NCBI GenBank assembly: GCA_032718475.1
Contig: JAUCBJ010002721.1
Span: 9,935 to 73,934 of the forward strand
Origin: Nemertoderma westbladi
Taxonomy: Eukaryota > Animalia > Xenacoelomorpha
DNA length: 64,000 nucleotides
Reading direction: 5' to 3'
Position 1 is the first letter of the stretch, and each line of letters starts with the position of its first letter. A program made the translations under genes and the position numbers. This document shows positions 1-64,000 of this stretch, piece by piece. The notes under the pieces are model-generated. The model was not told the origin of the DNA, made no database searches, and saw only the letters and a program-made list of their open reading frames with translations.

Positions 1-1
1 C

Positions 2-613
2 TGCCCCGCAATGTCCTGTGTTCTCTATTAGTCCCAACCCGTCCGGTGCTGTCATAGCCATGTAGACCGTCTGCGTATCCAGAAGGTTGGGGGTGTCCGG
101 ACCGATGATTCTCTCCGCGTCGTCGCGAATCGCCGATCCCACTTTCGTCGTCGACTTCTCTCTCACTAGTGCTTGCACCGCCTTCGGTAGCCGGTTTAAC
201 TTCGGCCCGTCCTTCTTTTCATACGTTCCTAGATCGAATAGGAATATGTCCCCATTTGGCGCGGCCAAATGTAGGAGTATGGTTCTGGCTGATGCCGCTG
301 ATCCTCTCCTCGAACCCTCCTCGTCTTCCACGGTCCCCTCATCGTTCAGGACCATATACCCTTCTCTGCTGACGGACTCTACGAATCTCTTCCAATCCTT
401 CTTCGGTGGATCCCTTGCGTACTTCAGAATCCCGAACTTCGTTTCGTCTCCTTTTATCACGTAGTGGAAATGCTCGAAGATCGCGTTGTCCAGCGACGGC
501 GTCCCATAGGTCCCGACCAGCCGCTGTTCGTGCACCTCCCTGAAATGGTCCTGTAGCGCTCGCGCTGGGTGACCCCTCTCTAACCGTTCCAAGTTTGCTT
601 GCCATCTCGAACT
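2..613 (-). CDS. Extra ORF downstream of pol: DEDDy (WRN/EXD1/MUT-7-like) 3'-5' exonuclease domain, partial (runs off the window)
   Basis: Manual translation of a stop-free minus frame (upstream TAA at 614-616): ...EGYMVLNDEGT...RTILLHLAAPNGDIFLFDL...RLPKAVQALVREKSTTKVGSAIRDDAERI...NLLDTQTVY. This matches the WRN-exo pattern VGFDTEW...VALLQLAT..CLLFQL...LPPSLKQLLEDPSILKVGVGIKGDA...VVDL. Confidence 0.7.
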
Positions 614-1019
614 TTACCCGATCGCTCACCCGTTGGGTGGTGCCTTACCAAGGCGCAGTAGGATGAGTGATAGGTTAAGGTGGTTTATCTCAGTTCGATG
701 GCCTATCTCCCTCTGAATTACTAAGTTAATTAGCCTATTTACACTGTTTTATTTCTGTAGCTACCAAACTGTGCCTAAATTGCGAATTTTGTCAGTTACT
801 TTTATTATCTTCCAGAATTTTCTTTTCTATTGTTACCGTAATTTGTTAATTTTTCAGCCCTATTCTTATTTTAATTTTAATATTTTAAACTATTGCCTAT
901 GGATTATTCTATTTCATAATCCACATTCTGGCCTACTCTGTGGGCTTGTGCAGTACAACAGTATGCGTCGCGCGGCCTACACGATTTATCCAGCTGTACT
1001 CATATGCCCCCCTCTCGCT

Positions 1020-1792
1020 ACTAACTACTAACTAATATCTGTACTATATATATATCCCTCTACCTCTTACTCTTACTAACCGGTACTACATACCCTCTTA
1101 CTAACTTCTAACTCTCTCTAACTAACTAACTAATCGGTACTGCGTACCCTCTTACTAACCTCTAACTCCACTAACTAACTAACGGTACTATGTACCCTCT
1201 TACTAACCTCTAACTCTACTAACTAACTAACGGTACTATGTACCCTCTTACTAACCTCTAACTCTACTAACTATCTAACGGTACTATGTACCCTCTTACT
1301 AAACTCCAACTCTCTCCGACTAATTAACGGTACTATGTACCCTCTTACTAAACTCTAACTCTCTCCAACTAACTAACGGTACTATGTACCCTCTTACTAA
1401 ACTCTAACTCTCTCCAACTAACTAACGGTACTGTGTACCCTCTTACTAACTAACTTCTGCCTACTGACGGTACTACGTACCTTCTTACTAACTAACTTCT
1501 GCCTACTGACGGTACTACGTACCTTCTTACTAACTAACTTCTGCCTACTGATGGTACTACGTACCTTCTTACTAACTAACTTCTGCCTACTGACGGTACT
1601 ACATACCTTCTTACTAACTAACTTCTGCCTACTGACGGTACTACGTACCTTCTTACTAACTAACTTCTGCCTACTGACGGTACTACGTACCTTCTTACTA
1701 ACTAACTTCTGCCTACTGACGGTACTACGTACCTTCTTACTAACTAACTTCTGCCTACTGACGGTACTACGTACCTTCTTACTAACTAACTT
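1020..1792. repeat. Tandem repeats between integrase and the extra ORF: about 8 near-perfect 42-bp units (1440-1792) grading into degenerate ~45-bp units
   Basis: Unit CTAACTAACTTCTGCCTACTGACGGTACTACGTACCTTCTTA; the spurious ORF 1551-1877 shows the 14-aa period. Confidence 0.95.
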
Positions 1793-1889
1793 TTTTTATT
1801 TTTATTGTGTGGGAAGGGCATCTCACCCTCAATCCCACCCCCCTCAGTCCAAAACTTGGACGACTAAACTCCACTAAAATTATACAAGA

Positions 1890-3689
1890 TCAAGGTGCCC
1901 CCTCTAGTAGACAGCATTTTCCTACAGCCCTCCTGTAGGTCTTTCTGTCTTTCGCACCTATCTTTCCACCTATTCGCACTTCTACCGATCGGACTCTTCT
2001 GTCCTCATCGGAGTAGGTGCCCACAACTCTCGCCAACCGCCATTGGTTGTTGATGATAGTATCATCCGTGATGATCACGAGATCACCCTCCTTTAGCTCT
2101 CTGTTCGTGTTCCTCCACTTACTTCTTCTGTGTAGTGTGGGCAGATATTCCTCGACCCACCTCCTCCAGTATTCTGCGCTTATTGCCTTAGTGACTTTCC
2201 AACTCTGGTGGGAGTGTATGTCGTCTGGGTCTACACCCCGCATGTCGATTGTCGCCGGCCTCTCCATTAGAAAGTGACTGGGCGTCAGCACGTCTAATGA
2301 CTCAGGGTCATCATTCTCTGGATATAGCGGTCTGCTATTAATGATACCCTCACACTTTGCCAGTACTGTCCTTAGTACGTCCTCTGTAACCATGTGGGTG
2401 TTCATCAGCTTCGTCATCAGACGTTTCGAACTACCCACTAATCTCTCGACGCATCCTAGCGTATGCGGAGCATACGGCGTCCTCCTCTCCCACTTTACTT
2501 GTCGCCTTCTCATGGCCGCCCTGACTTCCTCCCCTTCCAGGATGTCCAAGGCCTCTGCCATCTCGTTCTCCGCCCCCACAAAGTTGGTCCCGCTGTCAGA
2601 ATACAGCACTGCGATTGTCCCACCTTTGCGGTCTCTTAATCTTTCTAAAGCATTGATGAATGCTGATGCGGTTGCATCGTGGGCGAGTTCTATTCCTACC
2701 GCCCGTGTGTTGTTGCATACGAAGATGATACCGTAGCGTTTCTCCGTGTGTCGCATCACCTTAATCTTTATCGGCCCGAACATATCCACACCGCAATGCG
2801 TAAATGGCGGGTCGTGCTGTCTTACTCTACTGGCCGGTAGTGGTGCCATCTCCTGTATGGCCCATTCCTTCTTCGCTCGTCGGCAGCTCTGGCACTGCCC
2901 CACTACCGCCTTTACCTTCTTCCTCAGCTGTTTGACCCAAAAGGTCCTTCTTATCTCCGTGAGGGTTCGGTTGGTGCCCCCGTGCAATATCGATTTGTGG
3001 GAGTCCCAGATAATCTGGTGGACTATCGGCGATCCTGTGGGAATGATGATGGGCTTCGGTGGTACGACGATACTGTTGTTGTATCCCACCCTAGAGTTCA
3101 TTACTAGGATCCCGTCGTCATTAAGTTGTGGTGACAGCGTGATCAGTTCGCTGTCCCGCCGGAGATGCTGTTGCTTACCGACGCGTTCCACCTCGTCGCC
3201 GTAGTTCTTCCTCTGCTCGTAGCGGATGACTGCCTTGGCCGCTCCTTCCAGGTCTATTGTCGTTCTAGTCTTCACGTCTTTACCAACTCCCCTGAGGAAA
3301 TTCCCGAAGGCTCTCCAGTATGCCACTAACTTCTTGGTCTTGTACCAACTAGAACTGTAGCTAAGGAGTTTATCCGTCAGGTTATCGCACGGTTCTCCTG
3401 GTTTTGGTTGCACGTCCCTTATCTCCCTCACCATCTGGGAGTATATCTCCTCTCCCTCTGAGTCTCCCTCTTCTCCTTCTGACACTACTTCTCCTGAGCC
3501 CGGGTCCACCTTTCTCATCGGCGGCCAGGCCTCCCTATCGCTCAGAAACTGTGGCCTGTGTTGCCACAATACTTCCTTCTTCAAGAAAGTGTGGCGTACC
3601 ACGCCCCTCGATAACAAGTCCGCTGGGTTCTTGTCCGTTGGGCAGTAGTGCCACCTTTCCAGTTCTGTGGTCGCCCTTATTTCGTTCAC
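1890..3689 (-). CDS. Bel/Pao pol C-terminal part: end of RNase H, integrase (HHCC zinc finger, DDE core, C-terminal domain)
   Basis: NPADLLSRG; H..ILHGG...CQSC; GVDMFGP, YSDSGTNF, GCVERLV; W.RW..EYLPTL..RSKW; W.LARVV. Same frame as the RT ORF, separated only by one TAA at 3711-3713. Confidence 0.95.
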   Translation of the reverse strand: MNEIRATTELERWHYCPTDKNPADLLSRGVVRHTFLKKEVLWQHRPQFLSDREAWPPMRKVDPGSGEVVSEGEEGDSEGEEIYSQMVREIRDVQPKPGEPCDNLTDKLLSYSSSWYKTKKLVAYWRAFGNFLRGVGKDVKTRTTIDLEGAAKAVIRYEQRKNYGDEVERVGKQQHLRRDSELITLSPQLNDDGILVMNSRVGYNNSIVVPPKPIIIPTGSPIVHQIIWDSHKSILHGGTNRTLTEIRRTFWVKQLRKKVKAVVGQCQSCRRAKKEWAIQEMAPLPASRVRQHDPPFTHCGVDMFGPIKIKVMRHTEKRYGIIFVCNNTRAVGIELAHDATASAFINALERLRDRKGGTIAVLYSDSGTNFVGAENEMAEALDILEGEEVRAAMRRRQVKWERRTPYAPHTLGCVERLVGSSKRLMTKLMNTHMVTEDVLRTVLAKCEGIINSRPLYPENDDPESLDVLTPSHFLMERPATIDMRGVDPDDIHSHQSWKVTKAISAEYWRRWVEEYLPTLHRRSKWRNTNRELKEGDLVIITDDTIINNQWRLARVVGTYSDEDRRVRSVEVRIGGKIGAKDRKTYRRAVGKCCLLEGAP

Positions 3690-3710
3690 TCTATTCGCGA
3701 CGAATATAGG

Positions 3711-5180
3711 TTATCTCGTCCTTTCGTTGTGTAGCCAACCGAGCACTACCATGGAATCCGTCCAGTAATGTGTTTCCACTATGTTTGGAATAGCGTCCAC
3801 TAAGTAGGCTGTGGCCCTAACTCCTAATCTCGCAGCTGTCAACTCGAGTTTCGGAACTGAAGCTGAGTCTGGTGGCGTCGACTTCGCTTTACTGAATGCG
3901 AGTCTGGGCTTGTGAGCCCCCTCTCGTTGTACTAAATAGAGTGCCGCTCCATATGCCTCTAATGATGCATCGGAGAACATATGTAGATCCAGATTCGTCA
4001 TGTCCCTATCCGGTAAATATACACGCGGCATGCTGTAAGTTCCCATCTGTTCTAAACTCTCTGTCCACTTGTTCCACTGCTTACTAATCTCTTCTGGGAC
4101 CTCTGCGTCCCACTCGTCCTTTAGTTTGTATACTCTCTTGAGTATCTGTTTCCCCGTGACTAGTAATGGGGATGCTAGGCCTAGGGGATCGTATATCCTC
4201 GCTATATATGATACATAGCCCCTCTTTGTGTGGATACCTGCTCCCTCCTGACTCAGTTGGTATTTTAACTCGTCTGTCTCTCTGTTCCCCACGATTCCCA
4301 GTGCCTTCTGTTGAGACTCTATCCTCTTGTTCGCCATGTCCTGCCCCTTGGCTGTTGTGGGATTATCCATGGTCGATCCTGGTCTCTCGTCTTTTATTGC
4401 CTCGATAAATTCCTTCGAACTGGATTGGAATTTGGTTAGGTTGAAGCCGGATCCTCTAAGGATGTCGCGAACCTTGCGCCCTGTGTCCAGTAGCTCCTTA
4501 ACCGTATTTCCAGACTCCATCCCGTCGTCTACGTAGAAACCGCGTCGAATCATATCGACGGCTTTGGCTCTGAACTTATCTTCCTTCCCTGCTACCGTAT
4601 CTCTTACGGCCATAGTCGTTGTAAACGAAGATGACTTGGCTCCCATATTCTGTACTACCATCTTATACATTGGTATGGTCGACAGTTCCTCATCGCCGTC
4701 GTACCATAGGAAGCGTTGGCTGTCGCTATCCTCTCCCGTTACACGGACTTGGTTGAACATGCCTTCGATGTCGCAGGTGAAAGCGTGTTTACCATTCCTG
4801 AATCTGCGTAGGACCTCGACCCCTGAGTTGTAGATGTTGGGACCCTCCAGCAGATAATCGTTTAGACATTTCCCGTTGGTCTTGGCTGATGCGTCAACTA
4901 CCATCTGCAGTTTACCTTTCTTCGGGTCTATAGCCACGTGGAGTGGCAGGTAATAGGTCCTGTCCGTGTTTGGCTCGTCGACCGGTAACTCCACGGCCCA
5001 TCCTTTCTCGACATGCTTTCTAATTGTCTTGTGGATGTACTCATTCTTCTCGGGGCTCCGTTTTAACGTCTGCTTTAACTTGCGAAGCCTCGTAAGTACC
5101 ATCCCTTTGTTGTCGGGTAACGGTAGCTTTGGTAGCTTCCATACCATCCCTATGGTATACCGCCCCTCATCGCATGTCAT
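3711..5180 (-). CDS. Bel/Pao reverse transcriptase and RNase H (Pao peptidase A17 region)
   Basis: YYLPLH, VVDAS, CLND.LLEGP, DIEGMFNQV, FYVDD, IYDPLGL, FSDAS..AYG, KLEL.AA, WTDS. Confidence 0.95.
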   Translation of the reverse strand: MTCDEGRYTIGMVWKLPKLPLPDNKGMVLTRLRKLKQTLKRSPEKNEYIHKTIRKHVEKGWAVELPVDEPNTDRTYYLPLHVAIDPKKGKLQMVVDASAKTNGKCLNDYLLEGPNIYNSGVEVLRRFRNGKHAFTCDIEGMFNQVRVTGEDSDSQRFLWYDGDEELSTIPMYKMVVQNMGAKSSSFTTTMAVRDTVAGKEDKFRAKAVDMIRRGFYVDDGMESGNTVKELLDTGRKVRDILRGSGFNLTKFQSSSKEFIEAIKDERPGSTMDNPTTAKGQDMANKRIESQQKALGIVGNRETDELKYQLSQEGAGIHTKRGYVSYIARIYDPLGLASPLLVTGKQILKRVYKLKDEWDAEVPEEISKQWNKWTESLEQMGTYSMPRVYLPDRDMTNLDLHMFSDASLEAYGAALYLVQREGAHKPRLAFSKAKSTPPDSASVPKLELTAARLGVRATAYLVDAIPNIVETHYWTDSMVVLGWLHNERTR

Positions 5181-8178
5181 CGATTCCTTTCACACTTTGT
5201 AAAGCCTGCTTATCTTCTACCGAGGTTCCGACCCCGGTCTCCTTTAATCCCTCAAAGTCCTGCCTGAGCAGTCTCCTGAGCTGCTCCTCTGCTCCCTCAT
5301 CCTCCATCTCTCGCATAGTTCCCGCGAACATGCATCCTGATGTCTCCGACATCCTAAATGGTATCTTACTCTTGATTGGGCCACTCAGTGTCCACCCGAA
5401 TGGTGTCAATATCGCCACCGGGTCACACTGCCTGTCTTCGCCGAAGACCGTTTGCATTCTCTCGTGGGCCGTTGGGCAGTCCATTCCTACTATGATGGAT
5501 ACCTTCCTAACGTCCACCTCTGGGATTGAGAAGTCGATACTGTCCAGGAATCTGTATTGTTCGACCTCGATGTTGGTTGGCCGCCTGGCGTTAATATTTA
5601 TCGACTCTATCACCTGGATGGGGTCGATGGTCGCCCCATAATCGCATCCCGGTGCTACCGCTGCTATCGCGCACCGTCCGGTTCTCATCTCCAGAACCTC
5701 ATCTTTGCTGGAGATGGTTGTTACCGCCATTCTACTTGGCCTCGTTCTCAATCCTATCTCTTCGGCCACCCAATCCTCAACTAAGGTGAAGGCTGCACCA
5801 CTGTCGACCAGCATCAGTGTGGTTACTGATCGGTTGCCTTCGCCGATTATCCTTACTGGTACTACCCCTAATAGTACCGTCCCTCTCTTCTTTGCTACTA
5901 CGGTGCTTGTTGCCATTGTTTGTCCTTTACTCTGGCCGAACTTAATTGGCGTTTCTTTGCATTGTCTAGCTCTGTGTCCACTCATCACGCATCGCGAGCA
6001 GATGTCATTTCTCGCCGCGTATTCTACCTGATCTTCCCTGGGTAGCGCCTGCCAGTACCTGCAGTTCATGGTCTGATGAAGCGCATTTGAATGTAGCTGA
6101 CATTTGCTCTTTGGATCGTAGCCATCCTTATACAGTGCATTGCGTATCGCAGATGCATTTGTACCAAAGTCCTTACTCTTATTGTTTGAATTCTGCCTAC
6201 TGGGCGTACTGGGGGTATGTTTATTTGTGTTGTTATTTTTCCCCTGTCCGCTCCATGATGTCGTCTTACCCTCGGCTACCTGTGGACTTGCAGTCCCCTG
6301 CGTCGCTGCGTATGGCAGTGATTGCCTGAGCTTTGGTAATGCGTTTGATGTGTTATGTTCTGGTTTCGGCCTGTGGTAATCGGTCTTTGATCCCTTTCCC
6401 AGGCTATCCTCGCTGTAGACTGGGTCCGTTATAAGTTCAGCTTCATAGTTTAAGAAGCTTGACATCTCTTCTAAACCCGGTTCCGCACCCTTCCTATCTC
6501 GAGTGGAGAAAGCGATTTTCCTCCACTTATTGCGCAGCCACATCGGAAGTGCCTGGGCTATCGTTGTGATGTTGTTGGACGCGTTGAGTTCGTATGGCGC
6601 ATCCAATGTCTTTAGCACGATTAGCGCCTTCTCGACTTTGTTAGCGAATGTCTTTATGCTAACGGGGTTATCCTGTAGGCCACCCGATGTTATACCTCTC
6701 AGGGTCTGCCGGATGATCTTGGCCGGGTGCCCGTATTCCCTGTCTAACGCCCGCCATGCCGTCGTGAAGCCACCCTCGATACCCTGGTATTGCCTCACGA
6801 TGTCGTATGCTGGGCCCCCTGTATATACTTGCAGATACTTTAGGCACTCCGCCTGCGTCAAATTTTTTGTTAATATTTCGTTACTATACATGCGCCGAAA
6901 CTGTAGGTATTCTTCCGGCCTACTCCCATCGAATTTGAATGGTTCCACGGGTGGTAACTCGATCCTTGTTTTTAGTGCATCGATTAACGTGGCCATCCCC
7001 ACCGCTTGCGCTTCCAATGGGTTCGATGGGTGCTGCATAGGTTCTCCCGTTGGGTGCGGTCCGTTCGTCCTGTTTGCCGCTTTCCTCTGACTTGGATATA
7101 TCATAGGGGGTAGCGGCCCCCTCCATATTTCTGTGTCGCATGATCTATTCTCGTCCAAGGGGTTCGATGTTCTTACTCCTACTGGGGTATATTGTTGATA
7201 TTGCGATGGGGGAATGTCACCCTGTCCCCCCCCCCCCACTGGTATATTTGGTACTGGGGTTGATGTTAATATATTGGAGCCCATGCATCTATCCGCAATA
7301 ATCCCCCCTTCCCCTGGGTATATGTTATGTCCTTGCATGCTGTAGTCATACTGCTGTGCTGGTACCGGTATAGGCCTATCTACTTCTGGCCTCCTTGCCG
7401 GTATATACTCCGCGACTTCCGGGTTTAATCCCGCTGTTCGCGCTATCCTATCGCCTATATTATCTCTCTCAGCATAGCCTATGGTATGTGCAGTAAGGCC
7501 TACAGTATGTCCTGCAGTCTGTATGTGTCGCTCGGGATCGAAGTTTATCCTTCTCGAATAATCCTCCCCGCGGCCACCGCATTCTCGATCGGTAGGTATA
7601 TCCCGTCGGGAAGCTTCTCTTCGACCCCCTCTACTGCTCTCGCTCTCGTGCCGGTACATCCCGTACCCCTCTCTCTGCGCGCAATACGCCTCGTCAGGTC
7701 GCGCTCCTCCGGGGCGACGGCAATCTCCCGAAGTTCGACCCTGCTGACTCTCCGTCTCCACCTCTACTACCGACGGCTCGCTATCCGTCCTCGCTCTCCT
7801 GTCGTTCGCGGCGACACTTCTTCTACTCTCTTCCCTTCTTCTCTCTGTAGTGCAGTATTCCCGCTCGTGAGATCTCTCGTCGACCTCCCGGTTAAACTCC
7901 ACTGTTCTTCTTCCCTCTTCTGATCGGGCTCGACGCTTCGTCCGCCCTCTCGCGACGTCAACCTGTCTCTCTCTGCTCGATTGCACGCCGCTGGGGATAC
8001 TCGCAATCCCCCTATCACTCTCCGTCGCCGGATGTTGCGGTTTACCTGTCTCGGCCCGCGCATTATCCGTCGACGCCTGTGGGGCACTCTCTGCCCCCCC
8101 CCCCCCCCCCCTTTCGCCGCTAACTCGCTGTTGTGGGGCTCCTGTAGCCCCCCCCCCCCCCCCCCCCCCACTCGCCAC
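5167..8178 (-). CDS. Bel/Pao gag (DUF1759 capsid-like core, Cys/His knuckles) and aspartic protease
   Basis: PFKFDGS.PEEYLQF..., LDREYGHP; CQLH...H...C and CSRCVMSGHRARQC; protease LVDSGA; TPFGW. A 1-nt frameshift to the RT frame occurs near 5190. Confidence 0.92.
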   Translation of the reverse strand: MASGGGGGGGATGAPQQRVSGERGGGGGAESAPQASTDNARAETGKPQHPATESDRGIASIPSGVQSSRERQVDVARGRTKRRARSEEGRRTVEFNREVDERSHEREYCTTERRREESRRSVAANDRRARTDSEPSVVEVETESQQGRTSGDCRRPGGARPDEAYCAQREGYGMYRHESESSRGGRREASRRDIPTDRECGGRGEDYSRRINFDPERHIQTAGHTVGLTAHTIGYAERDNIGDRIARTAGLNPEVAEYIPARRPEVDRPIPVPAQQYDYSMQGHNIYPGEGGIIADRCMGSNILTSTPVPNIPVGGGGQGDIPPSQYQQYTPVGVRTSNPLDENRSCDTEIWRGPLPPMIYPSQRKAANRTNGPHPTGEPMQHPSNPLEAQAVGMATLIDALKTRIELPPVEPFKFDGSRPEEYLQFRRMYSNEILTKNLTQAECLKYLQVYTGGPAYDIVRQYQGIEGGFTTAWRALDREYGHPAKIIRQTLRGITSGGLQDNPVSIKTFANKVEKALIVLKTLDAPYELNASNNITTIAQALPMWLRNKWRKIAFSTRDRKGAEPGLEEMSSFLNYEAELITDPVYSEDSLGKGSKTDYHRPKPEHNTSNALPKLRQSLPYAATQGTASPQVAEGKTTSWSGQGKNNNTNKHTPSTPSRQNSNNKSKDFGTNASAIRNALYKDGYDPKSKCQLHSNALHQTMNCRYWQALPREDQVEYAARNDICSRCVMSGHRARQCKETPIKFGQSKGQTMATSTVVAKKRGTVLLGVVPVRIIGEGNRSVTTLMLVDSGAAFTLVEDWVAEEIGLRTRPSRMAVTTISSKDEVLEMRTGRCAIAAVAPGCDYGATIDPIQVIESININARRPTNIEVEQYRFLDSIDFSIPEVDVRKVSIIVGMDCPTAHERMQTVFGEDRQCDPVAILTPFGWTLSGPIKSKIPFRMSETSGCMFAGTMREMEDEGAEEQLRRLLRQDFEGLKETGVGTSVEDKQALQSVKGIDDMR

Positions 8179-10338
8179 ATCTAACTTCGCTATCTCTCAC
8201 CCCGCTACTATATCCCTCTCTAGTCGACACGTCAACCCTACTGCGGCTGGGTCTATTCACCCCCGCCTCTCCCTCTGCTATTGTGTGGCCTACCAGGCCC
8301 TCTACTTTCTGCCTACTAACTACGTGGCCTACCAGGCCCTCGCTGGGTTTACCCAACCCAACCACTCCCTGCCTACCAACCACGTGGCCTACCAGGCCCT
8401 CGCTGGGTTTACCCAACCCAACCACTCCCTGCCTACTAACTACGTGGCCTACCAGGCCCTCTCCGGGTTGGCTCAACCCCGCCACTTCCAGCCCACTAAC
8501 TAAGTGGCCTACCAGGCCCTCTTCGGGTTGGCTCAACCCCGCAACTTTCTGCCTACTAGCTGTACGGCCTACCAGGCCCTCGTCTGCCGGGTTATACACG
8601 TCCGACACGTTCACGTTAATAGCACCACTAATATTGTCATCGGTTAGATCAATTAAATCCTCTAACTCGATTAAGTTACCTTGTGCGCCCAAATTAGAAA
8701 CGGAATTATTTTGCTCGTTCGAAATAAGATTATTTGAATTATTTTGTAAATTCAGATTTATATTTAAATTATTTGGATTATTTTGTAAATTCGGACCTAG
8801 ATTTAAATTATTTGAATTATTCCCTACATTAATATTAGAATTACTAGGATTTAAATTACTACTGTCGGGCAAAATATTATTTCCTGCAATGAAAGTTTGA
8901 TTAGAATTATCTAGTACGGTACTATTAATATCAACGTTATCTACTGTATTATTATTATTACCCCCCCCCCCCCGCCCGTACGGTTACACCAGTCTCGGGT
9001 CTGTCGTGCGGTCCCTGTAAGTGGGGTATTAATAAATGTTTCTTCGACCCTTGGCTCCTCGAAACATCTCGAGCCAGCGTCACTCTCTGATAGCCCCAGC
9101 TGGGCCATTTTTAGTCTGCGCTTTTGTTTGGTTTGGTACTGAATGAGCCCCCCTAGGCGGGCATGTAAACCATCCCGCACACGCTTCCCCTCTGCTGCTC
9201 TCTCCCGACTCTCCCGCGCGCTCTGCTCGGCCAAATCCCTCGCTCTCTCAACTCTCTCCATTCGTTTCGCTTCCCTTGCCACCTCACGCTCTTTAAGTTC
9301 TGCCTCGCGCTCTTTTCGTTCAGCCTCGCGCTCTTTGCGTTCACACTCCTCTCTCGCCTCGCGCTCTTCTCGTTCCTTCCTCCCTATTTCCTCACACTCC
9401 CTAAAGCTTCTTGCGGCTTTCTCGGCCCTCTCTCCGGTCTCTCTAGCCAGTTCCATTTCTTTCTCTAATAGCACTCTCCCCTCCTCTAACTGTCTCTCTA
9501 CTTCTCTCTGGTCTTGCGCTATTAGATCGAGATAACACGCCGCATTTATTTCTCTCACCCGTCTTTCTTTTACGGAGGATGTAGCAGACTTATCGGTTGC
9601 GACGGATTCCCTCCGCCTTCCCGTCCTACTAACCCCCCCCCCCCTTTTTTCGGAACCTTTTCCGACCGACGAGACCGAATCCTCGGGGTTAACCTCGGAT
9701 TCGCCCTCCTGCGGTTTCCTCCAACCCACTAATTTTATTCCCCGGGCATCGACTAAGTATGGCCCTACGTACACTACGCTAGGTTCCATACCCCTACATT
9801 CCCATAGTTCGAACAGTTCGGTGGCAACCCCTCTCGCTCTCTCGCTGGCTAGTTCTCCCTGCCCAAAACGTTTTAGATAGTCAAAATGTTCGTTCGACTC
9901 ACCTAGTTTTTTATTTAGGTTTACCTCGTCTATCTGGGCCCCCTCTTTGGCCTCCTTAAGTAGTTTCCGGGTCGCGTTGTAGGCCCGCCGAAGTCGATCG
10001 CTGACCCCGACGTCCTCGTTGCCGACATCTCCTCCATCTCTCCGGGTCCGGCGTCGTGCCGGCGGCCCCACCGTCGCCGTTCCGGTGGGCCGTCCGTCGC
10101 CCTCGGCCTGTGGCTGGCCGGCGACACTGGCATGTCGACCGCCGTCGTGTGTCGACTCGTCTCTCTCTCCAACTCTCCAACTCTCCTCTAGTAGACGGCT
10201 CCCCTCGCGTTGGATCACCGGGTCACCCGTTGGCGATGGGTCCGGTGTCGTGGGCCTGTACCGTCGTGTCACGGCCTCGCGGATCGTTAGATCGCCGTCC
10301 GGGGTCCGCGTCGGTGTCGTCCCTTCTACTCGGCTCAT
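8120..10338 (-). CDS. N-terminal extension of gag (charged coiled-coil, Asn-rich segment, 20-aa repeats); ORFs 8941-10338 and 8120-8872 joined across poly-G frameshifts
   Basis: ATG at 10338 lies just downstream of the LTR. Frame changes coincide with C-runs at about 8961-8972 and 8148-8169 on +; past the first run the alternative frame reads GNNNTVDNVD...ILPDSS straight into the next ORF. Confidence 0.7.
8283..8590. repeat. 60-bp coding tandem repeat (about 5 copies) in the gag extension
   Basis: GTGGCCTACCAGGCCCT recurs every 60 bp; peptide EGLVGHVV.RQ.V.GL..P. Confidence 0.9.
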
Positions 10339-10455
10339 TGTAGCTAGTTACTCTCGTAGCGTAGTCAGGCAGTAGTTGATCTAGTTACTGTGACGGGATC
10401 TGCGGAAGATCCCGGTTTATCCGGGTTTTGGTTCCTAGTCTACGCGTCCCCACCG

Positions 10456-10961
10456 TGTGTGAAAGATGTAAAGAGTTCTAGGTTGTTGATCGGTCGATAT
10501 ATATATAAGCTCGGGATATATGATATAATAGAGATAAAGCACAAAGTTGTAATGTACCGGTATGTGATATGTACTGATGACAGTAGGCGGAGACGGTAAC
10601 TAGAGTTCCGCTACTGTCCTAACTAGCTGACTTACTACAAGTGAATGAATATTGCATGGACCGGTAATATATATTGCACAGTTGGCCATATTGCTCTACC
10701 CAGTCGATGCTTCCCCCCTATTGGCTAATACCCTCGTTGTCGCCCTTTCACCTTCCCTGGTGTGTTTCCCATTGCCCCTGTTGTTCTCTCTCTCTCTCAG
10801 GGGTGTAACCTCTGACCCCTTTGTGCGTACGTCCTCTGGGGTTCCCTTGTCCCCACTTTATTGGGGTGGTACGAGGTTGATATTGGGTATCAACCTCGTG
10901 TTCCCAATATTGGTTAAAGCTCACTTTATGGGGCTGGTTAGCGGAATTGAATACGCTAACA
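10456..10961 (-). repeat. Putative 5' LTR of the left Bel/Pao element
   Basis: Minus strand begins TGTTAGCG at 10961, where an RTE-like fragment is abruptly cut, and ends ..CACA about 115 bp before the gag ATG. No second copy in the window to confirm it. Confidence 0.55.
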
Positions 10962-11175
10962 ACATTGCTTTCGCCGTGAGGACCAGCCGGTGCATAATCT
11001 TGTACTTTGGAAGCCTCATGGAGCGAATAAGCATGGTGGACAGCCCATGACTTTCTTGAGACGCATCTTAAAGGACACTGGCCTTGAAGATGCTGATGAT
11101 CTAGCAAATGTCATGGGTGATAGGGAGTTGTGGCGGTGCAATTTTGTCGATAAGCCGGCACAGCATTCTTAAAAA
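10962..11175 (+). mobile_element. 3' fragment of an RTE-like LINE (interrupted by the Bel/Pao insertion)
   Basis: HCFRREDQPVHNLVLWKPHGANKHGGQPMTFLRRILKDTGL...MGDRELWR resembles RTE-clade ORF2 C-termini; a near-identical copy is at 50870-51060. Confidence 0.7.
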
Positions 11176-11212
11176 TGCAGCTGCAATGCAGCATGCCGAT
11201 CCTAGTAGTAGT

Positions 11213-11690
11213 AGGCAAACATTCCCATCACTGGTAAACATTCCCCAAGGACCACTGGTAAACATTCCCCAAGGACCACTAGCAAACATTCCCCAAGGAC
11301 CACTGGTAAACATTCCCCAAGGACCACTGGCAAACATTCCCCAAGGACCACTAGCAAACATTTCCCAAGGACCACTAGCAAACATTCCCCTAGGACCACT
11401 AGCAAACATTTCCCAAGGACCACTGACAAACATCCCCCAAGCACCACTGGCAAACATTCCCATCACTGGTAAACATTCCCCAAGGACCACTGGTAAACAT
11501 TCCCCAAGGACCACTGGCAAACATTCCCCAAGGACCACTGGCAAACATTTCCCACCACTGGCAAACATTCCCCACCACTGGCAAACATTGCCCAAGGACC
11601 ACTGACAAACATCCCCCAAGCACCACTGGCAAACATTCCCCAAGGACCACTGGCAAACATTCCCCACGCACCACTGGCAAACATTTGCAA
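11213..11690. repeat. 24-bp minisatellite (GGCAAACATTCCCCAAGGACCACT) with 18-bp variants
   Basis: Directly visible, about 20 units. Confidence 0.95.
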
Positions 11691-11794
11691 AGAACAAGAC
11701 CTTACATCACTTTGCATCAATAATTACTGCTTTATCTGAACGCCATTGTCTCTATTGAGGGACTGTAAAACTATCTTAATGACGAGGGTTTTAC

Positions 11795-12014
11795 GGGTCA
11801 GAGTAAAACGCGGATCCGGATCCGGATTCCACATTTCACATTGTCCCTACGGAAGTCGATTTTTTTTACATTTTTATAACTCCCAAAAATAAAACTGTAA
11901 CCTGTTCTATTGACTTTAGTTTATTGTATTGGTTAAAATAACATGCCACTGTAACCTGCTCCTTTCCCTTAATTGAAAAATTTTGGAATCCGGATCCGCG
12001 TTTTACACCTACCC
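11795..12014. mobile_element. 220-bp MITE, Mutator-like
   Basis: TIRs GGGTCAGAGTAAAACGCGGATCCGGA.. / ..TCCGGATCCGCGTTTTACACCTACCC, flanked by a 9-bp TSD GGGTTTTAC (11786-11794 and 12015-12023). Confidence 0.8.
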
Positions 12015-12388
12015 GGGTTTTACGGCCTTTAGTATATTTAAGCACATTGTATGTAGCAATGGCAATATTTGTGAAAAGTGTACGAAAAAGAAAATGTATG
12101 TGACCTCCATTCATGGTTGGCCCAAAGTGTGTAAAAATTGTGTCATTATTATCTCTAATGTCTATTGTCAAACTCTATGTAAATAATTTAGTTTTCAAAA
12201 ATAAAATATTAAATAAAAAGTATTCAAGTTTCGATGAGATCTGAATGAGAATTTTCGATGGTATCAATAAATAGATTTCATTTAAAAGATTACATTTTTC
12301 ATTCCATTTATATATCCTTTACCTCTACAACAACTACACCCTATATTTTGTGGTATTTAATGTCGCCTGCCTTTATACCCTGTTGCAG

Positions 12389-12968
12389 ACTGAAGAAGGA
12401 CGTGTTACCGTTGGTGCAGACTTTGTGTCAGGACATTGACTACGAGGTCCGCGGCTGTATGTGTCTGCTGTTGGATCGATTCTGTAAGGCATTATCAGGG
12501 GACCAGCACACAAACAAGGTGATCCTAGACGAACTCACCGAGCTCGCCGGTGACGAGGAGAGTTCAGTTCGACTCGCGAGCATCGAGACCATCGTCAACA
12601 TGTTGGACGTTCTAGACGACGACGTCTGTGTATCAGTCATCGTTCCCTTGGTAACCACCTTCATAAAGTCTAAGTTGGGGCTTGAGGACTGGACTACCTC
12701 CGAGTTCGCCTTCCATTTCGGACCGCTCTGCCACAAACTCTCCCCCCATCTGGACGACTCGGGTAAGGAGGAGTTCCTCGCTACGTTCCGTCGTCTCGCC
12801 TTGGTGGGCAGCGCCCCCGGCAGTGTAGCCCCCGTACCCGGCGCCCCCCGACTCAACTCAGTCCACAGCCCCCCCATAACCGGTCTCAAACTGCCCCCAA
12901 TTGGCTTCGGCTACAATAGTGAGGATCGCAATTCCCAATGTCGCCGCAATTCGGCGTACAACTTTCCT
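12389..12968 (+). CDS. PPP4R4: PP4 regulatory subunit 4 (HEAT repeats), first exon visible in the window
   Basis: LKKDVLPLVQTLCQDIDYEVRGCMC...DEESSVRLASIETIVNML...RRNSAYNFP vs human IKREILPLVKSLCQDVEYEVRSCMC...VRKNCAYNFP; tgcag acceptor, gtaagt donor. Confidence 0.92.
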
Positions 12969-14329
12969 GTAAGTGTTTTTAGACATTATAACTTCCCCAG
13001 GGGGCCAAACTCACAAAAAGTGGCCAAAAACGTTTCCCACACGATTCGACTTAATTTTAGAAAGACATTTTTTTTAGGAACCTAGTAAAGTTATATATAT
13101 ATTTTTGAAGATAATTTTATGGTCCAACAGATGCACAAAAAATCATACTGCCACTCCGACTTTGAAATATTTTACAGACCTTTTAGTACTAAAAAATGCA
13201 GGTTTATTTTCAATTGTCAAAAAAAGTTCATTGCATTGTGGGGGATGTATTTTGACATCTACTGGGTGTATTTCAACAAGTTATAGCTCATTTTAAAGCT
13301 AAATAATAGAGGAATGCAATGGAATAACTCCCAAATTGTTTTATTGATATCATATTTAAATAAAACAATAGATAATATACCCCTATTTTTGACAATTACT
13401 TGTCCCAAACGGTAACAACTGAATTCACCAATAGGTTTTTATTTGGATTCTATAACCTAAATTCTTATTTGAAAAGAAAATCTTCAAGAAGTGGAATGTT
13501 CCAGATTTTACGAAAAAATACTAAACACAACCGGAGATATGGCTGGTTTTATACGTGCGAGTCGATTATGTCAATTAGGATTGTCCCATGTGTAACACCA
13601 AGTGCACTGCTTTACCATGCTCTAGAATCAGTTCTAACAAACTTGATATGAAGATTCAAATATCAGAAGATAGCCAAGTTCTTGGTCTTTTGCGTGAGTA
13701 ATCATTTGTGGCAACAATTGACTATGGAATAGACTTTAGTTGCTTTTACATTTATGATGTAACAAAAGTGCCTGTAAAAATGTCTGTAACAAAAGCCTGT
13801 AACACAAAAAATCCTTACAAGGCGGGACGTCCCACACGTAACATGTAAATCGAATAATTTTGGGCTACAGAATGGGACATGTCTCACCAGTAACACTTTA
13901 GTAGTGCAGACTTCATAATATTGATAAGACTGTAGGTCATGCACACAGAACAGCAGTATTAACTGTGAATTGGTACTTACCTACCTACAGTAGTACCGGT
14001 AACAGTATCAGTGCTGCCTCTTTATTGCGTTTGATTCGAAGTTATTGGATCTACAGATCTGCGCAGTGCATAGAGTTTACTATTGACTACTAAACAAACT
14101 AATCCTAACCAGAACCAGTTATAAGCACACTGATACAGACACTATGTGACTACGGTATAGAATAGAGACCACATTTCATTACTTATTAGACATCAGCTTG
14201 CCGTTCCGGTATCAAGATACTGATAGTAAATATAAATAGGACTAATAATACTGATCTGTCTTATATGGAATGCGGTCCATCTTAGATCTATCTTCTGCGA
14301 TTGGGAGAGGGAGATTGGGAGCTCCGTGA

Positions 14330-14770
14330 GTGGAGCAGTTAGATGTGGGAGTGAAAAATATAGAGGTGCAAGGGGTGCAGTTGGAGGTGTGAGGGGAAAA
14401 GGTAGAGGTGCAAGGGGAGCAGTTGGAGGTGCGAGGGGAAAAAGTAGAGGTGCAAGAGGAGCAGTTGGAGGTGTGAGGGGAAAAGGTAGAGGTGCAAGTG
14501 GAGCAGTTGGAGGTGCGAGGGGAAAATGTAGATGTGCAAGAGGAGCAGTTTGAGGTGTGAGGGGAAAAGGTAGAGGTGCAAGAGGAGCTTTGGAGGTGTG
14601 AGGGGAAAAGGTAGAGGTGCAAGGGGAGCAATTGGAGGTGCGAGGGGAAAAGGTAGATGTGGAAGGGGAGCAGTTGGAGGAGCGAGGGGAAAAGGTAGAT
14701 GTGGAAGGGGAGCAGTTGGAGGAGCGAGAGGAGTAGTTAGTGCGAGAGCAGTGGGTAGAGGTGCGAGAGG
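14330..14770. repeat. 33-bp purine-rich minisatellite
   Basis: GGAGCAGTTGGAGGTG(T/C)GAGGGGAAAAGGTAGAGGTGCAA-type units. Confidence 0.85.
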
Positions 14771-14775
14771 AGAAT

Positions 14776-15650
14776 GGGAGGATCTGTGGAGGGTGTGGGA
14801 GACAGGATGAAAAGTACAGGAGGATCTGTGGAGGGTGTGGGAGACAGAGTGAGAAGTACAGGAGGATCTGTGGAGGGTGTGGGAGACAGGGTGAAAAGTA
14901 CAGGAGGCTCTGTGGAGGGTGTGGGAGACAGGGTGAGAAGTACAGGATGATCTGTGGAGGGTGTGGGGGGGGGGGGGCAGGGTGATAGTACAGGATGATC
15001 TGTGGAGGGTGTGGGAGACAGGGTGAGAAGTACAGGAGGATCTGTGGAGGGTGTGGGAGTCGGAGTGGGAAGTACAGGAGGATCTGTGGAGGGTGTGGGA
15101 GACGGAGTGGGAAGTTCAGGAGGCTCTGTGGAGGGTGTGGGAGACAGGGTGAGAAGTACAGGAGGATCTGTGGAGGGTGTGGGAGACAGGGTGAGAAGTA
15201 CAGGAGGATCTGTGGAGGGTGTGGGAGACAGGGTGAGAAGTACAGGAGGATCTGTGGAGGGTGTGGGAGACAGGGTGAGAAGTACAGGAAGATCTGTGGA
15301 GGGTGTGGGGGGGGGGAGACAGGGTGATAAGTACAGGATGATCTGTGGAGGGTGTGGGAGACAGGGTGAGAAGTACAGGAGGATCTGTGGAGGGTGTGGG
15401 AGACAGGGTGAGAAGTACAGGTGGATCTGAGGGGGTGGGGAAGATGGAGTGGAAGGTACAGGTGGATCTGTGGAGGGTGGGGATGAAAGTGATAATGAAC
15501 AATTTACAGGTTTTGAAGGAGTGGGGGGTATGGGAAGATCCGTGGCGGCTATACAAGATAACGTTTGGAATACAGGAGAATCTATGGAGGGTGTAGAAGA
15601 TGGAGTGGGGGAGTACAGGGGGTTCTGTGGAGGGTGGAGATGAAACTGAT
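14776..15650. repeat. 39-bp G-rich minisatellite
   Basis: GGAGGATCTGTGGAGGGTGTGGGAGACAGGGTGAGAAGTACA-type units, decaying at the right end. Confidence 0.9.
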
Positions 15651-16384
15651 GAACAATTTATAGGTTTTGACTAACTGCTCAGCCATAGTGATATACAGTT
15701 ATAAACTCGGTAATAAACTCGTCATACTTTGTGAATTTTCATATAAATCGTCACTAAAGTACCTAAAGTGGTTAAAATGTTTTAATAAACTCTTTATGTT
15801 TATTTGATAAACTATAATATTTTATAATTTTTCCAGAAATGGGGACCATAAAGATTTCTTATGATTGATTATATATTCAAAAAAAGCTTTATTGGGAGGT
15901 GTTACTGGGAACAGTAATGGGTGCATAGCTCCCCTCAGAGACGAAATCTAGGTTAATTTCACATTTCAGTGTAATTACAACTGGTGTTACATGGTGGGAC
16001 AAATTGATACAGGCATCGGAAATCACCATTCAAGGGCTCTGATTGGCTGATATCGGGTGTTACATTGTGGGACAAGTGTTACAGGAATGGACATCAGTTT
16101 TTCTCAATTATTTGTTACAAGGAGGTCGGGGCTATTGGGAAATTACCACCATTGAATTCAGCGCATCAAGAGCTTTCTGGTGATATATAATATTACATAC
16201 TTTGGGATTTTTTTTTACAAAAAAAATAGATTTTTGGACACTTTTTATGATTTTGAGCCCAGGATGTGTAATTGGTAATCCCTAATACAACGCATAGTTT
16301 TTTTTACTACATATATGGCAATTTTCAGGACATCATTACCTCTGTGGCCTTGGCCTGTTATTTAATATAAGAGTTAATTTACTT

Positions 16385-16630
16385 ATTTGGTGTTTCGTTT
16401 ATTTCGTGGTTTGTTTATTTACTGTTTTGCTTATTTACTCTTTTGTTTATTTACTGTTTTGATTATTTAGTGTTTTGTTTATTTCTTGTTTTGTTTATTA
16501 CGTGTTTTGTTTATTTACTGTTTTGCTTATTTACTCTTTTGTTTATTTCGTGTTTTGTTTATTTAGCGTTTTGTTTATTTAGTGTCTTGTTTATTTCTTG
16601 TTTTGTTTATTTAGTGTTTTGTTTATTTAG
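16385..16630. repeat. 16-18-bp T-rich repeat ending at a splice acceptor
   Basis: TGTTTTGTTTATTT(AG/AC/CG) units; the last unit supplies the AG at 16629-16630. Confidence 0.85.
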
Positions 16631-16828
16631 TGTATGGTTCAGTTCGCTGGGTCGAAACATTTCAAATCGGAATTAGCGGCGACATTCTCTGCTCTTTGTA
16701 ACGACGCCAACCCAATGGTGCGAGCCACTATCGCAATGTGTTTCCATAAAGTCGCCAGTCAGATAGGAAATAATGCAATATCGCTGCTCCCCAACCTTCT
16801 TAGTTTGCTAAAATCTGACTCTTTAGAG
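16631..16828 (+). CDS. PPP4R4: PPP4R4 exon
   Basis: CMVQFAGSKHFKSELAATFSALCNDANPMVRATIAMCFHKV...LLKSDSLE vs human AMIVFVDPKNFHMELYSTFFCLCHDPEVPVRYTIAICFYEV...DESLE; phase 0/0. Confidence 0.88.
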
Positions 16829-16956
16829 GTTAATACAATTAAATATCATTATTTACATCTGAGTTTACATCATTCGAGAGAGTTTATTTAATTCCTAGGA
16901 TTTCCATTAACTTTATTTCCTTCCCAGATTATCAATGTACTTTTTTTCACTCCAAG

Positions 16957-17338
16957 GTTATCGAAGGAATAATCCCCAACCTCTCTGATACTCTCGACTC
17001 GATGGCCAACAGCTCCACCAATCTGCTCTCCTCTTCCGCTAGGATTAGCCAATCCGCATCCAATGACGTCATCACCGCGATCCTATCGTGCGAACGCACA
17101 ATCCGGGAGTCTCTCAACTGGCGACTCCATCAGAGTCTCCTGGCGACCATCGCCGGAACCGTGACCTCTCTTGTCTATGACGTCATGTACCATAAACTAG
17201 TTCCGGTAGTTCTGGACGTTCTAAAGGCGAGGTTGGTTGTTCCAGTACTGGAAGAAACGTGTCGGACCTACTGCGTTCTACTGCGGAACAATTACTGTTC
17301 CGATTGGAGGACCGACATGATTAATGTAGCCACTAAAG
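16957..17338 (+). CDS. PPP4R4: PPP4R4 exon
   Basis: ccaag acceptor; VIEGIIPNLSDTL...SLNWRLHQSLL...; gtgagt donor; phase 0/1. Confidence 0.88.
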
Positions 17339-17346
17339 GTGAGTTT

Positions 17347-17970
17347 CATAATAAACCGACTGCCATCACCGGCCCTCCATAATAAACCGACTGCCATCAC
17401 CGGCCCTTCATAATAAACCGACTGCCATCACCGGCCCTCCATAATAAACCGTCTGCCATCACCGGCCCTCCATAATAAACCGTCTGCCATCACCGGCCCT
17501 CCATAATAAACCGACTGCCATCACCGGCCCTCCTTAATAAACCGACTGCCATCACCGGCCCTCCATAATAAACCGACTGCCATCACCGGCCGTCCATAAT
17601 AAACCGACTGCCATCACCGGCCCTCCATAATAAACCGACTGCCATCACCGGCCCTCCATAATAAACCGACTGCCATCACCGGCCCTCCATAATGAACCGA
17701 CTGCCATCACCGGCCCTCCATAATAAACCGACTGCCATCACCGGCCCTCCATAATAAACCGACTGCCATCACCGGCCCTCCATAATAAACCGACTGCCAT
17801 CACCGGCCCTCCATAATAAACCGACTGCCATCACCGGCCCTCCATAATAAACCGACTGCCATCACCGGCCCTCCATAATAAACCCACTACCATCACCGGC
17901 CCCCCCTTAATAAACCGATTACCTATCACCGGCCCTCCAACCTTAAACCTATTACCATCACCGGCCTTCT
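17347..17970. repeat. 31-bp minisatellite starting just after a splice donor
   Basis: CATAATAAACCGACTGCCATCACCGGCCCTC, about 20 copies. Confidence 0.95.
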
Positions 17971-18665
17971 AACATACATAAGTCAATGTACAGAAGGTCT
18001 TTCAAGCCTTGGCCATTTGTGTTAGTCTGTGGGTGGTTATTATGGGGTTCATTTCATTTGTGTCATTACGTTATATGGATGGAGTCTTGGAATGTTCATA
18101 TTTTCATCACTGTGTGAAAAGTAGCACTTTTCAGCGTTTTGATCCATAGTATTAATGTATACCCAGAAAGCACAGCGAGGGTGGATTAAATAAGTACATA
18201 AGGATCATAAAAACTGAATAGTTCACCTTTCACAAAACGGTGTACCTAATTTTGTTACATTATCACAATAACTTATCGGCGTTCTGAATTCTTCATTATT
18301 AGCTTTAATATTTAAATTATATAAAATAGGTTTAGGAATGTTAATGAAATTCATATCCTTTTTATGAATTGTATTGCAGTTGATGTAACAACTGTACGGT
18401 AATTAATCATACTTCTCATTAAATGGCTTTCATCAATGGAGATTACTCAAGATGTGTTCTAGAAGTTTATTGTTACTAGGTTACTCTGCAGCGCTCCATT
18501 CTATAGGCCGCAACGTTGCAAAGAAGTATACTTAGCTGCGTTTCGAAGATATCACCTGAACGCTGATAAGTTTGCTATAATGTAACAAAATAGTTACAAT
18601 TAGTTTTTGTTAAGAATGTTTTTTTGTAATGTTCACTACAATATACATATATTTTCTCATTCCAG

Positions 18666-18886
18666 AACTCGGGCGAGGAAAGGGTTGCCACCAACGTTTA
18701 TTGTTTGTACATTTATGTAAATGCGTTATGGATTTCTTTTCAAAGTCTTTTTTTAAACTCCACTTCTACGAACCACTTCTAGAACTTTACAACGACCCGG
18801 TGTTGAATGTTCGTCTGCGGTTCAGCTATTTACTACCGAAAATGAAACGACTTCTTAAACTTCCATCAGATCGAGTTTTATTGCAA
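18666..18886 (+). CDS. PPP4R4: PPP4R4 exon
   Basis: ELGRGKGCHQRLLFV...FSKSFFKLHFYEPLLEL.NDPV.NVRL...LKLPSDR.LLQ; phase 1/0. Confidence 0.9.
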
Positions 18887-19254
18887 GTGAGTTGCAACTC
18901 TAGTTAATATGTTACAATATAGACGTGTATAATTTATCGAAATATGTGTCACTGCATATATAAATCAACCAATTCCGGTCAGAAATTTGCACAAATGTTT
19001 GGTATATTATGTTTTGTCGGTCTGTCCGTCTTTCAGTCACATATCTGTCAACTTATTCATTGATTCTTAACTCTTGGGGGACTGCAGATTTAAATTATTG
19101 GGGTTTTCATTGTCGCTGATTTCATTTCCGATGTTAATTTTCATGTTTGAAGGAATCTAGTCCCTTCGTTTGTCTTTTGGACTTGCTTTCTGTCCGTCTG
19201 TCAAAAATATAATAATAGAGTAAAGTAAAATTAACTTTACTTAACTTTACTCTG

Positions 19255-22208
19255 GCTGAAACCTGGCCGTCTACTAACAGCTGAAACCTGGCCGTCTACT
19301 AACAGCTGAAACCTGGTCGTCTACTAACAGCTGAAACCTGGCCGTCTACTAACAGCTGAAACCTGGCCGTCTACTAACAGCTGAAACCTGGCCGTCTACT
19401 AACAGCTGAAACCTGGCCGTCTACTAAGAGCTGAAACCTGGCCGTCTACTAACAGCTGAAACCTGGCCGTCTACTAACAGCTGAAACCTGGCCGTCTACT
19501 AACAGCTGAAACCTGGCCGTCTACTAACAGCTGAAACCTGGCCGTCTACTAACAGCTGAAACCTGGCCGTCTACTAACAGCTGAAACCTGGCCGTCTACT
19601 AACAGCTGAAACCTGGCCGTCTACTAACAGCTGAAACCTGGCCGTCTACTAACAGCTGAAACCTGGCCGTCTACTAACAGCTGAAACCTGGCCGTCTACT
19701 AACAGCTGAAACCTGGCCGTCTACTAACAGCTGAAACCTGGCCGTCTACTAACAGCTGAAACCTGGCCGTCTACTAACAGCTGAAACCTGGCCGTCTACT
19801 AACAGCTGAAACCTGGCCGTCTACTAACAGCTGAAACCTGGCCGTCTACTAACAGCTGAAACCTGGCCGTCTACTAACAGCTGAAACCTGGCCGTCTACT
19901 AACAGCTGAAACCTGGCCGTCTACTAACAGCTGAAACCTGGCCGTCTACTAACAGCTGAAACCTGGCCGTCTACTAACAGCTGAAACCTGGCCGTCTACT
20001 AACAGCTGAAACCTGGCCGTCTACTAACAGCTGGAACCTGGCCGTCTACTAACAGCTGGAACCTGGCCGTCTACTAACAGCTGAAACCTGGCCGTCTACT
20101 AACAGCTGAAACCTGGCCGTCTACTAACAGCTGAAACCTGGCCGTCTACTAACAGCTGAAACCTGGCCGTCTACTAACAGCTGAAACCTGGCCGTCTACT
20201 AACAGCTGAAACCTGGCCGTCTACTAACAGCTGAAACCTGGCCGTCTACTAACAGCTGAAACCTGGCCGTCTACTAACAGCTGAAACCTGACCGTCTACT
20301 AACAGCTGAAACCTGGCCGTCTACTAACAGCTGAAACCTGACCGTCTACTAACAGCTGAAACCTGACCGTCTACTAGCAGCTGAAACCTGGCCGTCTACT
20401 AACAGCTGAAACCTGGCCGTCTACTAACAGCTGAAACCTGGCCGTCTACTAACAGCTGAAACCTGGCCGTCTACTAACAGCTGAAACCTGGCCGTCTACT
20501 AACAGCTGAAACCTGGCCGTCTACTAACAGCTGAAACCTGGCCGTCTACTAACAGCTGAAACCTGGCCGTCTACTAACAGCTGAAACCTGGCCGTCTACT
20601 AACAGCTGAAACCTGGCCGTCTACTAACAGCTGAAACCTGGCCGTCTACTAACAGCTGAAACCTGGCCGTCTACTAACAGCTGAAACCTGGCCGTCTACT
20701 AACAGCTGAAACCTGGCCGTCTACTAACAGCTGAAACCTGGCCGTCTACTAACAGCTGAAACCTGGCCGTCTACTAACAGCTGAAACCTGGCCGTCTACT
20801 AACAGCTGAAACCTGGCAGTCTACTAACAGCTGAAACCTGGCAGTCTACTAACAGCTGAAACCTGGCCGTCTACTAACAGCTGAAACCTGGCCGTCTACT
20901 AACAGCTGAAACCTGGCCGTCTACTAACAGCTGAAACCTGGCCGTCTACTAACAGCTGAAACCTGGCCGTCTACTAACAGCTGAAACCTGGCCGTCTACT
21001 AACAGCCTGGCCGTCTACTAACAGCTGAAACCTGGCCGTCTACTAACAGCTGAAACCTGGTCGTCTACTAACAGCTGAAACCTGGCCGTCTACTAACAGC
21101 TGAAACCTGGCCGTCTACTAACAGCTGAAACCTGGCCGTCTACTAACAGCTGAAACCTGGCCGTCTACTAACAGCTGAAACCTGGCCGTCTACTAACAGC
21201 TGAAACCTGGCCGTCTACTAACAGCTGAAACCTGTCCGTCTACTAACAGCTGAAACCTGGCCGTCTACTAACAGCTGAAACCTGGCCGTCTACTAACAGC
21301 TGAAACCTGGCCGTCTACTAACGGCTGAAACCTGGCCGTCTACTAACAGCTGAAACCTGGCCGTCTACTAACAGCTGAAACCTGGCCGTCTACTAACAGC
21401 TGAAACCTGGTCGTCTACTAACAGCTGAAACCTGGCCGTCTACTAACAGCTGAAACCTGGCCGTCTACTAACAGCTGAAACCTGGCCGTCTACTAACAGC
21501 TGAAACCTGGCCGTCTACTAACAGCTGAAACCTGGCCGTCTACTAACAGCTGAAACCTGGCCGTCTACTAACAGCTGAAACCTGGCCGTCTACTAACAGC
21601 TGAAACCTGGCCGTCTACTAACAGCTGAAACCTGGCCGTCTACTAACAGCTGAAACCTGGCCGTCTACTAACAGCTGAAACCTGGCCGTCTACTAACAGC
21701 TGAAACCTGGCCGTCTACTAACAGCTGAAACCTGGCCGTCTACTAACAGCTGAAACCTGGCCGTCTACTAACAGCTGAAACCTGGCCGTCTACTAACAGC
21801 TGAAACCTTGCCGTCTACTAACAGCTGAAACCTGGCCGTCTACTAACAGCTGAAACCTGGCCGTCTACTAACAGCTGAAACTTGGCCGTCTACTAACAGC
21901 TGAAACCTGGCCGTCTACTAACAGCTGAAACCTGGCCGTCTACTAACAGCTGAAACCTGGCCGTCTACTAACAGCTGAAACCTGGCCGTCTACTAACAGC
22001 TGAAACCTGGCCGTCTACTAACAGCTGAAACCTGGCCGTCTACTAACAGCTGAAACCTGACCGTCTACTAACAGCTGAAACCTGGCCGTCTACTAACAGC
22101 TGAAACCTGGCCGTCTACTAACAGCTGAAACCTGGCCGTCTACTAACAGCTGAAACCTGGCCGTCTACTAACAGCTGAAACCTGGCCGTCTACTAACAGC
22201 TGAAACCT
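19255..22208. repeat. ~2.95-kb array of a 25-bp unit (about 118 copies)
   Basis: CTGAAACCTGGCCGTCTACTAACAG, highly homogeneous, no spacers. Confidence 0.98.
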
Positions 22209-23629
22209 AAACAGCTTTTTATTTGAATTACCGGTACTACAAATTAATTTATATCTGGCACCCTTTGGTGATAGCGATCTACTACTTTAAGAATGTCGTC
22301 GCGGCGGAAAAGAAACAATAACAGCGATGATCAAAGTATGTCCTTATCTTCTCGTCGTCTCAGCATTGGAGTTGCAGCTGGGAACCACAATATAAACGAG
22401 CCGAAATCTCAACTACACAAACAATCAAAAGAAGAAAACAAAAGGATAAGCGGGAAATCGTCAAATTTGGTCACAGCAACTACTAAATCAGTAGCGGATC
22501 CCACAGCAAATCGTGACGATGGACTAACTGAGATTGAGGTGAGTTGTTCTGGCTCCAATTGCGACGTATCGATGATTTGCATGGTAAAGCTATTGACGGA
22601 TTTCGGTCGCATCGACTTCTACTACGGAAATTGTGTTGGTTGTCGTCTATCTAATTTATCAAAGGAAATGGAAGCCTTGGAACTGCGAGTAGACCACAAT
22701 ATAACAAAACTCCACGGACAAGTAAATGATTACGATTCTCGGTCTAAGATCTTGGAGGTACAGATCATAGATAATAGACGAGCTATGGAGAATGCTTTCA
22801 AAAACCTTAGGGTGGAGATATAAAGTAATATCGAAGAGATACAAAAGAAACACGATGATCTAGACCTAGAACTCGAAGATCTAAAATCCGCTGCCAGTAA
22901 TCACACGACCTGTAGTACATAGGACTACTAACGGTGATACAACAAGTAATGAATCCTGGCCATGGAAAAACGTATCATATTCCCGCAACAAAAAAACCAA
23001 ACAATACAACAAACCTCGCTATACTAACACGGCAACTAAAACACGAAGAATCTGAACAAAATAAACGCAGATCAAACATCGTTATATCCGGTTCCAGTCC
23101 GCAACAAAATGACAAAGATCTTATTATTGACATCGCCTCTACTCTCAATGTCACACTAGAAGAGAACGATATAACCTCTAAACGTGTGGGGAAACTACGA
23201 GAAAACAACTCGCAACCCGTAGTAGTTACACTACCCCCAGAAAAACGGGCTTCACTACTACAGAAAGCTCGTGACTTACGTAAATCACAAAGATATAAAC
23301 ACATATATATATCATTAGATCTCACACCAGAAGAAAGTCGTCTGCAATATGACTTACGACAGGAAAGACGTGCGATGCAATCTAGTCACCCTGATAAACG
23401 CTGGGTCATCTACCGAAACGAAGTGGTTGATTCGACATCTATAAACAATCTAGGAAAAACCAAGAACACACCTGGGCTAACCAACGATCAATCTTTACAT
23501 AGACAACGAACATTCTACAGATCTGACTCATCTTCATTTAGTACCTCCTGTAATATATCCCCAACTACAACAATTCCATCTCAATCACAGGTAATAAATA
23601 TTGGAATATATTATATTCCATTAACCAGA

Positions 23630-24140
23630 CTCACGGCACCCATCGGGTCTCCGGTCCCTGCGTGCAGACCCCTGTCACCCAGCGGGTCTCTGGTCCATGC
23701 GTCCAGACCCACGGCAGCCAGTGGGTCTCCGGTCCCTGCGTCCAGACCCACGCACCCAGCGGGTCTCCGGTCCCTGCGTGCAGACCCACGGCACCCAGCG
23801 GGTCTCCGATCCCTGCGTCCAGACCCAAGGCACCCAGTGGGTCTCCGGTCCCTGCGTCCAGAACCACGGCACCCATCGGGTCTCCGGTCCCTGCATCCAG
23901 ACCCACGGCACTCAGCGGGTCTCCGGTCCCTGCTTCCAGACCCACGGCACCCAGCGGGTCTACAGTCCCTGCGTCCAGACCCACGGCACCCAGTGGGTCT
24001 ACGGTCCCTACATCCAGTCCCGCGGCACCCAGCGGGTCTCCGGTCCCTGCATCCAGACCCACGGCACCCATCGGGTCTCCGATCCTCGCTTCCAGACCCA
24101 AGGCACCCAACGGGTCTCAGATCCCTGCGTCCAGACCCAA
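23630..24140. repeat. 39-bp GC-rich minisatellite inside the LINE
   Basis: CACGGCACCCAGCGGGTCTCCGGTCCCTGCGTCCAGACC, about 13 copies. Confidence 0.92.
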
Positions 24141-24855
24141 GTTCTCAACTTTTATCATCTCCATTCCCAACTTTTATCATCTCTATTCCCAACTTTTATC
24201 ATCTCCATTCTCAACTTTTATCATCTCTATTCCCAACTTTTATCATCTCCATTCTCAACCTTTATCATCTCCATTCTCAACTTTTATCATCTCTATTCCC
24301 AACTTTTATCATCTCCATTCTCAACTTGTATCATCTCTATTCCCAATTTTTATCATCTCCATTCTCAACTTTTATCATCTCCATTCTCAACTTTTATCAT
24401 CTCCATTCTCAACTTTTATCATCTCTATTCCCATCTTTTATCATCTCTTTTCCCAACTTCTATCATCTCTATTCCCAACTTTTATCATCTCCATTCTCAA
24501 CTTTTATCATCTCCATTCTCAACTTTTATCATCTCCATTCTCAACTTTTATCATCTCTATTCCCAACTTTTATCATCTATATTCCCAACTTTTATCATCT
24601 CTATTCCCAACTTTTATCATCTCCATTCTCAACCTTTATCATCTCCATTCTCAACTTTTATCATATCTTTTCCCATCTTTTATCATCTCTATTCCCAACT
24701 TTTATCATCTCCAACTTTTATCATCTCTATTCCCAACTTTTATCATCTCTATTCTCAACTTTTATCATTTCTAATCTCAACTTTTGTCATCCATATTCCC
24801 AACTATTATTATCTCTATTCCCAACTGTTCTCACCTCTATTCCCAATGTTTCTCA
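24141..24855. repeat. 22-bp pyrimidine-rich minisatellite inside the LINE
   Basis: TTC(C/T)CAACTTTTATCATCTC(T/C)A units. Confidence 0.92.
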
Positions 24856-25437
24856 CCCCCAAATCCGGCACTGAAACGTGTATCTACACACTTGAGGAGA
24901 TTATTAACTATTATCTCACACATAACTCTTGCGTTTATGTGTGCATGCTTGATGCCCCCAAGGCGTTTGACCGCGTGAACCACTACAAACTTTTCGATAA
25001 GCTGCTGATCCGCGGTCTCCCTATCTACATTGTAGGTTTAATTCAATTTTGGTACCGCAATCAGCTGTTGCGGGTTTGCTGGGATGGAATATTATCATGT
25101 TCTTTTTATGTGACTAACGGTACCAGACAAGGTGGTATTCTCTCACCTCTGTTTTATAATGTCTACGCTGACGATCTTAGTATTGCTTTGAGTGATAGTG
25201 GTGTTGGTTGCATGATCAACTCCATTAGAACTAACCATTTAATTTATGCCGACGACATGTGTCTGGATTTCAAATTCAATTTTCGGTTTATAGAAACTCG
25301 TTGACATCGCTGTTCAATATGCCAATAGCAATTCAATTATTTTTAATGTAAAAAAAAACGATATGTTTGTACTTCATTCATAAGTCTTTTTCACTTACCT
25401 GTTACTCAAAAATCATATTATACGGTTCTCCCGTTAA

Positions 25438-26832
25438 CCCTATTACCACTGGGGTGTTTAGACCATTAGCAGCACTGGCGGGGGGTCGATCCCCCCCCCC
25501 CCCCCTCTGAATTTCTGTAATCATCCAATAAAATCCAACGAAATTTGGGCTGTAGGTGAAAAAATTATCGAAGAACATTTTCAAATCCAAAAAAATGAAA
25601 ATTTCATAGGGTGGGTATAATAATTTTCATGAAAAATAGAGGTAGTCCCAGGACAAAATATACATTTTTTTGATATTCTAGAACTGATAGTGTGGCATTG
25701 TTGGCTAGCATTAGTAGGTTTTTCACAACGCTGAATCGAATGTGATTATATTCCATTTCCGAAAATTGAACTGGATGCTATTGTTCGTGCACCTAAGAAG
25801 TGGGCGTGGTACTTCAAATTTTGAAAAATACGATATTCGGAAAATACCCCCATCTTTTGATTTCAACGCGTTTTTATAGGTTTTCTGGACCGCTGAGTCG
25901 ATTGAAAATATTATTGAAGCCTGAAGACTTAGTGGATCGTCCTTTTTGGAGCACCAAAATTATGGTGTGGCACTTCAAATATTGAAAAATACGAGATTCT
26001 GAAAATAAACCAAAGTTGAGATTTCAACGCACATTTATAGGTGTTCTGGACCGATGAATCAATTGAAAGTATTTTAGAAGCCTGGAGACTTAGTGGTTCG
26101 GCATTTTTGTTGCACCAAAATTAGGGAGTGGTACTTATTCAAATTTTGAAAAAGTACCACGCCCGATTGTGGTGTACCAGTAATGACATACCACTAAGAC
26201 TTGAAGCTACAATATTACTTTCAATCGACTCAGCGGTCCAGATATCCTATAAAAACGGGTTGAAATGAAAACCTTGTGGTATTTTCTGAATATCGTAAAT
26301 TTGAAAATTTGAAGTTGGCCTACTTGCCACGCCCTAATTTTGGTGCACCAAAAATGATATACCACTAAGAATTGAGTCTTCTATATTACTTTAAATCGAT
26401 TAAGAGGGCCAGAAAACCCATAAAAATGCGTTGAAATCAAAATTTCGGAGTATTTAACGAATATTGTATTTTTGAAAATTCGAAGTGCCACGCCCTGATT
26501 TAGTGCACCAAAAATGACGTACCACTTCCCCTACATACTTATATAGAGTAGTAGAGTGCTCCATACGAATCAGAATCGATAAAAAAAAGCCCAACATAAA
26601 GAATTACTAACTCACAAAACCTTGTAAAATTCGAAAATTTCAAAAAAATTTCTGCTGGGGACCTAATTTTGAGGTGGCAATCACATCAAAAAGTTGAAAT
26701 CTGATTGCAACGCCGTTTTTTGCAAAAAATGCGCCATTAAATTTGACTAATTCTCGTAAAAAATTGAGCTGGTACATAATGTGGTTGCATAGATACAGGA
26801 AATAAAAACTAGGAAGGGGCCGATTCGCCCCT

Positions 26833-26864
<32 letters not shown>

Positions 26865-26871
26865 AATAGGG
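25438..26871. mobile_element. Non-autonomous piggyBac-like transposon inserted in the LINE RT
   Basis: TTAA TSDs at 25434-25437 and 26872-26875; TIR CCCTATTACCA(C/T)TGGGG; internal ~120-bp repeats in direct then inverted orientation; the RT sequence resumes across it. Confidence 0.85.
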
Positions 26872-27654
26872 TTAAGGTAGTTGACACGTTCAACTACCTA
26901 GGGCAGCTGGTCAACTGCTAGTCAACAGTAAGCAGCATAGTCAACTGCTGACAATGATGATATTATTAATCAGACGCACTCGCTATATGCCAGAGCGAAT
27001 ACATTAGTTGGGAAATTCGGCAATGCCTCGGTAGCTGTTAAGTGCGCATTATTCCGTGCATATTGCACCCCTGTATATTGTAATTCTCTATGGTCTCGCT
27101 CAAACTATAGCGAGCGTGTTTAAGTTTATGACAAAATAAGGGTAGCATACAACAATTGTGCCCGATTATTATTCAAATTACCACGTCTTACTGACAATGA
27201 GCCGACTAGTATGTCACTATCTTTTGGTACGTTAAACCTACCCGTATTTTGTCACATTCACTACAACTCTGTGTGTAGCCTCCTCAATAGAATTAAGTCC
27301 AACCATAACTGTTTATTGTACACTGTTTACACTGCCTGCAAACCATTCTAGAGATTATTTCCCTTGAAGCTGTCAGGGTAATAGACATTATTACTTTACT
27401 AAGTGTGTATGTTTAGTTTTTTACTATTTGTGCTATTGTTGTAATTTTACTTTCGTTTTTACTGTAGATATGTACGGGGGCGTTCATAAAGTATGTCACG
27501 CAAATTTTCCGATTTTTTGACCCCCCCCCCCCCCCGCCCTCTGTCACAAAGTGTCACGTCATTATGGTACACCCGGTATATGTATTTCCAACTTTTTTTT
27601 AACTTATATTATCAACTTTTAATGAATTGTTGTGGGGTGAGTGACGGTTAATTA

Positions 27655-27756
27655 AATATATAATGTGGATAGGACAATATGATAATGCTCTCCATAGCGA
27701 AAAATATTTTTCGCTATGGGGAGCATTATCATATTGTCCTATCCACATTATATATT
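27655..27756. repeat. 102-bp near-perfect palindrome
   Basis: AATATATAATGTGGATAGG...GCGAAAAATATTTTTCGC...CCTATCCACATTATATATT, one mismatch. Confidence 0.92.
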
Positions 27757-27997
27757 ATCAACTTTTGGTAACGTGTTTGCCGATGCTAGTGACGAGGTAG
27801 ATGACTGCGTGTGTTACTTTCATGTTCAGAATTTTGAGGCCGGTTTCTATTGAGAGCAGAAGTAAGTGGTTTAAGGTTCCAATTATTTAGTAGGCGGTGG
27901 ATTTCTTTAGTTTCTGCCGGCGCATGGTTTCTACCACGTAATCTGTACTGCCACTGTTCCCTTCCACGCGATAACCAGTGAGTGCCACTACCGGTAC

Positions 27998-28330
27998 CTG
28001 CTCCCAACTTTTCTCATCTCTATTTCCAACTTTTGCTTTATCACCTTCACTCCCAATTGTTATTATATATATTCCAAACTTTTCTCATCTCTATTTCCAA
28101 CCTTTCCAACCTGCTCCCAACTTTTCTCATCTCTATTTCCAACCTTTGCTTTATCACCTTCACTCCCAATTGTTATTATATATATTCCAAACTTTTCTCA
28201 TCTCTATTTCCAACCTTTCCAACCTGCTCCCAACTTTTCTCATCTCTATTTCCAACCTTTGCTTTATCACCTTCACTCCCAATTGTTATTATATATATTC
28301 CAAACTTTTCTCATCTCTATTCTCAACCTA
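27998..28330. repeat. About 3 copies of a ~114-bp higher-order repeat built from units related to the 24.1-24.9 kb minisatellite
   Basis: CCCAACTTTTCTCATCTCTATTTCCAAC core. Confidence 0.85.
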
Positions 28331-28354
28331 TCGATTAAATTTGCAATTTCTCAG

Positions 28355-28459
28355 AAACTGGAATACAGTGTCCGTAAGATGACGTCAGTAGAGAACACAT
28401 CTCCAGAGATTCGCTCACACATACTCGACATGGATGACATTCACATAGTCGTAGAATCG
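28355..28459 (+). CDS. PPP4R4: PPP4R4 exon
   Basis: tctcag acceptor; KLEYSVRKM (human QLEMCVRKL)...; gtgagt donor; phase 0/0. Confidence 0.8.
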
Positions 28460-28715
28460 GTGAGTTATAGATTTAAATATCTTAATATATATTTTTATTT
28501 TCTTGATTTGGTCCATACGACTTTTGCTTTCTGCAATGTTGTTAAAGACGCTTCTCTTTGAGAAACCGTGTCCCGGGAACATTCTATTTTATATTTTTTC
28601 CTAGGGGCGACGATTTTTAAATTTGTTGCTGTGAACTATTTTTATACCATTTTTACATTTTTGCTAAATAGATGACATTCATTTACTTTCTTAGTTATTG
28701 TTGTGTCATGTACTT

Positions 28716-28990
28716 GTGAGTAACCATAGCAACTCTCATTGTCCACATTATCTGAGTAACCCTAGCAACTCTCATTGTCCACATTATCTGAGTAACCATA
28801 GCAACTCTCATTGTCCACATTATCTGAGTAACCATAGCAACTGTCATTGTCCACATTATCTGAGTAACCCTAGCAACTCTCATTGTCCACATTATCTGAG
28901 TAACCATAGCAACTGTCATTGTCCACATTATCTGAGTAACCATAGCAACTGTCATTGTCCACATTAGCTGAGTAACCATAGCAACTCGCA
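28716..28990. repeat. 36-bp tandem repeat overlapping a splice acceptor and exon start
   Basis: TGAGTAACCATAGCAACTCTCATTGTCCACATTATC x7, plus a final partial copy that is exonic. Confidence 0.95.
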
Positions 28991-29187
28991 TGAAGACGCC
29001 GACGACATTCGAAAAGAGGAGGAAGAACGAATGCTGTTTGAGATGGAGGAGAAAACGGAGAAAGGAAAGACGAAAGTGGGAGGATTAGTCAGACGGGTAT
29101 CCAAGGGCAACGTGGTTAATAAGCAAACAATAGTCAAACGGAATTCAGTTGGCGCCATGGAGACGGAGAAAGGGAAACCCAGTAAAG
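28968..29187 (+). CDS. PPP4R4: PPP4R4 exon
   Basis: LSNHSNSHEDADDIRKEEEERMLFEMEEK (human DLLDQEKEREELLL region); phase 0/1. Confidence 0.75.
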
Positions 29188-29240
29188 GTTAGTGGAAAAA
29201 TCGTATTTATTAAACGCAGTGCTAACGGTACCGAATGTAA

Positions 29241-30122
<882 letters not shown>

Positions 30123-30690
30123 GTGAGTTGGTAGGTGTGGGTGTTTGTGTTGGATGGGGTGGGTTGGTAGCTGTGCATGTTTGTGTTGGATGGGGTGGGT
30201 TGGTAGCTGTGCATGTTTGTGTTGCATGGGGTGGGTTGGTAGCTGTGCATGTTTGTGTTGGATGGGGTGGGTTGGTAGGCGTGCATGTTTGTATTGGATG
30301 GGGTGGGTTGGTAGCTGTGCATGTTTGTGTTGGATGGGGTGGGTTGGTAGCTGTGCATGTTTGTGTTGGATGGGGTGGGTTGGTAGCTGTGCATGTTTGT
30401 GTTGGATGGGGTGGGTTGGTAGCTGTGCATGTTTGTGTTGGATGGGGTGGGTTGGTAGCTGTGCATGTTTGTGTTGGATGGGGTGGGTTGGTAGCTGTGC
30501 ATGTTTGTGTTGGATGGGGTGGGTTGGTAGCTGTGCATGTTTGTGTTGGATGGGGTGGGTTGGTAGCTGTGCATGTTTGTGTTGGATTGGGTGGGTTGGT
30601 AGCCGTGCATGTTTGTGTTGGATGGGGTGGGTTGGTAGCTGTGCATGTTTGTGTGTTTGTGTTTGATGAGGTGAGTTGGTAGCTGTTCAT
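30123..30690. repeat. 39-bp GT-rich minisatellite beginning at a splice donor
   Basis: GTGGGTTGGTAGCTGTGCATGTTTGTGTTGGATGGG-type unit, about 14-15 copies. Confidence 0.92.
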
Positions 30691-32271
30691 TGCCATCCCA
30701 GCGAACTTATAATTATACTTTGTTAGTTATTAATACAGTATATTATAATATTGGCTATACTTGGCTTGAAAAACGGCCATAGTATAATTATATAACAGTT
30801 CGCCGATGGCTCGCAGTTGTGGCTCGCCTCACAGCCGTTGTGTTTGGTAAAGTTACTGTTTAGTTTACAGTCCACTATTTAGCAGTTATCACTAAGATGA
30901 TGGTTGTGAGTATAGCAGTATATACACTATTATACAAAACAGTATGTTGTGAGCAAAATTATAAACCAACGATATGTTGGCGAAATTGTTATAGACGCAA
31001 TTCTATCTAAAGATCCAGTTCCGTGTTGATTCGATAAAATTACTATAAAGATACACTAGATTGTAAAATAAATACATTATTTTAGAGTAAAAGATAAACC
31101 TCTGGCAGAGCAAATACTTTGTCACATGCGTAAAACAGGTTGAGTGATAATTTTCCCAAATAATATGATATAACCTTTCACAGGAGCACATCACATCACA
31201 TCACAGCACATCTGATGTATTTTATTTTGGGGGTAAATGCTAGTAGGCAGGCATGCACCTAATTGTAGGCAGGTTAGTAAAGATGCAGTTTACAGAGGCG
31301 GGTTCAAAGGAACCAAAACAATAAAGTTCAAAGTTAGGGATATGTAGGGAACCGAATTTAATTGAGAATCGACAGCTTGATGATCATAACAGTCAGATGT
31401 ATAGGCCTACCGAGATCGGCAGACCGCGGTACATGTAGGTGTAACGTTTAGCCCCCTTTATCTACCGGCATTCTTGCTTTCACAACTGCGTTTCATGTTT
31501 CAAACAGTTTGAATAAACAACCGTATCATATCAGCTGTCCCTAACTAATCACGATTTTTGTGTGATAAAGTGAAGTTGACGGCAGGACGGGGGTCGTGAA
31601 ACACAAGCCATTGGAAGAAAATCGAAGACTCCTGTCTCTTGGCTGTTACCTGTAAGGAAAGGATGGTGCCACATTAACTTCAAAGGTCCAATATTCCAAC
31701 TATCCAACCATTTTCTTTACTTCCCCAGCATATGCCAGGTTCCTGTTACAGCTGGGCGGGTTGAAACCTAGTTCCATAGAGTTAACAACTTAACGACAAC
31801 TATAGGCTCTTCCATTTCTGGGGCTCGAACTTACGATCTCGCTGTTGGAACACCGAGGCTCTAAACATGGAACGTTTTATGATAATTGCTGTTAAAAACT
31901 GCCGCCCAGATCGGTACGAATGAACATCGGCCCCTGACTTTTTAAACAAATTTTAATACATTTATGTTAGGGGGCCAGGCAAATATTTTTCTCGCCGGCC
32001 TTTAATGGAAAGTGGATATGAAATAAAGTGTTTGGCTGGCCTATCGCTAAGAGGGTCTGCCGACATTGCATCGTAAGCACCATGGCGATTGGGTTGTTTA
32101 TTTAGAGGGACATTGGTTTGTAAACTAATAGAAATTAAAATAAAAGCAAAGTTTAATTTGTTTCCAATAAGTTAACGTAATAAAATATATTAAACGGAAT
32201 GAATCTCACATAATTTTATACACAATTGGAACACAAATAACTGCATTCCAAAGGATTGTTTATAATTATTA

Positions 32272-34083
32272 TTATAAGTGAAAAAGTTTCCCACTGCCCA
32301 CGAATTGTGATTGGGGGGACTTCCTAGAAACCATGGCGACGGGTGTCGATGAGTCATCGGGGGTGATCAGCTGATAGGCGAGACCCATAGACTCAGTAGA
32401 ATGACTCCATAATAACTCAACCTCTCCATCATTGTGCTTTAATAAACATATCAACCCAACTTGCGCATCACTATGGATACCAAGAATTCTAGAATTATTT
32501 ATAAAATTATCTTTAATAAAGGTATCGATTTGCTTTAAGGGTAGAACGTCCTTATTGGTTGTCAAGGTGGTTGCTACGGATCGCGACATATTCGTAGCAA
32601 TCAGCTGCTCCCCGCAGCCGCTCGCAGCCACGCCGATGCTATTGGTTGCCCAGCAACCAGCTCCAGGGATCCCCGCGTGTCCAATCCGACCCGGATATTT
32701 CAGCCAAATACCACCGCTAGAGGCGCCCGCTGCGATACGACCAGTTGTCGTGTCTAAAACAACCGCCCCAACCGTCTCGGTGGGTCTAGGAGGGTCAGTT
32801 GTGTCTTTGTCAGTTTGTATGGCTGGGTCAGTGGGTTTGTCTGGGTCAGTGGGTTTGTCTAGGTTTATGTCTGGATCTGTATCTACAGTTCTATAAGCTG
32901 ATACATCGGACCCAAAATACTCTCTTGGAATATATTTCCCCCAAACTTTATCTGATTCAAGATTTTCCTCACAAAACGTGTTGAGACGCCGATGATTGTC
33001 GGACAAGCGCTGGCGCTTCGTGGTACATCGATAACCATCCACATTAACACTGGAACCACTCGTATTAACACCAGAACCACACGTATTAACACCAGAACCA
33101 CACGTATTAACACCAGAACCACTCGTATTAACACCAGAACCACACCCACACGTATTAACACCAGTACCACACGTATTAATACCAGAACCACACGTATTAA
33201 CACCAGAACCACACGTATTAAGACCAGAACCACTCGTATTAACACCAGAACCACACGTAACACCAGAACCACACGTATTAACTCCAGAACCACACGTATT
33301 AACACCAGAACCACTCGTATTAACACCAGAACCACACGTATTAACACCAGAACCACACGTATTAACACCAGAACCACTCGTATTAACACCAGAACCACAC
33401 GTATTAACACCAGAACCACTCGTATTAACACCAGAACCACACGTATTAACACCAGAACCACTCGTATTAACACCAGAACCACACGTATTAACACCAGAAC
33501 CACACGTATTAACTCCAGAACCACTCTTATTAACACCAGAAACACTCGTATTAACACCAGAACCATCTAAATTGGCAGTTAAAACATTCGATTTATCCAG
33601 TTGATTTCGATACCTCCGATAGAAACGCCGACACTTTTCCGTCACCAACTCGTCGGGCGGTACGACCGACAAGCCAACTTCCAGGGCCCATCTCCGCGCC
33701 CCGTCGCCACAGACAACCATCGGACTCACCCTCCCCAACGTCAACCGCTCGCCCTGCCGCGCCAGCACCGACTCCGCTAACTCTATAGGGTTCATTACAC
33801 CGCTAACCGCGGCCACGCAGCCGCATCCACCGTCGGATACCGACAGCGAGGCGTCGCATTCTACCGAGCCGACGGACGTTAAACTCGAACCCACTCCTGC
33901 ATTCGTCTGCGACGAGTTCTCGAGGATAACAATGGCGGCGGTTACCGCGGATTCGCAACTCCCACCGGATCGCAACACCCCAGACGCGGCGATGCAAGCA
34001 CGGGAACACAGCCGATTGGATGAGGGCTCGTTACTAATAGCAACACGTCCAGCTCCACTATGGACAATAACAATCCCTTTCAT
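32272..34083 (-). CDS. TASP1: Taspase 1 (threonine aspartase, Ntn hydrolase); intronless CDS nested antisense in a PPP4R4 intron
   Basis: VIVHSGAG, LENS..TNAG.GS.L...GSVECDAS, L.LGRV.P, ETVGAVVLD..G.IAAG.SSGG..LK.PGR.G.A...GAGCWA, SGCGE.L, W.HSTESM. Confidence 0.92.
   Translation of the reverse strand: MKGIVIVHSGAGRVAISNEPSSNRLCSRACIAASGVLRSGGSCESAVTAAIVILENSSQTNAGVGSSLTSVGSVECDASLSVSDGGCGCVAAVSGVMNPIELAESVLARQGERLTLGRVSPMVVCGDGARRWALEVGLSVVPPDELVTEKCRRFYRRYRNQLDKSNVLTANLDGSGVNTSVSGVNKSGSGVNTCGSGVNTCGSGVNTSGSGVNTCGSGVNTSGSGVNTCGSGVNTSGSGVNTCGSGVNTCGSGVNTSGSGVNTCGSGVNTCGSGVTCGSGVNTSGSGLNTCGSGVNTCGSGINTCGTGVNTCGCGSGVNTSGSGVNTCGSGVNTCGSGVNTSGSSVNVDGYRCTTKRQRLSDNHRRLNTFCEENLESDKVWGKYIPREYFGSDVSAYRTVDTDPDINLDKPTDPDKPTDPAIQTDKDTTDPPRPTETVGAVVLDTTTGRIAAGASSGGIWLKYPGRIGHAGIPGAGCWATNSIGVAASGCGEQLIATNMSRSVATTLTTNKDVLPLKQIDTFIKDNFINNSRILGIHSDAQVGLICLLKHNDGEVELLWSHSTESMGLAYQLITPDDSSTPVAMVSRKSPQSQFVGSGKLFHL
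33044..33568. repeat. 21-bp in-frame coding repeat in TASP1 (SGVNT[C/S]G, about 25 copies)
   Basis: CACACGTATTAACACCAGAAC units; length variants keep the frame. Confidence 0.95.
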
Positions 34084-35326
34084 TTATAGAATATTAAATA
34101 AACCAATAATGATTAATAAAACATTAGGAACATCAGACATTAAGCAATATGACACAACCGAAAACAAAATTTAAATTCTTTACTTAAATCATATTTAAAC
34201 TTATTTATATTTCACAGAGACCAAATACAATAAGAAAATATTAGAGTAAAACAATTAGTAGAGCAAGTATGACGACAGACAGTCAGAATAAATAATATAA
34301 GAGTACCGCGTACGGTACCGGTAATGATTATTTCTGTATTTAATAATATATTGGGAAAAATGTAACGAGGTGCGTGCATAATAGGTCCCTATAGCAACAT
34401 TTTTGTTAACAAAATACTAAATAAATAATAATTTTGACAAGTTAACAAGGAATTAGACAAAATTTGTATCTACCTAGAGCTGAATTGTACACATACATGT
34501 TATCGACGAGATCAGGCATTTTGAATTTCCCGCCAAACCAGCCCAACCAATCAAATCAAAAATTATCTACTGTACGATAGAGCGCTCTAGTAAAAAAAAT
34601 ATATAATAGGCCGCCTAGACAATGGGGCGTATACTAAATAAAGTAGTGATCACTTCGGAGTGGCACATTCTCACGAAGAGACTACATACGCCCCATTGTC
34701 CCTTTAGGGTCTCCTTACTACAAACAAATAATGCACAACAAAAATATTAAAAAATATATTGATAAATAGGATAAAACTTATGTTGGATGGGGTGGGTTGG
34801 TAGCTGTGCATGTTTGTGACCCAGGTGGTACTACTAATCCTTCTACATAGGATATTACATATAAAAGCCCCAAGAGTATGCAATTAAAATGAACCGACCT
34901 TAACGAAGCTATCCATACTCAGTTTTCATAGTAAAATATCATAATATCATTGAGTTAAAATGTCAGAAAATTGATTTTTGGTAGCTTTATAAATAGGAAA
35001 AATACATTTTGTATTTTGTACTTTTCTTTGTATTTTTTATTAAAGAAAATTTAGCAACAAAACATTACCACTTTATGAATAAAATTCTATATTACATGCG
35101 AAAAATGTCATCATATATTTTCATTACTCTCTCGGATAACTCTTCCGCACGGTAAGTAAAATTCCTTGAAAATAGTAAAAAAAATTTACTTTTTTTCCAT
35201 GTACTAAATTATTATTATCATCTCACAAAGTGTTAACCGTAGAAAATCTTCCTTTAAATGCTTGATTAGCGTTACGTGCAATTTAATTTTAGCGCCAAAT
35301 AAATTATTATAACTATTTTGTTACAG

Positions 35327-35434
35327 ACGCGATTCTACCGGTGTTATTCCACCTTCACGGAAGACATCTGGTGGTTCAAATGTTACTACCAAGAAATCAT
35401 CCACCACCACCTCTGTATCAGGGAAAAACATTGG
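35327..35434 (+). CDS. PPP4R4: PPP4R4 exon (Ser/Thr/Lys-rich tail)
   Basis: ttacag acceptor and gtgagt donor; 108 nt, phase 2/2, open frame RDSTGVIPPSRK... Confidence 0.6.
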
Positions 35435-35510
35435 GTGAGTTACTATTGAAGTTATTAATTAGGAGTCCACCCACAAACATATGAGAAAACAAGATGGAAT
35501 GTAAGAAAGA

Positions 35511-35730
35511 GGGTTAGCTCAGTTGGTAGAGCGCCGGGCCTGCAATCTATTGGTAGTAGGTTCGGGATCTACCTGGGTCCAATCAGCCTTTGATACACTG
35601 ACGTCGACAAAATGAGGACCAGTTAAGTTAGTGGGAGCAAAATTTGGGAGTATCGCTCACCCCTAACTTGTGGTAGCAGCTATCGAAAGAGGAGCCCTCG
35701 GGTCGCCTCCGGATTCGGCCAACTTGCTTG
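35511..35730 (+). mobile_element. tRNA-derived SINE with Nin/Deu-like core
   Basis: A box TAGCTCAGTTGG, B box GGTTCG; core TCAGCCTTT...GTCGACAAAATGAGGACCAG; its 3' part recurs inverted at 42790-42920. Confidence 0.7.
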
Positions 35731-36064
35731 GTAAGTTAAGGGGGAAATTTAAACCTTATATTAACAATATATAACAATCATTTATTAACAATTATTAACA
35801 ATAGTTTGCAGGCGCATCCCTCAACCAACTGAGCTACCCACTCCTCTTTCCGTTCCCTTACACAACTAACAATAATTCAATAAACAACTACGCCAAGTTG
35901 GGATACACAGGGAAGCACAAATTAAGTAAATTATTTATAAGATAAATAAATAATAAGAACATCTGCTGAAAATAGGCTGTCGATGTGTAACTGTAAGATT
36001 TTTTTTTTTTTTAAATACTACCGTAAACAAGCCGACAATTATTTTACGAATTAATACTTTTCAG

Positions 36065-36077
36065 AAAACGGAGTTAA
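36065..36077 (+). CDS. PPP4R4: Probable last coding exon of PPP4R4 (GKRS-stop), followed by an AT-rich 3' UTR with AATAAA at about 36463 and 36529
   Basis: ttttcag acceptor, phase 2 fits, TAA at 36075-36077. Confidence 0.5.
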
Positions 36078-36536
36078 ATCGCAATAAGTTTGTCAGTCGG
36101 AACTTGTGGCGTCGCAATACGAAGCAATGACCAGATTATTGTAGGGGAGCAGTTGTTAATGAGATCAAGCTACTTACTATACACAAACAGCCATGGAAGG
36201 CGGCAATAATTATAGTTGTTTGGACTGAGAATACAATGTGTGACTCATTAGTTCCGATTTAATGAACTGAACAAAAAAAAAATTTATTTTAGTTTGTAAC
36301 TTTTGTTCATTTCGCCAATTTATTACTTAGTGCTGTACTTTTATTCCAATAATTTAGAATTTGGTTTGTAAATATATGGCTAGTTAGATTTACCTTTGTA
36401 AATAATGTATATATTTGTACAGACTGTATATATTGATGAATTAATTATTTACTTCCCTTTGTAATAAATATGTAGACTTAATTTATTACTTATTTACCTT
36501 CGGTATACATTATTTTAGATTTATAGTAAATAAATT

Positions 36537-38159
36537 CACCATGACCCGTAATATTGTGTCATTATCTGATGACACGGATCCCCCCCCCCCCAAATTTTTC
36601 TACAAATCTTTATCATATTGTTTGAAATTTGAAACACAATTAGTTCAACTCACCGTGGTTGTTACCATGAAGCCGGAATTTTCGATTTAGCCTTTAAATT
36701 TTATTTATAAGCGTTTTAAAAAAGTGTCTTTTGCGAAATCGCACCCTCTGTATCATTGCCATTCTTCACATTAGTCGTAATTTTTTCATATCAATAGAAA
36801 GCTTGCGTTGCAAGGATTCCAAATATGTAACAATATCTGAATTTCGTTGAGAAACAGCTGAGAAATAGGCGTTCAAAGATTGCAAGAATTATTGTTCGCT
36901 GCGGGCCATTTATTCTATTTAATAAATACACAAAATTCTAGAACGTGTTATTTATTTTATGAGTTGATTGAAGGGTTTGCGTCCATAATTATTTGATGAG
37001 ATTGCTTGTTGATAACATAATATAGCCACGGTGCCCTAGTGCAACTGCTGCATCTCATACTTATAAAACGGAAAACATAATTATTTTTGACTCATTCCAT
37101 TATTTTAACTTATTCTATCTGACTGTTGATAATTACTTTATTTAAAAAATAAAAACAAAAAGCATTTATTAAAAAAAACATGACAATATATTCAAAAGCT
37201 AAAACCAAAAACTAAAAGCCAAAAGGGGGCGGGGGAATAAGAGTTATAAGGGGGAGGGGAGATGGGATAGAGGGAGTGGGGAACGCAAGTGGAGGAGCCT
37301 AGGAGACGAGATCCAACAGACCCTCGTCCGTGGACCTAATCGATCCTAAGATCGAAGCGGCATTGCCGATCTGAATGGCAATGAGGAGCCTCTGTAGGAG
37401 GAATCGGTGCGACCGCGGCTCGTTGGTGACACTACGTATACGGTCGCCGATCTCCTTCAGGAAACTGCGAGTGGAAGAACCCGGACAGCCGTAGGTCTCA
37501 TTGCTGACTCATCACTGCTTTTATGAGTTGGTAGGTAACAGCGGAATGCCTATACGATATCTATATTGCATAGCTAATCATACATAAACAAATTTTTGTC
37601 AATTGTTGGTGTATAATTACTGTAAAAAATTTACGTTAAAAATTAACATTAAAGAAATTCAAATTTAAAATCAACATTTCAACAATCATATTTCATACAG
37701 TAATTATTAAATGAAAAAATTAAATTAAATAAATAATAAACAAATTGTTCCAGAATTTTGTGTATTTATTAAATAGAATAAATGGCCTGCAGTGAACAAT
37801 AATTCTTGCATTCTTTGAGTGCCTATTTCTCAGCTGTTTCTCAACGAAATTCAGATATTGTTACATATTTGGAATCCTTGCAACGCAAGCTTTCTATTGA
37901 TGTGAAAAAATTACGACTAAAGTGAAGAATGGCAATGATACAGAGGGTGCGATTTCGCAAAAGACACTTTTTTAAAACGCTTATAAATAAAATTTAAAGG
38001 CGAAATCGAAAATTCCGGCTTCATGGTAACAACCACGGTGAGTTGAACTAGTTGTGTTTCAAATTTCAAACAATATGATAAAGATTTGTAGAAAAAATTG
38101 GGGGGGGGGGGGGGGGGGGGTCCGTGTCATCAGATGACACTATATTACGGGTCATGGTG
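36537..38159. mobile_element. Non-autonomous foldback/TIR element with ~410-bp inverted repeats
   Basis: CACCATGACCCGTAATAT.. and ..ATATTACGGGTCATGGTG; 36537-36945 is the reverse complement of about 37750-38159. Confidence 0.88.
37279..37502 (-). mobile_element. 3' fragment of a CRE-like (restriction-like endonuclease) non-LTR retrotransposon
   Basis: ETYGCPGSSTRSFLKEIGDRIRSVTNEPRSHRFLLQRLLIAIQIGNAASILGSI...stop, resembling the ETLG.WG...QRISIAIQRGNAASILG C-terminus. Confidence 0.7.
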
Positions 38160-39552
38160 TAATACGACAATATTATTAATTAATTATAATTGGAAATAGC
38201 TCGGGTAGTGACTTATTTTATATTTTTTAATTCATTGTCGACTCTCGGATTGTTAAAAGACCTTACCAGACCACATCTAGTTATGTTTCGCGCCAACCAA
38301 TCACGATGCTAATCTTAGTACGCCGGGAGTGCCATTACGTTCTACCTCGCTTTTATTCCTATCATTTTATTAATTTTATTTAGCGTCCTTCTTTCCTATT
38401 CCTTTCCTAGTTGTACAGGGGGGGGGGGGGTCAGCAATAAGTTGAGGAACACACTCAGAAACATTGCGAAACAAAAGTTCATGTGTGTCTATGTCTGGAA
38501 ATGTATTAGGGAAAGACCAAGTCGGCAACTTCCCTGACCACTGTCCGATACTGGCTAACATACATATCCCAAATGACGTGTTACGGACTCACCATGCGGT
38601 AGGTTAGGTAGAATCATTCTGCTTTATACATTATTCACTATGTAAACTGAAAGTATTCAGCTCCTTTTAGTCTGACAATTGTCCATCGACAGTACATTCG
38701 AACGTATTCATTCATACATCATCCTACTGTACGACATTCTTCATTGCGCCCGTTTAATCCTGTCTCTTACGCCTAATACTCACATTTCTGGGCCGAAAGG
38801 GCCAAACGGCATATATCACGGATGACAGAAGTTACTGACCAAGATGGTATAGTATGATACACTCGAAGTTCGCCAAGATTTCATGAAACGAGTGAGCGAA
38901 TGATGGATTGTGATACAAAAAAATCGTCCGTTAGGCCAGGGATTACCCACAAAGTCTCAATAATTATTTCCAGTGCGGTCCCCCAAGACCTATTATACTC
39001 CCCAGAGGAAACTCAGTACTCATTTAGCTACCATTTAGTTACCAGTGTACAATATTAATTCGCAGTAATTTCAACCTACCACCATGTTAATAAAAAGTTT
39101 GTGATATAAATGTAGTTAGTTAATACCTTAAACGTATAATGGTAAAAAAAAGAGATTTAAAATACAGACATATCAATATTTAACAAAGCATAAATTATTA
39201 CAATAATAATATAATATAAGTTTAGTTCGAATGGTTAGTTGTTGTTTGTTGGCTAATATAATAATACTTAATATAAATTAAATTATCGCTAAAACTAACT
39301 CATTTATTTATACGACAAACAGCCAGGCAATGGCGGGAAATTTAAAATTAATAGCCTTTTTTTAAGAATGTAACGCTACAATAATTAGTTTCAATATTAG
39401 TTTCAATGGGAGCACGTTTAATATTATCTGTTCATCTGCATCAATGGAGCCCCTCAACAGGGTAGCTATTGTACCTCGCTGGTTGTCAACCAATCGCGAT
39501 TGAGTGCCGATTGAGATAACCAATCAGGATTTAACAATCAGGCTTCATCCGA

Positions 39553-39617
39553 TCACGATTCTTTTAGAATATCTCCTGGATCTTGTACAATGTTACGCCT
39601 CAATGTTCTTCTTGATT
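39553..39617 (-). CDS. SMOC: SMOC probable last coding exon
   Basis: ttctag acceptor, phase 1, ESRRTLRRNIVQDPGDILKES-stop. Confidence 0.55.
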
Positions 39618-40911
39618 CTAGAATAAATTGTAATAATTATTTCGATAATATTGTAAAGTTAAAATTAAATCGCATTCAATATTATCTTCTTTCTTTTTAA
39701 GCAACCGCACCAGGAAGGCTACATGATTCCATAATGCCAAGTCGTAATCTAAGAAATTCCACTAAATTTCATAGATTGCTGCGAAGTAGGTTTCAGATAC
39801 ATGACAGTTAAAAAATTATAAAGACCTATACAATAGCTTACCAGGCTCGGGAGCTCATCAAAAATATTGACTTACACGTTGGTGGGGCCTTCGCGCAGCA
39901 CGAGGCGGGGTTATGAGATGCATATTACAATTGAGCGATTCTATCACAAAATCGGTATTTAATAAATTCAACCAAACCGCCAAAAAATTTAATAATAGTT
40001 TAAAGTTTCTCCCCATCAACCCCCCTCTTGATGCTGCCCAACCCAAAGCCGCACAGAGGATTGATGACAGGCAGGTTTTGACAGATAATTTTTTTTAAGT
40101 AAGATATTTCAGCGGAGGCGACACAATTTGTAAGAAATATTAAAACTTATTTTATGATGATGTAGTATTGATACTGAAATATCATTAAATTAATTGACCA
40201 TGTCAATCCCACAACGAAATTACTTGGCTAATTATAAAGAGTAATTACCATTAAATACACAAGCCAATAATTTTGCGAAATAAACAATAAGCACAAGGTG
40301 TCTGGCAAAAAGGTGTCTGGCTCCTTTCGCTGCCTGTAATTACTCCCCACCCCACCCCACCCCGAGCTATTACTCAAATATTTGAGTTGGGATAGCATAG
40401 GCAATAGCAAGAACGTCATGGAATAATCCATACATACTTATATGGGGAGATGGAAGTAGCTGAGCTGGCGAGAAGCATTTTAATAAGTTAATAATGTTTA
40501 GATCAATTAAAACCACATTTCCTAAAGCAAATCACTTGAACTAATTAAAAACTATAATGGAATTGGATTTGGAGATTACAGCTGTGTAATTTTTAAGTAT
40601 AATTATTTAAATCTTATATCTTATCCTAATTATAATTACTTTCCATGAAAGGTCAGGCTGAAGATGCTGTTTTTTACCGTAATCAACTTAATTAACTAAT
40701 TAACTGCTTTTATCTTAGCTTCTCGAAGGCCACACGTAAATTCTACTTGGAAAATATACAAATTTTTGCCGAACAACATGTGTTATGTGTACCAAGTTTG
40801 GTTAGATTTATCGAAGATTGGCTGAGTTATTAACGTTCAAATATTGGACGCGACAGAACAACAGACACACTTTGCTTACTTTCGTGGCTCGCCTCACAAG
40901 AAGAAAAACAA

Positions 40912-41061
40912 GCGTTAGACTTCCCAGTTCACTATAACCTATCGCATACCGGTACCAGTAACCAGTAGCAACAGTGTAAGACCTCCCAGTTCACTATAAC
41001 CTATCGCATACCGGTACCAGTTAACCAGTAGCAACAGTGTTAGACTGCCCAGTTCACTAAC
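40912..41061. repeat. Two diverged ~62-bp copies of a SMOC exon end plus donor
   Basis: CCCAGTTCACTA(TA)ACCTATCGCATACC occurs 3 times; the third is the real junction. Confidence 0.8.
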
Positions 41062-41294
41062 CTATCGCATACCAGTAACATTTTGACCATTCTTCGTGCG
41101 TTATAACATTGTTCCCATCCATGTCGCAGTAGCTAGTGAACCCCCTGGCACACTTCCTAGGTGTCAGTGTATTCGCAATCTCTCTTTTTAACATTTTGGT
41201 TTCTTTACGACTCAGGATTCCATCATTGTCTGTGTCCAACGAATGGAACTTCCAAAGACTTCCGGCTTCAAATTCCAGCCTAATTTCTGTCGCA
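41062..41294 (-). CDS. SMOC: SMOC exon: second EC domain (EF-hand pair)
   Basis: WKFHSLDTDNDGILSRKE...KCARGFTSYCDMDGNNVITHEEWSKC; phase 2/1. Confidence 0.9.
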
Positions 41295-41640
41295 CTGTAA
41301 AATATAAATGCGATATTAACGATACTAATAAATAGTATATTGTCCCTTTTCCATTTATATATTCCAGTTAATTAGTCCCTTTTCCATTTATTTAAAGCTG
41401 TCTACGCCATTATATGGAGTTACAATTGACCTTTATTTAATTTGTTTAAATATTTAAATAGGGGCTTGAATCACGTTTCGACCCCAGACAGGTCGCTTTC
41501 TCAAGAGGCCGTGCCGGAAAATGGAAAAGCAGCACTCCAAACTTGCTCCAATCGCGTATTAACCAGCTGGCGTGTGTAACACATGTCAAGCTTTGGTATA
41601 ACGGTCAGTATTAGTCAACATTTGAATTTAATTGACGTAC

Positions 41641-41871
41641 TTTTGTTTGAGCGTTGTTTCGTCGTCCATTTGGTTTGCTTGCGACACATTGGCGGCTATT
41701 AATTGGCCTCTAATAAACCGTTCGAGCTCCACCATGAACTCGGACGCCTTCTCCAAGGGGCAGTCCAACCAATGTTTCTTCACGATGTCCCTACAATCAG
41801 GGTCTGGGTCTGTCAACGAGTCTTTCTTGACCGCCGTATTCGATATTGGGATACCAACTTTATTGACACAC
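41641..41871 (-). CDS. SMOC: SMOC exon: second half of thyroglobulin-1 domain 2 and start of EC2
   Basis: (W)CVNKVGIPISNT...PDC...WLDCP.EK..EF; phase 2/2. Confidence 0.85.
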
Positions 41872-41934
41872 CTAAATTAAATAACAAAAAAGTATTACAG
41901 CAAAGTAAATTTTTATTTGGGCGGATTACGTTTA

Positions 41935-42120
41935 AAGTCTTACGACCTATTTCCAGTGCGGTCCCTCCATAACTATATTTTCCCTACGAAACTCCAGCAT
42001 TCATTTAGCAAGGCAGATGATGCAAGGCAGAGATGCGCCCTGGCTGGTCACTTTAGAGCATTCATACCTAAATGAAAATTGCCCTGGCACCCATGCGGGA
42101 TCGAACCCACGACCTCATGA
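41935..42120 (-). mobile_element. tRNA-derived SINE (family copies also at ~38930-39030 on - and 46255-46430 on +)
   Basis: B box GTGGGTTCGATCCC and a shared GGGGACCGCACTGGAAATA motif in three copies. Confidence 0.6.
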
Positions 42121-42312
42121 GAGAGGTGAATTTAAGGCAACGGATTTAGCCAATTCCCAATTGATCAATATTGAGTAATCCCATCCCTCTTGGAATAGAT
42201 TATTTAATCTATTCCAAGGCAAGGAGGGATGGGATTAGTAAGGTAATGTTAAGGGAACAAGGCTGTATATAAAGGGAAAGAGACAACAGATGAAACATTA
42301 AGAGTTACTAAC

Positions 42313-42454
42313 CAGCAGTAGAGAGTTTCTTCGTGACATTGTACTGTCTTAAACTTTCCTTCTGATGTACATTGTGGAATAAATGTTTCCGTTTCCGGAA
42401 AGTCTTTCTTCGTATTGAGTTGGCGTTCGCGTTCTTCTAAGCAATTCAATGGCT
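42313..42454 (-). CDS. SMOC: SMOC exon: first half of thyroglobulin-1 domain 2
   Basis: EPLNCLEER...FIPQCTSEGKFKTVQCHEETLYCW; phase 1/2. Confidence 0.9.
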
Positions 42455-42576
42455 CTGCAATAATGTGTTCGAATTTTAAGTTACGGTTACGTCTATAACA
42501 ATGCAACCTATTGCATTGCATTAATTATAAACTGTAAAGTGTTGTATTATTATACACAATTATACACAAATCCCAT

Positions 42577-42785
42577 CTTGGCGAATTAATATCCCGCCTC
42601 AATGTAAATTCTCAATTTAGGGAAAGGAGCATGTTACAGTGGCACGTTATTTTAACCAAAACAATAAACTAAACAATAGAACAGGTTACAGTTTTATCTT
42701 TGAGAGTAATCAGCTGTTATTTGCGTCGAATTCCCCTGGAGAGGGATTAATTTTTATTGCGTCCAGTTTCCCCGACCATCTGGCA
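42577..42785. repeat. Dispersed ~210-bp repeat, second copy at about 50086-50290
   Basis: CTTGG.GAATTAATATCCCGCCTCAATG...TGCGTCCAGTTTCCCC is shared. Confidence 0.8.
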
Positions 42786-43058
42786 AATAAGCAAGCAAAC
42801 AGTCGGCCGAAGCCGGAGGCGACCCGAAGGCTCCTCTTTCGATAGCTGCTACCCGAGGGTAGGGGTGGGCGCTATTCCTATCCCAAGCAAGATTTGCTCC
42901 CAGTTATTTAACTGGTACTCATGTACATCTGGCAAATAGTTGCTACAAAATATAACAAATTTGAATTTAGAAGTTTAATGATAAAAAATGAGAGCTATGT
43001 TTTAGGTGAGTTTCTTTATTTTTACAAAATACCATAGTAACAGATAGATGCAGCTTAC

Positions 43059-43166
43059 CTCCGACCACAATTGGTCTAGCTGATACACCGTTCTCGCCCA
43101 ATAAGGAGTTATCAGTAGTAGGTCGGATAGCAGACTGACCCCACCCCCTTTCTTCTCGTATAGAAT
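43059..43166 (-). CDS. SMOC: SMOC linker exon (possibly a cassette exon)
   Basis: ctacag acceptor and gtaagc donor; 108 nt, phase 1/1, open frame DSIREERGWGQSAIRP... Confidence 0.55.
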
Positions 43167-45142
43167 CTGTAGTTGCTGTAATAAATAGTATATTATGTTA
43201 AAATTTACCGATTTCAATAACTCAAACATTAAACTTCATACCATACATACATTTTTTCGAGCTGTCTGCCAATTAATATTATTCCGATACTAATATTAAT
43301 CAGCTGTTATTATTGTACTGTTACTACCGCACAGTTTAGAGCTCTCACTTGGGGATTTTACTTTGAATAACCGCAATTAGGTAGAACATTGTCAAACTAA
43401 ATCAAACAAAATGAAATCGAATTACCAGAATTGTTACTCTCAATGCCTTGAACAATAGTAGGAATTACTTGCGCTTCGCATAGGTTATTAATATTAATGT
43501 TGACTTCCCATTGCACACGACAGTACAATATGAACTCATGGGTTGTATATTCAATTAATTACCACATAACGTGAACAATAGTGCAAGGAGGTTTGGTCAC
43601 CTTAACTCAGTGTGTTCATTCATACATTGTAAGTAAAATCAACAACGTCAGAATACAATACTCAAAAGAAATAATCAATTTATTAGCTTTTATAAATGTA
43701 AGTTTCGTGTCACGAAAGTTAAATATTATTAACGACTCGGTATTATTCGCATGGGAGTCTCGGTTTAGGAATATCCGACAATAATAATGATGCAATATCA
43801 GCTTTATATCTGTTTAAAATATATTTGGAATAACAACATAAACAAAAGCAGATGAAAAGGTTTCATATAAAAATACATAAAATCATAAATAAAAGATTAG
43901 ATATGGAACTGAATGATAAACTGAACCCAGAAGGATTTGGTTGAAAGAAATTGGGGCAGATTGCAGAAGTTCATAAGAGAGAGAGAGTAGAGTAGATAGG
44001 TGAACTAGTTAGTTTAGGAGAATGATAAAAATCGATAACTAATCAAATAGTATACAATAGCTCTGAGATAAGGTGGAGTTGGATTAGTTCGATATCGTAG
44101 TATTGCCATATACTGTAGGCCTACTAACAGTTTATACACAGCCGAGCATAGCCCTAACTAATAATATACAATATCAGTAAGCTGCTGTCTGTTGCACACT
44201 TAAAGGAAAATATTATTATATAGTTTTCTATAAAACTTGTTCGTTTTCATTCATGTAGCACTCTCTAAACCAACAATGAATAGATATACTTCACTAAACA
44301 CACACAATATTGTAATCCTACAATTTATTCAAGTACAGTAAAGCAAAGTGTTGATCTATAAACTAATATCAGAAAGTATTTGAGTTATTTTTGTCATATA
44401 TCGGTATTCTACTGTATATCCATCCACACACACACCCATTACTTTACACAAAATATACTGAGGTTCCTCTATAAGTTCACCCAGTTTCGATGTAGGCCTA
44501 CAGTATAAAAATTAATGTATATTGAGACATCAGTAAAGTCATTAGCTGTTAATTAAAAGTTTATGTTAGTGATAATTAAGAAATATTAAAAAAATTACAT
44601 CAGTCCAAGAAAATCACACAGTATAAATTGATTCTGACTCTTCGCCTTTGCCTATGCAATTTTTTTTTGCGCCAAACCCTTTTTCGCAGGAAGTCAGCCT
44701 CCCTGTAGTACAAATACATAGGTTTACAGTATAATGTTCCAATTTAGGTATAAATTATATCGAGCATAAATAGAAATGTATGAAAAACCGTCAGAGTGAT
44801 TAAGCAGGAAATATGTATCTCGAGATGTGAACAAACCAGGAGGGGTATTGAGGATGACTCCGGGATTGGTGAATGCTGAAATATAATTATTGAATATAAT
44901 AATTAGCAGTAATAAACAAAAAGTTATACGCATTTTCTTGCGACACTAATAAAATACATTTATTAGCTAGTATTTTGCCTAGGCCTTTGTACAGTAAATT
45001 AATTATCCGTGGTTACACGGATAAGCTTTCGAAAAAGATCTGAATAGTGTTCGAATAAGTAACCAATCATTCCCATATGGCATTACTAATTAATTCATCT
45101 GTTCAGCTTATTACTATGTAACAGTTCATGGTTCATATAACC

Positions 45143-45623
45143 AGACAGAACAACCATTCCCAGCACTAACCGACACCCAGACAGAGCAACCATTCCCCAA
45201 TACTAACCGACACCCAGACTTAGCATCAACCATTCCACAACACTAACCGACACACAGACAGAGCAACCATTCCCCAACTCTAACCGACACCCAGACAGAG
45301 CAACCATTCCCCAATACTAACCGACACCCAGACTTAGCATCAACCATTCCACAACACTAACCGACACACAGACAGAGCAACCATTCCCCAACTCTAACCG
45401 ACACCCAGACAGAGCAACCATTCCCCAACACTAACCGACACCCAGACAGAGCAACCATTCCCCAATACTAACCGACACCCAGACAAAGCAACCATTCCCC
45501 AACACTAACCGACACCCAGACAGAGCAACCATTCCCCAATACTAACGGATACCCAGACTTAGCATCAACCATTCCCCAACACTAACCGACACCCAGACAG
45601 AGCAACCATTCCACAACACTAAC
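45143..45623. repeat. 39/43-bp tandem repeat made of a SMOC exon end plus donor, about 12 copies
   Basis: CAGACAGAGCAACCATTCCCCAACACTAACCGACACC matches the junction at 45618-45648. Confidence 0.95.
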
Positions 45624-45968
45624 CGACACCCAGACAGAGCAACCATTCCCCTTGCGACACGAAGTTGTCCCTATCGAAGTCGCAATCGTTAGTAAACTCC
45701 TTGGCGCACTTCCGTGGCCGCGCGGCCTTCTTCATTAGTCTCCGTATGGTCCGGAGCTCCGCCTTGTTCAAGAAGGACTCCCCGTTGAGATCGAGTTGCT
45801 CGAACTTCCAGGCCGCCACGTCTCTGCTTGAAACAACCGGTGAGCTCGGATGCTGTGGGTGCTGCCGGATATAGTCGAGTCGGAACATGTTGATAACGTT
45901 GGTTCGGAATCTCGCGCGTTCCGGGGCGTTGCACTGGTTCCGGCTGGTTCGCGAAGGCAGTTTCTCTT
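45624..45968 (-). CDS. SMOC: SMOC exon: first EC domain
   Basis: C...ERARFRTNVINMF...WKFEQLDLNGESFLNKAE...RKCAKEFTNDCDFDRDNFVSQGEWLLCL; phase 1/1. Confidence 0.9.
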
Positions 45969-47807
45969 CTAAAAATGACGTTTTAAGTTAAGAAATTTTA
46001 AGGTTAAGTGGAAGTTAATTTTATAAAAAAAAAACATATAATTGAGTCACCAAGCATGGGATAGATAAATTTTAGCCATCTTCGGCCATTGTGTTCTTTC
46101 TGTGTTTTACTGTAAAGTTAAATAAACTTAAATTCGTAATCATTATTCCCGAGTACATAAATCATTTATATTTTAATTTGGTATCCATTATTTATTACAC
46201 ATTCACACGGAAAACGGCTCAATCACAAAAGTTTAAATTCGTTGACTTCAATTCACATCACTCAGGAGGTCGTGGGTTCGATCCCACCAAGAAGGGCGCA
46301 TCTCTGACTCTGCCATATTGTATCCCCAAATAGTAGGTACTGTAAATGAGTACTATAGTTTCCCCTGGGGACCGCACTGAAAGTAAGTAGTCTGATTTTA
46401 TGTGTACCGGTAAATCCCTGGTCTGTTGTTAATCTTTCAATGAGGCTTCATGTTTTTTGTTTAATGGAGTCAGATATACGATTATGGGGTGAAATAGGCC
46501 CTGCATCGGACAGATAAGAATTATTGATTCCTTTTCCTACGCTGCGTTATTCTAAGGTTTCCCCTCCCCTTTGCAGGTATAACGATTTTATCGAGTGTAT
46601 CTGTTTTCCGGAGAGGTATGGAAGTGCATGTTGGACTGATTTCGCAGCTGCATATTATCGTTATTGTATGGTCTCTCCCCGGTGCGCTATTGTTTAATTA
46701 ATGCTAGGAGCGAGGCTGAACGGAAATGGGACGATGGATTTACATCCTTAATAAATATTGCGTATTGATTATACTGTATAAGCATTATGCACTATGCAGT
46801 ACACCTTTATCATATACGTCTTAACATCTCTATTGGATCAATCTCTATTGAACTAAGAAGCAGTGAATATCGAACACATTCGTATCTGAATAAAAGACGT
46901 AATGCGTCGTAGAAAAATTATAAATAATTAATGAAGTTCAAGTAAAGTAAACATGTTGAAAGTTAATGGAGGAAAGTTACTTTCATAGGTCATCGTTCTT
47001 ATGTTATTTGAATATTGCTTTAATTAAGAATAGTGTGTAGTGCATAAAATCTTGAAAATTTGTTTGGAGTTAGAAAGTGTGGGAAAGGCAGAAAGAAGGG
47101 AGCGATTTTTATACATCCTGTATAGGCCAGGCGTACTGGGTACTGACGTTATGACACTGGGTAATAAAGCCTTTTGCTTATGTTGTGGCTTGGCCCACAA
47201 TCAGCAGTTTTTTATTTGTAAATAAATTGCAATAAGTTGTGGTGTTACAGTGTTAGCCGGCAGAAGTAAGTCTGGTGTAAAAAGTACTACCGGTAGGCCT
47301 ACTGGTCACAGGGTCAATGTCAATCCTCAGAATCTTAGGCTGTGAGGTGTGTCGTTCAGCCGGTACAGGTACCGGTGCATTTGTACCTTAGGCCTATGGC
47401 AGTATGGTAGGTACCGTGCGGCTGCGGAGTTTTCTAGTGTTTCTGATTTCACTTGCCATGCTTGCCGATCGGACAGCGCAGTGGTACCGACTACCATATG
47501 GCAGCACTGATAGGCAAGCAGCCATCGTTGCCATTGGTGCATCCTAGTGGTTGTGGCCCTAAATATCTATTTATGTATGAAGGCCTACTGTACAGTGGTA
47601 TAGTACAGTAGTAGGCCTAGGCTGCTAGGCAGCTAGGCGCTAGGCCCTACAGTAACATTGATATCCATTTAGCCATCATTAATACAAGTTACAGCCATCA
47701 ACTCAAATCAGCATGTACTTCTTCAAGCAGTCTTGTCGTAATTGATTTTTGATTACCATATTATTGTGTGTCGGGACCAGACCACACAGACAATTCGATT
47801 TATGTAA

Positions 47808-48317
47808 ATGACGTTGGACGACATTGCCGCTCCAGACTTATATCGCGACACTGTTATCCGATACCTAGGCTACTCCAATGAGGTCGGGGAGTCATTCCGC
47901 CCTTTAGTTAATGTGCGACTGGTACATTTCAGCTACCTAGTAGCTAGTGGGTATGTACTGGCTGATGCTGCAGATAAAGCCACCAAGGCTGCTACCAATA
48001 TAAAGCACTCGGATAGCTCAAACAGTTCAGATATATGGATGCGGCCTGTTGTAGCGTTTTCTGATACTCTTTTATGGCAGGGTATGGCGTCTGTAGTAAT
48101 ACCGGGTTTTACTATCAACCGTATCTGCGCTTTGACGACTTTGTTCCTCTGTAAACTCTCCAAACTTCATTCTCCGTCGCCTGCAGTGAAATGGAACACG
48201 ACTGCTGTTGGGCTCTTGGCCATTCCGTTTATAATTAAACCTATAGACAACTTAGTTGATTGCATACTCAATAATTATATAAGGAAGTTCTACCCATTTA
48301 GTTGTAAACCGACCTAA
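47808..48317 (+). CDS. MTFP1: Mitochondrial fission process protein 1 (MTP18); intronless CDS nested antisense in a SMOC intron
   Basis: DLYRDT.IRYLGY.NEVGESFR, SY.VASGYVLAD..DK, DTLLWQ..ASV.IPGFTINRIC, TTAVGL..IPFIIKPID. Confidence 0.95.
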   Translation: MTLDDIAAPDLYRDTVIRYLGYSNEVGESFRPLVNVRLVHFSYLVASGYVLADAADKATKAATNIKHSDSSNSSDIWMRPVVAFSDTLLWQGMASVVIPGFTINRICALTTLFLCKLSKLHSPSPAVKWNTTAVGLLAIPFIIKPIDNLVDCILNNYIRKFYPFSCKPT

Positions 48318-49460
48318 CTCATATTTATGCAGTAATAATTCAATACATTTACTAATACAGATAATTGTTTCTAGCGAACAATTTTATTATTTTTAGATTG
48401 TTTTATTTCACTTAATTTTTCACTTTTATATATTATTAGTTCTGTATATTTCTCACATTAGTCTTTCGTCTTCATAGTTTAGTCTTCAATAATTAATTGG
48501 TCTTTTAATATAATATGTGCTACAATAGTATTATTATAAATATGTAGAATATAATATGGTTTAGTATTAGTATTTAAATATGTAGAATATAATATGGTTT
48601 AGTATTAGTATTTAAATATGTAGAATATATATATAATAACATGTGTTATTATTAGTAATTATTATGTAATATATAAATATATAATATGCTTATAAACAAA
48701 ATTGATGTGACAGTAAAATGTATTTTGTTGTCGTTTCCACATCGATATTGTCGATTTATGAATTGCGATTATTGGAAATCCTTCCCTTTCCTTACATTGG
48801 ATTTTTATATTGGTTTTTTAAACTAGTTCAGATGGGGTTGGCAAGAACTTTAGTTCTTTTGAGTAACTGGTTTAACCTTGATATTAATTTCTATTATTCA
48901 TATTATATTCTATAACAAAAGCTTATCCACAAAATTCTCGAATTATATTGGGAGTTGTTAATTTCTGACAGTGAACAAGCACTCTATTATTTGCTCCTAA
49001 GGCGGGTTTATTGTTGGTCACTCCCTAGGTGTCCGTCGACACGGCATATTTGTTATTAAAAGGTGGCGACTCTGCGTCACTTCCAAGGTCGCGTCACTGC
49101 CCTTAATAAACGATACGCCCTTATAATATAATACATGTATGTACTTAGATTAATATGCAGGTTTGGTAACAAGTTAATGTAATGGTTCGTCGCCTATGCA
49201 TTGTATCATAGTGGCTTATCTATACCCGCCCACTAAAATACTTAATACTTAAAGTATTAACATGGAGGTAATCTTTCCTTGGCTGTTAGCTGAAATGCAC
49301 GGATTTCGTCACACACACACCCAAGGTTGAACAACATTCGTAACTTTTATACAGTCTTGAGTCTTTAATTCCCCAGCAGAACCCCAAGACCATATCGCCC
49401 GGTGACCTGCCCCAACTACCAATTTATTATTATTTTGTTCCTACTAAATAACTAACTAAC

Positions 49461-49664
49461 CTGTGGAGCACTTTGGTGTGGTTCCTTTGACACTGGATCC
49501 AGCCACTGGTTTACCGTTCTCGTTTGCGCACCAGCAGTACTGTATGTGGCATTGTACTGGGTTGTATGAACCGTCGGCTTTGCACTCGGGTAGGTAGGCC
49601 CGTTTACCGGTATCTCTTGCGAATGTCTGGGCCGATGTCCGTTGGATCTGACACTTACTTAGAG
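49461..49664 (-). CDS. SMOC: SMOC exon: thyroglobulin-1 domain 1
   Basis: KCQIQR...YLPECKADGSYNPVQCH..YCWCANENGKPVAGSSV....KC; phase 1/1. Confidence 0.92.
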
Positions 49665-50556
49665 CTGCAATGGAACATGTAGTCATTTAGTATTTATCTC
49701 ATGGCTAATAAAGTAATACTTTATAGGGTAACAGTAAGTTTGCTATAAACTAACCAGAACGAAGCTAAGCCAATTGGTGAATATGTTTTACTTTTTTATG
49801 GCCGTGTTGTACGAAATTTTATTTCATAAGCAGAAACGCGTATTTATTTTAGTCAACCGCCTTTCAATATTAAATATTATTGCATCTTTGCGTTAATTCA
49901 GTTACAGAAGACAATACGAAATCCTATTTTGGTACTTTCTATAGAAATATTTGTACTTCGATACAGTTCCATTAGTTCCATTACAGTTACATTCGATTCA
50001 TTTCATTGGAAGTTAGAAACAATTATTGAGACAGGGGACAGGGGGGGGGGGGGGGGGGGGGGGGGGGTCTCGACGCAAAACCAGCCTTGGTGAATTAATA
50101 TCCCGCCTCAATGTTAAATTCTCAATTTAGGGAAAGGAGCAGGTTACAGTGGCACGTTATTTTAACCAAAACAATAAACTAAACACAATAGAACAGGTTA
50201 CAGTTTTATTTGTGAGAGTAATCAGCTGTTATTTGCGTTATTGCGAGAGGGATGCATTTTCATTGCGTCCAGTTTCCCCCCTATCTGGAACAATTAATTT
50301 TCGTTTACTTAAAAATTAAATACAGTATAATAATTAAATATTATTATTATTTAAAAATAATATTTGATAATAATATTTGAATATTTTTATTATGATAATA
50401 TTATTTGATGTTATAATATCCTGTCTCCTTTTATTAAAACAAATCGAAGTAAAGTTATATTAAAATAATTTATTCAATTAAAATGTATCGATGATGAATT
50501 GTAGTATATGTTTACGTACTTTTACTGTTAGTTTAAGAGGGATGCAGATGACTTAC

Positions 50557-50728
50557 ATGGGCCGGAAGTTGGACAGACTCCAGTGGATCGGAAGTGTAGC
50601 GTTGGGTTGTCCAGACATTTCTCCCGTTTGAGTTCGCACTTATTGGCGTAGGTCTGTCCGTCTGAACCACAGACTGGCCTGTATCTACGGTTCTCACAAC
50701 CTCGGTCTCGGTTACAATCATCTTCTGC
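50557..50728 (-). CDS. SMOC: SMOC exon: Kazal/follistatin domain
   Basis: C...C...RPVCGSDGQTYANKCEL...KC........GVC; phase 0/1. Confidence 0.92.
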
Positions 50729-50869
50729 CTGCAGTAATATAAAGGACAAAGTTTGTAAATAATGCACCCCCTCCCCTATCTTACCTCTAAAGAAAATGGT
50801 GACTCTCACTGAGTTTGTAAAATAATATTATAATTTTCGCGCGATTTGTTACGTTTTGCATTAGGAGAT

Positions 50870-51060
50870 TATTTCCGCCGTGAGGACCAGCCAGTGCACA
50901 ATCTTGTGCTTTGACAGCCCCGATGGAGAAAATAAGCATGGTGGGCAGCCCATGACTTTCGTGAGACGCCTCCTAAAGGACACTGGCCTTGAAGATGCGA
51001 GTAATCTCGCGAAAGTCATGGGGGTTAGGGAGTTGTCGCGAGCAATTTTTTCGATAATCC
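50870..51060 (+). mobile_element. 3' fragment of an RTE-like LINE
   Basis: Closely similar to 10965-11160. Confidence 0.7.
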
Positions 51061-51294
51061 TGTATGATATTCTTAATGCATGCTGCATTGGATAATGTCC
51101 ATTGTGGATTGCATGGTGCAGCACAGATTTATTGTTAAGCAAGGACATCTCAATGTGCAGCCGCAATGCAGCAGACCAATTATTATAGAATGTATTTTTT
51201 CACTGGATTGATATAAACATTTTCTAGTCGTCTAGAGTCCAGCCAGCCCTATAGCCACATAATTACGATTCATTGCCGGCCCTCTCTCAAAGCA

Positions 51295-53000
51295 ACAGCT
51301 CCGTAGTTCGCGATCAGCCATATACCTACCCAATTCAGCTGCATTATAAAGACCTGTGTGGTTTAGCAGATGTTTCCGGAATGATAATATTAGACCGCCA
51401 TGTTCCTTCTCGCCTTCTGATTACCAAAGAACTAAATCATGTACAGGGTGATCAGTTCTACATTAGCAGTAACTGGCGAGACTCATCCGTTGTGCATGAA
51501 GGGTGCTGCTCGGTTTTGTCAATTCTCGTCAACTACCCAAAAATGTATAGGCGCCTCGTATTTCTAATTATGATTGTATTTTATGCAATAAACCCTATTC
51601 AGCTTCCTGTTGTATGTACCATCTATGAATATGGTGACTTCTCTAGTAAGATCCCAGCAGGGGCTGTCGTATAGCAGTAAAGTTGCTGTCAGAATAAATG
51701 TATCTTCATAGAAGGCATGATTTACATACCCTTCAACCGTTTGGTCAGGTTTGAATCTTTCTAACGGCTGTACTTTATCCTATTTTGCATACCAACCTTA
51801 CTTTACTTTAGATGGTACGGAAATAATTAATAATTGAGCCGATTGTGGTTCCAGGAATCATTAATGGCGTCCATTGTTACAGACAAATATCGATTGAAAG
51901 GAATTTCAGACATGGATTTGCAAATGGGGCGTTTGTAAGGTGATATTATTCGCGCGTTTCAAATATTTCCGATGAATGCAGGGCATTGTAAAGCGAAATT
52001 ATTAATTATGGAATGAGATTGCCAGGCCCATTAATGTAGTGGATAAAGGGGTTCTATATAAAGTGCCTCACTTTAGCTTATAGATCGTGGACTTTAGATT
52101 GGGAGTTTCACCACCACACCGCATACATAGGCGTAAATATCACGGCTAGCTGCTAATATTGCACTTGAACTGAAAGAGCGTCACAATGATGGATTCTGGG
52201 CCCCACAATATGGAGTGTTAGCCCGACAAAGAACCCATTACTCTGAGAGGGTCTCTAGTACTATATACCCTTTGATGGTTCATTCAATAACTTAAGTTGA
52301 GGAAGAGGGCACTTGTCGCAAAAACGATTAATCGGTTCTTTGTTCTCAAGAGGAATGCTCTGAGATTAAAGAAGGCCTAGATGTTGGTTACCTTGGCTGA
52401 CTGGGGAACTTTACTGTGTGTGTGGGGCCACTCCTCTATACAGAGTGCGAATTTGATTAACGGGCATGCTGACTGCTGAGTATAGAGGTCTACTTATTGC
52501 AGTACTCCGTAGTCATGAATTCCGCTTAAACTACTGAAACCAAGAATAACAGTTGTTGTCACTCGTGATCTGGTTTCGTAATACAGTAGGTTGTCCTTGT
52601 TGAGGAAAACGGTTTAGTTGATAATGTTTTTGTTTTATAACGAATTTTTTTTTTGTTACCTACGATGACATATGTTTTAAATTGGCAAACTTTCTAGGTG
52701 CTGCCTGTAGCTGTAAGTAATTTAATGATCCCTTGAATCTGGTTTGGTATAGTCGATGGCCAGGCCATGCCTCCCTTTTTACCAATCCACTCGCGCCCAG
52801 ACGAATACAGAACCTCTCGCTACTATTTATTACACGTAGAGGAGATAAACCATTGAATAATTTAGTTTCCACCTACTTTCCTACCTCCATCACGTCCAAC
52901 TGACAAGGTTACTTAGCAGAAGACAGTTGGACGTGCAATATGATATTTGTAATCATAGCAGTTTATCTCATAATTAGCCATTTGGAAAGATAATGCAGCG
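51295..53000 (-). pseudogene. Highly decayed RTE-like LINE ORF2
   Basis: Minus-strand remnants LLYDSPCWDLT...IDGTYNRKL and VHDLVLW...HGG...TGL.NAAEL..YMADREL, with many stops; upstream limit uncertain. Confidence 0.5.
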
Positions 53001-54547
53001 CCTTAACTCTAGACGTCATACCATATGTCACCCGGAATGTTTGTTGGCTATTATAAATTGGCACTTGAACGAAATATCTTCAAACATTTCCACTACCTGA
53101 TGTCCAGAGTATATAATTTAATGATGAACCAAAATGTTCCAATAGTATAGGGATTTTGGATGAAGCATGTTCCGTTAAGCTGTTTACTCTACGGAACTAC
53201 CTTCATGCCACACAGCTGTAATCGGAACCAGGCTTCTCTGGTGGGGAGCAAAATTGGTTGGATTGTGTTAGTGTGGCACCCTTCCTAACTGACAACAGGC
53301 AACTAACAAGAGAGAGGAACATTCGGGTTGACCAGAATAGCAAATCAGATTATTTTAAATGAATATTATTTGGGTACTAACTTAGCATTGTTCCGCTTCA
53401 CAAACCAGAAAAATAACAATTAGTTAGATTTAATTAGCACTTACGTGATCACACCACACTGGAGCTTAAAATTAATTGTGGTGTACGTTTTAGCGCTCAA
53501 ATTACATGTACATAACAGCCGAATCAATTTTGGTTATATTAATTAGTTATATATTTATGGAAATAAAGTTCCGTAAATCAGTAAAGTTCGTCTTACAAAG
53601 TACCAATTGATAAACACTCAGCCAGGGTGTCCTGTCAATAAATGTACACCTTTGATACAAGTCTGGCCTTCCCTTCACCCTATCTGCAATTAACTCACCT
53701 TATCTTCTTTGATTTGGCTATCCAATTCCTCCCTTAATGTAGGTAAAAGCAACATTATTTATGTCTATCTTACTTGTCAACGGTTTTTATAATTATCAAC
53801 ATAATTTACATGACATTTGGTTGATAAAGAACTTCAATTGCAATCTATTTAAATGTTACTATATTTTTCGAACATTTAAGAGAAAAACATGCAATTTATA
53901 ACAAATCCATCAAATTAATTAATGGATGGGACTGCTAAAGGGATTTTACTTCAACAGATACAAGACATCACTTTACGTAGAGTTTGCTTGGACTTATTCC
54001 TATTGTATTGTACGGCTATTATTTATAGTGCCTCCATGTTTAGAGAGATTTATAAGGGGCCCAAATACTTACAATAACAACTAAGGTGTCAAAACGTTCC
54101 GCCTAAAACACAATTCGCTAATGATTGCATGTATGTGAATATTGTTCATTATTTTTGGTATGTTCACTGCTCGAACCCCCGGCGACATATATTTTAATAT
54201 GCCATGACAAACAATATCTCAAGCATACTAAAGCCAATAATATTCTGAAGAGAAATATGATGGGGGTAAAAAGCTGTCAATCAAAAACACAACCAAAAAT
54301 CCAATTAGTTGAAAATTCTTTAAAAAATGGGAAGCGCAGAAGCTGAAGGAAAGAAGAACCAATTACATAAGATAACCACTTCCTCGCAGACAATAGCCAC
54401 TTGGATAAATGTAGGCAGGTGGAGAGATGGTTGTGTGGCAGTATGTTACTGTACGTGGCAGCAATGCGCAGATAACGACACAAACTATATAGAATAAAGA
54501 ATGTTGCTAAATAAGATAACATATTGAGTATTAATGAAATAACTTAC

Positions 54548-54616
54548 CGATTGCGTGGCAGACGTGAGTAAGATGACGTGTAGCACACACGTAGTTAAGT
54601 ATGATGGTAGCTGCAT
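54548..54616 (-). CDS. SMOC: SMOC first coding exon (signal peptide)
   Basis: MQLPSYLTTCVLHVILLTSATQS followed by gtaagt; phase 0 fits the Kazal exon. Confidence 0.7.
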
Positions 54617-55884
54617 TGTCGTTGACCAGTTTGTAACACAACAAAGTGGAAGATAGTGTCCAATAAATTATAAAACAATTATGAATTAAATTAACAAATT
54701 AAATCATCAACATTGACGTTTGTTTGTCAATCACAAATATTAAAAAAAATTAAAGATTGTATGTTTCTATAAATATTAACGCTATACAGTTCTCAGTGTT
54801 GTAGCATCGTTTTTCTATTTCGTTTATTGTTTTGGTTAAATTGATTCCTCACTTCTTGCTTCCGTAAATTTTATTTTTAGGTTAAACAAGAATACTTAAC
54901 ATGGATCTGGAAAAATAATTGAAAATAAGTATATAATAATATGAATATAATAAAATAGTAAATTAATTAAAATGTAGTAATAATTATTATGAATTTATAC
55001 CACAAGATAAACCGCCGTTGATTTGAGGCAATGCTGGAATTCTAGCTGGCTTTATTCTTTCATATGATCTGTACCAATAAGATTAGCCAATCACAGGGTG
55101 TGATAGTACCAGTTCTGCTCCACAGCACATATAAGCCAATCTACCTGGTTTGCTAGCAATGGGTGGCAGGCACCAAGGCCTAAACTTTAGGCTATACAGG
55201 ACATGGCAAAGTGTAGGCGAAATTTTTGTATTCGAGGCCGTACTTTAATTCCTTTAAAAATATAAATGTACCTTTTTAAAGTTTAAATTTAGTATAAATA
55301 TAGTGTATTAGTATTAATATTAGTGTAAATATAGTATAAATTTATAGTAATTATAAAGTTATTATAAAATGAATACATTTTTCCCCAAAATAAATACACA
55401 TTCCCTCAAAATAAATGGTTATTCCACCAAAATAATCAAATATTCTACCAAAATATACAGACTCTTAGTTACAGACTCTCAGTTGCAGACTATTGGTACG
55501 AGGATCGTCGGGTGAGTCAAAAACAAACACCCAACTTTATTGCCCGTTCTGTACAAATCAAAGAGGTAAAGTCGCGTTAGGACCCAAAGAGCGTTAGGTC
55601 CCATTGCCATTTAAAGGAGCAGGTTAGTAAAGGAGCAGGTTACAGAGGCGTGTTGGGGGAACTAAAACAATATACTAAAGTTAACACATGTCACAAGATT
55701 ATGCAGGTCTTTATAATTGGGTCTTTGTTTTGTACTCATCCGAGGATCGTCAGTATTATATTATTAAACATTTTGTTTGATTTATGGAAATAAATGATGA
55801 ATGAATTTGTATAATTCAATTTTCAATAAAGTATTTGGTATTGGAAGAATTGTTTTTGATTGACAAGTAATTATTTTAGGGAGA

Positions 55885-56010
55885 TTGAATTATTGTTTTT
55901 GGGGGAATGAATAATTGTTTTTGGGGGAATAAATAATTGTTTTTGGGGTATGAATAATTGTTTTTGGGGGAATGAATAATTGTTTTTGGGGATGAATTAT
56001 TGTTTTTGGT
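55885..56010. repeat. ~22-bp minisatellite
   Basis: GAATAATTGTTTTTGGGGGAAT units. Confidence 0.85.
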
Positions 56011-58349
56011 GAGAGAAATATAAAAAATTGGGGTATGTAAATTGGCGCTAAAAAAATATATTTTGAACCAAATAATTTTTTTAGTGTGAAATCATATAAT
56101 TTGGGGTGGCATTCAATTAGTGGCGAAAATTTTTTAGGGCAAATTATAAAGTTGCTCAAAACCATACAAAATCCTATTCTTTATCGCTTTTTTGGAAGTG
56201 GATTGGAGTATAATATATCTAATGTTTAGTTCAGAGGCCTTACAGGTATTATTCGTACGGGCGCCAAATTTGGGTGCTGCACGAAATTATAAAAATTTAT
56301 TATTTTGAAATTATCATTATTAGACCTTTATTCCCGCGATTTATGGGTGTTCTGTGATCGCGAATTCAATGGATTTGAAATGAAGTTTATAGGAGTTAAG
56401 CAACTGCCATATTTCGTGCAGGTCGAAATTTCCAAATTATTTTTTTAAATATTCATTGTATAGATCTATATTCCCGTGATTTATAGGTTTTCTGTGATTG
56501 TGAATGTAATGGTAATAAAATGGAGTTCATACAAGTAACGCAAATGCCATTTATATAAATATAATATACATGCAAATGCCATTTAAAATATAATATACAC
56601 CGGGGTCTCAATGTGCATCTGTCAAATGCAAAGTGCCATTTGTCAAATGGACACTAGACAGTTGTCTGTTGCCCTATCTAAATTAATGTATAGTGCTACT
56701 ACTGTATTACTGTTTAAATCGATATGGCTTTGTTTAGCTCAGGGGATGTAAAAGCTTCTGTGGGATATAACTGGCCCCTTTGCTTCGCAATCCAGTTTCC
56801 CCCCAGGCGCTGGAATACTCTAAAAAAGGTTCTCTAACTGTATATATATTCCCCTCGCCCGCAAGGTACCGTTACAGGTGTTTTAACGGACATAAAAGTC
56901 ATTCTGCTATATACGTGTTTTAGCGGACATGGTAAGGCAAAAAACCCGCAATACGGCAAATACTTTTACACAGCTTAGCCGTGATGATTCAGATTACGAC
57001 ATCTAGCAGCTGGTTGCTTAAATGGAAACAGCCATTGGACGCATGGTTCTTTGTTTGGCTTCAGCCAATCAGAGCGATTCTCTCTGTCGATGTGGAGCTT
57101 TGAGCCGATCATACTGGGATTGTTCAGTCTTACAGTTTTTTACTGATACTTTGTTGTTATTGCTGTCTAAGCCAGAAACAACGGCTCTAGCAAGAAACAT
57201 TAGTAGGCTTAAGATTATAGAGCGTATGACTGTTATCAGTTCGACGGTTCATAACAACTCACATATCGGTCCATATCAGTGCATATCATATCTTAACCTA
57301 CCGTCTTAATGTTTTTACTGTTGTCATATCTTATATCAGTGGATTGAATATTATTTGGAGAACATTTATAAAGAACCCAAATTTCCCAATTTTCTTGATA
57401 CACTACAGGTTAGAGAGGCGGGTTATATATATAGCGATTGCGACTTATATTATTGTGGTGTGTATTGAATTTAATGCTATTTGATAAGCCCTACATGAGT
57501 CCGTTGCTATTCTCTTTATATATGATAAAATTCATTGACGGTCGGCAAATTAGTGAGCAGTATTGTGCGTTACCGGTAGTGTGCATGATTGTGGCTGATA
57601 ACTAAGCATTTCCTAAAGAATGCGCCTCATACGTGAATCATAAGCCTTACCGACTTACCGTTGTGATTAGTGTAAGTCATATCTCTGTCTATCTAGATAG
57701 AGCGCCACGTCCTAAAGGAACTGTTAATATTTCCCGAAAGTGAATAATATTAGTCAGAAATTATTTATTAACGATCAATCGAATAATACAATACCGTAAG
57801 CTTCACTGCAATAATAATCTAAGCCCTCAGAATCCAGTCTCCCGGGATTATCCAGCGGGTGAATGGACGCGCACTAGGCTGGCTTCTGCTAATGTTGTGT
57901 TTATTGGTATTAAATATTGTCATCTTCTAGAGTCGATTTATAAACCAAAAAGACATATAAATTTTGGCAGGTTAAACTGCTAAAGGTCTTCAAAAGCGCG
58001 TACAATAACAGTCATTGACTTTATTGCAGTAAGCAATAAAGTTGAAAGTACCGGTCAACCGGTAAACCTGAACCGGTACTTCTGTAGGTCAGTAGGCCCA
58101 ACTGCCAGAACCGGTACTGCCGTGGGTCCGTAGGTCCAACTGTCAGAACCGGTACTTCTGTAGGTCTGTAGGCCCAACTGTCCTAACCGGTACTTCCAGT
58201 ATAAGACATTAGTATTATTTCGATTGTGATCTATTGTATATAGTAGGCTGCCAGGGGAATAGGGATTGATCACCCCTCATTCTTTTGTATAGTTTACTTA
58301 TTTCTGTCAGTTTTATTTCCTAGTAAGTTAATGTTGAGCTGAAGACGTG

Positions 58350-58945
58350 TAAGTCTGCTCAGATTGTTCAGATAATTGTAGGCCGGACTGTTGTCGGATT
58401 GTTGTTGGGTTTGAAAAGATTACGGCGTGTGTAGAGTTTGTCCGATAGAGTGCCAGTTAGTAAGTTGGGGCAGCCATCGCTGTAAGGTCAATCCCCTCTT
58501 AAAGAATAAGTCGTACTACCGTGTTAGAACGCATACTAACTAACAATTTTGGAATCTGCACATACTGTAGTTTATTTAGGCTTGACAGTAGTCTGCCAGC
58601 GTTTTAGCCTGTGTTTGTTTGTGTGGTCTGTTCAGGTACCGTAATAGTTATTACTCAGATATTTGTAGGCTGGATTGTTGTCTAGCTATTATTAGGTCTG
58701 AAGAGATTGCTGCGTGTGTAGAGTTTGTCTGATAAAGCTCCGTTAGTAAGTTGGGGCAGCCATAGCGGTAAGGTCAATCCCCTCTTAAAGAATAAGTCGT
58801 ACTACCGTGTTAGAACGCATACTAACTAACTATTTCAGAATCTACACGTACGGTAGTTTATTTAGGCTTGGTGGTAGTCTGCCAGCGTTTTGGTTTGTAT
58901 TTGTTTGAGTATTCTGTACGGGTAGCGTAATATTTATTATTCAGA
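58350..58945. repeat. Tandem duplication of ~300 bp in the retrotransposon leader
   Basis: TAAGGTCAATCCCCTCTTAAAGAATAAGTCGTACTACCGTGTTAGAACGCATACTAACTAAC occurs at about 58483 and 58769 (about 286 bp apart). Confidence 0.9.
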
Positions 58946-60145
58946 GTTTATGCGATTATTCGCAACATTCATGTCCCCAAGTTTATTCCTACAGTAATTG
59001 TGTTTGTTACACATACCGTTATAGTTAAATTAACCCTGGTACTACACGGGCTGCTTGGCGTAGGTAAAGACTGGTGACTTTGTGCTTCGGTCACTCCAGC
59101 AGATGCCGTGGTTCTTTTAGCTGTTCAAGTATATTTAACTGCTGATTATTTGTTATACTAGTACTTGTACCTAATTTAGGGTTTAGTGTACAGTGCTTTC
59201 CGAAGTAATTAGTGTGTAGGCAGTATATTTGTGTTGTAAAGTGGTTAATAGGCACGCTGGATCTGGTAGTCCGCGGTAATTAACTTCTAGGTAGGAACAA
59301 TCCGTGATACATAACGTAGTACCTATAGCGATACGGTTATAGGTCGTCAGGCGGTGGTATTTTCCTATCTGGACAACGCAGTGTATTTACTACTACTTAT
59401 TATTTTCAAATACCGTAGTACCCTGTCCATTGTAATAACCAGAATTCTAACCCTTTGTTAGGCTGGTTTGTAGACTTCCTGTAAAATTACCCTAAAAATT
59501 CGTACGTAATATTTTTGTTGTGTTTAACTAGAGATTTAATCTCACCCGTATCGTAAGTAATTTGTAGTATTAAGTAACTTAGGTAAATTAGAATTATCTG
59601 TTTTAGTGTCCCATAGGTAGCACTTCACTGAGAGCGCACAGCTTCTGTGTAGTGACTCCCCCAGAAATAATAACATTTATTTCAAATATTGACAAAACCC
59701 TTTTAAACGGGTATATAAATATTATAAATCAACTCAAACGATTTATAAATAGTAGGCCTGCCATACAACAACTAGGTCTCAATATCAGTTGGACTACTGC
59801 TTAAATAACGGTAATAAAGTAAGTTAAAGTAACCAAGTAACCCTAAAATATTCAGAAATTCAATTATTCTAAAATAATTGACATACCGGTATTTACCATA
59901 GGCTTATTATATTTATTTCTATAAATTTGTGCTAAAATTATATACCGGTACTCTGTGACAAATCTAGTCTGTAATAATACTTATATATATATTATAAGCA
60001 TACCGGTATTCTAATATATTATATATATATCACGCTACACTGAGTAGCAGTATCGGTAATTAATTATTAGGCTAACAGTGATACTGAATTACTAGACTTG
60101 CTTTAACTGTAATATAGCAGTAGGCATTCAACTGTACAATCAAAC

Positions 60146-62230
60146 ATGGCTGACACAAGGCAAACTCTGTCAGATAGTCTCCTAGAAACAACAGCCTGTT
60201 TCTCAGATCAAAGTGTAGAGAATCCCAGACCGAGGTCTGAAACCCCTCATACTGTAAGAAGGGCAACCCCTGCAGTGGTTGTGTCAGAACCTAGGTTGGT
60301 AGAAAAGATTTCGCAATTTGCGAAGTTAGTGAAGCGCCGTTGGTCTGCCATAGGCACTCGGGCCCAAGTCAAGCGGGATCAAGAAGAAGCTATAAAACAG
60401 CAGCAACCTCCTAGCCAAGAACCTAGTTCTCAGCGGCCCGATAGCTCCAGTAGTTCGGATACTGTTGAGCGGACGCCCGAACGCGGAGCGAAGATGGCGG
60501 ATACGGTTTATGATGAGCGGCCAACCTATGAAGAATCAACCGACGCCACTTCTTCTCAAGTGGAAAGTGAGGTGGAAAGCGAAGTGGAAAGTGAGGTGGA
60601 AAGCGAAGTGGAAAGCGAGGTGGAAAGCGAAGTGGAAAGCGAATTAACATCAGCAGAGAAGCCGCGAACTAGAGACGCTATCGACATTTATTTGTCCGAC
60701 TATCAGCGATTCCTAGGAGACGAAGAGTTGAGGAGACGGCTGTCTGGACTTTCCCCTAATAGTGAAGGAACCAAGCTTGTGTTGGACTCAATCGATGCCG
60801 AAATGTTAGCTGCAAACCAAGCTGAATGTGATGAAAAACTCCGCCTCATTAGAGTCCGAGAAGAACAAGTAAAGAAAAGACGGATAGAGGAACAAAAGGC
60901 GGCGGCTATGGCAGAAGCAGAAGTAGAAAGAAAGGCAGCGGCGGCAGATGCAGAAGCAGAAAGAAAAGCAGCAAAGGCAGTGGCAGAAGCAGAACGGAGA
61001 GCCTCTGAGCAGACTACCCAACTGGAGTTGGAAAATCTGCAAGAGACACAAGACAGTATAAATAAACAGTTTACTGCTAATCAAATGCAGATGATGAGAA
61101 AATCTACTCCCAAGCGCCAGGGATACACATCCTCGGAGGAAGGCGAGACCACCGATCCTGAAGGCGGAGGAAATAGATCTCATCTAAGTAGGCGTAGAAA
61201 AACATCTTACCGTCGCAAATTGCCTGATTTGCCCCCAGCTGTTAAAAGACAGCTAACTAGCACAGACTTAGGTAGTGCAGAACCCATAGAACAATTTATC
61301 CAGGTCAAAAGACTCCCTACTATAGTCGATGAACCTGAAATAATTAGGCCTGTTGTTCCCAAAGTCACTTCTGTGCTAGAGACCCCTGCACTTCCAGAGC
61401 TTAACTCTAAATTCCCTTTACATAGTACCACACTGCCTGTACCCGGTGGAACAGTCCATGCAAATACCCCTGTCCTGAGCATTGAGAGAGGAATCAAAGA
61501 TTTGTCTCCCGTCGTCCCGCGTCAACCCGCTACAATGTTGGCGACTCCCGCTTCGGCGGTTGAGTGGGTAGAGGAGGGACGGCGGGGGATGAATCTCCTG
61601 CTAGGACAGATGCAGGAGACTGTCCACCAACTTAAGGGAACAGTGAGGGAAGGTAGAGCAGAGTTGCAAGAAGTGCAGCAAAGTATCGCACTAGAACGCG
61701 ACAAATTAGTCAATATCCAAAAGGGCATACCAATACCCCCTGTAACATTGTGTCAACCTGTTAGGTCTGAAGTATTACATGCGCAAGGTGTGGAGCCTAC
61801 ACGCATCTATACTGCTAGTGAAGTTGAAACTCCTATAGCAAACCCTATTAAGGGTGATTATAGACCTGTTATTAATGATATTCCCTATAGACCTGATAAT
61901 GATCCGAGAAATTTATATACCGATAATTCGATATTAAATAACACGATGGCCCAAGAAAGCTTTACGCGTCAGATGGCTAGAACAGAAGCCCGCCAAGCGG
62001 TCAAAGTGGGAGAGATCGTCAAATTCAATGGAGATGAGATGAAATGGTTACCTTTCAACGAATATTACAAAGATAGCATACAGAACTCTGTACTATCTAA
62101 CGGAGAGAAACTTAGATTCCTCATCAAGTGCTTGGAAGGACCCCCCAAGTTAATGGCATTAAAGTTTATTGGACATCCAGAAGGATTAAGACAAGTTTGG
62201 GATACATTAAACATCAGGTATGGTAACAAG
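60146..62230 (+). CDS. Bel/Pao gag, N-terminal part up to an insertion
   Basis: Coiled-coil and (VESE)n repeat, then DUF1759-like KFNGDEMKWLPF...EKLRFLIKCLEGPP...WDTLNIRYG. Confidence 0.85.
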
Positions 62231-63258
62231 GATACCCAAGGAGGTGAGGTCTCTATAGGGGTGTCCTTAACAGGCGGCGGCGGACTCGTGAGGGTCTGGG
62301 GACACGTTAAATTACCATATAGTGCAAGGGAGTTACTGAAGGCCCTCGTGTCTAGCGAACCATGAATCAACATGGTGCCGTGGTACCGTCTAGTCGGCCT
62401 GTTGCCGTACTGCCAGTCCTGTACACAGTAGGGGTGGTGGCTTAGTGTGATCTGTGGTTTGTGTGTGTATGTGGTATAAGTGAGTGTATGTATGGCCACT
62501 GCGAGTGAGTATGGGAACCCTTACCGGTTGGTTCAGTCGCCGCTGGTTATTAGTAGGACCATATCTTTACTGCGCCCCAGCATACTTTGTGCACACAAAG
62601 TTATTTTACCCTGTCGGTAAAATAAAGTACTCTCGACTCTTTATTAGTCGATACAATTTTGTCCCCTCTGATTTTGTCACCGATTTTGTCTTTCCCGATT
62701 TTGTCTTTCCCGATTATGTCCTGTGTGTGCATGGTATGTGTCCGATTTTGTGTTTACCGTTGTGTACTTGATTTCGTGAGCATCTATTGAGTACACGTGT
62801 ACAGTGACTGGTAAGTGGTTACTTGTTCCTAGCTTTCGAGCTAGTCAGTATTGTTTGCGGAACCGACTTCCCCTCAATACTGCCGGCGAGGCGGGTGAAA
62901 ACGGTCAATATTCCATGTGGGTAGCGCAAGCCCGCTTGGGACAAGACCGTCGGTTTGGCTCAAGGGCGACCTTGATGCTCGATCGCTATCGACTGGTCCA
63001 CCCGCCGGTTGACTCTCTGAGTTGGCTCAATGTACAGTCAGGCCACAGTAAGTTGACAGTGGGCGATCTTTGTAGTTTGGGTCGGCCACACACGACGAGC
63101 TGTGCCGGTGTGATCGGGGGATTGAAAAGTGAACCCGGGAAGCATCGGGCTACCCTCCGGCCCGGTCTGATAAAAACATCAGTCGGACTGGCCCCAAGGG
63201 TGGTGGGACAGCGTCCGCCTCGTGGGTGCGCCTCGGGGAGGAGCCCAGAAGGACGCAA
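62231..63258. mobile_element. ~1.03-kb unclassified insertion interrupting gag
   Basis: Gag homology stops at RYGNK and resumes at ANIAKYL in another frame. Confidence 0.65.
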
Positions 63259-64000
63259 GCGAACATAGCTAAGTATTTGTATGCAAAATTAGTAGCCCCT
63301 CGACACTTCCTTAGTAGCGGGATTATAGAGTTTTCTGATGAAATTCAGGAAATCTGTAGACAACTGGACTGGTTAGGTAAGTCGCATGAATATCAGAGTT
63401 CCATGGTTATTGGAGCCGTAGTCTCTACTTTACCAAAGGGTGGAGTATGTACACGCTGGGACAAGAAAGTGTTGTACATGAATGAACAACAACGACGAAG
63501 TCCTACCATGGCTGATCTCATGTCCTTCTTAGATAGTGAAGTAAAATTACAACTCATAAGGCAGTCCAGAGAGAAAACATCGGAAAATAAGGTAAGTGAG
63601 AAACCCGTTTCTAGGAGAAGGATAATACCAGTGTGTTATACTGACGACGGCGAAAGCCAAGCTTCTCAAGAAGAGGACAGCGGGAAAGACACAGCAAAAT
63701 CTTACTATGATAACAAGACCTATAAAGACGTAAGTAAATACAAGTCTCGAACCAGTGACAGGAGAGAACAGGTAACAACAACTCCTCCTACGTCTCCTAA
63801 GAGAATTCACGGAAGAAAGCCCGAAGAAAGAACGAGAGTGCATAACGTTAACCAAGTTAAGGTGAGTAACATCAAACCAAAATGTGCGCTGTGCGACGGG
63901 CCCCACCGTTTGAGTGCGTGTGCTGAATTTCTAAAGAAATCCCTTGTAGACAGACGTACAGTCCTGTGGAATAAGCGGTTATGCTATAATTGCCTCAGAT
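63259..64000 (+). CDS. Bel/Pao gag, C-terminal part with zinc knuckles (open to the window end, missed by the ORF track)
   Basis: Manual translation ANIAKYLYAKL...TLPKG...RW..K...PTMADLMSFLDSE...CALCDGPHRLSACAEF...KRLCYNCL, no stops. Confidence 0.88.

What the first reader, a model, noticed from the sequence alone, without database searches (positions are those of the whole stretch)
2..613. Bel/Pao retrotransposon apparently carrying an extra WRN/EXD1/MUT-7-like DEDDy 3'-5' exonuclease ORF downstream of integrase
Seen: a stop-free minus frame of about 204 codons, absent from the ORF track because it runs off the window. It is on the same strand as pol, 1.3 kb after the integrase stop, has similar purine-rich composition, and no LTR copy intervenes. 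It translates to MVLNDEG..TILLHLAAPNGDIFLFDL..LPKAVQALVREKSTTKVGSAIRDDAERI..NLLDTQ. Known: this motif order is the DnaQ-like DEDDy domain of WRN, EXD1/EXD2, MUT-7/Nibbler and Egalitarian, and the extra ORFs I know of at this position in Bel/Pao elements are env-like. Inference: the element captured an exonuclease fold, possibly for cDNA/RNA processing, RT proofreading, or interference with piRNA trimming. I do not know a described Bel/Pao family like this.
Basis: partly seen in the sequence, partly recalled or inferred. Interest (0 to 1): 0.88.

Follow-up and report, generated by a model that had tools for sequence, protein, structure and literature searches.

The report
Bel/Pao retrotransposon carries a 3'-exonuclease gene
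A highly repeated jumping gene of the Bel/Pao type is followed, where such elements sometimes have an envelope gene, by an extra gene that selection has conserved and that is predicted to encode a 3'-trimming nuclease, likely part of the element and likely used against the host's small-RNA silencing; in the literature searched this cargo was described only for unrelated rotifer elements.

Summary
The frame at 2-613 (minus strand) is real and coding. It lies 1.28 kb behind the integrase stop of a decayed Bel/Pao element, and no LTR copy intervenes. Pfam, PDB-sequence and large protein searches found no relative. A DEDDy 3'-5' exonuclease fold is supported by ESM Atlas (PF01612, 0.94) and by a home-built DEDDy profile (13.6 bits; best of 1000 shuffles 4.5), with Exo I and Exo II in register. 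Contigs from public runs cover it about a thousandfold deeper than a host exon, like gag-pol. Among listed differences between copies, 16 of 21 shared ones are synonymous (gag-pol: 15 of 21), so the family keeps this gene under purifying selection. This copy is broken: Asn at the first Exo I position, private to it, and an apparent frame break near 590. Exo III, the 3' LTR and the target-site duplication lie beyond the window, and no contig spans pol to ORF3, so linkage is inferred (about 0.85). The function is untested. DEDDy ORF3s are published for rotifer Juno/Vesta elements; I found none for Bel/Pao. New variant of a known kind.

The parts
10456..10961 (-). candidate 5' LTR, TG...CA, 506 nt
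   Evidence: sequence; repeated in public runs; no second copy in the window, so both ends are inferred from the junctions
10962..11214 (+). 3' remnant of a very high-copy LINE-like repeat with a (TAG)n tail; the probable insertion target of the LTR element
   Evidence: highest depth; loose ends before 10962 in 82-130 contigs per run and behind 11214 in 156-186; 82% copy at 50873-51090. The RTE-like label is recalled; Pfam gave no hit
8941..10347 (-). first frame of the element, charged and coiled-coil-like; probably the N-terminal part of Gag (inferred)
   Evidence: no significant Pfam hit
8120..8983 (-). Asn-rich frame with a 60-nt tandem repeat, between the two gag-side frames
   Evidence: no significant Pfam hit
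5167..8196 (-). Gag core and aspartic protease
   Evidence: DUF1759 E 1.4e-10; Asp_protease_2 E 3.2e-5
3711..5189 (-). reverse transcriptase and RNase H of Pao type; separated from gag by a frame break near 5190 and from integrase by a stop near 3711 in this copy
   Evidence: Peptidase_A17 E 1.9e-42; RVT_1 E 0.003; other copies differ from the window at both breaks
1890..3710 (-). integrase
   Evidence: Integrase_H2C2 E 1.4e-12; DUF5641 E 3.6e-23
1791..1845 (-). G-rich purine tract (1845-1833) and A-rich stretch (1806-1791) just behind the pol stop; PPT-like, but not followed by the LTR
   Evidence: sequence; LTR search negative
1075..1792 (.). tandem array of related units of about 42 nt between pol and ORF3
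606..1068 (-). non-coding leader of ORF3
   Evidence: all 12 listed indels between copies fall at 637-978
591..605 (-). probable ORF3 start (ATG at 605, MASKL), out of frame with the exonuclease frame in this copy
   Evidence: frame 339-644; one contig of a diverged copy keeps a start with the same first residues, and other contigs part from the window near 590 (table 7; read by eye)
2..613 (-). ORF3 main frame; DEDDy-like exonuclease domain from about 430 to the window edge
   Evidence: selection pattern
338..346 (-). Exo I motif, N-D-E in this copy; the Asn codon is private to this copy or its close sub-lineage
   Evidence: alignment columns; every contig laid at 346 differs from the window (33, 30 and 24 contigs)
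77..121 (-). Exo II Asp (codon 121-119) and the conserved Asp that follows it (codon 79-77)
   Evidence: invariant and nearly invariant columns D104 and D118 of alignment A2

Best explanation
The frame is a conserved extra gene behind pol, likely the third gene (ORF3) of a high-copy Bel/Pao retrotransposon family, predicted to encode a stand-alone DEDDy 3'-5' exonuclease that would act in trans on RNA, most likely to blunt the host's small-RNA silencing. Shown: the frame, its position, its repetition, purifying selection among copies, and the decay of this copy. Inferred: (1) DEDDy fold, about 0.9; (2) it lies inside the element, about 0.85; (3) it is catalytically active in intact copies, about 0.8, with Exo III unseen; (4) it is made from its own spliced or internally started RNA, because 1.3 kb of stop-rich spacer separates it from pol; (5) its target. 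Not being part of Gag-Pol, it has no built-in route into the particle where reverse transcription occurs. That favours a target in the cell: trimming or destroying piRNA/siRNA precursors made from element RNA.
For: Fold. ESM Atlas: 28 of 30 hits carry PF01612, best 0.94 with 183 of 256 features shared. Combined 44-sequence RNase D/WRN-type profile: 13.6 bits, pairwise E 1.8e-6, best of 1000 shuffles 4.5, next of 85 window frames 0.4; hhalign E 1.6e-5. Exo I Glu and Exo II Asp fall in invariant columns. Selection. 26 of the 40 listed sites lie in the frame; 16 are synonymous in it, against 4 and 5 in the other two minus frames. Shared differences 16 of 21 synonymous (neutral expectation 0.32-0.35, p about 1e-4); window-private ones 0 of 5. 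Gag-pol gives 15 of 21 and 0 of 8. Linkage. Depth at 1-417 is 24,489/11,135/27,184 against 22/16/28 at 12094-12500, within the range of gag-pol bins. All 20 bins of 1-10000 share one purine strand bias, against 10 of 104 bins outside. No LTR and no upstream half of the split LINE in the window. The 18 listed loose ends in 1-1100 come from 1-5 contigs each. Precedent: DEDDy ORF3s shared between LTR and Penelope-like elements of rotifers (PMC5408684), which suggests a job independent of LTR replication chemistry.
Against: No Pfam, NCBIfam or PDB-sequence hit and no true homolog in two 5.8-billion-protein searches or the 1.84-billion search. Three profiles were tried: RNase D alone gave 1.4 bits, beaten by 7 of 1000 shuffles; WRN-type alone gave 8.5 bits against a best shuffle of 7.3, with hhalign probability 0.2%. 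The single-sequence model failed (pLDDT 39). No listed contig bridges pol to ORF3. The loose-end tables are cut (18 of 324 shown), and one search did not list the LTR's own ends either. A PPT-like tract sits right behind pol, and the LTR bin has lower depth (2,689-6,821) than internal bins. Variant rows are the tool's best supported (40 of 147), not a random sample. Nothing here bears directly on substrate. PMC5408684 found no clear link between ORF3 and copy number.
Confidence: 0.45

Rival explanations
1. Same gene in the same element, but it works in replication: it trims 3' ends of element RNA, primer or cDNA, or removes mismatches left by reverse transcriptase.
For: DEDDy enzymes include DNA exonucleases (WRN, polymerase proofreading domains), and the WRN-type profile scores higher than the RNase D one (8.5 against 1.4 bits). 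PMC5408684 names 3'-end processing of element RNA as its first suggestion. Selection on the gene is as strong as on gag-pol, as for a core function.
Against: The gene is not fused to Gag-Pol, so packaging needs an extra mechanism (inference). Typical Bel/Pao elements replicate with gag and pol only (PMC3118150, passages).
Confidence: 0.28
2. The exonuclease frame, its leader and the tandem array belong to a separate high-copy repeat (for example a Penelope-like or other element) that sits behind pol only in this copy.
For: No contig bridges pol to ORF3; a PPT-like tract and an A-rich stretch follow the pol stop; no 3' LTR is visible; such ORFs also occur in Athena/Terminon elements (PMC5408684, PMC6431247).
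Against: Same strand and unbroken strand bias; depth in the gag-pol range; the same split of shared-synonymous and private-nonsynonymous differences; no many-contig loose end among those listed for 1-1100; no LTR start behind the purine tract.
Confidence: 0.13
3. An element-borne protein that keeps the DEDD-like shape but binds RNA without cutting, as described for EXD1 and Maelstrom, or a different fold that only resembles DEDDy.
For: Asn at the first Exo I position and His in the usual Gln column in this copy; Exo III unseen; weak profile scores. PMC5408684 notes inactive DEDD derivatives in piRNA biogenesis.
Against: The Exo I departure is private: all 33, 30 and 24 contigs laid at that site differ from the window. 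The Exo I Glu, the Exo II Asp and the following Asp are in place.
Confidence: 0.12
4. An exon of a single-copy host gene of the EXD2/Mut-7 type next to the element.
For: Host genes of this family exist in animals (recalled).
Against: About a thousandfold deeper cover than a host exon and hundreds of divergent contigs; no homolog found, which a conserved host gene would have.
Confidence: 0.02

Closest known systems
DEDDy (RNase D-like) ORF3 of the bdelloid rotifer LTR retrotransposons Juno1/2 and Vesta2/5 (Rodriguez, Kenefick, Arkhipova 2017, PMC5408684; parts 1-3 of 5 read, abstract to start of references)
   Same: Stand-alone DEDDy-type exonuclease gene behind pol, without membrane segments; function untested. 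The second Atlas cluster is mostly from Rotifera, a lead only.
   Different: Those are rotifer-specific lineages with dUTPase, in low copy, with the motif changed to DEED; the paper lists no Bel/Pao clade. Here pol is of Pao type, Exo II has Asp, the family is highly repeated, and purifying selection on the exonuclease is measurable.
DEDDy ORFs of Athena/Terminon Penelope-like retroelements (PMC5408684; PMC6431247, passages)
   Same: Exonuclease as accessory cargo of a retroelement.
   Different: Non-LTR, telomere-associated elements without integrase.
Bel/Pao elements with env-like ORF3: Drosophila roo, mosquito elements with Chuviridae-like glycoprotein (PMC13524379 and PMC3118150, passages)
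   Same: Same superfamily and same gene slot.
   Different: Their cargo is a membrane fusogen; the visible part of this ORF has no hydrophobic segment (highest 19-residue hydropathy 1.07) and one Cys.
Cellular DEDDy exonucleases WRN, EXD2, Mut-7/Nibbler, EXD1, RNase D, Rrp6 (PF01612)
   Same: Motif order and spacing through Exo II.
   Different: Only 11-23% identity to the bacterial members aligned; below Pfam detection; the closest subfamily and the donor are not resolved.

Membership tests
Bel/Pao LTR retrotransposons | Pao-type RT/RNase H | tested here: met
   PF05380 E 1.9e-42
Bel/Pao LTR retrotransposons | order gag-protease-RT-RNase H-integrase | tested here: met
   DUF1759, protease, RVT_1/PF05380, Integrase_H2C2, DUF5641 in that order on the minus strand; order as in PMC3118150 (passage)
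Bel/Pao LTR retrotransposons | two LTRs with TG...CA ends and a target-site duplication | tested here: inconclusive
   one candidate LTR only; the other end is beyond the window and no genome is held
Bel/Pao LTR retrotransposons | placement in a named clade by pol phylogeny | not tested
   no relatives recovered
DEDDy 3'-5' exonucleases (PF01612) | score above the curated Pfam cut-off | tested here: not met
   no PF01612 hit at E up to 1 or 10; the domain is cut by the window edge
DEDDy 3'-5' exonucleases (PF01612) | profile similarity above shuffled controls | tested here: met
   13.6 bits against 4.5 for the best of 1000 shuffles with the combined profile; Atlas 0.94; the two single-type profiles were marginal
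DEDDy 3'-5' exonucleases (PF01612) | Exo I D-x-E | tested here: inconclusive
   in register, Glu present, first position Asn in this copy; that state is private to this copy
DEDDy 3'-5' exonucleases (PF01612) | Exo II Asp | tested here: met
   invariant column D104
DEDDy 3'-5' exonucleases (PF01612) | Exo III Y-x-x-x-D | not testable with these tools
   would lie beyond position 1
DEDDy 3'-5' exonucleases (PF01612) | RNase H-like fold | tested here: inconclusive
   single-sequence model failed; with an alignment of known DEDDy proteins pLDDT 78 and DEDDy matches, which is circular
Bdelloid Juno/Vesta DEDDy ORF3 | carried by a Juno or Vesta element with dUTPase | tested here: not met
   Pao-type pol, no dUTPase hit
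Bdelloid Juno/Vesta DEDDy ORF3 | motif changed to DEED | tested here: not met
   Exo II is Asp here; DEED as stated in PMC5408684
Bdelloid Juno/Vesta DEDDy ORF3 | same clade in an exonuclease tree | not testable with these tools
   no rotifer sequences could be fetched; Atlas gives clusters without sequences
env-like ORF3 | transmembrane segment and cysteine pattern | tested here: not met
   none in the 204 visible residues; the C-terminus is unseen

The most novel reading that the evidence does not exclude
A Bel/Pao lineage carries an active, selected DEDDy exonuclease as a suppressor of piRNA/siRNA silencing, drawn from a pool of exonuclease genes exchanged among Bel/Pao, gypsy-like and Penelope-like retroelements; its high copy number makes the open question of what these ORF3s do directly testable.
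Probability: 0.3. Interest if true: 0.8.

Novelty: new variant of a known kind. Interest (0 to 1): 0.55.

Why it matters
Exonuclease cargo in LTR elements has been described from low-copy rotifer families, where its use to the element could not be judged. A highly repeated Bel/Pao family with selection on the gene as strong as on gag-pol would show that the cargo is needed and has reached another LTR superfamily. It would give enough copies for proper selection tests, and a candidate element-encoded counter to small-RNA defence.

Tried and rejected
Protein searches with the frame: none among longer or similar-length proteins. The 20 hits of the 1.84-billion search were multi-stretch matches; the 5 of 20 that I scanned are TPR-repeat proteins, so all were set aside. 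Pfam, NCBIfam and PDB by sequence: nothing significant. Related loci: none in viral contigs or metagenome contigs. Two genome-contig hits were chance: a histidine-kinase-like frame and the antisense of another gene. Plasmids and phages: nothing useful. Pairwise BLASTP to E. coli RNase D (E 0.33, Exo II in register) and to a bacterial WRN-type protein (E 69) was not significant. Single-sequence fold and its search: uninformative. The alignment-guided fold is not counted as independent. Atlas, unnamed clusters only: best 0.89, leads only. No RNA holder was listed, so expression is open. No whole genome is held. Earlier findings: none for this genome, this sequence, or Bel/Pao with an exonuclease. 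The primer-binding site behind the LTR was not matched to a tRNA; ARAGORN found no tRNA in the window. The host was not identified.

Full report
Observation. The minus frame 2-613 is stop-free for 204 codons and runs off the window. Resampled sequences reach that length in 29 of 2000 trials. Its coding strand has 0.614 purines, like the integrase, RT and gag frames (0.612, 0.597, 0.621), and the highest third-position GC of the frames measured, 0.647.

The element. Upstream on the same strand lie Gag (DUF1759), protease, a Pao-type RT/RNase H (PF05380, E 1.9e-42) and integrase with DUF5641, in Bel/Pao order. A candidate 5' LTR spans 10961-10456 with TG...CA ends. It abuts the 3' remnant of a very high-copy LINE-like repeat at 10962-11214; contigs of that repeat go on beyond 10962 with other sequence (82-130 contigs per run), and that continuation is not in the window (0 matches with up to 3 mismatches). 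The simplest reading is that the LTR element inserted into the repeat and ends left of position 1. A 5'-truncated LINE landing at the LTR edge would look the same in these data. This copy is decayed, with a stop near 3711 and a frame break near 5190 at which other copies differ. Behind the pol stop come a G-rich tract, an A-rich stretch, a tandem array at 1075-1792, about 460 nt of leader, and the frame in question. No LTR sequence lies in 1-1890.

Is the frame part of the element? No genome is held, so I laid contigs of four public DNA runs from two studies. Summed depth is 24,489, 11,135 and 27,184 at 1-417 in the three large runs, against 22, 16 and 28 at 12094-12500, which reaches into a host exon; gag-pol bins of run X1 range from about 10,000 to 89,000. 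The tool warns that depth is no copy number, so I use only the contrast. All 30 bins of 1-1100 are covered in three runs, and the 18 of 324 loose ends shown come from 1-5 contigs each, unlike the 156-186 at the LINE's true end. All 20 500-nt bins of 1-10000 have at least 0.564 purines on the minus strand; 10 of 104 bins outside do. Against: no listed contig bridges pol to the frame, the tables are cut, the LTR's own ends were not listed, the LTR bin has lower depth than internal bins, and a PPT-like tract follows pol. I put linkage at about 0.85.

Is it a selected gene? Of 147 differing sites in 1-1100 the tool showed 40; 26 lie in 2-613. Classed one by one, 16 are synonymous in this frame, against 4 and 5 in the other two minus frames. 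Sites where nearly all depth (at least 0.99) differs from the window mark changes private to this copy or its close sub-lineage: 0 of 5 are synonymous. Sites that vary among other copies: 16 of 21 synonymous, against a neutral expectation of 0.32-0.35 (p about 1e-4). The 29 gag-pol rows, leaving out the stop site, give 0 of 8 and 15 of 21. The 12 of 23 indels shown all lie at 637-978, outside the frame; four listed pieces inside it have 12, 9, 2 and 1 gap letters, and one contig skips 179 nt. The rows are tool-selected, so the p values are guides. The pattern says the family keeps this frame under constraint like gag-pol while this copy decays. Synonymous sites extend up to 506. The nearest plausible start, ATG 605, is in another frame; one contig of a diverged copy keeps a start with the same first residues and other contigs part from the window near 590 (read by eye), so this copy appears to be out of frame there.

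Is it a DEDDy exonuclease? Standard searches failed: Pfam, NCBIfam, PDB sequences and large protein sets. ESM Atlas gave PF01612 for 28 of 30 hits, best 0.94 with 183 shared features; shuffled proteins reach 0.9 in 4-10 of 100 cases by the tool's note; the second cluster is mostly from Rotifera. I built three profiles from fetched sequences. RNase D-type (33 of 36 candidates): 1.4 bits, beaten by 7 of 1000 shuffles. WRN-type (11 sequences; the seed matches human WRN at E 1.4e-18): 8.5 bits, best shuffle 7.3. Combined (44): 13.6 bits, pairwise E 1.8e-6, best shuffle 4.5, next of 85 window frames 0.4; hhalign probability 56%, E 1.6e-5. In alignment A2 the Exo I Glu and Exo II Asp are invariant and the following Asp nearly so; the first Exo I position is Asn in the window. 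At that site every laid contig differs from the window (33, 30 and 24 contigs), so the Asn does not describe the family. The single-sequence model failed. A model guided by A2 reached pLDDT 78 and matched RNase D, EXD2, Rrp6, Nibbler, Exd1 and Egalitarian, but the alignment imposed that fold. Exo III is beyond the window.

How it probably works. The gene has its own start and is cut off from pol by stop-rich spacer, so it would need a spliced or internally started RNA; PMC5408684 states that ORF3s are typically separate units expressed from spliced messages. It has no membrane segment in the visible part, so it is not an envelope. Not being in Gag-Pol, it has no built-in route into the particle. 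The same cargo is shared by LTR and Penelope-like elements in rotifers, which replicate differently. These points favour action on RNA in the cell, and I rank interference with small-RNA silencing first (0.45 for the whole chain), end-processing or proofreading in replication second (0.28), a separate repeat third (0.13), a non-cutting binder fourth (0.12). All functional steps are inference; no RNA run was listed.

Comparison with what is known. PMC5408684 (parts 1-3 of 5 read) describes DEDDy ORF3s in rotifer Juno and Vesta elements and in Athena elements, with the motif DEED, low copy numbers and no demonstrated activity. PMC5718144, PMC6431247 and PMC6338049 (passages) repeat this. For Bel/Pao, PMC3118150 and PMC13524379 (passages) mention env-like genes and do not hold the word exonuclease in their main text; the passages of PMC2774666 shown added no such case. 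Nine searches listed no paper on a Bel/Pao element with an exonuclease gene; the library is open-access only, Repbase and Dfam were not searchable, and supplements were not opened, so an existing annotation may have been missed. Unchecked notes from this scan report exonuclease ORF3s in Gypsy elements of other genomes (8 of 23 shown), which makes the theme look recurrent. Verdict: works like the rotifer DEDDy ORF3 but is not a member of those families; new variant of a known kind; interest 0.55.

Noticed in passing
window 60113-64000 (+): A second, different Bel/Pao-like gag region (DUF1759 E 1.2e-5; 27% over 73 residues to the first element's Gag), broken and running off the right edge.
   Followed up: partly
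window 32272-34083 (-): An intronless Asparaginase_2 family gene (E 3.9e-42; taspase-like label recalled) with an in-frame tandem repeat of about 190 codons in its middle.
   Followed up: partly
window 1791-1845 (-): PPT-like purine tract and A-rich stretch directly behind the pol stop, not followed by the LTR; could be a central PPT, a relic of the original 3' end, or a poly(A) signal.
   Followed up: partly
window 8120-8983 (-): Asn-rich low-complexity frame with a 60-nt repeat between two gag-side frames; with them gag-pol would span about 8.4 kb, long for a Bel/Pao element.
   Followed up: no
window 12249-13085 (+): Host HEAT-repeat exon, PPP4R4-like by recall; the region used as the single-copy depth control overlaps it.
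   Followed up: partly
window 47808-48317 (+): Intronless MTP18-family gene (E 7.3e-18).
   Followed up: no
window 19112-22300: Nearly perfect 25-nt tandem array of about 3 kb, next to a decayed LINE-like region at 22275-25304 with RVT_1.
   Followed up: no
window 36580-38111: Inverted repeat arms of 377 nt, 96% complementary, 778 nt apart: a probable MITE or foldback element.
   Followed up: no
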